Assembly: GCA_002189035.1 (NCBI GenBank)
Contig: NEEC01000030.1
Span: 124,001 to 188,000 of the forward strand
Direction: 5' to 3'
Origin: Utricularia gibba
Taxonomy: Eukaryota > Plantae > Magnoliophyta
Length of the DNA: 64,000 nucleotides
The notes under the pieces were generated by a model that was given only the letters and a program-made list of their open reading frames with translations, searched no databases and had not been told where the DNA came from. A program made the position numbers and the translations under genes. Shown here piece by piece: positions 1 to 64,000 of the stretch; position 1 is the stretch's first letter, and every line of letters begins with the position of its first letter.

Positions 1-2350
1 GTGCCATGACTTCGAGGAATGGAAAAGAGAAAACTGGACGAGAATTGGTCTAAACTAAGACTAAGGATAACGAGATAGATGATTACGAAGTTGTCATGCA
101 AAGTGAAAACGAAGTTTAAGTACTTCTAGAACCTATCATGGTGAAGGTGACCCAACCTCCTTTTCCAGGAAGGCTGAAGTTGAGAGAAGAGCAAAACGAA
201 AAGGAGAAAATGTTTAAAGCATTGGGAAACACGAAGTTGAATTTAACCCTCTTGGAGTATATTAATCTTGTGCCAAAGAGTGTTAAATATTTGAAGTAGC
301 TATGTATGTCTAAACCCAAGCTCAAAGAGAAGGGAAAGGTGAGATTGAGTGAAAGGTGCTCAGTGCTTCTCACATGTACGTTTGTGCATCAAAAGAGCTA
401 TGTTAGACATTGGTGCTTCTATAAATATCATGCCAAATTCTGTCTATCACTTAAGTTGGGACCTTTGCAAACATCGGGTGTGTAAATTGAATTGGCAAAC
501 ATCGGGTGTGTAAATTGAATTGATTTCTCCCAAAGACTTGGTGGAGGATGTTTTAGTGAAAACTGAGCACTTGGTATTATTAATGTGAAGATGGTTTATA
601 TGGTGAGCATGTCCATTAGAGGATCAAAGGACATGACAATCATCTCAGGGAGACCATTTTTGAGCACTTCAAACGCTATCATTATGTGAAGATGGTGACG
701 ATTGAGCTTTCTTTTGATGAAGACAAAATCACACTCGACATGAAGAATGCGAAAATTATCCCATTGATTTTGAGAGCATTTGTGTAGTAGATATGATGTA
801 TGGACTCATTGAGGAGACTTGGAAAAAGAAATTTAGGAAAAAGAAGAGGCTCATGAAGAATCTCTACTTGCGAAACTAGAAGGTGAAGAAAAATTTGATC
901 AACTGAACGTGGTGCAAGCCAAGACTCAAGAAGAGAGGTTAGTTGAATCGAAACCATTGCCTACTCATTTAAAATATGTTTTTCTTGATGCAGAGTTCAT
1001 GAACCCTGTTTTCATTTCCATTGGTCTAAGCTTAGACCAAGAGTCACGACTTCTCGAAGTGCTGAACAGAAACAGAAGGCAGTAGATTGGATGCTTGATG
1101 ACATTGAAGGGATATATGCTCATCCATATACATGCACAAAATTTTTCTACAGGATGGAGCTAAACTAGTTCATCAACCTCAAAGACACCTCAACCCAAAC
1201 ATGATGGAGGTGGTAAGAAAAGAAATTATTAAACTTAATGATGCAGGGATTATTTACTCTATCACAGATAATGAATATCTGAGCCCCATTCATGTTGTGC
1301 CAAAAAAGACTGAGATGACTATGGTGGAAAATGAGAGAGGCAAACTTGTTCCACAAAGGGTGCAAAATGGATGGCGCGTTTACATATATTACCAAAAATT
1401 AAATGAAGTGACAAAGAAAGACCATTATCCTTTGTCTTTTATTGATTAGATGATGGAAAAATTGGTTAGAAAATCATTTTATTGTTTTTTGGATGGATAT
1501 TCTAGATATAATCAAGCTCTTATTTTAGGACATGAACAAGATAAGACAGCCTTCATGTACTCATTTGGAACTTATGCTTATAGGAGGACGCCTTTCGAAT
1601 TGTGTAATGCCCCAGCTACATTTCAGAGGTGCATGACTAGTATTTTCTCCAATTTCAGTGAGGATTTTATTGAAATATTTATGGATTGAAAAGAACCTGG
1701 TTTTAAATTCTGAAAAATGTCATTTTATGGTGGACTATGAAATTGTTTTAGGGCATGTGATTTCTAAAAAGGGAATTGAAGTGGATAAAGCGAAAATTGA
1801 GATTATGTCTAAGCTTCCTTATCCTATTTATATAAAAGGTATTAGATCATTTTTAGGACATGATTGTTTTTATATGAGATTTATTAAGAATTTTTCAAAA
1901 ATTGCTTTACCTCTTAGTAGGTTGTTGCATCATGATGTAGCCTTTGATTTTGATGATTCATGTAAGTATACTTTTAATTCTTTGAAAAAGGCTATTACTA
2001 CTACACCTATGATGCAACCACCTGATTAGAGGTATAATTTTGAGATCATGTGTGATGCAAGTAATCATGATTTGGGTGCTATTTTGGGATAGAAAATTGA
2101 AGGGAAACACCATGTTACTTCTTATGCTTGAAAAACCTTGGACAGAAAAATTATACCATCTTTGAAAGGGATTTTTTTACTATTATTTTTGCCTTGGAAA
2201 AATTTTATTCTTATCTTTTACATAGCAAAGTGGTGGTATATAGTGATCATTCGGCGATGAAGCACTTGATGGAAAAAAAGGATTCCAAATCAGGACTTAT
2301 CAGATAGGTCCTTCTAGTTCAAGAGTTTGATGTTGAGATAAAGGACAGGC
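1..2350 (+). mobile_element. Athila-type Ty3/gypsy gag-pol remnant (protease, RT, RNase H); integrase absent; many stops and frameshifts
   Basis: RAMLDIGASINIMP protease motif near 395-440; ORFs 1132-1449, 1450-1689 and 1658-2029 give typical gypsy RT (DHYPLSFID, LDGYSRYNQ, FMD) and RT-RH connection; RNase H ends at EFDVEIKDR near 2340 and jumps to post-integrase sequence. Confidence 0.93.
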
Positions 2351-2759
2351 ATGGAAAGGAGATCTTTTATGAGAATGCTGACAACATGTTCACTAGGAAT
2401 GTGGAGATAATCAAGCTAATGGATGCACCAGAAATGTAGCCATACGAGAAGTCGGATCCAAGACTATAAACAAGGGCGCTTATGAGAGGCAGCCCATGGT
2501 TGAATTTTTATTATTTCTGCATTTTTATTTCTCTTTTAATATGTTTTTTTTTAGAATTTTTACCATATTTTGTGCTGTCGGGCAATGATGGACACTTAAC
2601 TTAGGGGAAGTTAACAGTAAGGAGTTACAAAAAATTAGACCGTTGAGGGAAGTGGGAAGTCGAACCAAAGGAAATGTTTTAAAAACCCCCAGTGTTCGAA
2701 ATGATATGGAGGAACAATTTCATTGTTCCTAATTTTACCCATTTGCTCTAGGATTTTTC

Positions 2760-5155
2760 TGCAAAAATTATAGTGGTAGAAACAAAATGTCTGCGACAAG
2801 AAGTGCAAGAAAGGCACAAAGGAGAGATTCACCCGGAAGAAAATGTAAGCGGAGCAACCAAAGGAAGGTGTTGGAGATGCAGAAGCGACAATCACCATTG
2901 CTCCAACACTAGAAGAAGGGGATCTACATGCTATTGCAACTGCAGAAGATTTGTGAGGCGTAGAGGTGATTCTTCAGGTAGCGGAGATGGGAGAACCCTG
3001 GGACAACACTGTTAAGTGTCATTTTCTTGTTATTTATTAGGTATTATTATGTGTTAATTATGTATTAAGTCACCCAATTAGAAATTATATGATAACTAAT
3101 TGATTTTCCTTAGAAAAATTCTATTTTTTTATTTTGCATATATTTTCTGTCTTTTTCCGTGCTTTTTGACCGAGACATGTCAGGAGATTGTCATGGAGTA
3201 TTGCAGGAGTAGTGCAGGTGGTCAGAGTCTGACTTTTTGTGCCTTGTACACGACTTAGAACAATTGTGGGTGGAAGACTGACATTCGTCAAGGCCCTTGA
3301 CTTACGACATGTCAGAGTCTGCAGCAATAATTGGGCGCTAACTTGCATGCAAAGGAAAGCTGCTGGCGCACGCAAGACAGAAGGAATGATGGGAAAGGAA
3401 CCCAAAGGAGTTAATGCACGTGGGAAGTGATATAAAAGCCACTTGGAGCACTTAGTTTCAGACTTTTGAACATTTTCTCTTGTACTTAAAACTTTTGAGT
3501 TCTTCCTCCCCTCCAATGAGGAAGAACACTAAGCTTCAATTTTCATTTCTATTTTCATGGCCCTTTGTGACTAAAACCCTTTAGTTTTTTGGAGAAGATG
3601 AAGTTTCCTTCCAAGTCTTGAGCAATACACTCGGTTCTTCGCTGAATTCAATTCGGATTCTGCATACTTCCACGCGTATTGTTGCAGTCTTTCTGTAACG
3701 ACTCTTAGTAAAGGTCCATGAGTAGTAGGCCACTCCTCGCGGATTTTGGTGAAGATCAAGGTGAAGAGCACCAACTCTAACCCTGTCAGTTCGAGGGAAG
3801 TAGCAGATTATTTGTGGCCTAGATACCGCGACAGTGGACAAGTTGTGACCTCGGACCTTCCACTGGCCATTGAAAACAGCTAGGCACACGCACGCAATTC
3901 GGTTTTAAAGGCAATCGAAGGCAATCCTCTTGTCTTCCTAATCGTCCAAGGGGGAATCACATGAGGCTATTCCCGTGCCTCCTTGTCAATCAGAGTGTAA
4001 GGGAGAGTAGACTATTCCTTGCTCCTATAACCAGCTATTCGGAAGAAATCAGTGAAAACTGAGGCAAGGATGGACAAATGAAGGAAATGGAATCTTATTC
4101 CCAAGAACTACGTACCGTAGTCAAGGTCCATCACTTAGGTTGTAACTTTTATTTTTTTCATCTTAAAAACCCCCTTTTGCAAAACCATGACATTTTGAGA
4201 AAGTTTCTTACAAACACTTTTCACGAAAAATAACTCCCTGAGATCGATACTTGTACTACGCTTTTTGTGTTTTACATTTTATAAATATTTAAAATTTGTT
4301 GTGGAAACGACACGCAACAAACACCAACTTAGAGCATATTAGGCTCCAACAAAGATTGAGGGACATGCATCAAAGTTACAAGAAGAGAAAAACACTAGTG
4401 AAAGAACCACCCATAGAACCACAAGTCCTAACTAAGAAGAAGAAAGGGAAGGGTAGGAAGAAAAAGCAAAGAACACCACTAGCCGAACCTGCCCCTCAAG
4501 AAGAAGATGTCACACTCAAGGAACAAACATTGCCTGTCCCAAAGAAAAATACTAAAAAATCTAGAGATGAAGCGGAGGCAATTGAGGAAGAATCGATTGC
4601 TAGAGATGAAGTTTTAATGGACACAAATGGGGGCGAAAATGAAGAAAATCAGAATAAAGAAATTGAGCATGCAGAGTAGGAAGAAGGGGAGCAATCATTA
4701 AGGAGTACTAGAGAAATGGAAAATGAAGATATAATTAAAAGAAATAAATTTTTAACTAAATTGGTGCCTTTGTACATGAAAGTAGGGAAGTTTGCACAAG
4801 AAAAGGAGAGATTTTAGAGGGAAATGACTCACAAGGGGATACCATATTTCAAGCACCGCACAGACATGTTGAACACCCAGTACTTGACCTTCATGGAAGA
4901 AACACATGCTGATCGTTATGGTGAGGTCAAAGGTGCAAAGGTAACACCTTGTTGTCATATTGATCATGAGATTCTAGTGGAGTTAGGAATAGTTGATAGA
5001 GTTTCTTCTATGTTTGCGAGCACAACATTCATGACTCTATTTGAGATGAAATTTCTTGCATACATCGAATTGTCTTATGAATTTGCTTCCACTTTTGTGT
5101 ATGAGATACCTGAAACTATCCTAGATTATGCTGCGATTTCTTTTAGATTGATGGG
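2760..5155 (+). pseudogene. Athila accessory (env-like / putative plant transposon protein) ORF, split by the solo LTR at 3010-4319 and truncated at 5155
   Basis: Basic/acidic N-terminal part (4296-4679), then 4824-5165 with LSYEFASTF...ISFRLMG, resembling the LVFEFYTT...ISFRLGG domain of the other Athila copy (34856-35380). Confidence 0.7.
3010..4319 (+). mobile_element. Solo LTR, Athila family A' (1310 bp), TSD AACAC
   Basis: Starts TGTTAAGTGTC, ends GACACGCAACA; AACAC at 3005-3009 and 4320-4324; collinear with 43163-44458. Confidence 0.95.
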
Positions 5156-6150
5156 TGATAAATGAAAAATTTACACGTCGTAAATGTAAATCTTCCTATC
5201 AAATAAATTTATAACCTAATACACATTCTAGCATAAAACAATTATGAGCATACTGATTAGGGTCGAACACGAAGAGCAGGTGCTTGCTATGTGAAAGTTA
5301 ATGCATGAAATCAGTATCACGTTGGTAAAATTGGTCTTAGCTAGGAATAAGACAGAACTATGATGGAATGCAATAAGGAAAAGCAACAAGTTTTGGGATT
5401 CGGTAGTTTCTGGAATGGAATGGGTGATGCCTTGGGACTCCTAGGGAATGCATGTCTATCACTAAACAAGCTCACATAAATCATAAATCATACAACTAAC
5501 TCACAAGATCTAAGTCTACCCGGATTCTTGTTTTTCCCCCTAATCTTTGGTCTACCTCTAATTAGGGTTGTTAAGTTGGGTTTCACTACTTCCCCTTCCT
5601 GGATCTATCCTGGTTTGTTAAGGAAGTGGTATGACTCATGGTTTATTAGATCTAAGGATTGATTAGCATATTTCTCCCCCTTTCACCCCCAAGGCACCCC
5701 TTATAAGTGCTTAGCCACTCACAACAAAGAAAAGAAAAACATTTTCATAGCATATCCTAAGCAACATTCTGGTTACAAATGCTAAACAACAACGAGCAGT
5801 ATATAGCAGTAGTAGGAAAGACAATTTGTTCACACAGGAAATCCAAATCTAGTCTTAGCTAGGCACAGTAAGTATCAAGAACGAAAATAAATCTCCAAAG
5901 AGAAGCTGCGTTCTTCTGGTTCGTCGCTCCCTTTCCTCTTCTATCCCAGAAAAATTCTCCAGAAACTTGTTCGTGAGTCTCCAAGGGGAGATCTGCCTTC
6001 TCTCTCCAACTTTTTCTGCTTTTGTTCAAAATCTCCCTTTTTTCCTCCTTGAATTTTGTGTGTACCACTTTTCAGACTTTTGGACTCATCTTCTGCCACT
6101 GCACTGTGCATATTCGGCTCCTTGGGATTTTTGTTGCGACCTGCACTACA
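5156..6150 (-). mobile_element. Partial LTR, Athila family B
   Basis: Reverse complement is collinear with the reconstructed LTR at 32530-32712 + 42908-43162 + 44459-45031; terminus TGATAAATG at 5156. Confidence 0.8.
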
Positions 6151-6229
6151 TTACTCGAATAAAACTATTAGAAGGTTGGGACTAAATCGTAGATTCATAA
6201 CTCATAACTCAAATTTTTGATCTCAAATG

Positions 6230-6658
6230 TTTCATAACTCATAACTCATAAATCTATGAAGTTATTAAAATGAGGACAATAGATATTAGTTCAAGATAGA
6301 ACATGTAGCTTCATAACTCAAATGTTTGATTTAGAGGTAGACCAACAAATCAAAACGAGGACAATAGATATTAGTTCAAGATAGAACCAATAGAATCGGG
6401 TAGACCTAGTTCTATATACTTTGTATGCGGGTAGACCTAATTGCAATGTTGGTGATGATATTGGGGCTATGTTAGTCGAAAACATGAAGAATTCTACATC
6501 TGCTAAAACACTTTGAAGGCACCAACTCCTTGTGATCCACCACGAATTTCACTTTACATTTTGTGTTTGATTTGTATTTTGTGAGGATTAGGAATTATAA
6601 GTTTATTTGATATGAAGATTTCATTTCTTGCAATGATTTTCAGAAATTTTGTTTACCA
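6230..6658 (+). mobile_element. 3' fragment of LTR, family C, with internal deletion and local duplications
   Basis: Matches 47230-47400 then 47660-47819; ends TTTACCA. Confidence 0.75.
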
Positions 6659-6664
6659 CACGCT

Positions 6665-7452
6665 TTGAAGCAGATAATTAAAGAAGGCTGGAAGATTGAG
6701 AATGGTTTCAGGGGTGGGTATCACCAAGCGCTAGAGACAAAGATCTTGAAACTCTGTCTTGGAACTAAAATCCATGCACACCCGCACATATCCAGTGAGG
6801 TGCATACATGGAAAAAAGACTACTACCTCCTTGTGGATTTTTTTTGCAAGGTCGCGCACCAGTTTCAGTGAGCTAACCAACATCGTAGATGTCGACGAGG
6901 AGATCTGGAAGGAGATTGACCAGCTACCTATCTCCTTATAGATGCATGTACTAAGATACAAAGCGTGGTCATATTACATGGAGTGGCAAGAAAACTTTGG
7001 AAAGGATCGAGCTATCGAATATAATATTATGGGCTTCGTAGGCGCAACCAAGAAGAGAAAATTCATCAAAGAGGCTGGTGAATATGTAGATACTTCTTCA
7101 GATTGTCACCTCGGAGAGTAGGGACTCTAACTCACACAATACCATCGACTCCTCGTGGTGATGGATGAAGCAAATAGAGGCTGAGGGGAAGTGATGATCA
7201 TATGTAGTTCTTTCACAAAATGCAGAAGTTGAATGTGTTGACATGCAAGTAGTTACGTCGCTTGAGGTTGACAGTTGTGCAGAAGGCACGAGAGTTGGTA
7301 GAGAACCAGCGTTAGGTAGGGGAGATCATCTACGTTTCTAGGATTTACCATAGCAAAGATGATTAGTTCCAACCCTACGAGGTTACGCTTCTATCTTGCA
7401 TCAAGTGATTGTGAAAGAGAACTCATTGTGCATAGTCTAGTTTTTGGCCTTA
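6665..7452 (+). pseudogene. Myb/SANT-like DNA-binding ORF of a PIF/Harbinger transposon (5' truncated, frameshifted)
   Basis: GWKIENGFRGGYHQALE...IHAHPHISS...WK and, after a frameshift, VDVDEEIWKE...YKAWSYYMEWQENFGKDRA; this fits the recalled plant Harbinger Myb consensus (W..F.KDRA). Confidence 0.85.
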
Positions 7453-7985
7453 GATCTTGAATCATCTGTGGGGTTTTTGTATTTTGGTGGACTTTGGGGA
7501 TGCTTGTATGCTTAACTTTTGTTACATCAGTCCACTTGTTAGTTTATGCACTGAAAGCTCTAGCTTGTAAGCAAATGCATATTATATTGCATATTGCGGT
7601 GTGTACCAAATATGAGTACATGTAGCTCGTATAAACAACACCACATTGAAGTGGGAAAGGTTGTGCGTACACTAGCATCCTCCTCGTAAGCACTATAGTA
7701 GAGGAAAAGCAGTGTTCCAACGTCGTCCTCATAAGCACTAATACGTACACATGGTGCTCCACATGATGGCAAAACACATTGTGGTGCTACATATGGAAGA
7801 GCACTGCATTGGCATCAACTGTTGTGCTATAATTAGCTAAAGCATTGCATATGGATCTACGTAGTGTAGTGGTCAGTTTTGGCACCAGATCTTAAGATAC
7901 TCGGTGCTTCTATAGTAGTTGTCCAACGTAACGACAAAGTTAGATTACAATAGTTCAAGCAATATCCATACAAATTAAAGTGACA

Positions 7986-8935
7986 TCATCTATCAAGTAA
8001 TAAACTTGTAATGCTTCCATAGGGGTGCTCCTCGTCTATCAGTTGTTGTTGACCTAGTCGTCGACGATCGATGAATGTGGGAACATCCATCTTGTCAATA
8101 AGTGCCTCTAGTAACATCCTGATATCACCCTCTCAAAGCAAGGAACAATCGTTGACCGAGGTGTACTTATAGGTGGTTGCTAACAGCCTTGGGTACTAGT
8201 AACCATTGGATAATATCGTACAAGTGTTACCTGAAACATGTTATCCAAACAATGGAACATCAGCATCGTGCATCCCCACCACATAATCACTGTACAGAGT
8301 TATCATCCTCTTGAAGACCAGAGCGAAATGTCAAAGTGTTCCATGCAAAACTGTATCAACTCTCGTGCCATTGGTTGGAGATACACTACAATAACGACAC
8401 AATTGAAACATGCTAATATTAAATTGATATCAAACTTCAAACAACTACATGGGGATGGATGGTCATAAATGACGGCATCCAGCCTCGAAGTTCCCAACAT
8501 AACATCCCCAAGATATACGATGTCCACAAGTATGTCATTCACATCGAATATTAATAACTTTCGTAGGGGAGATGCTTCATTGCTTGAATATCCACTGTAT
8601 GGCCACCTGCACTCATACCAAGCAAATCATCCATATGGTTCAAGATTCTCTGCATACAATTTCTCTAACTCGGAGTACTTTGTAGCGGCGACACCACACC
8701 GATTATCCAATGTCAAAAACAGCCTCGATGCATGGACTACATCCTCCACATCCTTGTTTGGTGTCTTGTGTTCTCTACGATGTCGAGGAGTTCCACACCA
8801 TAGATGTTGTGTCCTAGGTGCATTTACAAAAGGTGGGAAGATGTGCTCGAGTGACTTCGTTCTGATAGAGAAAAAATTTAAAAACTTCTTTGCTGCATGC
8901 TTTGGCCAAACCTCCAAACCTAAAACAACAACCAT
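7986..8935 (-). pseudogene. NIF/FCP1-homology (HAD superfamily) phosphatase-like gene remnant with intron(s)
   Basis: In-frame RKLLIFDVNDILVDI (about 8560-8516); GT-AG intron 8448-8386; YLQPMARELIQFCMEHFDISLWSSR; C-terminal EGDIRMLLEALIDKMDVPTFIDRRRLGQQQ. These match recalled motifs of the plant NIF-domain family. Several premature stops. Confidence 0.8.
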
Positions 8936-9699
8936 TTGATGTGCACAAATTTAGAATAATAAAGTACGTGCATGTGATTATCTGATGGCTCTCAAACATT
9001 CTATGACATTGTTATTCTTGCCGGCTATTGTGGATTGTTTGGTGGGCATACCCATACAAAGCTAGTCCATCAATCATCATATGTGCTTCTAACATCTATG
9101 ACAAGAACCATGCCTAGTTTACCATGTAGAGAATAGTGGGGGCTTCCCTTATATTGCACACACACAAAGATTGCAAAGAAGACATTCATTTTTGGGAGGT
9201 ATATCCTCCTATTGGAAGATCTGAAAAAACATGAGAAGATGTGTGACAGATTGCAGAGTCAAGTGCGAGAGTGGGATCGATAGTGCACCAAGAAAGGAGG
9301 TGGCGACACTCGCAACCCACAATGAAAGTGCTCGATGCTGATGGAGAATCCTAGTGCTCCAACTCTGGTCGATTGTTTGGAGTCACATTTTTATTTACCC
9401 CACATCATGTAACCATCAAGAATTGAGAAGCAGGAACATAATTTTTTATACGTCAACATCTATAAAAAAATAAGGCTGCATATTGTTTTGCCTACCATTG
9501 AGTAGCTCTTCAAACGACAACCATGGGCCACAGATGGTATCCCATGTATGTAGTGCTACTGCATATATGCTTGAAGAGGAAAAGAGATGTAAGAACATGA
9601 TTAATGAAGTCATTTTGGAAAGGGTGAAATGTCAGGCACTATTATTGTGTACAGGTGGGAATTTCTAGCCCACTGTAGTTAATGTTGGATAACTTCACC

Positions 9700-10410
9700 T
9701 TTAATCTCAATTTAAAAAAAAAAAAAAACAGAACATGGGACAACACAACATGCAATGCTGCTATGCATGTAGTATCCCATAGGGTTTCCAAAGCACCGGA
9801 TTTTACGGATCATAGTGTTTCGTCCAACAGTCCTCCATCTATTACCTTTCCATGGTAACCCGCACCAGAGTGGTAGTCTCTTACCATCATTAGACGCAAG
9901 CACTAGTTACCATGAATAACAGTGTTATGTGAACGTTTGCTCCTTGTAAATATGACCCTGCATCTGATATGTATGTATGTGGTGCTTGTTCACTCCATCT
10001 GATGCATACTAGATTCATCAAAAAATCCAATACCAACGTCACTATGAATTGACAATGGTCATTTAGGGAAAGCAATAATGCAACAACTAAAAGAAGGCCT
10101 ACCTGAAAGTGTTTGAACTTTTCTTCAGATACACATTCTCTTACTACCCGGATCTCCAATAGCACATCATGAGGACAAAGGACCACATGTAACACCTGTT
10201 GGAAGTACCTCCTCCTATAAATATACTTTTGCACCTAGATTCTTTTATGGTGATCTAAAATTTCTAAAAATATGTAAAACATCTCTAGAACCATAACATA
10301 TTTCCTAGCTCGTAAACGCAAACAATTCTCTAATAAGCTACATAAAATACCAAAAGCGTCTCATGTGATTCTCAAGTGATCAATAAGTGCTCTAGCACTC
10401 ACCAACCTAC
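9700..10410 (-). pseudogene. PIF/Harbinger transposase remnant
   Basis: DHLRIT*DAFGILCSLLE...VLEMFYIFLEILDHHKRI (10390-10240), FQQVLHVVLCPHDVLL...EKFKHF, and IRCFG...IACC near 9800-9740; convergent with the Myb ORF, a known PIF layout. The DDE core is too decayed to read. Confidence 0.75.
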
Positions 10411-11988
10411 TTATATACTCAACTTGTTTAGTAATTTTGTACGTAAGAGAATACCTGCACATTACCCTATATCTCACATGGTAATTTTTTCAATATAATT
10501 ATATTAACACATTCATTCCAATCAAGTATTCGGTTAATACCGCCACAGCCACACTCAAGATGACATAACTCTCATGGGAAAAATTCATGTCCCCTCAACA
10601 CTCCAAAAAATCAAACAAAAGAAATCCACACACATAGCACTACCTTCGTCAGTATTGGAAAATCAGCTAACACCACCACAAATGCATCGCCAGTAGACAA
10701 ACCCACCAATAGCAAAAAATACAAGTACCGAAAGACCCACCCCTCTGCACCCAATGTACATGAATGTACATGAATGAGACACTGCTAGCAATTCACAATG
10801 GTTACATCTGGTTTCTGGTAGATCTATGTTCAAATTTACAATAGTGATGGTAAAATTGGGAGTTGAACACTTGTATATCCATAAATCCACACAAAAACCC
10901 ACCAAAACTACCCACCTAAACGCACCTTTAGCGACATTGTTGCAGATTTCTCGTTTATGTTGTAAACCATGCCTCTATGATATTTTTCAATATACAAATT
11001 TTTCAATTTTGTTGAAATAATAACTATCATTTACATTCCAAGATATTATATTAAAAGTATAGTTACTTATAATATAAACATGTCACACGCTTTTACATTT
11101 TAAATCAGTTAGTATGATTTATAATATTTGAAAATTTGAAATAATTATTTACACATATCCAATTATCAATATAGTCATTTATATTATATTATATTATAAT
11201 TTCAAATAAATATATATTTTTTATTATTTATAAAAAAATATTTTTATAAATTACATTCTAAAACATATAAAAAAATATTTTGTTATAAACAAAAAAACAT
11301 CTCAATAAACATAATTTATTAAAATAAAAGACAAAAAAAAATAGAAGCAAGTGCGGTATATAACAAATACATTGTTTCCTAAATGTTGTAGTTAATGTAT
11401 TTCTCCATAATAAAATAAGTTGAATGATACAATCAAAATATGATATTTCGTAAGTGTTGTTGATAATTTCTGTGTCCATATCGAAATAAATTTGGTAGGA
11501 GTGTATCAAAAATTTAAATATACGATATATGCATTATTGTTACATTGCAAATATTTTCCATTGTAATCGCTATGATACAAAGAAAAGCCAAACCATTGGT
11601 ATTTACTAAAAGATTTTTTTGAGTCAGTGCTATATTGCAAATTTATCCCTCGATACTATTAATGATTTAACGATCGAATGATGATGCGTAATAAGTGCTC
11701 GAGCAAAATAATTCGTAAGAATAAAATGACATGTAACATAAGTTTTAAATAAGAAATAAACAAACATCCAAGCGTTAAACTTTATTTGCATCCAATGAAT
11801 TATAATATAAGTTTCAAATAAAAAAATATACACTCAAACCAAATAACATCTACATATCAAATGTCAAAATTATGACATAGTTACAAAGAGTATTTCATAA
11901 ACTATACTAAAAATAGGGTATCACAAACTGATTTTTGTGAAATGGTATGTCGCCCATTTGCATGATTCATTCACTTTTTTTTTTACCA

Positions 11989-14472
11989 CTAATGCACATT
12001 AAATTTAGCAACTCGACATCTCTTCTGGCTCAAGAATCCCAAGCTCTTTTGCATATGCCAAGGCAAGGGTGCTTCTAGCTCGATATTGGGTACCTGTGTG
12101 TCACCCGAATCATCTCCATTTTTCAGAGCTTGGGATATATCGGGTATACTCATCTCCTTGCAGTGAAGGTGGAGAAGGACTTCTCCATCACAAATGCACC
12201 CTGCTTCAGCATTCGAGATTCTACCATGCTTTCCATATTCTGAAGCAGGGCTCAAGCCGATCGCCTTGTGCACCTTCCATCCGTACTTGTAATCCCCGAC
12301 GATCGGAGTTCCCAACACCTCCGCACAATGAACTCGAAGCTGGGTTTCAGGTAAAAGGTCTAGCTGTTTCTTTGTATGATTATTCTAGTTCGCGGAAAGA
12401 AGAGGGGCAACCACCGTACCTGATGCTTTCTTCCAGTAAGAGGTGATAGTTCTAACAACGTGTAATCTGCAACGCGCACCCCCTCCATCAAAATACTATT
12501 GCAGATATCGGATTCATGAACAAAGTTTACGAAAAGAGGAACCTACCACTCGAAAAGGAATCCAAGATCCGATATTTTGTCACCGCATGTTGCGCTGATG
12601 GTGGCTGGTGACTAGTGGTAACTGTGATCCTATCAGATTTTCCATTATCAACCACCACCTTAGACCAAGGGACATAATTAACCAAGAGATTACAATAGAT
12701 GCAGTGTGCCATGAAAAAAATAATGATACAATGAAGACTCTCCTGAAGAGGAATGACTAACCACCTTCATCAGTGGAACAGAAATGAGTCCTTCTTGACG
12801 TCTTGGAGAGCCAATCACAAGAGCCCAGTACTTCTTCTGCAGTGTTCTCTCGTCGCCAACAACCTGCAGGGGCATGACTGTGATCTCAAGAATACATTGG
12901 ATCACATGGGAGAAAGACTAAGAGACACTGACAGATTAGCATACATATTACATTATCCATATCAAAAGAAAAACACACATTACACGAAGCTCCATGAGTT
13001 TTCTCACGAAAGATAGAATGAAGAATTGTAGCACTCAGCGTGGTCCTTCCCATCACAAGTATGCCACTGCTGTCTCTATCAAGTCTGTGAACCTGCCGGT
13101 GTGCACGCATCAAAGGAAAGTTGAAAGAATCACGAAACATACGAGATCGGCAACATACGAAACTCCAGATTCATTGTAAGAAAGGTTAAATATTACATTA
13201 TACCGACAATGTTAGAGAGACTGGAAGTCAAGAAGCTCACCAGCCGAGGATACTCTCTAAAATCATATCTTAAATACTTGGCAGCCAATTCATCTAAACT
13301 TCTCCTTATCCCTAAACCACCCTAAAACAAGCCTCTTCTTCGATTAAAGTGAGTTGAAAGTTGCAACACGCTTCTAGCATTAACACCAAATGAATGAAAA
13401 TATACCTGAACAGGCAATCCAGGGGGTTTATTGACTGCAATTATATGTGGATCCTACATTTTGCGACTTGGGAATTAGGAATCCCGTTAATTCATGCCTA
13501 AAGAGACCAGCATCATTGAAGAGAAACAGTATATCCAACTATCGATACCTTATGCAACACAAGACCGCGGACAAATCTAGATTCCTCTTCGTCAAAGAAG
13601 CTTTGCTTCGTACTCGCTTTTCTAGAAGACGTCTCCAAAACTGATCTAGGCAGAAATATGATATCCCCAGGTTTCATTACATCAGTAGCTCCCACCTAGG
13701 GGAACATCATGTAGAGCTCATATCAGAAGCAGGATGAAAAAGAAATCATCAGAAAAATTATATTCACCCTTTTTGGCTGCACATCTTCACTACACTCGGT
13801 GGACTTTTTTCGAATCTGGAACACATGAAATCAACATAAAAAAAATATACCATCCATCATGTTAAATGATCAGCTCCTTAAGTCACATTAGTTTGCACCA
13901 GACATTCAGTGATAAGAACCAGAAATCAATTAAGAATCTACCTTTTTGAATTACGAGGCTACATTACAAGACACCAAGTAATCTAGAATGTGTTTTCCGA
14001 TTCAAATTATACATTCCACTTCTCATTTATAAATAACTTTAACACGTAAAATTACATTTTAAATTTTACTATCGGAAGATAAATCCAAAAAAAAAAAGAA
14101 ACTCGGTACTTCTGCTCAAGAAGACGCTGTTACACAATAACTTACCCGCCTCAGACGAAATAACTTCTGAACGAGAGACCGGGGGAGCTGGGGGTAGCAT
14201 GTGAGGACCCATTTAAGGGTCTTCATGTTCGCCCTAGGAGAGTGGCTGCACAGCTTTTTACCGATTGAAGAACCGTCGGCGGCCGTCGAAAAAGCAGGCA
14301 ATACCATCCAATTACAGCTATAATGTTGCTTCTCTTTTTCCCTGCTCACATCGATGGTTTCAAGGGCGCAGAGATCGGAGTAACGTTTCTGTTCGTGAAG
14401 CAATCTTCTCGAGTTTCCCTTCTCTACGGCAGCGCTGGCGGCGGCTCTAGCCACCCATTGACGGAAAAGCAT
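11989..14472 (-). CDS. RNA pseudouridine synthase, RluA family, probably organelle (mitochondrion) targeted; 10 exons, 457 aa
   Basis: Exons 14472-14146, 13815-13768, 13695-13549, 13453-13406, 13321-13241, 13092-12979, 12863-12765, 12658-12547, 12466-12420, 12339-11989; all GT-AG; total 1374 nt with no internal stop. Motifs [23 protein letters not shown] (catalytic Asp), [25 protein letters not shown]. Resembles Arabidopsis At3g19440 as recalled. Confidence 0.96.
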
Positions 14473-14639
14473 TTCTCGTAGAAAGTAGAGGAAAGTAACC
14501 ACTATAATTTATCACTGCTAGCTAGAACGAGTTTGATGCCCTAGTTTTCCTTTTTGGTTTCCTCTAAAAGGAACAACACTATTTTATTCCTAAGATTAAT
14601 CTTCGTTTAATATAATAAATGCGAAAATTAGAAGATTAG

Positions 14640-15085
14640 GCAAAGAAGCCATGGCACATACATATCTGGCCTTGTACTCGTGGAAGAGTTCCTCCTGTTG
14701 CTTCCCGAGCAATGAAACCCATCTCCTAGTTGATTGCAATAGGAAATTCCAAGAAGCACAACGTTACATCATACCATTCGTGTTATCTATAGCCTTGCCC
14801 CCATTGCATCCAATGGCCATTGCGGCTCCATTGCAAAATATAGATCATCTAGTGGTAAACACGATCAAAGTGATTGAAAAAAAATATGACAGATTGCCGC
14901 TATGGGAGGAAGAAGGATTATATGAAAGAACTCATTCCTTCATTAAAAGAATACAACAAAACTACGTATAATTCTATTTCTAAAATAAAGTTGTATATTT
15001 TCTAGTAATAATAATGTATACAAAATTGTAATTTTAATCTTAATCATGGGTTACCTCTTTGAACATGCCCCTCAAACTGCATAGG
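14640..15085 (-). mobile_element. Degenerate copia-like LTR remnant (family E) just upstream of the pseudouridine synthase gene
   Basis: Collinear with 27240-27289 + 28793-29200; both end in ACATGCCCCTCAA, the reverse complement of a polypurine tract followed by TGTT. ORF 14651-14971 is not credible as a gene. Confidence 0.6.
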
Positions 15086-16445
15086 AGATTATCGTTGGGT
15101 TATCATATCGAACCAATGAACACATATACCCATGCTTGCTTGTGCATATTTATTTAATTTTATCGAGTGAGAAATTTATTTACAAATGAGAAAAATTGCT
15201 AGATTAGTATTAAAAAAAATTTGTAATATCATCAATTTGTTTATCGAACTAATACGATTGAAAGTGGTGGTGGTGTCCTTACTTGCCAAAAGATATGTAC
15301 TTTAATTTCAGTTACATAGATCCTAACTTCAAATTGGCTATGCATATTTCATGTTGTTGAGTATTTGGATATTCTTAACGCTGTACATAATCGAGAATCT
15401 CATTCTAGAGATTTGATTCCTTTAAATATTAGTTCAACTCTATTTTCTTTATTTTTTTTCATTTATTTCAACTTCAATTGAAGTATGAGAAATAATAAGA
15501 GCAACAATTGAGAAAAGATGGTTGAAATGATTTCTTAAGTAAATGCTAATTTTTTGTGAGAACTATGATATTGATGTTTCAAAAATAGATGATATTTATA
15601 TTTTTCTTGAAGAACGTGCACACCACCAACAAGATCATTTTACAAATGAAAGGTATTATCAAGTTGATATACTTTTAATTATTATTGATGCACAGCTTAA
15701 TGGTAATTCTGTAAGTGAAAAGAAATTGTCGAAGTAGTAAAATAAGATCATATCTACAAAAAATTGTTCTTGGAATTTTATTTTCAAACAAATATTCAAA
15801 AAGATTGAAAACCAAAAATAAGTGGTGTTTTAAAAACAACATGAAAATGACTTTGAATTTAAGATCCACCTTGCTCAAAACTCATCCATAACTATATATG
15901 TAAACCTTGAGGATTGACATGATTGCATAAGTTATGGGGTCTTATTCTAAAATAGTACTACTTGATGACCATTATACTACCATCTCTCATTTAATGAGAT
16001 TATAGAATCAACCATATCACCAAAGTCTTTCACTCCTTGTGATAACCCGTGTTTTCCTCATACTTAAATCTAACCTCTACACCTCAAACCCGCAGACAGA
16101 TTAGATAGAATGTACCCTACCAACAATATCCAATTGAACCCTTCTCTTTAGATGCTTGAGGCCGATTCGAAATTCTCCCACATTTCCTTGAGGTTATGTG
16201 GTAATAAAGAGCACATTGGTAAAGAAAACATTGCGAACAATAGAATCAAACATTAAATTAAATGTCAAAAAACATAATAAATCAGTTACATGCATACAAC
16301 TTGGACAATTAACACTTCACCGCAAATCCTTAGCCACAAGCACCTACACGCACACGCTTGAATCTAACATGAAAATAAACATGAAAATAGAAAAAATTCA
16401 AAGAAAAAGTGATCAAAAGACATGTCTAATGGTTGAGAAAGTGGG

Positions 16446-16962
16446 TGATGAGGGATAAAGTCGGCTGAGGTTAATCGGATTCTGAAAAGCTGCAAAAAGG
16501 GACTCTGAGGGGATAATGCCAACCGACATACCGATATCTGTCAGAAATCTGACAGGTATAGCCATATAACGCAGTTTGAAAAGCGGCTGAATTACGGCAT
16601 AACAGGCGGCCGATATCTAAAAAGCGAAATCGTATAGCATATGCAGAAAGCAACTGACATTTGCAGATGTCAGGATTCTGTCAGGTTGAGCCCTTCTATA
16701 AATAGAAGGAACTATGACAAAGAGGGGGATTTTTCTTCAACTTGTATTCTCTTCTTCACCTTCTCCGTCGAGTGAAAACCTTTTCCGGCGAGCTCCGGTA
16801 GCTCCGTGGTTTTTCCGCTTTTCGGCGGTTTCCACGTAAAAATCTTTGCTCATTTTTATTTCAATTGAACCAACCGTGAAAAACACAACTAAGTGCGACA
16901 TTCCCGATGGCACCTGCCACCTTAAATCAGCCTCCCACCGGATACCGATTTTACTCGTAACA
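16446..16962 (+). repeat. Retand 5' LTR (517 bp)
   Basis: TGATGAGG...CGTAACA; internal TATAAATA; about 20 substitutions and 2 indels versus the 3' LTR (by-eye count). Confidence 0.96.
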
Positions 16963-16966
16963 TTTT

Positions 16967-16984
16967 TGGCGCCCACCATGGGGC
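16967..16984 (+). promoter_or_regulatory. Primer-binding site complementary to the tRNA-Lys 3' end
   Basis: TGGCGCCCACCATGGGGC 4 nt after the LTR; one mismatch to the recalled TGGCGCCCACCGTGGGGC. Confidence 0.85.
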
Positions 16985-17040
16985 TGCGTTCTACAGCCCC
17001 ACTTGAGAAACCCACAGGAGCCACTTGTTAATCACGGATC

Positions 17041-18449
17041 ATGGTGGAAAATAGCACAGCCACCGACCCGGCTCAGGACGGAAGCACCGACGCGCGAGAC
17101 CTCAGCCTTATGATCACCAGCAGGGAGCAACTGAAGGCCCTGCTAACGGAAATCCTCGCCGACCTCCGGGCACCTTCAGGTCTCAACTCCAACGCCCACG
17201 AGAGAACACCCGAAACTGCACCACGAACGGAGAAGCAACCTCTTATTTCGGATTACTCCCCAGATACGGAAACTGCATTCGAAACTGAGGAGGAGATGCT
17301 GCGAAGAAAGAGCTGAAGAGAGAGTTAGACCAGATCCGCGAGAGGAGAAGACTTATCGACAACCGGAGATCGACGGGAAGAAGAGAGGATAGGGGTTTTT
17401 GGGACGTTTTCGATCAGAACGTATCCACCTGTAGAGGGGACGTTCTGGCCGACATCGCTTTAGCCTTGAAGAGTGGGGTTGAGGGAGCAGCTGGGACCAC
17501 AACGCTGCGTTTTGACCCCTTCTCGGACGATTTAATCAAGGAAGAACCCGAGAGAGGATTCAGGGTCCCAGACGGATTACCCATGTACGACGGGAAAGGG
17601 GATCCCATATCACAGATAACTGACTTCGATATGAGGATGTCCACGGTTCGACATTCAAAGGCCATGAAGTGTAAGCTGTTCGCTTGCTCGCTCCAGAAAG
17701 GAGCAAAGACTTGGTTCAAACAGTTAGAACCATGCAGCGTGGCATCTTATCGGGAGTTAGTGCTGCTTTTCACTACCTGATACGCTATCAACATCGAAGC
17801 TCCACCTTCAAAGGCAACATTATACTCTGTTCGGTATGACCACCGAAAAGAGAGCTTGAGAAGGTTCATCGACCGATTTAACTGCCAAGCGCAAGACGTC
17901 CAGCTGGATTTAAAGGAGAGGGTGGAAATAATGAAACGGGCCTTAGGAACGTCGAAATTGGGACAAAGTCTATCAAAGTGTCTGCCAAAGAATCTCGGAG
18001 AATTGTTAAGGAAAATCATGAAGTACATCCGAGTTGATGACGACCTCAGGGCCGAGATGAAAAGCCACGTGGAGATCCATCCGAGCCCGCAGCAAGAGAC
18101 CCAACTTAACCGGGGGCCTAGGCCGAACAAGCGCTGTGAAATATATCAGGTGGAACCAACCAGAACAGATGCCTACTGCGAAATACACAAGACCAGCGGG
18201 CATGATACTACCAACTGCCGAGTAATGAAGAGAATGATCGAGCAATATCATGTTGGTGGAGGAATGAGCAATGTGATACGAAACCCCGCATCGATGACGG
18301 ACCGAAAAAGAGGACGCAACGAACGAATCGGGAATGAAGGTAACCGATATCTGAAGTTCCTCCCAAAACCAATGAGGGAAGACCTGAAAGCATGTAGGGA
18401 ACCGAATCCCGGAGGAGGACAAGACGTACCGGAAAGTTCACGGAATTAA
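17041..18449 (+). pseudogene. gag: Retand gag (in-frame stops near 17316 and 17780)
   Basis: LPMYDGKGDPISQITDF...CKLFACSLQKGAKTWF...FIDRFN retrotransposon gag domain; ends in a HxTxxC motif region. Confidence 0.9.
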
Positions 18450-18455
18450 CACCAA

Positions 18456-21400
18456 ATGCAAGGCAGTCCCCCCTACATTCGAGAAATCCATGTGATATCC
18501 AGAGGGACCGAAATGGATGTATCCGGAAAAGCGCGGAAGAGATATTTGGATGAAGCCAGAAGAGAAGAAGTCTTCGAGATCGGAAATGGTCCGACTGAGA
18601 AAACTGCTTGGGAAAAAGAAGAGATCAGCTTCTCCGACACAGACGTCCCAGTCGCCCCAGCTGCAAGAGATGAACCTTTGGTGGTATTGGGAATATGCGG
18701 GAGCACCAAGGTAAGAAGGATTCTTATTGATCAAGGATCCTCCTGCACCATCATGAAGAAGGAAGTAGCAGAGTTACTGGCATCATCAAACAAGGGAAAC
18801 ATCCGCCACGTGCGCATGGGGTTATACGCCTTCGATCAGCGAGCCGTGCAAACTATCGGGAAAATAACCCTGCTCGTAACATTCAGAGCGGCAGGGCAGA
18901 ACCGAACCAAGAGGTTGGAATTCTTGATCCTGGATTTAGAGGTCTCATACAACATCATCCTCGGGCGACCCGGCATCAATCAATTCGGTATGATACCCTC
19001 CACTGTGCATTTGAAAATTAAATTCCCGACATCGAGGGGTATTTGCACGATGGGCATCGACCAACCAGCCGCTCGGTCCTGTTATGTATCTTCCTGCCGA
19101 GACCCCTACGCAAAAAAGCCGAGAGTGATGATGGTAGAAAAGGAATCCCGAGAACCCCCTAGACAAGCAATGGAACCAGTAGGGTACAAGTCAGTGCAGC
19201 TAATACCAGAAGATGCGCAGAAAGCAACCCGCATTGGTGCCAATCTGGACATCGGATTTGAGAAGAGGTTAGTTGAACTTTTGATGAAGAACGCCGATAT
19301 TTTTGCCTGGACTGCTGCAGACTTTGTAGGCATTGATCGATCTGTCGCCGAGCATCACATTGATACCTACCCGGGGGCAAAACCAGTTCGGCAAAAGCAA
19401 CGGCATTTCTCAGAGGAAAAGTGCCGAATTATCAAAGAAAAAACAAGGGAACTCTTGGAAGCCGATTATGTGAAGGAGATCTAGTATTCCGAGTGGGTAT
19501 CCAACCCAGTCATCGTCCTGAAGCTCGGGGGAAAATGGAGGATGTGCATTGACTTCACCGACCTCAACACCTGCTACGAAAGGGACCCTTATCCTTTGCC
19601 AAATATTGACAACCTAGTAGACGCCATTGCCAGATCCCGACTCTTGAGCACCATGGATGCCTATTCGGGATACCACCAAATTTTCGTTGCCGAGAGAGAC
19701 CAACTGAAAACCACCTTCTACACCAAGGATGGGGTTTACTGTTATGTGGCCATGCCCTTCGGTTTAAAGAATGCTGGGGCGACTTATCAGAGATTGGTAA
19801 ATAAAATATTCTCTTCTGAAATCGGTACCTCGATGGAGGTATATGTGGACGATATGATCGTAAACTCTATGAATGAAGAAGACCACTTAGCGTATTTGGA
19901 TTCTTGTTTCTCTTTGTGCCGGTCATACGGGTTAAAACTCAACCCATTGAAATGTTGCTTTGGGGTACGAAGTGGAAAATTCCTGGGGCATTACGTATCA
20001 GAGAGAGGAATCGAGGCTGACCCCGAGAAGATTAATGCAATATGCGAAATGCAACCCTCAAGGACAATCAAGGAGTACCAGAGCCTCACGGGTAAATTGG
20101 CTACCCTCAGCCGTCGATCAGCCGATAAGTCGGCATCCTTCTTCAAGGTCTTGCGAAAGGGAAACGCTCAAGAATGGAACGAGGATTGCCGGCTTGCCTT
20201 TGAAAAACTCAAGGAATATCTCTCATCATCCCCACTTCTTGTGGCTCCGAGAGCAGGAGAGCCTTTAGGACTATATTTGTCTATATCGCCCGTTGCAGTC
20301 AGCGCAGTCTTGACAACCATCTCTGCAAATAAACACCTTCTGGTGTATTATGTGAGCAAGGTTCTGTTACCGGCCGAAACCCGTTATTCGGTGACGAAAA
20401 AATTCATCTTGGCTCTGAAGATGGCGGCCACAACGCTGAGGTCATATTTCCAAGGTCGGCACATCGTGGTATTCACCAATCAGCCTCTGAAGAATATCCT
20501 ATCTTGACTAGAGATTTCCGGAAGGGTTGCCAAATGGGCGGTCGAATTGAGTACAATGGATATTGAGTTTAAATCGAGAACAGCAATCAAGGCCCAACCT
20601 CTTGCCGATTTGGTGGTCGAAATGACCAGGCCTATAGACCGTTTTGAAGAAGCCAATGACCGATGGGCCATGCACGTTGATGGCTCGACGTACAACGGCG
20701 CTAGAGGAGGAATAGACATCCGAACCCAGGACGGGGAACACATTTATATCATGGTGAAATTCTTATTCCCAGCCTTCAATAATGTGGCCAAGTATGAAGC
20801 CTTGACTGAAGCAATGAAAATTGCCAAGGAACTAGGAGTGGTGGAGCTCGACGTCTACACTAATTCACGACTTCTGCAAGGACAGTTTTCGGGTGAATAC
20901 GAAACCCATGACCCCCTCATGGCTTTATACCATATTTAGGTAAAGGAGCTAGCGAAAACCTTCAAGGAATTCAACATGTCGCGCGTGGCACGCGAGGAGA
21001 ACGATCAGCAGATAGCCTCGCCCGATTTTTTGCAGGGTTTCATGAGCTGAGGGAAGGAAGTGTGACGATTTGGCTGCGGGATCAACCTTCAGTGACCTTG
21101 TGAGCCATGAATTATATTACCCAGCAACCAGGAAATGATATCTCTCCATAGCTGAGTCACCTCGATGATTGGACATCACCCTACGTCCGGTATCTACGAA
21201 ATGGAGAAACACCATCTGATAGATCCAAAGCCCGACACTTAGAGATTAGAGCAAAGAGATATACACTGGTAAATGGAATTCTCTATCGCAAATCCTTAGA
21301 TGGACCCTTCTTGAGGTGTATCGGGGCAAAGCATTCTCAAGAACTTATAACCGATCTGCATGAAGAGGAATGTGGCAGCCACGTCGGCATACGATCCTTA

Positions 21401-22371
21401 TGCAGGAAAGCCTTGAGAACCGGGTATTATTGGCCAACTATGGAGCGGGATATTACCGCCAATACCATGCGAGTACACCAAGAAAGCTGGTAAATAACCT
21501 GACCCCTCTTCCATTCTCATGCCCGTTCGATCGATGGGGAGTGGATATTATGGGGCCATTCCCCCAAACCTCGGGCCAAAGGAAATTTGTCATCGTGGGA
21601 GTCGAGTATTTCTCCAAATGGGTGGAGGCTGAAGCCGTGGCAAAAATATCAGAGGAGACCGTTATTCAATATCTGTGGAGAAATATCTTCATCCGGTTCG
21701 GAATCCCTCAAGAACTAGTGACCAATAATGGAACCCAATTCGCTGGAGGAAGAATGGAGGCATTCCTGGATAAATATACGGTCAAGCACAACTTCACCTC
21801 GGTGTATCACCCGCAGAGCAATGGTCTCACAGAGGTGACGAATCGAATGCTCAGGCTAGGAATGAAGACTAAGCTTGAAGATTTTGGAGGATCATGGGCA
21901 GATCGCTTGGATGAATTGCTGTGGTCATATCGCAGCACCCCTCGGACCACCACGGAAGAATCTCCGTTCTTATTGGTTTACGGGTCAGAAGCCGTATGCC
22001 CTATCGAGCTAACCCTAAAAAGCTACCGGGTGGAACATTATAATGAAGAAGAAAATGCTAACCTACGAAAACTAGAGTTGGAGCTGTTGGAAGAAAAACG
22101 GCAAAGCATCTATAGCCGACTAGGGGCTCATCAGAGGAGAACGGAAAAGAGATATAACAAGTCAGTGTCCCCAAGGGAATTCTCTAAGGGAGATTTGGTG
22201 CTCCGAAGCATTCAACCACAGAGACATGTTGGAAAATTTGATCGCAAGTGGGAAGGCCCTTATCGGATTTCAAGGGTAATCGGAAAAGGAGCGTATCATC
22301 TAGAACAATTAGACGGCGTGGAATTCTCAAGGTCGTGGAATGCATCACACCTAAGGAAATTCTATACCTAA
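18456..22371 (+). pseudogene. pol: Retand pol: protease, RT, RNase H, additional RNase H, integrase; disrupted
   Basis: RILIDQGSS (PR); MCIDFTDLN, DAYSGYHQI, YVDDM (RT); WAMHVDGS...NNVAKYEAL (aRH); WGVDIMGPF, VTNNGTQF, SNGLTEVTN and KWEGPYRI (INT). In-frame stops at 19484, 20507, 20939; frameshifts around 21000-21490. Confidence 0.95.
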
Positions 22372-22469
22372 CTGGCTCAATGTCAATCTCCACAGGATTG
22401 CGCAGAATTCGGTATTCTCTCCCTCAAAACACTCAAGCGCCTGTAAATTCCTCCAAAGTGGAGATGGGT

Positions 22470-22720
22470 AAACGAAACCATAAGCCCTGGTCGAGTCGCG
22501 TAAGCCCACGCAGACCCTGAAAGATCTAAACCACAAGCCCTGGCCAAGCAACGCAAACCCAGGCAAATCCCCTAAATCGGCACCCCCTACGGGATACGGC
22601 AAACCAACTCGGGATCTCCCCCGATATATATACATGTGATCTCCCAAAACCCAAGCATAAGTCGGTGACAAGAATAAGCCCTGGTTCCCGTAAACCGCAC
22701 GCGTAAGCCCTGAAAAGCCC
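22470..22720 (+). repeat. Degenerate tandem repeats with an AAGCCCTG core after pol
   Basis: AAGCCCTGG, AAGCCCAC, AGACCCTGA and AAGCCCTGA recur at least six times; such arrays are known from Tat/Retand 3' regions. Confidence 0.6.
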
Positions 22721-23227
22721 TTAAGTATTGACCTTATTGTCGAAATCTCGAGACGACAAGTGCACCCAAAGCAAATCCACCCATGTTCAAAACAATGGGG
22801 TTCGGCCAGAAGAGGGCCCTTCCGGATTGGGGAAGTCGCTCAACCTATGAGGGTTCCGACCTACTTCCTTAGCAGCGGTTCAGCACGCATGAAGAAATAC
22901 TAAGGCAAAAAAAATCAAAAAGCCCAACCAAAGGGTTGGCGAAAAGACACCCACCCTCGGATCACAAAAGCATAGGCGAACCTTCCAAGCCTAAACACGT
23001 GATAGACATAACAAACCAACTCGAGGCTTCCCCCGAAATGTGATATCATCAAAGGCAGAAATGATGCGCAAAAAATGGAGTAAATCAGAAGGAAATCCCG
23101 AACCGGGATATAAAAAATGTTCAAGAAGCCCCACAGTAGGAGGAAAATACACCAAGTTAAAAAAGTCACTAAAGTGCGGGAGGAGATGGGGGTTAATGGG
23201 AGGATTGGCAGAGGAACCGGTATGTCG

Positions 23228-25330
23228 CTACATCCTGGCTCTTAACTTGGCGTCATTCTCTCGCCCTATCCTCATCCGAATCAGCGCAATCAGCCGCTCC
23301 CGATCAGCTTCGAACCCGAACTCCAAGGCTTGGAAAGTATCCGCGATAACATCAAGCATGTTCTCATCCTTCGTCAAATGGGTTTACCCTGTCGAAGCGT
23401 GGATCCATGATTGAAAGCCCCAATTCCTGGCTGAACTGTCGCCTCTGACGGTATAGAAGTAAGGCGATTAAGTCTCCTGCATAGATATCGGAGAGTTTGG
23501 AAAAACAGGCCGAGTTGACAAAATCATTCAGAAGACCCTACCGAGATGCTTGTTGATGAAGCAATTCGGCCTCTAGTGCCGAGATGCGGTCCCTGGAATG
23601 CTCTAACTCCGCTTCAGCCACCTCAAATCGAACTTTGAAGTCTTCTCTCTCCGATTTAGCGTCGTCAACCGCCTTTCCCATTTCCTCGACCACATTCCGC
23701 AATTCTTCCTCCTGGTGGGTGCGTTTCCCTTGAACGGTCTTCGGCGAACTCCCCTCCTCCTCCAACAACTTTATCTGGGCATCTTGAGCTACATCGTGGG
23801 CTTGAAGCCGAGAGACTACTGCCGACTGAGAACCAATCTCTCTAACCACTCCCCATCCAAGAGTTAAAGCCTGAAGGAATATTGCCGAGTCAAGAACCGA
23901 CTACTTAGAATTTAGAAGAGAAAATGGGATGCGTACCTGCCAGATCCCTTCAAGTACCGTTTCCGGTCGAGCATCTGAGGTATTAGGCATAGCTCCATCC
24001 AGGATTCTCCTTAGTTCAGCTGGAACTGAAGGTGGGGGGAGCACCGGGTTATCCCTTACTTCCACAAGGATAGAATCCCTCTGTATCTCAACTGGGGGAG
24101 CCGATGTTGAAGCTCGAGCCGAAAAGAATCTCGCATCAGGAATGGAAGCATCATTGAGGTCGGGTGATGGAGGAATTTTCTCTTTCCCTTTTCCGGCTGA
24201 AGGACAGGGAGTCAACTCCCGAGTCTCAGAGACTTCTACTACTGGATCCTCTCCCGAGGAGAGATCGGTGGCGTCCTGCTGAGCTCCAAACGTATCAATC
24301 TGAAAGAAAAACCGAAAAAGATTATCAACGGGAATTCATGGTAACTGTTAGATAGAAGACAGACCTGTGCAGGGGAGAGATCGGGTTCCTACGCCCTCTG
24401 CATCTCGGCAGAGAACCGCGCCATCACTGAATCCTCCAGGGAGTTACTTCGAGCCATCTCTTTAGCTAAAAACGGAAGTAGGAAAAGTAATAAGGCATAA
24501 TGATGATTTTGAAACTCGGGAAAGCTAAGCCCAACTACCTCTTTGCCTCTTTGAGGGTTTGTGCGCGAGTGCTTTAACCCTCTTCTTTTTCTTGGGGCCT
24601 CGGTTTGAGCAGGTGGGGGATCGGGAATGAAGCCGAAACAAGAGGAAGTGACGGAGGGGGGCCAAGAGGAAAGTTTCTCGAATCGGCGCCATCGAAAGGA
24701 ATGATATCGGGCCAATGGGGATCTCGAGAACGACCGATAATACACAATCTTTTCAGGGATTCACCCGAAAACATCAAGGCACGAGACTCGTACCGGATTG
24801 AGCCTCGGCTAAGCCTCTCGTAAAGGACCTCACGGGATTCGGAAGAAGATCGATACGCGTCAAAGAGCTTAACTCTTAATGGGCTCGGAGGATCGATTGG
24901 GAAATTCCACCGAAAACCCGAAGGGGGTGCTACCCATAAAAAGGATGACCATCAATTGTGGTGGGTATCAGGGGCTTTAACAATCGTGGTGAGATCGGCC
25001 ATCCCATCGGAGACTTGGCTTTACGAACGGCTATCTTGAAGAGATGACAGAAGTCCGCCATACCGGCCGAATAGAAAAGGAAAGTAGTAAAGTAGAATAT
25101 GGAATTCGGGGCGAGACAGTAAATCGGGATTGCAAAGGTAAAGAGAAAACGGACTATTAAAGGATGAAGAGGGAAGTGTAAACCGCTTTCGAAATAGGCA
25201 AGCGGAATTGGGAGACTGAATGGAGGCAGGGGGTCCTCACCTACCCCCAAGGAATTTCAGTATCCTGAGCATGAGAAAGCTGTTACTCATCAGGGATCGA
25301 GTACCGAATGCGAAGGGAGGGGATGTTTAG
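23228..25330 (-). pseudogene. Antisense accessory gene of the Retand element (Transposase_28-like N-terminus, coiled-coil C-terminus), three introns
   Basis: LAYFESGLHFPLHPLIVRFL...LAPNSIFYF; introns 24538-24466, 24364-24300, 23936-23871; coiled-coil-like ORF 23538-23849; several stops and frameshifts. Confidence 0.82.
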
Positions 25331-25834
25331 TTCACTAGATCTCCAACCCATTTTCAAAAAAATTGAAAGAAGCCCAAAACCCTAGAACGAGGCAGGAGTC
25401 AGGAAGGGTGAAGGACTTAGAATGACAAGGGGGACCTATCAAAAATCCCAGAAGACCGAACGGAAAAGACGAAGAACCGAATGATACCTGGAAAATTGGC
25501 GGTTTCCGACGTATATCGCGACGATCGAGCGGCAGACGAGTGCGACGGAGTACGGAGGGCACAAAACTCTTGCAGGCAACAAAGAGGGCAAAGGAAAGAA
25601 TTGACGCGAAGGGTGCTTATTTATACGGGAAAGGTTTGGGAGACGGAGCGTCGTGACATTTGAGGTACCCAGAATGACCGAGAAAAAACGTGGCGTGCCG
25701 ATGAGCTGACGCATGGCAGAGAAAGGCATTTGGCTTATTCGGGGGAAGCGGCAGCTCAAGAATCGATATCGTAGTAGTTCTGATCCCCCGATTTACCCCG
25801 AAAGGGCTAATATCGGCGAATCAGAGGAGCTGAA

Positions 25835-26349
25835 TGATGAGGGATAAAGTCGGCTGAGGTTAATCGGATTCTGAAAAGCTGCAAAAAGGGATTCTGAGGG
25901 ATAATGCCAACCGACAGACCGATATCTGTCAGAAATCTGACAAGTATAGCCATATAACGCAGTCTGAAAAGCGGCTGAATTACGGCATAACAGGCGGCCG
26001 ATATCTAAAAAGCGAAATCGTATAGCATATACAGAAAGCAACCGACATTTGCAGATGTTAGGATTCGGTCAGGTTGAACCCTTCTATAAATAGAAGGAAC
26101 TATGACAAAGAGGGGGATTTTTTTCAACTTGTATTCTCTTCTTCACCTTCTCCGTCGAGTGAAAACCTTTGCTGGCGAGCTCCAGTAGCTCTGTGGTTTT
26201 TCCACTTTCCGGCGGTTTCCACGTAAAAATCTTTGCTCATTTTTATTTCAATTGAACCAACCGTGAAAAACGCAACTAAGTGCGACATTCCCGATGGCAC
26301 CTGCCACCTTAAATCGGCCTCCCACTGGATACCGATTTTACCCGTAAGA
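25835..26349 (+). repeat. Retand 3' LTR (515 bp)
   Basis: TGATGAGG...CGTAAGA (terminal CA mutated to GA), followed by TSD GTGGG. Confidence 0.96.
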
Positions 26350-27289
26350 GTGGGGTATTTATAGGAGAGCAAATTCAAGTATTTGTATTGAGCTTGCTTG
26401 ATGGGCTTAAATGAGATTAACTATCCAAATCTTTTATCCAATTTTTTTAAGATCATCTTCAAATCTTTATCAAATCTTGGACCAAATCTTCATAGTTTGA
26501 TCGAGTCTTGGTTTGAGATTCGTGGTCCATCAAGTCTATAGTTTGGTGATTCTTGATTTCTCCTCAAATTGATCCAAAAATACCATAAAAATCCAAAAAA
26601 TACATTTCTTTCTAAAAAGATTAAAGCAGTGTGAAAGATACAGAATCATTTGAAAATAATGAGAAAGTAGGATTTAAGGTAATTAAAAAACATCAAGGAG
26701 TAATGGAAGAATATGTTTTGGAACGACATAAAATCACTTACCACATTAATTGAATCTCAAATTGAATGAAAAAGTTATGGATCTATTAGTCCTTATAACT
26801 ACATTGATTCTCAAGAAGTTTTTTTAATTATTTCATCCAGTTGAAATATATCGAGTGGTATAGAAATATATCTAGAAGGTTTTACTGGTCAAGAGATTTT
26901 TGACTTGTATGCTCAATTAAGATATTTTATTGTAGATATTCCTCGTGATCCATAAATAAACAATATAGGTATATTATTTGAATTGTATCTATGCATAACA
27001 ACAAAGAGTGGTAGAAATATGACTTATTATTGGGTTGATAGGCTTCTTCACTTGCTCATCAATCTTCTTGTTATCATTTTACAGCAGAAAGTTTATTGAA
27101 ATTGCAGAAAAATATAGTTATCATGATGTTATTGAAGACTTCAAGAATGTGAAAAACGTAGAATGCATATATAAAATGTAAGTATTTTAAATATATATTC
27201 TTTACATTTTATTATATATAATTATAATTTTTGTCCCTTCTAGATTGAAGTGCAACATCTGCCTTTGCTCTTAGAAGAGTTCCTCTAGC

Positions 27290-28792
27290 TGTTGGGTTTC
27301 TCGTAGACATCATATGCTCAAAACCAGCGGAATTTTAAAAATTTTCAGAAACCCTCAACGCAGATCTTGGAATACGGTATACATCAGACTAAGGGATGCT
27401 GAAATACCTTTCAGATGACTCCGTTGTTCACCAACCGCCAATAGGAGACGGCCTCTATGGTATCCACACGTGGAGCACTCCGTCGATAACCTTCTCAAGG
27501 CTTTTGAATGCTGGTCGAATTTCTCAGGTGCTAGTAGAGAAAAACGCCTCCTTGTGGATTAGTCTCAGAGAGCACGAAGACCCTTGGAACATATCTCAAG
27601 ATCTAAATCTTTTTCGATAGATATATGGTAACATATCAAATCATATCTCCGTAAAGATCTTATCTTGTGGAGATATGTATATGTTCCAAATCTTATCTAT
27701 ATATGATCTTTTATTTTGAGTTTAATCAATATTAATCTCAAAATAACTCTCAATTTAATTTATCCACTTTACAAATTACATCTCATGTAATTGTGTCATT
27801 CTATTTTATATCGTTGAGTGACTCCATTATTATGTGTGACCCTATACGCTTCTTCAATCAAGGCCGTAATAATGGATTTATTAATTAACTCTTAATTAAT
27901 CAAATCCATCATTATCAATCATGAGTGATGTCTAGCAACATATCATGATCCCCAAGATGTAAGAATAATCAGGTGAACTGATTGAGTCTTTCCATGACCA
28001 GCCACCATGCAATGAACAGCTTTCATCATACTTATATCTCATTCAATACTAGAACATGGGTGTGTGTCTTTTTGATGTATCAAACTTATAATTGCATTCA
28101 AGCACTAACACTCAATGACCTACTCAAACAATTCGAGTGTCATTACCCTGGGCCCAGGACTTATTGTTAGGCTTTGATGCAATTACTTGAGATATGATCT
28201 CATCGCTAATATGAGTGATGAATGCTTTATTGATCAATCAACTATCTCCAACTTTAAGGAGTCACGTGCCTAGTCATCCATACTAGGCAATCCATGGTTA
28301 GGCTCCCATTAGTAATGAGCGAAAATGTGAGCTTAAGATCAAGATAACTTTGTTGACCTCAAGTCTAAGCTTAATTGGACGGCTGTCATATTCGAGATCT
28401 TGCTACTGACACTTGGTTAGCTTCCCATAGTAGCATCTCGAAGATGAGTCATCCAGTGAATCAATTCTCTAATCGACACTCACACATAGGTTCTAGTAAT
28501 CTCATTACATCAATTGTGAGAACCATTGCCTAAACAATTTAGGGAACTCAATGTGTGCCAGCTTATCCGTATTTGTGATACCCTCATTTCACAAATACTC
28601 TAGCTAGGGAGTTTTTTAACTTGATCATGAGTGCTTGAAGAATTTCACATTATGATCTCATCATAACTTCTATAGCACATAGATCAAGTAGAGGATTTTA
28701 TCAATGATATAAATTTGATCACAATTCAAAGTAAATATCATAAGATAAGATTTGCCAATGAATTGATTGTCTCTAGAACACATACACTAACA
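27290..28792 (-). mobile_element. Solo LTR, copia (Angela-like), 1503 bp, TSD CTAGC
   Basis: TGTTGGG...CTAACA; CTAGC at 27285-27289 and 28793-28797; related fragment at about 62492-62730. Lineage name inferred from length and termini only. Confidence 0.88.
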
Positions 28793-29200
28793 CTAGCTAC
28801 TTCCTGAGGAATTCAACGAAGTGATGTAAGAATCCCCCTCCTCACTCCACTTCAGCACGTCTTTGAGTTGATTGTAATATTCCAAGAAGTAGTACATTAC
28901 ATCATACTATTCATACCATCTATCACCTTACACTCAATTGTCATTGTGGTTCCACTACCAAATGTGGATGATCTCATGGTATACATGATCAAAGTGAAAA
29001 AAAAATTATAGACTGGAGGAAGAAGATCTACATAGAAGAACTCATTTCTTCATTGAAAGAATAAAACAAAACTAAGTAAAATCCTATTTCTATAATTGAG
29101 ATGTATATTTTCTAATAATGATAATATATATAAAACTAAAATTTTAATCTCAATCATGGCTGCTTCTTTTAACATGCCCCTCAAGCTGCATGGGAGGTTG
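28793..29200 (-). repeat. Family E LTR-like remnant, second copy (left part 27240-27289)
   Basis: Collinear with 14690-15085. Confidence 0.65.
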
Positions 29201-29399
29201 TAAATAGAGTTGTTATGTCAAGACTCAAATTTATATTTTTATGAACTTAAGTCCTGATGTTATGTTCCCAAATGAAGGAACATAAGACCTTATTATCTTA
29301 TTAATTTAAATTCATATGCAAACTAAACACATTTTAATAAATATAGCATAGAGAAGGTCATTCACATGAACACAGTAAAGGATGATGTAAATGTCTTGT

Positions 29400-30070
29400 T
29401 TAGTTCTCCTAACACAACTCCCTACATAGTGACAAGCTTTAAAGAACTCAGATAGACAACCTAGAAGCATAAGAACTAGTTTGGAAGTGACCTTCATTCC
29501 TAAGGAATAACTTAGGACCGCAAATGAGAAATAGAAAAATGTCTAGTACTGAATCCTCTTCCCTTATGACCTAGATCACAACACGGAATTCTTCATTTTC
29601 CATTCGTTTTCTATAAAAATTAGCAGTCAAGATATTGAATGCAATACATACAATCAAGGATGACATGTAAAGCAAGCATTTAAGTATTTAAAATATAAGA
29701 TCATTAGGAGACATGAAGAATATGTAAAAACATTTATCAAATCATGAGTTCCTTAGCTATGTGATCTTATCAGATCATGATCTTATCAAGTATAAGATCA
29801 TTAGTACATGGTTGCATCCACTCAACATCAACAACTTCACTCTAGCCACCTTAGAAACCAAGATCAAGAAGTCCATGTGTCTTTAGCCTGATGAAATCAG
29901 TAGAGGGGTGCCAACCTCTTTATCAACTCCACACAATTGTAACCCATCTTCTTTTTTCCTTTCAATTCTTCAACATTATACCTTCCGGTGACTAAATTTC
30001 TATAAGAAGTTTTCTAAAACATGTTTGATATAAAAGAGTATGCATCCACAACTTCCTCATAAGTCTTCTA
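29400..30070. repeat. Dispersed repeat homologous to 58200-58810
   Basis: Collinear blocks such as CAACTCCCTACA, GATGCAATACATA, TCATGAGTyCCTTrGCTATGTGA and TAGAGGGG in the same order and orientation. Confidence 0.7.
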
Positions 30071-31190
30071 GATGAAAGAACAACACTACACCTCAATCTC
30101 ATGATACACCACGATAGACATGAATATTAGGTCATATTTCATGAACTTTTTCTTGTTCAAAATTATCAAATATAAATTATTCAAAAGTTAAGGAGTTAGG
30201 AGTCCTCTAGTAATAACAATCATCAAAATGTGAGCATCTAGTAGAGAATATACAAAATTTAGATATCGTCTTGAAAACTTATTTTCGGGGCTTGGCAAAT
30301 TTGAGTGTTTTTAAAAACAAATTCCTAATTCCCTGTTTCCATCCCCAAATCAATAATCTTTTTTGAGACAAAATCACGCAAAAGTCTCATTTATCATGCC
30401 TCAAGAATCATAGCCAATCAGTAAATAAAAGTTATCAAACACATATATAGTCATGCAAGTACAAAAATTTGTTTATTTATTTAATTTTATTGAACGAGAA
30501 ATTTGTTCATATTTCTTTATTTAAATCAATTGGACAAAAATTTTGTTTCTGTTCATTAATTTATAGTTCATGATTATTGAGAAATACAGAATATATTTAT
30601 ATAATTCATGCTTAAATATCAAAATCTTATATTAATTAGTATATAATCAAATATATAAAAAATAAAACAATTGAAGATTAATTTTGGAATACATAATATT
30701 TTCATTGATCCAAAATCTTTGTTTTATTATTACAATTCTTCTTTTATTGTTAAAGTTTGATGTGATTCAATATAAAATATAGTTATTTTTAAATTAATTA
30801 ATTATATATATAATGTAAAAAGTATCTTAAGAAGTAAATATTATTTATGTGTTTATTTTACGATATGAATTTTTCTCACTCGATTGCCATTATATAGTAC
30901 CATTTTATATGTGTTAATCTACAAGGATGATAAAAAATCATTCATAACTTGACCTTGACTACCAACACTAAAAATAGTTATATATCATTGAAATAATCAT
31001 AATGTGCTTATAATATTGGTTAAAATCATATATTTAACATTATTCAATTTATATAAACTAAATATACTCAATTTTGATGCAACATCAATATTACAATCAA
31101 ACAAAATTTAGCTTAACTGAACATCAATCTCATTTGTATTCGTTCATTAAATTAATGGAATATGAATTTTATTTATGTTCATTTGCCTAC

Positions 31191-32525
31191 TGTTAAGTGT
31201 CATTTTCTCATCATGTTTTATATTGTTTTTATGTATAAATGTTATTAAAGCTATTTAGTTAGCAGTTTATAATATAAGATTTAAATTTTTATCTAGTTCA
31301 GAGTAATTTTCCTAAATCTTGTATTTTATCTAATATTTTTGTCTAGTTTTATTTAAGTTTATTTAGAGGCAAACATGTGACTAGAGGTATGAAAAAGGAA
31401 GTATCAGATGGTGACAAAACAGATCTTTGCAAACTAACATCTCCTTGATTTCTGGAAGACTGCAGATGCCTAATGATGAGCCTTGGCATGCGGTACACAG
31501 AAGTCTCTGACAAATGAAATCATTAGCTACAAATGTCAGAATAGGAGCTTTCATGCAAGTCACTCCAATTCACAGCAGGACCAAGGGGACATGAAAACTC
31601 ATACTTTCATTAGAATTAAGTTCAATTCAGACATGGAGCATTCGAATTCAAGTTTTTAGTTTTACTTTCAGTTTATCTCTCTAGAGGATTTTCCTCTAAT
31701 TTTTCTCTAGAACCTGCTTTTGTTTTCCTTGTTTTGTATGACCGTTCACAGCTAGAAACTTTCGTTTTTGGGTTGGAATACTCCCAGATCTATGTTTTGT
31801 TAGTCGATCTTCATTTCTTCTTTGAATTTTATCAAGTTCCGTATGTTTTTGCATGACTATGTTATAGTCATTCTCTAACAGTCCCCTTATTTAAGCTTCA
31901 TGGCTAATTGATCACTACCTGCAAGTTTTGAAGAGGAGTAAGGTAGAAAGCACCAACTCATGCCCTTTTGGTAAGAGGGAGACAATGTTTTGTCTGTGGC
32001 TATACCTCAGGATCAATGGACAGATTGTGACCCTCGTATCTGGACTCATTGAGTTATTGGCAATACTCGGGGCACATGCATGCAATTCAACCATGAGGGT
32101 ATGATGACAAGATCTTTTATCTTCACATTCGTCCAAGGAGGAGCAATATCGGGCTACTCTCGTGCCTTCTTGCAAGAGAGTGTAAGGGAGTATAGACAAT
32201 TCTTTACTCCTATAATCGAGTACTCGAGAAGATCAGTGAAGACATGAAGAACGTAGTTGGGTAGGATTCCAATCCCAAGAACATTCTCTTTTTTTAAGAT
32301 TCATCGTTTAAGTTTATTTCCTTTGTCTGTTTGCAACCCTCTTATCCCCTTACTCAAGCTTCATCATTTACATTTCTCGTACCTTTTACTTTACAAAAGC
32401 ATTTACAAATCATGATAATTGTATTCGGTGTGACTTCACCTTTCACTAAAAAACAACTCTCTGTATTCAACACCCATGCTATTCATTCTGTGTTTTATGA
32501 GTTCTAAAAATCTTTAAAATTTGTT
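31191..32525 (+). mobile_element. Older family A LTR, 3' tip lost at its junction with the family B LTR
   Basis: Starts TGTTAAGTGTCATTTT; collinear with the reverse complement of 41573-42907; stops at AAAATTTGTT. Confidence 0.85.
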
Positions 32526-32712
32526 TCTTTGAGCAATGCAGCACATGTGGACAACACAAATCCCAAGGAGCCGGATATGAATAGTGTAGTGGCATAGGAT
32601 GAGGCAAAAAGTCTTACAAGGAGTACACAAAATCCAAGGAAAGAAAAAGTGGGATTTTGGACAAACAAGGGACAATATGGAGAGAGAAAAATATCTCCCC
32701 CCATTGGGAGCA

Positions 32713-33460
32713 TGATGCGTGTCGTTTCCACAACAAATTTTAATATTTTTAAAACTCGTAAAACACAAAAGCGTAGTACGGGTGTGGAATGCAGGGAGTT
32801 GTTTTTCAGTGAATGGTGAGGTTACACCAAATACAACTGTCACGATTTGTAAATGGTTTTGGAAGTAAAGGTACGAGAAACGTAAATAATGAAGCTTAAG
32901 TAAGGGAATAAGAGGGGTTTTGAATAGACAACTGAAATAAACGTAAACGTTGAACCTTAAATAAAGTGAATGTTCCTGGGTTTGGAATCCTGTCCAGCTA
33001 TTTTCTTTTGCGTCTTCACTCTTTTGTGGTCTTTTTGAATACTCGGTTATAGGAGTAACGAATTGTCTACCCTCCCTTACACTCTCTTGCAAGAAGGCAC
33101 GAGAATAGCTCGATGTTGCTCCTCCTTGGACGAACATGAGAATAAGAGGTCCTACCAGCATACCCTCCCGGCTGAATCGCACGCATGTGCCCGGGTGTTG
33201 CCAATGACCCAATGAGTCTAGATACAAGGTCTCTATCTATCCATTGATCTTGAGGTACGGCCATAGACAAAACGTTGTCTCCCTCTTGCCAAAAGGGCAT
33301 GAGTTGGTGCTCTCCACCTTGCACCTCTCAAAAACTCATGGGTAGTGATAAGTTAACCATGAATCATGAATCAGTTAACCATGAATCTAAAGTGAAAGTA
33401 AAACTAAACTTGTCCAAACTGAACTGAGCTGAACTATTTTGCCTGAGATTTCGTGTTCCT
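32713..33460 (-). repeat. Athila 3' LTR, with two deletions relative to the 5' LTR
   Basis: About 39 mismatches over about 650 aligned bp against 41573-42225 (by eye); lacks about 42225-42465 and 42530-42907. Confidence 0.9.
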
Positions 33461-33464
33461 TTTG

Positions 33465-33891
33465 TTCTTCTGGGGGATGAAGGAAGGGGACAACGACCCA
33501 GAAGAATCAGTTTCTCTTTGAAGATTTTCTTTCGTTCTTGATGAATATTGAGACTAGTTTTAGATTTACTGCGTGAACAATTTCTCTTTTCTATTTTTGT
33601 TATGCACTACTTCTTGTTGTTTAACTTCGAGACCAGAATATTGCTTAGGATATGCTATAAAAACGTTTTCCTTTCCCTTGTTGTGAGTGGCTAAGCACTT
33701 AGGGGGTGCCTTGGGGCGAAAGGGGAGAAAAGTGCTAATCAATCTTTAGACCTAATCAACCATAAGTCATGCCACTTCCTTAACAAACTAGGATAGATCG
33801 AGGGGGGGGGGGGGAGTAGTGAAACCCATCTTAACAACCCTAATTAGAGGTAGACCAAAGATTAGGGGGAAAACAAGAGTCCGGGTAGACC
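33465..33891 (+). repeat. Duplicate of the family B flank (42937-43162 + 44464-44660) lying inside the Athila element
   Basis: About 96% identical to the flank right of the 5' LTR and lacking the solo LTR now present there. Confidence 0.92.
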
Positions 33892-34363
33892 CCCGCTTTG
33901 GGGAAGAACTGTCTGGATTACGAAACCTTGTTCTTGGTACATAAGTAAAGTTCGTGTCATCACGGTTTCGCCAGACAATTCTTACCTTTGGCATCATCTT
34001 TTTTTTTTATTTGAATGTGAGGTGTCACTGGGCTGTGAATGTACAATAGAAACGTGAGAGCTATTCTAAACAAGTCTCAACCCTAATGCATGTCATAAAA
34101 GCAAGAAATTTAGAGTAAGGAAAGATAAGTCTAAGCACCCTAATCATGAATCAGCCGTAAGGAATACATAAGCATGGATGTCATCTAACTTAGGAAGCAT
34201 GATATGGGGCAGACTCAAGATAAAAATGCAAACATTGAAAATAAAACATGCGAAAAATTGTCTCAATACTTAAGAGAGTAAATAGTTCGATCGATAGAGA
34301 AGAGCTCCTCCCCCACACTTAATTCTGAGGATGTCCTCATCATCAAGCATGGTGGAGGGTACC

Positions 34364-36041
34364 TTAGTGATGGCGCAGTAGAGAGGTGGTCAGGGTGTCC
34401 AGTTTGGACGACAGTGTGGTGATCTGGCGCTGCAAATCTTGAAGAGCCAGAAAGAGGGTGCGTTTGTCCAGAGATGCAGGGGTAGTTGCGAGAGGAACTT
34501 TCGAGGAGTCACTGTATGTATCTACAATGGTGTGCGGCATCATGGTGGTCTTACTCTTCGTTCCTGCTTGGACAAAGACGGCACAGCCTCCAACTTCCTT
34601 GAGGTAACTGCATTGAAAAAGGTCAACCAAATCAAGGTACTGGAAATGGGCGTCTACCTTGGGTGTGTTGGCAGTGAGATCCACGTTGAGGTGCATCACG
34701 AGCTTAGTGATGAGGGATGCAAATGGGAGCACTCATTCGCTACGCGATGCCACATGATTCATGTGCATGGCGATCCACCAGCCAAGGTTGATCGGGATGT
34801 TTTTCATCATGGCCCAAAGGAAGAACACTACCACCTTGGAGACCACACTGGTGCCCTAGCGAGTGGTAGAATAGCATCCTCTGAGATACCTGTTCAAAGC
34901 TAACAGGGCAGGGGCCCTCAAGTGATGGGCCTTGGGTTTGGAGCTAATAAAGGGTGGTTCACACATAGACATGGAACCATAAGCAGTATGCACATCAAAT
35001 GATGGGGGATAATCACAGCAGGATTGCGAATAATGAGCAGAAGTAAGTTCATTTTCAGACACAAAACCAAGAGCAACATTAAAATCATTAACAAAAAGTT
35101 CAAAATCTTTCCCACCCAACCGAAAAGAAATGAGAGGTTCTGCAATAGGGTTCCCTTTCACATCATCAAAAGCTAAAGTAGTGTAGAACTCGAAAACTAA
35201 TTTGGGGAAAACAAGAAGTTCAATTTCTGAAAAGAGACACCATTTAGGTGAAAATTCAAACATGTGGTTAATATCATGCATCAGATTCAAATGTGCTAAC
35301 ATAGGAGCATGCATACAGAAAGCAAATAAGATGCGGCGACTCGTTAAAGCATTAAAAGGGCCTGAGACTATAGCAAACAATCTCGCCAGAACTTTTGTCG
35401 CCCGCGTTGTCCTTTGCCACGCTACCTACTGGTTTGGCCAGTGTTGATAGCCTGCTCTCCATCTTGGAACGTTAGTGGTGGTCCTTCGTTAGCGGCTCCA
35501 TGCATTTATGCAATCCATAGATCTACTTCAGAATCAATATTATCATCCTCACCTTCCCCTTCCGCATTAGGTGCGTCTGTTTTCAGTAGCTGGTGGGCTG
35601 GATGCCTCTTCCACTTTGGTTTCTTCTTCTTTCTCCTCCAAGTTTTCCAGTCGGAAATCTTCATCGGAGCTATCGGTATGGGCTTTGGTTGCAACAGCAT
35701 CTTGCTCCGGGGTGTCATCTGCAACAGATTCAAGTTGCATCTTCCTTCTCCAGGGTTGCATGCTGGTGGTTCCCGGACTGCAGAAGGTTCCTCATCTTTC
35801 CATGGGAGGTACAAAACAGGGGCAAGCTCGGGTAAAGGGACTGGGGAAAACAATGAAGAAATCTCCCAGGATGATGTTTTCGTTGAAGGCACGGACTCGG
35901 TTTGTGAGGTCTCCGTGAGGGTGAAGCAGAATGCTGTCGGTTCCTCCGTGATGTACCTTTAGTGGTGGCCTTGCATCGTACAGTAGTGCGGGGTTTCCTT
36001 ACAGGGGTATGAAGAGACGACGTAGAAGAGGTTCCCTTCAT
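34364..36041 (-). pseudogene. Athila accessory (env-like) ORF, frameshifted
   Basis: Basic then acidic N-terminus (35567-36041), FPKLVFEFYTTL...ISFRLGGKDFEL (34856-35380), LPFASLITKL and a C-terminal heptad-like stretch (34364-34732). Confidence 0.78.
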
Positions 36042-36399
36042 GGTTGGTTGCTGTGATGGGTCGCAAGGTTGAAGAAGAAGGTAAAATGGGGGATTTGCAG
36101 AAGTGAAGGAATGTTTTACGGAAGAGTGGGGAAAGTGGGTTAGTAATGGAAGTAGTGGTGTGAATGCGGAAATGGGCAGTTATGGTGAGAGAAGAGTTCC
36201 AAAGAGGATAATCATGGGGGGAAAGGAAAGCAAAATAATAATGTTTCTCGGTAATGATGTGTGGGATAGTGTGTAATCCTAACAGAATCTTGGGGAACCT
36301 GCAACGTCAAACAAAAGCAAAAGAGGAAAGAGAAAATTAACTCATGGGTTGCCTCCTTCACACCACCAATTTAAAGTCATTGGCCAACTTGGTATGCTA

Positions 36400-39300
36400 C
36401 TGATGGTCCTCAATTAAGAGCAAACAGCAGACTGTTTGCGGCTGAAAGTTCTCATAATACATTTTCAACCTATGGCCATTGACCTTGAAGCATTTCCCTG
36501 TCTCATAAGAACGTATAACAACAACACCATAAGGGAAAACATGTGAAACTTCATAGGGTCCTTGTCATTTTGATCTCAGTTTTCAAGGAAAAAGTTTCAA
36601 AGTGGTATTGTATAAAAGAACTTTCTGACCAACTCGAAATTTCTTCTCATGCAACTTACTATCATGGAGGTGTTTTATCTTCTCCTTGTAGATCAAGTGA
36701 TTGAAGTAGGCGCTCAAGCGGATTTCTTCTAACTCGTTCAGATCCAGTAGTCTCTTTTCTTCAGCTTGATCACTAATCATGTTGCATGCTTTGACGACCC
36801 AATACGCTTTGTGATGAATCTCCACTGGAAGGTGGTAAGACTTCCCATAGATCATGCGAAAGGGAGATATTCCAATGGGATTTTTGTAAGCTGTGCGGTA
36901 GGCCCACAACGCATCATTCAACCTGAGACTCTAGTCTCTTCTGCTATGACCTTGGGACCAAAATGACCCCCACAAGGTAGTTCTTGGCAGTGAGTAAGCA
37001 TGGAATGCATTTCACCTTGAGGGATACACCGACAAAGGATTTGATCAGGCCAAATCTTCCACAGGTATGGGTTGTCCCAAATGTAGTGCATGTTGTCACT
37101 CCGTAACTTCTCCTTTTGATGGTGCTGGAAATCCTCTGGGAAATGTTCTGTTACAAGAAAATTCACAATGTTTGCTTACCAGGGACTTCCATCATGGATC
37201 ATGAATAAGTGCTCATCAGGGAAGTTGTCATCAATGGGACTAGATGCATCTCCAAAGGTGATGCGGCTAAGATGATCTGCCACTAAATTCTCGCATCCCT
37301 TCTTATCTCGGATTTCTATGCCAAACTCCTGGCGTAGTAGGATCCATCTGATAAGACAAGGTTTCGAATCCTTTTTGTTGAGGAGATACCTCAACGTTGT
37401 ATGATCGGAGTAAACAATGATCTTGGCTCCAAGCAAGTAGGGTTTGAATTTTTCCAATGCAAAGATGATGGCCAAAAGCTCCATTTCTGTTGTCATATAA
37501 TTCCGCTGTGCATCATCTAGACACTTTGAGGCATAATGGATCACATGTGATGCCTTCTCCAGCTTTTGTTCAAGGACCGCTCCTAATGCTACATCACTAG
37601 TGTCACACATTAACTCAAAAGGAAAATTCCAGTTAGGTGCCTGAATGATAGGGGCCGAAACAAGTCTTTCTTTCAAAGTATCAAAAGCTAACCGACAATG
37701 TTCATCAAAAGTGAATTCAACATCTTTGTGTAATAAGGCACAAAAGGGAGATGCAATTTTCGAAAAATCTTGGATAAACCTTCTATAGAAGCCCGCATGA
37801 CTAAGAAAGGAGCGAATATCTCGAAAACAAGTAGGGTAAGGTAGTTTTTGGATTACCTCAACCTTTGCTCTGTCCACTTATATCCCTCTCTTAGAAACTA
37901 CATGTCCCAAGATGATGCCTTGCTCAACCATAAAATGGCACTTCTCATAGTTAAGCACAAGGTTAGTCTCAACACATCTTTTCAAAATTAAAGACAAATT
38001 TCCTAAGCATTCATCAAAACTATTGCCATAAACAGTGAAATCATCCATGAAGACCTCGAGAATTTCTTCCACATACTCCGAAAAGATACTCACCATACAT
38101 CTTTGGAAAGTCGCAAGTGCATTGCATAGTCCAAATGGCATCCTGTGATAGGCAAAAGTTCCAAAAGGGCAAACAAAAACTACCTTGGATTGATCTTCGA
38201 GAGCCACAGGAATTTGATAGAAACCGGAGTATCCATCCAAGCAATAATAGTGGCTCTTCCCTGCAAGTCGTTCAAGTATTTGGTCTATAAAAGAAAGGGG
38301 ATAGTGGTCTTTCCTGGTGCTGGAATTAAGCTTACGATAGTCCACACACATCCTCCAACCATTCTACACTCTTGTGGGAATAAGTTCCCCTTGTTCATTG
38401 CTCATCACAGTGATACCAGTCTTCTTTGGGGCAACCTACACATGACTAACCCACTCACTGTCAGAGATAAGATAAATGATACTTGCGGATAACAGCTTCA
38501 AAATCTCCTTCTTGACCACTTCCACCATCGGGGGGTTCAGTCTCCTCTGTGGCTGCCGAATGGGTTTCGTCCCGTCCTCTAGGTAAATCATGTGAATGCA
38601 AATAGAAGGGCTGATTCCCTTGATGTCAGCTAAAGTTCAAGCAATTACTTGTTTATGCTCTTGAAGCACATCCTTGAGCTTCTCCTCTTGTTCCAAGGTT
38701 AGTGAACTGGAAACAATAACAGGTAGGGTCTCATCATCACCAAGAAACAAATATTTCAAATGTTTGGGCAAAGTCTTTAACTCTAATGATGGTGCTCAAA
38801 TAACGGAAGGCACTAGCAGCTCGCCAGGTGTTTCCATGTTAAGAAAAGAAACATCCTGCACATGAGGTTCATCGGGTGGATCTTCAGATTGAGAAATCTC
38901 CGTGTCTAAATCAGATTCGGGCCCTTGTTCATGGATCATCGTATAGTGATTAGTGTCAGTTTCGCATGTGGAGATCACATGTATCTCACTAATCTGATCA
39001 GGATGCTTCATGGCTTTGTCAAAACTGAAGTCCAGCACCTGTCCATCGAACTAAAGACTAATGGTGCTTGCTTGAACATCAATCTTTGTACCTGCAGTAG
39101 CCATGAATGGTCGTCCCAAAATAATGGACTCCGAAACCTTAGGGTTATCAATTTCCATAGGAATAACCAAAAAGTCAGCTGGAAAAACTAAATCCTTAAC
39201 ATGAACAAAAACATTTTCAATTCTAATATCTGGTGTAACTTGTGATCTATTTTCTAATTGGCATACAATATTCGTCGGTTCAAGTTTTCCTAACTTAAAT

Positions 39301-41190
39301 GCAAGAGACAAATAAAGAGATCTAGGCATAACATTGACCAAGGCACCAAGATCACACATAGCTACTGAAATCTTCGTATTTCCTATGATAATGGGAATGG
39401 AGAACGTACCGGGATCCTTACATTTACATGACATTCTTCTTTGAATGATGGCTAAAATGTTTTCGGTCAAAGGGATCACTTCTTGTTCCACCCTTGCTTT
39501 CTTCTTCGGATCACACAAGTCCTTCAACAACTTGGCATACTTGCGGACTTGTTCAATCATACCAAGAAGAGGAATAGAAACATTAACTTTTTTCATCATT
39601 TCCATGAAATTTTTCAATCCTTTCTTGTCCTTGTTCCTTCTTCGAAGCCTCATCGGGAAGGGTGGCGGTATGACCAATGGCTTGGTCTGAGGAACTTCAT
39701 TTGCCTCCTTCTCCTGAACATCTTCTAGTGGCTTCAGAACATCATTGTTCTGCACTACTGAGTCATCTTGATCCTCACAAATGATTTCTTCATCGACATC
39801 CGAATCACTGTCTATGACCTCCAACTCCTTTTCTTCGGATCTATCTATCTTGTTTGTGAACCATGGGTAAGGGTCTGGTAGGTTAGTTCCACTTCTCAGC
39901 GAGATGGCATTGATGTGCTCTGGATTCTACACTGGTTGTGATGGTAGTCCTCCTTTCGTTTTCAAGCGGTTCATTGCTTGTGCAAGCTGAGTAGTCTGGC
40001 CTTGTATGCTTGTGATTTGGCCCTTCATGTCCTTCTGCTCAGCATGCATCTTAGAGGTTCTTTCAGCAAGAGATTTGACCATGGCCTCTAAACTGTGATT
40101 CGGTTGGTATGGAACCATGTGTTGTTCTAGAGGTCCAATTATCTTCAATGGTTGAGGTGGTCCAATGATAGTCTTGTGAGGAATACCTGGTGGATTCCTT
40201 AATGATGGTGCTTGATCAGGGGGTGCTGGCTGTCTCCAACGAAAACCAGGATGGTGTCTTCGAGGCATCTGATAATTTCCATAGTTATAAGTCCCTCCTT
40301 GGTTCTGATAAAAAGTATTGATTTCTTCCACTGGCATTTTAGGAACTCTCGATCCAGAGTCAACGTGAGATGGCATAGAATTTGAGGTTCCTTGATATCC
40401 TTCCTTTTGTTGAAGCAAGGCATGAAGACCAAACTTCAACATGTCACTTATTGCTGCAAGTTGAGCCAATATTTTTGAGTTGTCCACTCCAAAGACCACT
40501 TTCGCTGTTCCAATGTTTCCACCAGGTGGTCTATAGGAGTTGTCATAACGATTGGCTGTGGAGTAGGAATTAGCAGCCATTTGTTCAATGAGTCTACGAG
40601 CATCAGCACTGTGACGGTTCGCTAATAATGATCCATTACAGGCGGCATGCATCTGTCCTCGAATCATAGGAGGCAATCCTTCATAGAAGTGCTGCAAGAT
40701 TTGGCCTTTAGTGAGTCCATGTTGAGGGTAGGAGTTGCAGATTTGGTTAAAACGATCATAATACTCCTGCAAGTTTTCTCCTTCACTCTGCATCATGGTA
40801 GTCAAAGCCCTCCTTCCGGCTGAAGCTCTTCCAATGGTGCATGGCGATCCAAGAATTTTTTAGCCATCTGCTCCCATGTGGCGATAGATGATGGGGGAAG
40901 TCCATAGAGCCACTCCAAAGCTCATTTAGTAAGACTGAAGGGAAATACTCTAAGCTTGACTTGATTCTCTGTAGCTCCCTTGGGGCGCATAGATGCACAA
41001 GCCGTGTGCAACTCATGTAGATGATAGTTAGGGTCGTCCTTTTCCCTTCCAGCAAACTTTGGAAGCATCTGGAATAAGTAAAGATTATGCATAAGGGGCG
41101 GTCTGAATGATTTGCAGTGATTTCTTCCTTGATGATCTGTAGTGCTGGTCCACGGTTAACCGGGAAGTAGTACTGGAAAGTTTCCATGAG
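36400..41190 (-). pseudogene. Athila gag-pol with stops, frameshifts and a deleted integrase core
   Basis: gag LPKFAG...LRVFPFSL and 39927-40805; protease CDLGALVNVMP (39051-39824); RT 37878-38351; RNase H 37176-37877; INT zinc-binding GGHFGPK fused to [12 protein letters not shown]. Confidence 0.95.
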
Positions 41191-41548
41191 GTTGTTCTCC
41201 CTAGGTCTCAGGCACTACTGGTACTCCAATAGGTACATGTGCTGCCATGATGTCTCTAGTGATTGAACAACACGTTTGCTCTCTCTTTTTAGAAAGAAAG
41301 GTTCATTCCACCTCTTGGTTCAAAGGGTATAGAACTTCTCGGTAAGATCTCAGGCTTGGACGAGTCCTTGGTGGACCTGGCTGCATAAAAAGAGAAAAAC
41401 AGAGCAGAAACGGAAACAAGGGAAAGAAACAACAAGGAAAAGAAAGAAAAATAGAAAGAAAAAAGAAAAAGAAAAGAAAAAAAAGGGAAAAAGAAAATGA
41501 AACTCACACACAAAACACCAAACTAAAAAAAAAAAAAGAAATCTCAAC

Positions 41549-41566
41549 TCCAAGGCAATGGCGCCA
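41549..41566 (-). promoter_or_regulatory. Primer-binding site, tRNA-Asp type
   Basis: TGGCGCCATTGCCTTGGA versus the recalled Athila PBS TGGCGCCGTTGCCGGGGA, 6 nt from the LTR end. Confidence 0.85.
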
Positions 41567-41572
41567 AAAATT

Positions 41573-42907
41573 TGATGCGTGTCATTTCCACAACAAATTT
41601 TAATATTTTGAAAACTCATAAAACACAAAAGCGTAGTACGGGTGTAGAACGCAGGGAGTTGTTTTTCAGTGAATGGTGAGGTTACACCAAATACAACTGT
41701 CACGATTAGTAAACGGTTTTGGAAGTAAAGGTGCGAGAAACGTAAATGATGAAGCTTGAGTAAGGGAATAAGAGGGGTTTTGAACAGACAACTGAAATAA
41801 ACGTAAACATTGAACCTTAAATAAAGTGAATGTTCTTGGGTTTGGAATCTTGTCCAACTATTTTCTGTTGCGTCTTCACTCTTCTGTGGTCTTTCCGAGT
41901 ACTTGGTTATAGGAGTAACGAATTGCCTACCCTCCCTTACACTCTCTTGCAAGAAGGCACGGGAATAGCTTGATGTTGCTCCTCCTTGGACGAACATGAG
42001 AATAAGAGGTCCTGCCAGCATACCCTCACGGCCGAATTGCACGCATGTGCCCGAGTGTTGCCAATGACCCAATGAGTCTAGATACAAGGTCTCTATCTGT
42101 CCATTGATCTTGAGGTACGACCACAGACAAAATGTTGTCTCCCTCCTGCCAAAAGGGCATGAGTTGGTGCTCTCCACCTTGCTCCTCTCCAAAACTCGCG
42201 GGTAGTGATCAGTTAACCATGAATGTTGAATAAGGGAGCTGTTATAGAAAGACTGCATCATAGTCGCATGAAGACATACAGAACTCGTTCGGATTCAAAG
42301 AAGAAATGAAGATAAAATAACGAAACATAGATCTGGGAGTATCCCAACCTAGAAACGGAAGTTTCTAGCCGTGAACGGCCATCCAAACTAAAGGAAATGA
42401 AGGCAAGGTTCTAGAGAGAAGCTAGAGGAAAATCCTCTAAGGATAAAAACAAAAGTCTAAACAAAACTGAAAGTACAACTAAACTTGTCCAAATTGAACT
42501 GAGCTGAACTATTTTTCCTGAGATTTCGTGTTCCTCTGGTTTTGCTGGACTGGAGTGACTTGCAAGCAAGTTCTGCTCTGACACTGGTCCACTAATGATT
42601 TCGCCTGTCAGCAATTCCCGTGTTCCACACATCAAGGCTCATGATTAGGTGTCTGACACTGGTCAGCTCTTGAAGATCCAATTTGTCGCCATCTTTTGCC
42701 CTCTTTTTCTCACTTTATGCCACGTGTGTGCCTCTAGAAAAACTCAATTAAAACTAGCAAAATTATTAGATAAAATACAAGATTTTGGATTATTACCCTA
42801 ACCTAGATAAATACTTAAATCTCATATTATAGACTCCTAATTAGACATTTCTAATCACAATTAGGCATAAAAAAACCTATGAAATAGTGACAAAATGACA
42901 CTTAACC
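41573..42907 (-). repeat. Athila 5' LTR, family A (1335 bp)
   Basis: GGTTAAGTGTC (TG mutated)...ACACGCATCA on the minus strand, followed by the PBS. Confidence 0.94.
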
Positions 42908-43162
42908 GAGCACACGACACAGCTTTCTGGAGAATTCTTCTGGGGGGATGAAGGAAGGGGACAACGACCCAAAAGAATCAGTTTCTCTTTGAAGATTTTC
43001 TTTCGTTCTTGATGAATACTGAGACTAGTTTTAGATTTACTGCGTGAACAATTTCTCTTTTCTATTTATGTTATGCACTGCTTGTTGTTGTTTAACTTTG
43101 AGACTAGAATATTGCTTAGGATATGCTATAAAAACGTTTTCCTTTCCCTTGTTATGAGTGGT

Positions 43163-44458
43163 TGTTAAGTGTCATTTTCTAGTTATTATTTATGTATTAA
43201 TTAAGTGCTAAGTCGCCCAATTAGGAGTCTTATTATTAAGTATTTGATTTTTACTAGAAAATTCCTATTTTCTCATTTTGTGTATATTTTATGCATTTTT
43301 TCTCACACTTTGACCGAGGCATGTCAGGAGACTGTCAGGAGTGTTGCAGGAGGATTGCAGGTGGTCAGACTCTGAGTTTTCGTGCCTTGTACGCGAGTTG
43401 GAATGATTGGGTGGAAGACTGACACTGGTCAAGGCCCATGACTTACGGCATGTCAGAGTCTGCAGCAATTATTGGGCGCAAACTTGCACGCAAAGAAAGT
43501 CTGTTGGCGCACGCAAGACAGAAGGAATGATGGGAAGGGGACCCAAAGGAGTTAATGCACGTGGGAAGTCATATAAAAGCCACTTGGAGCACTTAGTTTA
43601 CGACTTTTGAACATTTTCTCTTGTACTTAGAACTTTTGAGTTCTTCCTCCCCTCAAGGAGGAAGAACACTTAGCCTCCTTTTCGTTTCTATTTCTATGGC
43701 CCTTTTGGGCTAAAAACCTTTAGTTTCTGAGAAGTAGATGAAGTTTCCTTCCAAGTCCTAAGCAATACACTCGGTTCTTCACTGAATTCCATTCGGATTC
43801 CGCATACTTCCACGTGTCTTGTTACAGTCTTTCTGTAACGACTCTTAGTCAAGGTCCATGAGTAGCAGGCCACTTCTCGCGGATTTTGGTGAAGATCAAG
43901 GTGAAGAGCACCAACTCCAACCCTACTGGTTCGAGGGAAGTAGCAGATTGTTTGTGGCCTAGGTACTGCAACAGTGGATAGGTTGTGACCTCGGACCTGC
44001 CACTGGCCATTGGCAACAGCTGGGCACATGCGCACAATTCGGTTTTGAAGGCAATCGAAGGCAATCCTCTTGTCTTCCTAATCGTCCAAGGGGGAATCAC
44101 ATGAGGCTATTCCCGTGCCTCCTTGTCAATCAGAGTGTAAGGGAGAGTAGGCTATTCCTTGCTCCTATAACCAACTATTCGGAAGAAATCAGTGAAAACC
44201 AAGGCAAGGATGGACAAAGGAAGGAGATGGAGTCTTATTCCCAGGAACTGCGTCCCATAGTCAAGGCCCATTACTTAGGTTGTATCTTTCATTTCTGCAT
44301 CTTAAAAACCCCCTTTTACAAAACCGTGACATTTTGTAGAAGTTGCTTGCAAACACTTTTCACGAAAAACAACTCCCTGAGATCGATACTCGTACTACGC
44401 TTTCTAGTGTTTTACGTTTTAAAATATTTAAAATTTGTTGAGGAAACGACACGCAACA
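43163..44458 (+). mobile_element. Solo LTR, family A' (1296 bp), TSD GTGGT
   Basis: TGTTAAGTG...CGCAACA; GTGGT at 43158-43162 and 44459-44463; empty paralogous site near 33690. Confidence 0.96.
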
Positions 44459-45372
44459 GTGGTTAAGCACTTAGGTGGTGCCTTGGGGCGAAAGGGGAAG
44501 AAATGTGCTAATCAATCTTTAGACCTAATCAACCATAAGTCATGCCACTTCCTTAACAAACCAGGATAGATCCAAGAGGGGGGAGTAGTGAAACCCATCT
44601 TAACAACCCTAATTAGAGGTAGACCAAAGATTAGGGAGAAAACAAGAGCCCGGGTAGACCTAGACTTTGTGTGTTAAGTGTTTGATTTATGGTTTGTATG
44701 ATCGTGTTTAGTGATAAGCATACATCCCTAGGAGTCTCAAGGCATCACTCATTTTCATCTCAGAAACAACCGACTTCCAAATCTTGTTACTTTTCTTTAC
44801 TGCATTCCATCGTAATTCTGCCTTAGTCCTAGTTAAGACCAAATCTATTAACGTGACACTGATTGCATGCATTGACTTTCACATAGCAAGCACCTAGCTC
44901 CTTGTGTTCGACCCTAGTCCACTTTGCTCATATTTTTCATATGATTTGATGTAAATTAGGTTAATAAATTTTATTTGATAGGAGAAATTCGCAATTCTAA
45001 CGATGTTGCATAAATTTTTCGTTTTTCAACATCATAATATTCCTTGAGAGAAGTTCCTCCACCATATTGGTAAAACAATTCATGAAATTTAGTGGCTAGC
45101 AAATACCCAAGTAATTGTCTTACGGCAATCCAATATTCTTTAGTTGGGGCATGGACATATTGTGATAATTTCTACATTATGAATGCTAAATTTGATCAGG
45201 TGAAGATAAGATAAAACAATTTTTCAACAATTAATTTCTTAAAGATTCAATAAATTTAAAATTACGAGGCATAGGTGTGGTTGATGTCTTCAACCACTAT
45301 GGTCCAACAGAGCCAATAATATCTCCTATATAACGTTTCTAGGAGAAAAATATCATCCACATAAATGATGAT

Positions 45373-48323
45373 TGGTAAGTGTCATTTTCTATATAATTAT
45401 TATGTATTATTATGTGTTAATTAAGAATTAAGTCATCCAATTTAGGAGTTATATTAATAAGTATTTTATTTTATTAGATTAATCCAATTATTATTATTTC
45501 TTTATGTTTTTGTGTTGCTTTCGTGTATTTTCACCCAAGTGTGGCAAGAAGCAATTTGGAGTGTTGCAACATACTTGTAGTAGACAAAACACTGACATTT
45601 CATGTCTTTTATGCAACTTAGATTTATTGTAGGTGGACTGACACTGTTTAGTATCCCTGACTTATGGCATGTCATAGCCTACAATAATGATTGAGTATTT
45701 GTTTACACAAAGGGAAAGCTGGTTGGACAAGCAAGACAGAATGAATGATGGAAATAGAGTAGAGGAAGTTAGAGGAACCTAGGGAGTGTGATTTAGATTA
45801 GCTTAAATTGAGTAGATGGAGTTCATAATCATTTTAGGACAGGTTGCCAGCTTAGAAAAAAAGAGAGAGAGAAAAAAAGAAGAGAAAAGCAGTACCGAAA
45901 AAAAAATTGAGATCAAAGTCTTGAAAAGCAGCACATAATAAAAAGCATGTGCGGACTCAATAAGGAGTGAATGGGTGCATAGGGATGGATTGATCCGGAG
46001 GAGTAGGAGGAGGCCTGGAGATATAAGGTATGGGTGCTTGGCAAACACTCTTTCACAAGAAAGGCCACGATGTTATAACCGGATCAGTCCTGAACAAGCT
46101 GCCCTTCACTATCAAAGAAAAAAAATCAAAACAAAAAAAAACAAAAAAGAAAGAAAGAAAAGAGTTGGCAACCATAGTCCTAAGCGGTTTTAAACGAATC
46201 AACTTGAGGAAGTAATCTTCGAAAACACTCCCCAAGAGGAATTTATTCATGTACATTTGAGTGATAAGATGATATGGACACCAACACTCCTACAGCTCAT
46301 GCATCTGAATTTTATCAGAGTTGTTTATGTTTATCATTGGCGTTGATAAAGTTAGTTTCCTGCTAGTCTTAGCTAGGACTTGAGGACAAGTCTTGTGTGG
46401 TTGCAGCATAGTGTAATAACACACATTTTCTCTGAATTTTATTATACAAAATAGTTATATTTTATTGTGGTTTAGGCTAGGTAAATGTAGTTTTTCATGT
46501 TTTTGCGTGTTTAAGATAATTTTGTGTGTTTATGTTAAAAAGTGGACTAAATCCTTTCATTTAGTCCACAAACTTTGTTACTAATGTTTCAGTAAGTTCA
46601 GCAGGGAAATCAGCAGAAAAATCAAACTTGCAAATGTGTGGAACAAGTGAAAAAGGGTGCAAAATCCGGAGAAGGACAAAGAGCACTGTTCTGCCACCAC
46701 CTGCAGTCTGCAAGTTTAGGTCGGGAACAGTGCTGGTAGTCAGGAACAGTGCAATGAAGTGAAGGAAAGGAGATATTTTATTTTGAAAAGGAGAGAGAGC
46801 GCGAAAAAAAACACACAAACGTGAGAGGGACAGAATGCACGAAAGGGGCTTCTTCTCCAATGTGAAAAACACCAACCAGAAGAGGGGAAGAAGGCCCTCA
46901 TCGTCAAGAGCAGCACCAGAGCCTAGTCCAGTGCTACTGTTCCAGACTGTGAACAGTAGCAACCGGGAGACAGAACAATCTTTATTTGCTTTCGTTTTCT
47001 TAATGTTTCTAGTTTTTGTACCTGACTTGCTCACAATGTTTCTGTCATTTTCACCATATTATCTGAATGAAATCGTGCTTTATTTTCCAAGCATGAGTAG
47101 CTAAAGCCTTAGGGATGCCTTAAGGTGAAGTATGGTGGTGTGTGATTGGGGTTAATAATGAAATTTATGTGTATTCCTTAACTCTTGTTTCTATCAAACC
47201 ATGGGTAGACCTAAGGAGGGAAACAAGTAATTTCACAACTAAGATGCTTGGTTTAGAGGTAGACCAACAAATCAAGACGGGAGCAGTAGGTGTTCATCCA
47301 GGATAGAACCAGTAGAATCGGGTAGACCTAGTTCTATATGCTTTGCATGCGGGTAGACCTAATTGCAATGTTGGTTATGATATTGGGAACTAGCTTAGCC
47401 GAAAATATGATGAATGACCTAAGTAGACTTAGGTTATTTGAAGTTGTGAGTGTAGGAACATGGTAAATTAAATTAGGAACCTTAGCATAACACCATCTAC
47501 AGATCCTTAAGGCATCTTCGTGTTATTCTAAGTCAGAACCAGTACTTGTTACCTTTCGCATTGAAACTTGATATTGTTTACTGATCTTCTTTACCACACT
47601 TGTTTACTACTGTTGGTCCGAGCTTAGACTAAGACTTATTGTTAGCCCGAATTATGCATTTACTAAAACACTTAGCAAGCACAAGCTATTCGTGATCGAC
47701 CCCGTTATCCACTATACAAGTTTTCTAAATTTGTATTTTGTGTAGATTAGGGCTTATAAATTTATTTGATACTGAAGTTTGCTTTAATTGCAACGATATG
47801 CTAAAATTTTTGTTTATCAGTCTGTGATTGAGATACTTCGATAATGAACAGGTAGTGACCTCGTATTCACCATTGGTCACTGGCAACATTTGGGCACACA
47901 TGTAGAATTCGGTTTTGAGGGGGATCGACGGCAATCCTCTTATCCTCTCAATCATCCAAAGGGAAATCACATGTGGCTATTTTCGTGCCTCCTTGTCTAT
48001 CAGAGCATAAGGGAGAATAGATTATTCCTTGTTCTTATAACTAGTTATTTGGAAGAAATTAGTGAAAGTCAAGGCAAGGATAGACAAAGAAGGAAATGGA
48101 ATCTCATTCCCAAGAATCGTTTCCCTTAATCAAGGTCCATTACTTATGTTGTATTCTGTATTTCAGTATTTCAAAACTCCGTTTACAAACTCGTAACAAT
48201 TTGTAAAAGTTTAACACAAAACAATTTTCCAAAAACTCAACTTCTTGAGATCGACACTAATAGTATGCTTTATTTGTGTTCCATATTTTTCAAAATTAAA
48301 ATTTATTGAAAAAATAACATACA
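45373..48323 (+). mobile_element. Old family A'-related LTR with TSD ATGAT, containing a nested Athila 3' segment plus a family C LTR
   Basis: TGGTAAGTGTC...AACATACA; ATGAT at 45368-45372 and 48324-48328; 45373-45780 and 47820-48323 align to A' LTRs. Confidence 0.85.
46412..47819 (+). mobile_element. Family C LTR (about 1.4 kb) preceded by Athila-like 3' non-coding sequence (about 45790-46411)
   Basis: Preceded by GACTTGAGGACAAG; ends GTTTATCA; homologous to 54735-55818, 60880-61950 and 6230-6658. Confidence 0.82.
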
Positions 48324-51300
48324 ATGATGACAGCTAAGAATGGACCATGTCCATAATGCATAAATAAGCATGCATAAGAATTGATTTTCGAAAAATTTAA
48401 TCTAGTGAGAAATGTAGTCAACTCTATGCTCTACTGTCATGAAGCTTCTTTTAATCCATGTAAAGATTTCTTGAGCAAGCACACATCATTATGCTTGCAA
48501 AAATAGCTTGCTGAGGGATGCACATATATTTCCTCTTCAAGAAAAGCATTATTCATGTCAACTTAATGAAGATACAATCGACACATTGTAGTTAAGGGTA
48601 CAAATATTTGCATCATAATTACCTTTGCAATCGGTGCAAAACTCTCATGGAGATCAATACACATAACTTGGATATAACTCTTTATTACTAATCAAGATTT
48701 GTATTATGCAATAGAGCCACCAGTGTGTCCTCTTGATTCTGTAAACCTATTTGTACCCCACAGTGCATTTGCTCAATGGAAAGTTTGTCAATGACCATGT
48801 TTCGTTGTCACATAATGTTCCTTGCAATATAGCGAAATGACAAGCTCTTGAGTTTGATAAGTAATATAACGTACAATCCTACAAAAGATTTGTATAGATC
48901 CTGAAAACAAGGACATTCTAGATAATAAAACATTTGCTAGGGCAAAATAACGTGAAAGCTTGAATGACTTGAGAAAAAAAAGATTGTCCTTCCAATAAAT
49001 AAAGCCCTTATTTGATCCTCTCAACAGTGAGTATTTCCTTAGAGTCCTGGGTCTGTAAAAGTCAATAATCATCAGAAATAACACATCGATACACATATCA
49101 TCACCTAATCACATAATAGATAATAGATAGTATCAAAAAATAGAGAACCAATAAAGTTTTAAGCAACTTTTTCATGCTTGCCACATCAATTGTCCCAATC
49201 CCTCAAATGGGGCTAGTGAAACAATATGGCATGCTAAATTGTTGATTAACGACACTTTTGCCCATAGAAAAATGATCAATAGAATAGCAAACAAGAGTTG
49301 TAACACTGGAGTCTATTATCCACTTCCATAGTTTTCATATAAAATCCTATGCAATGTTGCTTGTCATAGTAACTTGAGTGGTCATTAATATTGAAGATTG
49401 TGGTAAACCTAAGAAATAAAGCCCAATGAAATTAACAGGATGATGTTGTCCAACTTTTTTGTATATATATATTTATTTAAATATACTTCCTTTATTCATA
49501 ACAAATATGAGAAGCTCTAATTGAGGCCTCTCTTGTCATTGATTTTACGATCATTGCACCCTATGTGACGATATCAAAAGTTGCACCCTATGTGACGATA
49601 TCAAAAGTTGAGTTATCAGTCACAAGCTTATCGAGATGATTCTCAATGTTCAATATGGTTACAAATGGCATTCCTACAGTAATATCCTTATTCATTGCAA
49701 AAATTTGATTGCAAGTAGCATTTTAAACAGTCAATGAGTCCTCTTAAAAATTGCATCAATCAACTGGTATTAGACAAGTTCAAACGTATAATCATGTTGC
49801 ATTTTTAGCACTTCACTTTAGGTGTGAGAGTATCTAAATACTTCCATAGAGCATCTAACCTTGGATAATGTTGGGCCACACTCTATTATCCTTGGTTGCA
49901 AATGAAAACATCAAGTTGAGCTTGGTAGTATAAGTTGTTAATTAGCAAGCTATAGTGTTCTTCTAACATATTTTGTAGTTTATACGCACTTGATGCACCT
50001 ATGAAACTAGGAAACAAATCCTTTGATATTTATTGAATTTAATATCCAAAAATATACCATATAATCATTATGTAACTACAAAGCACAAGGGGGATCATCT
50101 TTAGAAGGTATGAGAATATCACTAAACCATTCTAAGTTTGTTCTTTGCGCCAAGGGTTAATCGAATACTATGATGCCATTCAAAGAAATTCCAGGTAGAG
50201 AGAAAAATCAGTCACTAAAGAGGCGCTTGGATGATCGGAGCCATTGAGAAGGAGAAAATCAAACTTATCTTTATGATATCTAATTATTACTCTTTTGATT
50301 TTAGATACTGCATCATCAAATTTTTTGTTTCTAACCATGTTAAAAAAAAAAAAAAGAAACTCTTCTCACCAAAAGGTAATTATAACAAACATGATTCTCT
50401 TCTACTTTTATAATTGAGTTTTTTATAATTGATTCTTTTTCAATGGCAATATTTTTATAATTGAGTGTGTGTTTTTGCTAATAATGATAGTATATATAAA
50501 ACTATATTTTTAGCTTCACCTTATTTGAAAAACACAACGCCGGTAACCACATTTCTCACCTCCCGTTACGATCCTGTGTACCTGCACTCAATTTAGTTTC
50601 CAATCAGCAGAATTGTTCTGCTGGAACACCCACCATATAAACTTTTGGAGGAAGCTATGGTCTGCAGTGTATACGCATCGCGGATGCCTCTCTCAAACCT
50701 GACGCCACCATTTGCGCTTGCAGCACTGTTAGCATTGGGGAATTTTCACGAGCCCCAGTCTAAGGGCGAAAATCGGTGTAGTCGACGGCGACGACTCCAT
50801 CCTCCGCTGAAAAAAAAAGAGATAAACATGAGCATAGCACCAGTATGCACTGCGACTATTCATTCATTAATTTGTGGGACGCTGATGGGAATCTGTATTG
50901 TACTTAGAATCCCTCAACCGCAAAAACTTTGAACACTTCTTTGAATGATAACTACTCCTTGGAAAGACAATTGCCGAACCTTGGCTCTTGTTAATTGGGA
51001 AGTGAAATGAACTGTCAGAAACGGTCTTCCACACTGAATGAAGGATTCTACTAGTTCCAGTACTGTGTATAGGGTGATCCGAAAAGACTGATCGAGTCGT
51101 AAGCTCCGGTCATCTTATCGTTGCATTACGTCGAGATGGGTAGATATGTCTGTGGGTGTTTAGTTTTGCTCTGTTATAAACTACAGATATAAGGGTCTGT
51201 TGCTGCTGCAGATTGTCGAATTAGTGCATATACGCTTGCTAAAAAGCATGGCAAAAATTGTTACTAACACAGATGCTCAACAATGAGCTGTTGTGTATCG

Positions 51301-51492
51301 CTGAGTAGTTCACTTCCAGCTGTGCATCTGCAGGCCCTTTCAGCATCGTCCTTGAAGCTGCATTCTGCAGAGAGCTTACAAAACAAATTGGAAATCGGGC
51401 TGGAAGCTGGAAAAAAATCGGAACCTATACAGGAAACAGTCATAGGAAACTTGGTGGATAGTTGTAGGCATGTTAGGTGTTAAGTGTTTTCA

Positions 51493-52356
51493 TCAGCATC
51501 CGATGCTATCTTCCGATGGCTGTAAAGCTTGGATTTTTACCATGACCTTCTTAAACGACGAACTCGACATTGTTGTACCTTGGAATCCGTAACCATATCC
51601 AATTAGAACACCACATTTGCGACAAAGAAGTTTGGATCTTGGAACATAACCTGCCCAAGCCATAGGCCAGCATTTCGTTTTGTCCTCCTGTGTAAATCTG
51701 CTGGGATCAATGGATCCAAAGGAGATGTACCCCTTGTTGATAGACCTTATATACTTGGAATCAATGGATGATGCTGTGCGGTTCGTTGAGGTTAAGTTAA
51801 GTGGATATCGACACGAACCGCAGCTGCAAACATGCAGATGGACAGATGAAAAGAGCAGATTCATTTTTATATGAAGCCACAGGATGTGGATGGTTCTTCT
51901 CCGATTTGAAAACTAAGAGAAAACTGCCCAACAAGTAGAAGCAAACACACCCCTAACCAACAAGAATGCAAGGGGACCGATCATGATTGAAGAATGGATG
52001 ACAACAAACGCTGTTCCATAAAAAAACTATATTTTTACCAAATCAAAAAAAAAAAAGAAAGAAGCATAAAAAGTGTAGAAACAATAAAAGAAAACATAAA
52101 AGCACCCGATAATACGACACAAATCAAACAAAGAAAAGATTTCGGGCAGAAAACTGGTGGATGCGTAGTGGCTAGAACCAGAGTAATGCAATCGAATCAC
52201 AGTTTTCACGCACCCCCATTAAACTTCCAAAATAATACCGAGCCCACAACAGATAAAGAAAAAATACAACTGAAGGGCCACACGCAGGGATCAAGATAGA
52301 AGGCAATATGGAATTGGAAGATGCAATTACCAGTAGGAGACATTGCGTTGGGACAT
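51493..52356 (-). CDS. Small uncharacterised putative zinc-binding protein (CxxC...CxxC), similar to the At4g08330 family; 2 exons, 118 aa
   Basis: Exon 1 52356-52331 (MSQRNVSY), GT-AG intron, exon 2 51823-51493; spliced MSQRNVSYCCGSCRYPLNLTSTNR...ISFGSIDPSRFTQ...SKLLCRKCGVLIGYGY...KIQALQPSE; 357 nt in frame. Family match is from memory. Confidence 0.9.
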
Positions 52357-52900
52357 TTTCTGGGTCTAAGGCGATGACCCCATGGAGAATACAACAGTGC
52401 CCGAGATGCGGAACCCGATAACTTCTTGGGAGTTGGGAAAGAAGAAGAAGGCGTTTCCGCAGTTGATGTAAAAGTCAGTTGAAAATAACAAAGGATTGGC
52501 GCTCTCTCGTGTCCTTTGTTCACCCGATTCGTGCTAATAAATAGTAACTTGCTACGGTCTCCAACCTAATAAGCTTTCACCTCCCTAACATTAGATTGAG
52601 TTATCGACCGAAATTTTATTTTTATTATAATTTAGGATTCTTTTCGATAAAATGATATTTAATTTGTATGTGAATATTATTGTAGCTTAATTTTTTGTAT
52701 AATTGGCTGGACGGTGGTTCTATTAAACAAAAAAAATCAAATATGCATGAAACATCAAAAAGCTAATATATTATTTTTAGTAGCAATAAATGGGAGGACG
52801 CTAAATGGTGAGACTGAGACCGAGCGTAACAATTTTATCAAAAGGTATCCATTATTATAAAAAAAATAATAATAATTGTAAAAAAATAGTAATGCAACAC

Positions 52901-54031
52901 TGTGATAATTGATTTTACTGCAAAACATGTTTTTTATTACTATTGAGTATTGTTTTTAACTACTTTACACTCCAATTTCTCATTATTTTTAATTATTTTT
53001 ATATATTTTACACTAATTTAATCTTTTTGAAAAGAAAGTGTATTTTATGGATTTTTTGGACCTTTTTTAATCAATTTAAAAAGAAATCAATACCTAAAAA
53101 TTTATAGGTTTGATGATACATGAATCTCGATCAAAGGATGAAGATATGATCTAAGATTTATAGATAAGATAAAGATTTTAAGATGATCTTTAAAAATCTA
53201 CATAAAATATTTGAATAGAAGTTCTTATCCAAACCTATCAATCAAGTCCAATATGAAGAATAGAATTTGTTTTCCTATAAATACCCTACTCACTCAATCA
53301 TTAGAGTTCATAACCAATTTTTCTGTGTATTTTTTTCCCTATTTTTGTGTTTAATTTCATGTTAGAATCAAGTATGCACATGTAGATTCTTACAGCTAAG
53401 AATTTATGGTGAAGGCTTACTTGCGCAAGTCCTGCATATGTGACTGTTTTATTATGTTTTTCGACATTTAATTTGAGATTTGTTCTATTTTTTACAATAT
53501 TTTCTTTACCAATGTACTTTTTAGTACCACATAATCCAAAAGGAATATGGAAGAATCTAAGGATAGGCCTCAAACATATTAGAAGAAGAGCTCAATTGGA
53601 CATTGCTGGTAAGACATATTTTATGTAATCAGTATGTGAGGTGTAGGAGATAGATTTGAGTGTGGGGAAAATATAAATTACCATAAGAGGTGAAATAACT
53701 TTAGTATTATGGTTGATTCTATAATCCTGCTAAAACAAGGGACGGTGATATAACGGTTATCGAATAATACTATTTTAGAATAACACCTTCAGAATTTACG
53801 CAAGTAGGTCAGTACCCAAGGTTTATATACACAAGTATAGGTGAGTTTAGAGAAGGGTAGATCCTAGATCCAAACCCACTTTTCATATTATTTTTAAAAC
53901 CAGTCTATTAGTTTGTTTATGGTCATTTTTGAGTCATTGTTTCAAAAGAAAATTCCAAAAACAATTCCTTTTCGATACGGATCTTATTTTATTACTTCAA
54001 CGATTTCTGTACACTTGTAGAATTACGATCA
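52901..54031 (+). mobile_element. Family D LTR (about 1130 bp) with no internal domain after it
   Basis: TGTGATAA...TACGATCA, TATAAATA near 53277; collinear with the interrupted copy at 15698-26745. Confidence 0.85.
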
Positions 54032-54037
54032 AGCTTT

Positions 54038-54112
54038 TAGTGCCATTGCCGGGGATTGAGCCTGGGTCACCAGCATGATAGATAGGTATACTCACCACTA
54101 TATTACAACAAC
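54038..54112 (-). tRNA. tRNA-Asp(GTC)-derived pseudogene, full 72 nt plus degenerate CCA, continuous with the LTR primer-binding site
   Basis: Minus strand reads GTTGTTGTAATATAGTGGTGAGTATACCTATCTATCATGCTGGTGACCCAGGCTCAATCCCCGGCAATGGCA then CTA; about 57/72 identical to the recalled plant tRNA-Asp; anticodon GTC now ATC; mostly C>T and G>A changes. Confidence 0.9.
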
Positions 54113-54124
54113 TTAAAAATTATG

Positions 54125-54365
54125 CATTTGGGATATAATGGACCCAGAAATTTTCATAATGGGGCATAATGGACTAATTAGTTTTGTAAATGGGCATATT
54201 TGACCTATAAGTTTAGTGAATTGGCATATTTGACCCAAATAGTTTACTGGTTCGATATATTGGACCTGCATAGTTGAACCCTGTTCAATAATATAAAAAG
54301 TATTTTAATAATATATAATTAATTATTAAAATATATAAAAATTACTGTTTTTGATATTTGACCCT
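54125..54365. repeat. Cluster of short subrepeats resembling a DNA-transposon (MULE-like) terminal region
   Basis: Six variants of GGCATAwTkGACC (GGATATAATGGACCC, GGGCATAATGGACT, GGGCATATTTGACCT, TGGCATATTTGACCC, GATATATTGGACCT, GATATTTGACCC). No partner inverted copy found in the window. Confidence 0.5.
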
Positions 54366-54734
54366 AAAGTGAATTGGGGGTGGCCCTCTTTTCCTCTAGC
54401 AAGTGAAGGCAAACTATGAAGAGCTTGGGAGAAATGATTCCCGGACATCCAAAAAGGGGTGAAAATTGGATGTGTTTTTTTTTTTTCTGATTCTGTGCAT
54501 GTTAAAGTTTGTTTTTTTTTTCCTATATAGAGACTAGAAAATAGTAGAAGAAGATTATAGAAGAGTAGTTGCTCTAGATCATCATTCTCTAAAGGTATAG
54601 CTTTTGTGATTTTTTTTCACTTCATTGCATTATTGCATTTATTTCTTGTTTGCCTGATTGCTATTTTTGAACTTTTGTGCAAAATTTCGTTTTTTTTGTG
54701 AATGATAGTTTTCCAAGAGATGCTGAACAATTAT

Positions 54735-55818
54735 TGATAAAAATCCATATCAAATAAATTTATAAGCCATAATCCTCAAAAAATACAAATTAAACACAAA
54801 TTTACAGTGGAATTCGGAGTCGATTACAAGGAGCTTGTGTTTCCTAAGTGTTTCAGTAGATGCATAATTCGGAATAACAGTGGGTCTTAATCTAAACTCA
54901 GACTAGCAGTTGCAAGTAAGTTCAGTAAACAAAATCAGGTTTCAATGTGAAAGGTAACAAGTACTGGTTCTAACTCAAAATAAATCAAGTATCTGAGTTG
55001 CTAAGCTACTTGTTGCCCTCCTTAGGTCTACCCATGGAATGATAGAAACAAGAATTAAGAAACAAACATAAATTATATCATTAACCCTAGACCCACATCA
55101 CCATATTTCATCTTAAGACATCCCTAAAGTTTTAGCTACTCATATATGGAAGATAAAGCATGATATCATTAAGATAAACTGAAGAGAATAGCAAAGACAT
55201 TGTAAAACAATAGTCAAAGTAACGAAATATTCAGCAAACTAAAGATAAAGTAGAGTGTTTTGTTTGTGATCTGCTACAGTTCACTGCCTTAAACAGTAGT
55301 GCTGAATTGGGTTTTTGATGTTGTTCTTCAAGTCTTTGGTCTTCCTTCTGGAGAAATTGCCTTCCTCTTCCTTCTTTCGTATTCGTCGTGTTCGAGTTGG
55401 GGGAGAAACCCCCTCGTGTGTGTGTTGCAAACTGCTGGTTGAACCCCCTTTTGCGACTCGCTCTCCTCCATTTTTTTTCTCTATCTCGCACTTCCCAGAG
55501 CAGGTACAATCTTTGAGAGCTCTGCTGCTCTTGCCCTTGACTTGCAGACTGCCACCGCGACAGTGTACTCATTGCTCCTTGCTGCACGGTGGCTTGCACG
55601 AAATCCTTGACTTTTCCATGATTTTGGGGTTGGTGCTAGACTCAAAATCGGATTAGAACATGGGGTGGGCAAAATCAAAGGATTTAGCCCACTAATACAC
55701 CAAAAATCACATTTTTTCTAATCACATAAAAATACTTAAAATTATAAAATTAACAACTAAACATAATTAAAAATTTGTGATTGTCCTATCCTAAAACCTG
55801 AAAATTTGTGTGCTATCA
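54735..55818 (-). mobile_element. Solo LTR, family C (1084 bp), TSD ATTAT
   Basis: TGATAAA...GCTATCA; ATTAT at 54730-54734 and 55819-55823; lacks a central block of about 270-320 bp present in 46412-47819. Confidence 0.92.
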
Positions 55819-56149
55819 ATTATGTTGATCTTTATTATTTATCATTTTGAAGTTACTTTCTTTGAACTTTTTTACCTACTAAACAGAAACTTTACATGGA
55901 TATGTCATGTGTTGCCTATGTGCACTTGAAGAAGATTCTTCAAGATGTTTTAGGGTTGTATATCTCTCTGCAATGTGAATTGGAACAATTTCATGCATAT
56001 AACTAATTGAATACCTAGATAATCCATAATTAATTTAAACTCGTTGTAGTGATATGTGTCTTAACAATTTAAGCTTTCTATCTTCAATTAATGAATGGTA
56101 TGGGTGCCACTAATATAGTTCAAATGAAGCATCATTTGCTCTCTATCTT

Positions 56150-56536
56150 ATTGGAACTAGACCTGCAACTATGTGTTGGCTGCATACATGAATACATGTC
56201 CTCAGATGAATTGTAATAAGCTGCAACCTTGATGTTAGAAATGTAGGTATCAGTGGAGTACCACTGCCATTTCAGTTAGTAAGTATGATAATAAACAATT
56301 GCCTATGTTGGTTGCTTTGCTTAAGATGACTAACTGGGCATGCATGTTATGTAGTGGCTCCTGTTTTTTATGCTCACTTGGCTGTAACCCAGCTAGGTCA
56401 GTGGATGAAGTTTGACCAAAACTCGAAAACATCCTTTGGCCAAGGTGGTGGTTTCAATAGTGCAACTTTCGCTTTGGCTGTTCTTGTGATGCCTCCACTT
56501 GAGAAAAAAGTTAGAAACCCCATGTTCTTATGCTAA
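56150..56536 (+). pseudogene. AGO4: Argonaute AGO4/6/9-clade 3' fragment (end of PIWI domain) with intron
   Basis: Decayed IGTRP..SDEL; 32-bp exon 56247-56278 YQWSTTAISV; GT-AG intron 56279-56354; last exon APVFYAHLAVTQLGQWMKFD...PPLEKKVRNPMFLC*. This matches the recalled AGO4 end YQRSTSAISVVAPICYAHLAAAQLGTFMKFE...NSMFFC*. Paralogue within the clade not resolved. Confidence 0.87.
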
Positions 56537-56586
56537 TCGGAACTAATTCATCATATATAACATATCTTTTTAGAGGTAAATATCAT

Positions 56587-59297
56587 TGATACCCAATTTT
56601 TCTACCCTATCACTTCTCTTCTTCTTGGATTCACCTACTTTGGGGGATAAAGGTGGTTATTTTTGCTAAGATCATTTGCTTGGGAAAATAGAAGCAGAAG
56701 TTAGGGCCACCAAATGAAGCCTAACTCATTTGTTGCTATCATATTTTAGGGCATGGCTTGCTTGGTCTTGCACTACTTGGATTTTTTTTACATTTTAGAA
56801 CATCTAGTTTTATAGCCTTTAGGTGGATTAATCTGTAATATGTTCTTCGACAATGTATTGCATGTTATGAGATTATTAAATCTATCCCCATTATTTATCA
56901 TTTTATATGGATTAGTGTTATTTCTTCTTCAAGATTATGTGCTCTTTTGTATTATGCTATCAATTCTATACATGTGACTTCTGCTCTGCTTTTGATATTG
57001 CAATTCGTGTTCAAGATTTGGCATGGGGCTGATTTAAAACCTTCCACTCGTGAGAGTCTTCATGGGTGACTTAACTAGCTTTTCTTTCACAGTTGTTGCT
57101 CTTTTCTCTTGTTTAGTATTCTAGATAACTTCTTTGTTTCGAAGAACTTCTGCATTTTTATTTTTTGAGATTTTCTTTATCATTACTTCTAGTGTGTGTG
57201 TCTTTTGCATTCAACTCACCTTTGTTAAAATTCCTTTCCAACCTGCACTTTTCACCAGAATCTATTTTGTAAGAACTTTCTTTGCCATGGGCATGGAAGT
57301 TCCTCCTTGGGGTTTGACGAGATCATGGATAATACAGATGGTCACAATGAAGATAAAGGACAGAAGATCAATAAACCTCCATTGATTTCACTTGGGTCAA
57401 TCACTAGATCAAGAGCACTAATGAATTAAGAGGTGGTTAAGGGGCTATGGGTCAATGAACAAATCCATGAGGTATTTGGTATAGAATTCAACCTTCTCAA
57501 AGTGGAACAACTTGAGTAGAGGAGGCCCATCACTCTCAAGTACATTATTACTACTTTTCTTTTGAGAATGCTCAATCCTTCATCTATATAAGAAGGGCTT
57601 CACTCTTGTTTAATACAACTTTGATTGTAATGACTTTTGAGAGCAATGCTATTTCTTTGAGTTCTTGTAGAACTTTAGACTTATCAAGCCTTGCTTGTGG
57701 TGTCTAGTGTGTGGTTTATCACTCCCAATCCCTTCATTGATTTTGTGAGTATGGTACAATTTCATAGTTTGGGTTGCAGGGATTTTCAATCCTTAAGGGC
57801 CAACTTCTTTTTCTTGAAGGATTGCTTCTTTTGAACCAAGATCTAGTTTGTCAATCACTTATTGATTGGAGGGTCATATCAGGGTTTCACATACATTGCC
57901 TTTTTCCTTTTCCTTTAGTTTGCTGCTGGAGCAATGCAACTATCACCCTTGAATATTCTTGAAAAATTGTTGCTATCGGAAGAGCTATCTGCACCACCAT
58001 TTTCCAAGGCCCAAATTCATATCTTATGAACTTAGGAATTGATGTCATTTTCCTAAAAAGGAACATAAGGCCCTATTATTCTATCAATTTAAACTCATAG
58101 GAAGTTTGGATACAGTTTAATAAACATCACATAGAAAGAGGTGAAACAAAAAAAGTGATTCACATAATCATAGTAAAGCATGGTGTGGATAACATGCTTA
58201 GTTTAACAACTCCCTACACAGACTCAACATTTAAAGTACTTAACAAAGACAATAGGGACCAATTTGGAGGCAAGCTCTACTCTGAAGGACCAACGTGGAC
58301 CCACAAACAAGAGGCACCAAACGGGTGGTAGTGGGATCCCTTCCTCTATGACCTGGATTGCAACACCTAATCCTGCCTTTCCTGATCATTTCCATGAATA
58401 ATTATAGTCAAGGCACCGGATGCAATACATAGAATCAAGAAGACCATGTAAAGAAGGTATGTAACCATTCAGATTAAAAGCTTACAAAGAAACATGAAGA
58501 ATAATAACATTGAACATATCATGAGTCCCTTGGCTATGTGACCATTTACATGTATGGATGCACTCCCTTGACATTAGTAACTTTATTCTAGAAACCTTAT
58601 TAACCAAGATGAAGAGGTTCTTTTGACTTTGGCCTCATGAAATTAGTAGAGGGGGGCCACCCCCTTCACCAACCATGCACTATTGTAGCCCCTCTTTCCA
58701 TTCCCTTTCAATGCTTCAACCTTATACCATCTGGTGGCTAAAAGTACATAAGGAGTTGCCTCAAGCATGCTTGACATAAATGAGTGTGTGTCTACAGCTG
58801 CAGATGACTCTTATATAAGCATAGATTTGTTCCTCCAATGGATCTCCCACATTTTCTTCCTTTCAAATGTTTTTCCATTCACCTATGCTCTCTTCATAAC
58901 CTTAGTCATTTTTATCCGTAATTCCTCTAAACGAGATACATGTCACCACTTGATTAAAACACGTGGCACTTTCTGATTCTACATGAAATACATATGAACA
59001 CCTTATTAAAACATGTAGTGCTTTTTGATTGACCATGCTACATGTTTTATCTTTGTTTGTTTCAATCGAAACACGTCATCTTTTTAAAACACATGGCGCT
59101 TTCCGATTGGCCATGGTTGCATATCTCATCTATCTTCGTTCTACCTTTTCTTTTCCTTCAATTATAATCTTAGTTCTGAAACCTCACACCGCTGGTGTTG
59201 TTCTAGGTTTTACTAACTTATTTTTCGCTTAGTGTTTTGTTGCTGTTTGTTTCACCTTTTCCATGCTAGTGCTCGTCCAACTAGAGGGTAGTTATCA
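56587..59297. mobile_element. Probable old long solo LTR (about 2.1 kb without the nested insert)
   Basis: TGATA...TATCA termini; flanks ATCAT and GCCAT (imperfect TSD); part is repeated at 29400-30070. Confidence 0.45.
57315..57881 (+). mobile_element. Solo LTR of CRM (centromeric retrotransposon) type, 567 bp, TSD GGGTT
   Basis: TGACGAG...CATATCA; GGGTT at 57310-57314 and 57882-57886; encodes GSITRSRA (57394-57417), like the CR motif that runs into CRM LTRs; CTATATAA near 57584. Confidence 0.85.
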
Positions 59298-59876
59298 GCC
59301 ATTGGAAGAGTAGAATGTGGATAGCGATTCCTTCACCCCTTGTCATAGTGATAGAGTTTTGACTACTCAAACTTTAATTCTCTTTTGATTGGGGTAGTAA
59401 CTTTCAACAAAAACGAAATTTTTGGACCTAACTTGCCTCCATCTAAAGTAGAGACTAGCTTGCAGTCATGTAGTGAAATGTTTTGAAAAAATACAGTAAA
59501 ATAAAAATAGTAAACAAAAATAAAATGAATGAAATGAGGTCTCGGTATCTCGTCACAGTGCTCTTTGGTTCGTAAAATGAATGAATGGCAAGATCTTTGT
59601 ATAATCTTTCAGGTATTTTCATCACTACAAGGGTGACGTTATCAAATGCTTAGCAACTGGACATTTATCAAATAATTTCTTCTAGCCATTTTGTTCATAG
59701 ATTTTACAACAAATGGCCCTTCCCATTTCAACTTCAATTTTCCTAGGTGAAGTTGAAACCTGGAATGATACAAAAGTACGTTCTACCTTGCCTCAAATTC
59801 CTTCTTTTCAATCATGGTATCATGATAAAATTTGGTCAATTCCTTGAAACTACAAGAATTATTAATTCAATCGAAC

Positions 59877-60380
59877 TCAAATATTATTGAAAGAGAGTAA
59901 TAGCTTCATTTCAACTAAGGACTGAAAGTCTCTAAAGACACCAATGACCTTGGATTTATGATGTAGAAAATATATCCAAGTATTATGGCTATAATCATCA
60001 ACAAATATGACACAATATCTAGTGTGAGATAGAGATGAACAAGGAACATTACTGAAAACATCTAAATGCATCAAGCCTAAGGGATGTGAAAGGCGCTTTA
60101 CGATAGTGAGGGTAAAGAGGATGCTTAGTGTGTTTTGCAAGCTCCCAAGAACAAATGGGAAAACTTGAAGAAGAAGAATTCAATAATTTATTGGAAACAA
60201 GGTTCTATAGAAAATGATGTCCATAATGACCCAAATGGTTGTGTCAAACTGCACCATGAAAAATTTTATTAAAATATGAACTCCACAAAGAGGAAGCCTC
60301 GAGAAAAACAATGACCAAGGCGTTGAAGAAGAAGATGGCAAGGGTTGGAAATGATCATTACCCTTCAAATAATATAAATG
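59877..60380 (-). pseudogene. Ty1/copia integrase N-terminal fragment
   Basis: PLGLMHLDVFSNVPCSSLSHTRYCVIFVDDYSHNTWIYFLHHKSKVIGVFRDFQSLVE. Confidence 0.88.
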
Positions 60381-60879
60381 TCCATGAAGCTTCTCCTCAA
60401 TAGTGGTTAATACCTACTTTCACTCTCAACATAGGAACTAATAGGGTTAATACCTGCTTTCACTCTCAATAGAGCTTCATATAATGACTTTTATTTCTTT
60501 TTCTTTTGATACTAAACAATTCACAAATGAAAATGCATGAGAACTAAATTTTACTAAAATAAATCCAAAATCTCAAATAACTAATGATAAACAAAAATTT
60601 TTGAATATCATTGCAAGAAAATCAAATTCGCGTATCAAATAAATTTAGAAACCCTAATCTAAAAAAAATACAAATTCAGAAAACTTGTATAGTAGATTTT
60701 GGGGTCAATCAAGGAATAGGTACTTGCAAAGTGCTTTTCGAAATGCAAAATTTGAAATAAATTTTACTCTTGGTCCATGGTCAAACTAATAGCCGTAACA
60801 AGTTTAGTAACTAAAATTGAATCATAATGTAGAAGGTAACAAGTATAGCTTTTGTCCATAAAGTAATACTATGATGCCT

Positions 60880-61950
60880 AAAGGTGGTCTAGGTGATGTG
60901 ATACTAAGGTTTCTAATTTAATATATAATGTTTCTATATTCACAACTCCAAACAACTTAAGTCTATCTAGGTCATTTCCCATGGTTTCAGTTAAGATAGC
61001 CCTCAATGTCATCACCCATTCCACACTTAGGTCTACCCATATGCGCAATATGTAGAACTAGGTCTTCTTATCTCTATTGGTTCTACCCAAGACTAAAAGC
61101 TACTATCTCCACCTTGATTTGTTGGTCTACCTCTAAATCAAGCATCTAAGTTATGAAGATGTTCGTTGTCCCCTCCACCCTTAGGTCTACTTGAGGAATG
61201 ATAGAAATGAAAGCTAAGGCGCAATGATCAATTATCTTATGAACCCTAATCCACATCACCTATCCACACCTTAAGGCATCCCTAAAGTTTAGGTACTCAT
61301 GTGTGATATGCAAAAAATGATTTCATAGCTAAACTAATGAAAATGTCAAGAATATCTTGAGAAAATTAGCCTCGCAAACCAAACACATTTAGGAAACTAA
61401 AACAAAGTAGAAATAGTTCTGGTTCTTGTCTACTACTATTCACAACCTAGAACGGTAGCCTAAATTGGGTTCTTGAGCTTGTTCTTCACGTTCAAGGCTT
61501 TTCTTCTAGAAAAATCATCTTCTCCTTCCTTCTCGTTTGTTGTTGTTTCTCAAAGGAGCTCTCTATGTGTTCTTCATTGAGGCTCCTTTTTTTTTCTCTC
61601 TTCCCCCCAAAAAAATTTTCTGCCTCCATTTCTCTAAGCAAGTACGATTCTCTGATAGTGCTGCTGCACCTAACCCTTACTTGCAGTCTACATAGTTGAA
61701 GTGCACTCATTGTCCCCTCTTTTTATGTTGCCCAGTCTGCTAAATGGTTGCTTGCAAGAAATTTCGATCTTCTCCCCTGATTTTTTGAACTTGCTGCTGG
61801 ACTTGAAATGGGTTAATTATATCCTCAATTGAGCCCATATGCACACAAATACATTCCCTAAATTTTGGAAAATATTTGAAACTATAAAATAAACAACTAA
61901 AACATAATTAAAAGGTTATAATTTGTATATCATAAAAACAAGAATATTTT
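60880..61950 (-). mobile_element. Family C LTR, degenerate and 3' truncated
   Basis: Reverse complement is collinear with about 46414-47490. Confidence 0.75.
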
Positions 61951-62491
61951 TGTGTTATGAAATAAGCTCAATATCATTCTAGATAGGAGACCTTTCTAGT
62001 GTAATGTAATAAGCGATCTATCCCAAGAGAAAATCCTTAAATAAGAATGCAAATCATAGAAACAATCTAAGTATGATTGGACTCCAGCATCATCTCTTCT
62101 TCCTCATTGCTAAGCATTTCTATCTCAACCATAAAATGCATATGTAATTGCCAAGCCCATTGGTGTATAACATTGATAATTACTAAAAATATGAATAGTA
62201 GCTCAAATTTCTTTTTTTAACAAAGACAACTTCACACAACTAGAAAGAAAAGCAAAAAGACAACAAATTAATGCTTATCAAGAGACCTATGTCAAATATG
62301 GCAACAAGAGTGATCAAAATCATGAATGTTCAACCATCCACCAAATAGCAAGGAGACAAGAGTCAAAGAGACCAAGCTATAGTCAATTGAGAAGCAGCCC
62401 CTTGAAACTACTCATTTGTTGTTTTTGTAGTCCATTGCATTTTATCTTCTTAGAATAAGTAGAGGCCAGTAGTGAGGCTTAATTCTAATGA

Positions 62492-62730
62492 AGTTAGTTG
62501 ATGTGTTCTAGAGACAATCAACTTATTAGAAAATCTTATCATTTGATATTAACCTTGAATTATGATCAAATTTATATCACTGATAAAATCTTTTACTTGA
62601 TCTATATGTCGTAAAAATTATGATGAGATCATAATGTCAGATTCTTCAAGCATTTATGTTCAAGTAAAAAACTCCTTGGTTAAAGAATTTGTGAAATGAA
62701 GATATCACAAATGTGGATAAACATGGGAGC
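62492..62730 (+). repeat. 5' fragment of the Angela-like LTR family seen at 27290-28792
   Basis: GTTAGTTGATGTGTTCTAGAGACAATCA matches the reverse complement of 28560-28792. Confidence 0.75.
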
Positions 62731-63437
62731 TTGTTGGAGGAAGAGGTGCATATAGATCCCTTTTGGTTAGGGATCTATATGTTGATTAATGTTAAAATAA
62801 GGAAAACAAATAATATCAGTAAAGTTAGACTAACCTATGGCCAAGAAATAGATAAGTCAAACTCCTTCACACAATCCTCATCCCAACCATTTATTTTAAA
62901 AATGTAGTCCAGTAATTGATAAATCATGCATAACAAAAAGATTAATAGAGATTAATAATAAAGCACAATATAACACAAGATATGAAAATACATTATTTAC
63001 ATCTGAAGATCACTTGTTATATGAGTGGACATGGTATGCATCGAATCCTAGATGAGGACACACCGTTAGTATTTCTCTTCGAGATTGCACAATATGACAA
63101 GGGTATAGTGACCACAACTAGATATAGAGACAATTCAAAGTGATACATATTCTGATGTCAAATGTGGAAAATATATATATATGAAAGCTTACTTCATATT
63201 AATTGGCAAGAAGATGTAGCGAATGTTGCATGGATGTTACACACCACTTTTTAATTATTTCCAAGTCAAACTTTTTATCCACGGCATGTTGCATTCATAG
63301 GTTGTGGATGAATGCAACCTCCATTAGATGACTTAGTGGCTGCAATGCCATGGTTTTCCTACATGTAAAAACAATAATCATCAATAAAAATTCCAAAAAA
63401 ACATAATTTATACTCTATTAGTTTCATATCCAATGAC

Positions 63438-63890
63438 TTACTCAATGGTGTCGTCCAATACATCATCCATCAACTCGCCATACACACATTGATGGGGAGC
63501 CTTACACCTTCTTTTATTTTTTGGAACCGGTGGAATACCGAAAGCATCCAAATCGCTGCTGACTTCCACCTGCATATTCACACAACTATTGAAGATGAAT
63601 CCTTTGTTGTAGGTTTGACTATATAGCATGTTATACACCACGCTTTTTGGGACTGTCTTTGGAGATATTTCTAGATGCAGTTTATCATTTTCTTTCTTCA
63701 CTTTCACAGGGCTTTGAAGAGAAGTCTCACCAACTTCCTCATTGCCCATGTTGGTCCTACATGGCTCCAGTGACGTGAGTGTTTCATCCTCTTCCATTCG
63801 TTGAACCCTGTCCTTATTTAATTCACCCTCTTTGCAATCTTTTTTCTTGTAGCCTTTCTTGCCATATGTGGAACATGATACCGGCCTAGA
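63438..63890 (-). pseudogene. Possible MULE transposase C-terminal exon (decayed zinc knuckle and low-complexity tail)
   Basis: After a TAG acceptor near 63888, VSCSTYGKKGYKKKR resembles a mutated CxxC..GH..xxC knuckle, then ORF 63438-63797. A host-gene origin is not excluded. Confidence 0.4.
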
Positions 63891-64000
63891 AATTACATTT
63901 AATCAACCATAAATCCAAAACTAATCCATACAAAAAAAAGTGTGATTGACAAAACCTGGAGAATCTGCACTTCTGTGAAGTAGATGACCAACCAGGTTTC

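Follow-up and report, generated by a model that had tools for sequence, protein, structure and literature searches.

A complete LTR in a 64-kb window of plant DNA, the window being the whole stretch that was analysed, continues through its own spacer and primer-binding site (PBS) into a complete antisense copy of tRNA-Asp. The unit runs from LTR base 1 to tRNA base 1 and includes the CCA, has no internal domain, partner LTR or target duplication (Table 1), and is of a kind that recurs in other plant-like contigs. We hold, with moderate confidence, that it is best read as a dead-end plus-strand strong-stop cDNA in which the whole primer tRNA was copied, and which was then captured in the chromosome by end joining.

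Table 1. Coordinates in the window of the LTR-tRNA unit, the second copy of its LTR family, the element nested in that copy and the control elements
Feature	Position	Strand	Remarks
Family D LTR copy 1 (TGTGAT...ACGATCA)	52901..54031	+	1,131 bp; TG-to-CA homology with copy 2
LTR-to-PBS spacer AGCTTT	54032..54037	+	copy 2 has AGCT at the same place
PBS TAGTGCCATTGCC, decayed from TGGCGCCGTTGCC	54038..54050	+	first three bases TAG (54038-40), the CCA complement
Complete decayed tRNA-Asp body, positions 1-73	54041..54112	-	Rfam full-length match; antisense to the LTR
Family D LTR copy 2, 5' part	26348..26745	-	71% identity to 52901-53291
Family D LTR copy 2, 3' part	15694..16445	-	75% identity to 53285-54035; ends ...ACCATTA + AGCT(GT)
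Nested Ty3/gypsy element E1	16446..26347	+	splits copy 2; 9.9 kb; RT and integrase domains
Control: normal PBS TGGCGCCATTGCC of intact ATHILA-like element E2	41554..41566	-	follows ...GCATCA + AATTTT
Control: canonical solo LTR	43163..44458	+	ends ...GCAACA; 5-bp duplication GTGGT directly flanking, no spacer
Control: sister solo LTR	3010-4319		ends at CA; 5-bp duplication AACAC directly flanking

The LTR family and its junction

The LTR, of a family that we call D, carries a TATA-like CCTATAAATACC near position 53270 and closes at 54024-54031 with the terminus ...TACGATCA (the longer plus-strand read to 54031 being ...GAATTACGATCA). An initial annotation of the window had pointed to the LTR end, the 6-nt spacer, the TAG and the 72 nt that follow it, and all are indeed present. 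Its family D is equally real: a second copy aligns with the first at 76% over 1,115 columns in a self-comparison of the window, once the element nested in it has been removed. Homology between the two copies extends from TGTG (52901) to ...ATCA or ...ATTA followed by AGCT (54035), and their flanks are unrelated on both the left and the right. The nested element, E1, has 515-bp LTRs that are 96% alike and a target duplication, GTGGG. Self-comparison revealed no copy of family D beyond these two in the 64-kb window.

The PBS agrees with the published ATHILA PBS TGGCGCCGTTGCC at 10 of 13 positions, and all three differences are transitions. According to the ATHILAfinder preprint, the 5' LTR-internal junction of ATHILA elements consists of the LTR terminus TATCA, an AT-rich spacer of 3-6 nt and the PBS TGGCGCCGTTGCC; here, ...CGATCA, AGCTTT and TAGTGCCATTGCC follow one another in that same layout. 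This correspondence fixes the orientation of the LTR, and the 3' part of the tRNA copy is therefore the element's own PBS. Judged by its 5' LTR-internal junction alone, family D would belong to the ATHILA-type Ty3/gypsy elements.

A complete antisense tRNA-Asp

The 72 nt had been taken for the reverse complement of a whole tRNA-Asp, and this identification holds. Infernal aligns 54041-54112 with Rfam RF00005 over model positions 1-71 of 71, scoring 31.9 bits against a gathering score of 29 (E=5.9e-4 in a 4-kb search and 0.0095 over the whole 64-kb window). ARAGORN called no tRNA at 54041-54112, where several stem pairs are broken, a miss that fits decay of the tRNA. Within the anticodon loop, CUAUCAU, lies the anticodon AUC (ATC in DNA; Asp), decayed from GTC.

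As references we used two intact plant tRNA-Asp(GTC) sequences with CCA, from loci L002 and L007 of the metagenome contigs described below, which score 60.3 bits each. The window tRNA departs from them at 15-16 of 75 positions (60/75 identity to L007; BLAST of L007 against the window, E=1.5e-18). Of these differences, 13-14 are transitions, almost all of them C>T or G>A, and 9 fall at CpG; they include the changes of the anticodon from GTC to ATC and of the 3' end from CCA to CTA. Positions 26 and 41 carry the two transversions; A58 is as in the references. Because the differences are nearly all transitions and largely at CpG, the copy appears once to have been a perfect mature-type tRNA-Asp with CCA, which has since decayed in the manner of methylated plant DNA.

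Could this simply be a nuclear tRNA-Asp gene? It has the cloverleaf and the Asp anticodon of one; however, CTA, derived from CCA by C>T, stands directly after the discriminator base, where a nuclear gene encodes no CCA, and a nearby oligo-T terminator is lacking. Indeed, the first run of at least four T on the tRNA strand comes ~77 nt past the CCA, in agreement with what the initial annotation had said of the terminator. Nor does the unit have the form of a tRNA-derived SINE, as on the tRNA strand it is a complete reversed LTR that follows, with no tail.

Infernal with Rfam and ARAGORN found no other tRNA in the 64-kb window, and the tRNA-like stretch is single-copy there. A search of the window for further pieces of tRNA-Asp or PBS sites returned nothing besides the normal PBS of E2 and a 14/17 match to the tRNA-Asp 5' end at 46397-46413, with 0.08 such matches expected for the whole search.

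Flanks, missing parts and control elements

The left flank is host DNA, with an At4g08330-like gene at 51493-51864. On the right, beyond 54112, the sequence is AT-rich and occurs nowhere else in the window; a TATA-like ATTATAT stands ~25-30 nt upstream of tRNA base 1. In tblastn searches with all 79 E1 and E2 peptides that reach 50 aa, no gypsy protein remnants were detected in 54000-64000, in 48000-52900 or downstream of copy 2. The observation that no gag follows the LTR thus stands, with tblastn blank over 54000-64000 and no second family D copy downstream. The locus does not have the two LTRs, the gag-pol with ATHILA-type RT and the 5-bp target duplication by which an ATHILA element is recognised; neither a partner LTR nor a target duplication is found, and the unit is flanked by AACAC on the left and TTAAA on the right.

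The window offers its own controls. E2, an intact ATHILA-like element, has the junction layout of the unit (LTR end, 6-nt spacer, PBS), and its gag, RT and RNase H lie downstream of the PBS on the same strand; the leader after this PBS is ordinary and pyrimidine-rich and does not go on as tRNA, and the 3' LTR ends at CA without a spacer. Both solo LTRs are directly flanked by their duplications (Table 1). The unit described here keeps the spacer and PBS, and its two flanks differ; it is thus no solo LTR left by recombination, nor a 3' end that integrase has processed.

The idea that copy 2 also carries a tRNA was considered and rejected. After AGCT(GT) it continues into unrelated DNA, and similarity to the tRNA downstream was within chance in all four tests (p=0.09-0.9), namely a purine/pyrimidine local alignment, an anchored extension, an offset-tolerant extension and a decay-aware local alignment against intact tRNA-Asp.

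Related loci in metagenome contigs

To look further afield we used a 25-mer composed of the 13-nt PBS and the next 12 bases of the tRNA-Asp complement, a pattern that crosses position 58 and that a normal element should lack, and which by itself selects for extension past A58. It had no match in the viral or prokaryotic genome collections. In the metagenome collection it identified seven loci, six of them independent (L003 and L005 overlap), all in low-GC plant-like contigs and all with the tRNA complement preceded by ...CA and an A/T-rich spacer. This spacer is AGTTTT in L001, L003, L006 and L007, against AGCTTT in the window, and L007 shares the CGATCA LTR end with the window unit. The initial annotation had advised a search of the genome for other junctions of LTR, spacer and full tRNA and had called the event uncommon; with six further plant-like loci carrying the junction past A58, it is less rare than was supposed.

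What follows the tRNA differs among all loci, and none of them shows tRNA complement and then leader and gag. At L007 the complete tRNA complement is followed by one base and then by an open frame, YIIYNQIPIALEDQEKTTFTCPFR, matching the pol of E2 (tblastn E=1e-5), which places the tRNA 5' end, in sense, against the middle of an ATHILA RT. At L006, 36 bases of tRNA complement are followed by a T and then by a second TGGCGCC with an apparent leader. L004 is a head-to-head palindrome; its ~215-nt arms each consist of LTR end, spacer AATT and tRNA, and are joined where the tRNAs have their 5' ends. Finally, L003/L005 hold a ~100-bp unit made of TG...CA (19 nt), spacer and tRNA complement, i.e. the tRNA with 26 nt of element DNA; a 5-bp repeat, CCACT, lies on both sides of it (chance roughly 0.01), and tblastn found no gypsy protein within 12 kb. 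A candidate duplication at L002, CTTTT, was not above chance.

Assembly chimeras are an unlikely source of L003, L004, L006 and L007, because their right-hand partners have no long word in common with the tRNA; nor are these partners tRNA-gene flanks. As far as the arrangement of their sequences indicates, the forms seen at L007, L006, L004 and L003/L005 fit template switching by RT, fold-back and abortive synthesis, and not recombination between a PBS and a tRNA gene.

Proposed origin: read-through of the primer tRNA

We posit the following course of events. Minus-strand DNA would have been primed by tRNA-Asp, and the plus strand, begun at the U3 border, would have copied U3-R-U5 and the 6-nt spacer, and then run past its usual stop at ~18 nt to the first nucleotide of the attached tRNA. 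The 3' tail of such a molecule could not pair for the second strand transfer, so that the internal domain would never have been added. The resulting molecule of LTR, spacer and antisense tRNA would then have been inserted into the chromosome, more likely through end joining at a break than by integrase, and the inserted unit would since have decayed by methylation-driven transitions.

The unit begins and ends as predicted for read-through strong-stop DNA, with the first base of the LTR (52901) and of the tRNA (54112), and its content agrees throughout: the U3 start, the whole LTR, the spacer, the PBS and the tRNA complement from 76 to 1, with no internal domain. Whilst these are features of the DNA itself, the read-through step and the route of capture at this locus are what we infer from them, and it is a missing target duplication, at a locus that is old and decayed, that would point to capture without integrase.

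Published work makes such a course plausible in plants. Plus-strand strong-stop synthesis normally halts one base short of m1A58 in the primer; where this stop is missing, RT proceeds deeper into the tRNA, giving a product that cannot finish the plus strand or integrate (PMC8599865). Arabidopsis ATHILA particles hold LTR-only abortive strong-stop DNA (PMC7197481), and in yeast, end joining at breaks captures 3'-LTR cDNA of Ty1 with extra, cDNA-only nucleotides (PMC11372161). Considering the primer itself, the nuclear tRNA-Asp(GTC) of Arabidopsis is among the tRNAs that RT copies almost exclusively full-length, and it therefore has few blocking modifications (PMC11658184). The same source reports m1A58 to be ubiquitous in Arabidopsis nuclear tRNAs; A58 has nonetheless been read correctly in the window copy, which counts against read-through in so far as the primer would have had to be either unmodified at this position or copied faithfully.

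Other explanations

Two origins had been offered in the initial annotation, read-through by RT and recombination of the PBS with a genomic tRNA-Asp gene. The first is the one favoured by our evidence, through the ATHILA junction and the forms of L004, L006 and L007, and the second we judge unlikely at this locus. In that model, deletion or recombination between the PBS and a nearby antisense tRNA-Asp gene, by way of a short direct repeat of 13-18 shared nt, would have removed the internal domain together with the 3' LTR and the host DNA in between, and left the 5' LTR, the spacer, the TGG and the gene with its upstream flank. Such an event accounts equally well for the CCA complement and the spacer, and for the absence of an internal domain and of a right-hand duplication. 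The signatures of a mature-tRNA template do not decide the matter: CCA is present, but the PBS supplies it too, just as the annotation had cautioned, and there is no misincorporation at A58, which is also what a copy made without RT would show. The proposal that transversions might fall on modified tRNA positions was followed up and proved uninformative, since A58 was read correctly and neither transversion, at position 26 or 41, falls on a modification known to block RT. Recombination would also account for the AT-rich flank, with its TATA-like motif at about -25 to -30 from tRNA base 1, as is often seen in plant tRNA genes, although AT-rich TATA-like motifs are common in sequence of 39% GC. 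It does require a tRNA-Asp gene close by in the right orientation, and there is no other tRNA in the 64-kb window. Moreover, none of the comparison loci requires it, and L004, L006 and L007 cannot arise in this way.

Perhaps the read-through product was instead resolved by a template switch into the element, as at L007, giving an internally deleted two-LTR element that integrated normally and of which the remainder was later lost. L007 and L006 are read-through products of this kind, with element sequence still downstream. However, the 10 kb to the right of the window unit hold neither an element protein remnant nor a second family D LTR, and a further, unobserved deletion ending exactly at tRNA base 1 is needed, which makes this course quite improbable here.

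Or could the tRNA be an inherited feature, belonging to a sub-lineage of ATHILA in which a full antisense tRNA-Asp serves as an extended primer-binding region, and of which the window unit is a truncated copy? The junction does recur in several unrelated LTR families, and intact E2 resembles the tRNA for ~24 nt, beyond the 13-nt core. Against this, the sequence after the tRNA is different at every locus, with leader and gag at none; the second family D copy is without the tRNA; and known replication chemistry offers no entry for extra tRNA bases into the minus strand. We regard such a lineage as very unlikely.

LTR elements of some organisms target tRNA genes, but chance insertion of an element just downstream of a genuine tRNA-Asp gene, in opposite orientation, is barely credible, given that the gap between LTR and tRNA is the element's own spacer (common to copy 2 and other loci) with the CCA complement, that no Pol III terminator is present, and that orientation, spacing and primer tRNA species must all coincide.

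Comparison with known systems

That the m1A58 stop can fail and that strong-stop cDNA can be captured is already known from experiments with retroviruses and yeast. The window unit has the structure expected of retroviral read-through (PMC8599865), that is, U3-R-U5, PBS and further tRNA complement, with the second-strand transfer blocked and no internal domain. That work dealt with reactions in vitro and in infected animal cells, the product of which is not integrated, whereas the unit described here is fixed in a plant chromosome, reaches tRNA base 1 and stems from an ATHILA-type element primed by tRNA-Asp. The capture of Ty1 cDNA in yeast (PMC11372161) likewise concerns LTR-rich cDNA with cDNA-only nucleotides that is inserted without integrase, and offers a plausible route here. 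The Ty1 inserts are experimental, mostly ~45-300 bp long and with few extra nucleotides; the window unit, in contrast, is an old natural insertion with a full 1.13-kb LTR and all 75 tRNA bases, and break repair as its route is inferred. The particle DNA of Arabidopsis ATHILA (PMC7197481) is apparently of the same lineage and is likewise an LTR-only intermediate with no full-length cDNA; those molecules are extrachromosomal, and the accessible part of the report mentions no tRNA extension. In Helenus and TRIMp3 (PMC10886601), too, tRNA-derived sequence is physically tied to an LTR element. In Helenus, however, both LTRs contain the tRNA-like part, in sense, where it acts as a Pol III promoter, and a PBS and PPT of their own lie between the two LTRs, whilst the tRNA of the window unit lies outside a single 1.13-kb LTR, in antisense, and continues the PBS, which sets it apart from Helenus and TRIMp3. 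Across the literature searched, we found no description, in plants or elsewhere, of a chromosomal LTR joined to a complete copy of its primer tRNA.

Ohshima and Okada reportedly proposed, in the 1990s, a model in which tRNA-derived SINEs arose by way of strong-stop DNA. The tRNA strand of the window unit, which reads tRNA, CCA, spacer and the complement of U5-R-U3, resembles the intermediate postulated in that model, a primer tRNA to which minus-strand DNA of the retroelement is still attached, and L003/L005, with the tRNA, 26 nt of element DNA and a 5-bp duplication, come nearer still. Unlike SINEs, the window unit occurs once in the window and lacks a LINE-type tail; its tRNA is decayed, and it shows no sign of Pol III transcription or amplification.

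Implications

In the textbook account, plus-strand synthesis ends 18 nt into the primer tRNA and whatever reads through is lost; under the reading that we prefer, a chromosome has preserved one such product, in which the primer was copied in full. The related loci would add a range of ways in which such products are resolved: a jump into pol, a duplicated PBS, folding back into a palindrome and a mini-insert of ~100 bp that has a target duplication. Together these loci provide natural material on the plus-strand stop in plant elements primed by tRNA-Asp, a tRNA with few RT-blocking modifications. Does ATHILA RT, then, often copy the whole of this lightly modified primer, such that tRNA-tagged cDNAs, whether LTR with tRNA or tRNA with a few U5 bases, have repeatedly been fixed in plant genomes? 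We raise this tentatively, as something possible on which we would still lean towards doubt. If it is true, LTR retrotransposons would be a regular source of CCA-bearing retro-copies of tRNA-Asp, some of them intact and possibly expressed, and we would have natural examples of the strong-stop intermediate proposed for the heads of tRNA-derived SINEs.

Retrotransposons would in this manner have a route by which to seed CCA-bearing tRNA copies, which tRNA-finding software will call as genes or pseudogenes, and the old strong-stop model of SINE origin would gain concrete intermediates. As for annotation, an LTR that is followed by spacer and PBS and lacks a target duplication should be kept apart from ordinary solo LTRs.

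Minor features around the unit

For 54113-54420, to the right of the tRNA, no inverted partner that would mark the end of a DNA transposon was found anywhere in the window, and Pfam returned nothing for a 60-aa ORF that had been taken for the C-terminus of an Argonaute. The pentamer CAACA is common to the vicinity of both ends of the unit (p ~0.04, post hoc), and the 30-bp subrepeats to the right of the tRNA are local.

Features in the window and on the metagenome contigs
Feature	Location	Strand	Remarks
E1, Ty3/gypsy element, nested	16446-26347	+	LTRs 96% alike; target duplication GTGGG
Family D LTR copy 2, terminus	15688-15699	-	
E2, tRNA-like stretch past the PBS	41530-41553	-	
Match to tRNA-Asp bases 1-17	46397-46413	+	
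Possible further copies of the adjoining LTR family	54741-55375; 60585-61533		
At4g08330 beta-tent domain ORF	51493-51864	-	Pfam PF24046, E=2.4e-34
CAACA, left of LTR start	52895-52900		
CAACA, within tRNA complement	54104-54108		
Tandem repeat	54162-54235		
60-aa ORF	56354-56536		
L003 unit	903-1015		same locus as L005
L005 unit	4571-4683		opposite orientation to L003
L004 palindrome	3144-3601		
L006 PBS duplication	~870-984	-	

LTR-tRNA-Asp junctions on metagenome contigs

Loci on plant-like metagenome contigs were picked by a PBS followed by 12 more tRNA-Asp complement bases. The locus represented by both L003 and L005 holds a unit of ~100 bp, in which a 19-nt TG...CA stretch, the spacer AAGTTTT and a complete antisense tRNA-Asp with CCA follow one another; the tRNA-Asp is intact (52.7 bits), and the 5-bp repeat CCACT stands on both flanks. 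On the tRNA strand, this unit reads as a primer tRNA followed by the initial 26 nt of the minus-strand product. L004 carries a palindrome of two head-to-head arms, each made up of an LTR end, AATT and antisense tRNA-Asp. These arms share 79% identity, the left one lacking tRNA bases 1-10 and bearing an 8-nt deletion, and the whole looks like a fold-back (snap-back) product of reverse transcription. In L006, an LTR end, AGTTTT, 36 tRNA-Asp complement bases and a T precede a second TGGCGCC; this is a duplication of the PBS, as expected if over-extended strong-stop DNA had switched onto the minus-strand end.

Ends and flanks of the family D LTRs

The second family D LTR, which is split by E1, terminates in ...ACCATTA plus AGCTGT before unrelated DNA begins, with no target duplication. 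The spacer is retained and the PBS absent, and the length of the end is that of an unprocessed cDNA end once the primer has been removed. This copy could be a second capture independent of integrase, or simply a deletion.

At the LTR-tRNA unit itself, the 5-mer CAACA stands immediately outside the left end of the LTR and recurs among the final 9 bases of the tRNA complement (chance ~0.04 for such a shared 5-mer, reckoned post hoc), and may represent microhomology used in joining. Immediately right of the tRNA lies a 30-bp tandem repeat of 2.5 copies, and a search of the window for the inverted-repeat partner of a transposon end found none. Farther right, the 60-aa ORF resembles the C-terminus of Argonaute by eye, with no match in Pfam. 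The At4g08330-type ORF, 1 kb left of the LTR, is intact, with a single exon encoding 123 aa.

Primer-binding sites and tRNA-Asp likeness elsewhere in the window

In E2, the intact ATHILA-like element, likeness to the tRNA-Asp complement seems to run ~11 bases beyond the 13-nt PBS (TTGGAGTTGAG versus GGGGATCGAAC, with one gap), reaching the T loop, and the leader starts only past these bases. Judging from this likeness, the normal plus-strand stop of the ATHILA-like lineage may lie beyond position 58. E1 is a young insertion whose PBS, TGGCGCCCACC..., follows the spacer TTTT, and its primer tRNA therefore differs from that of ATHILA-type elements.

Matches to the 17 bases at the 5' end of tRNA-Asp number two in the window against 0.08 expected, one being the antisense tRNA of the LTR-tRNA unit. 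The other, GTGGTTGCAGCATAGTG, is in sense orientation with 14/17 identity, and directly precedes TGTAATAAC..., which may open an LTR of a family with two further copies in the window.
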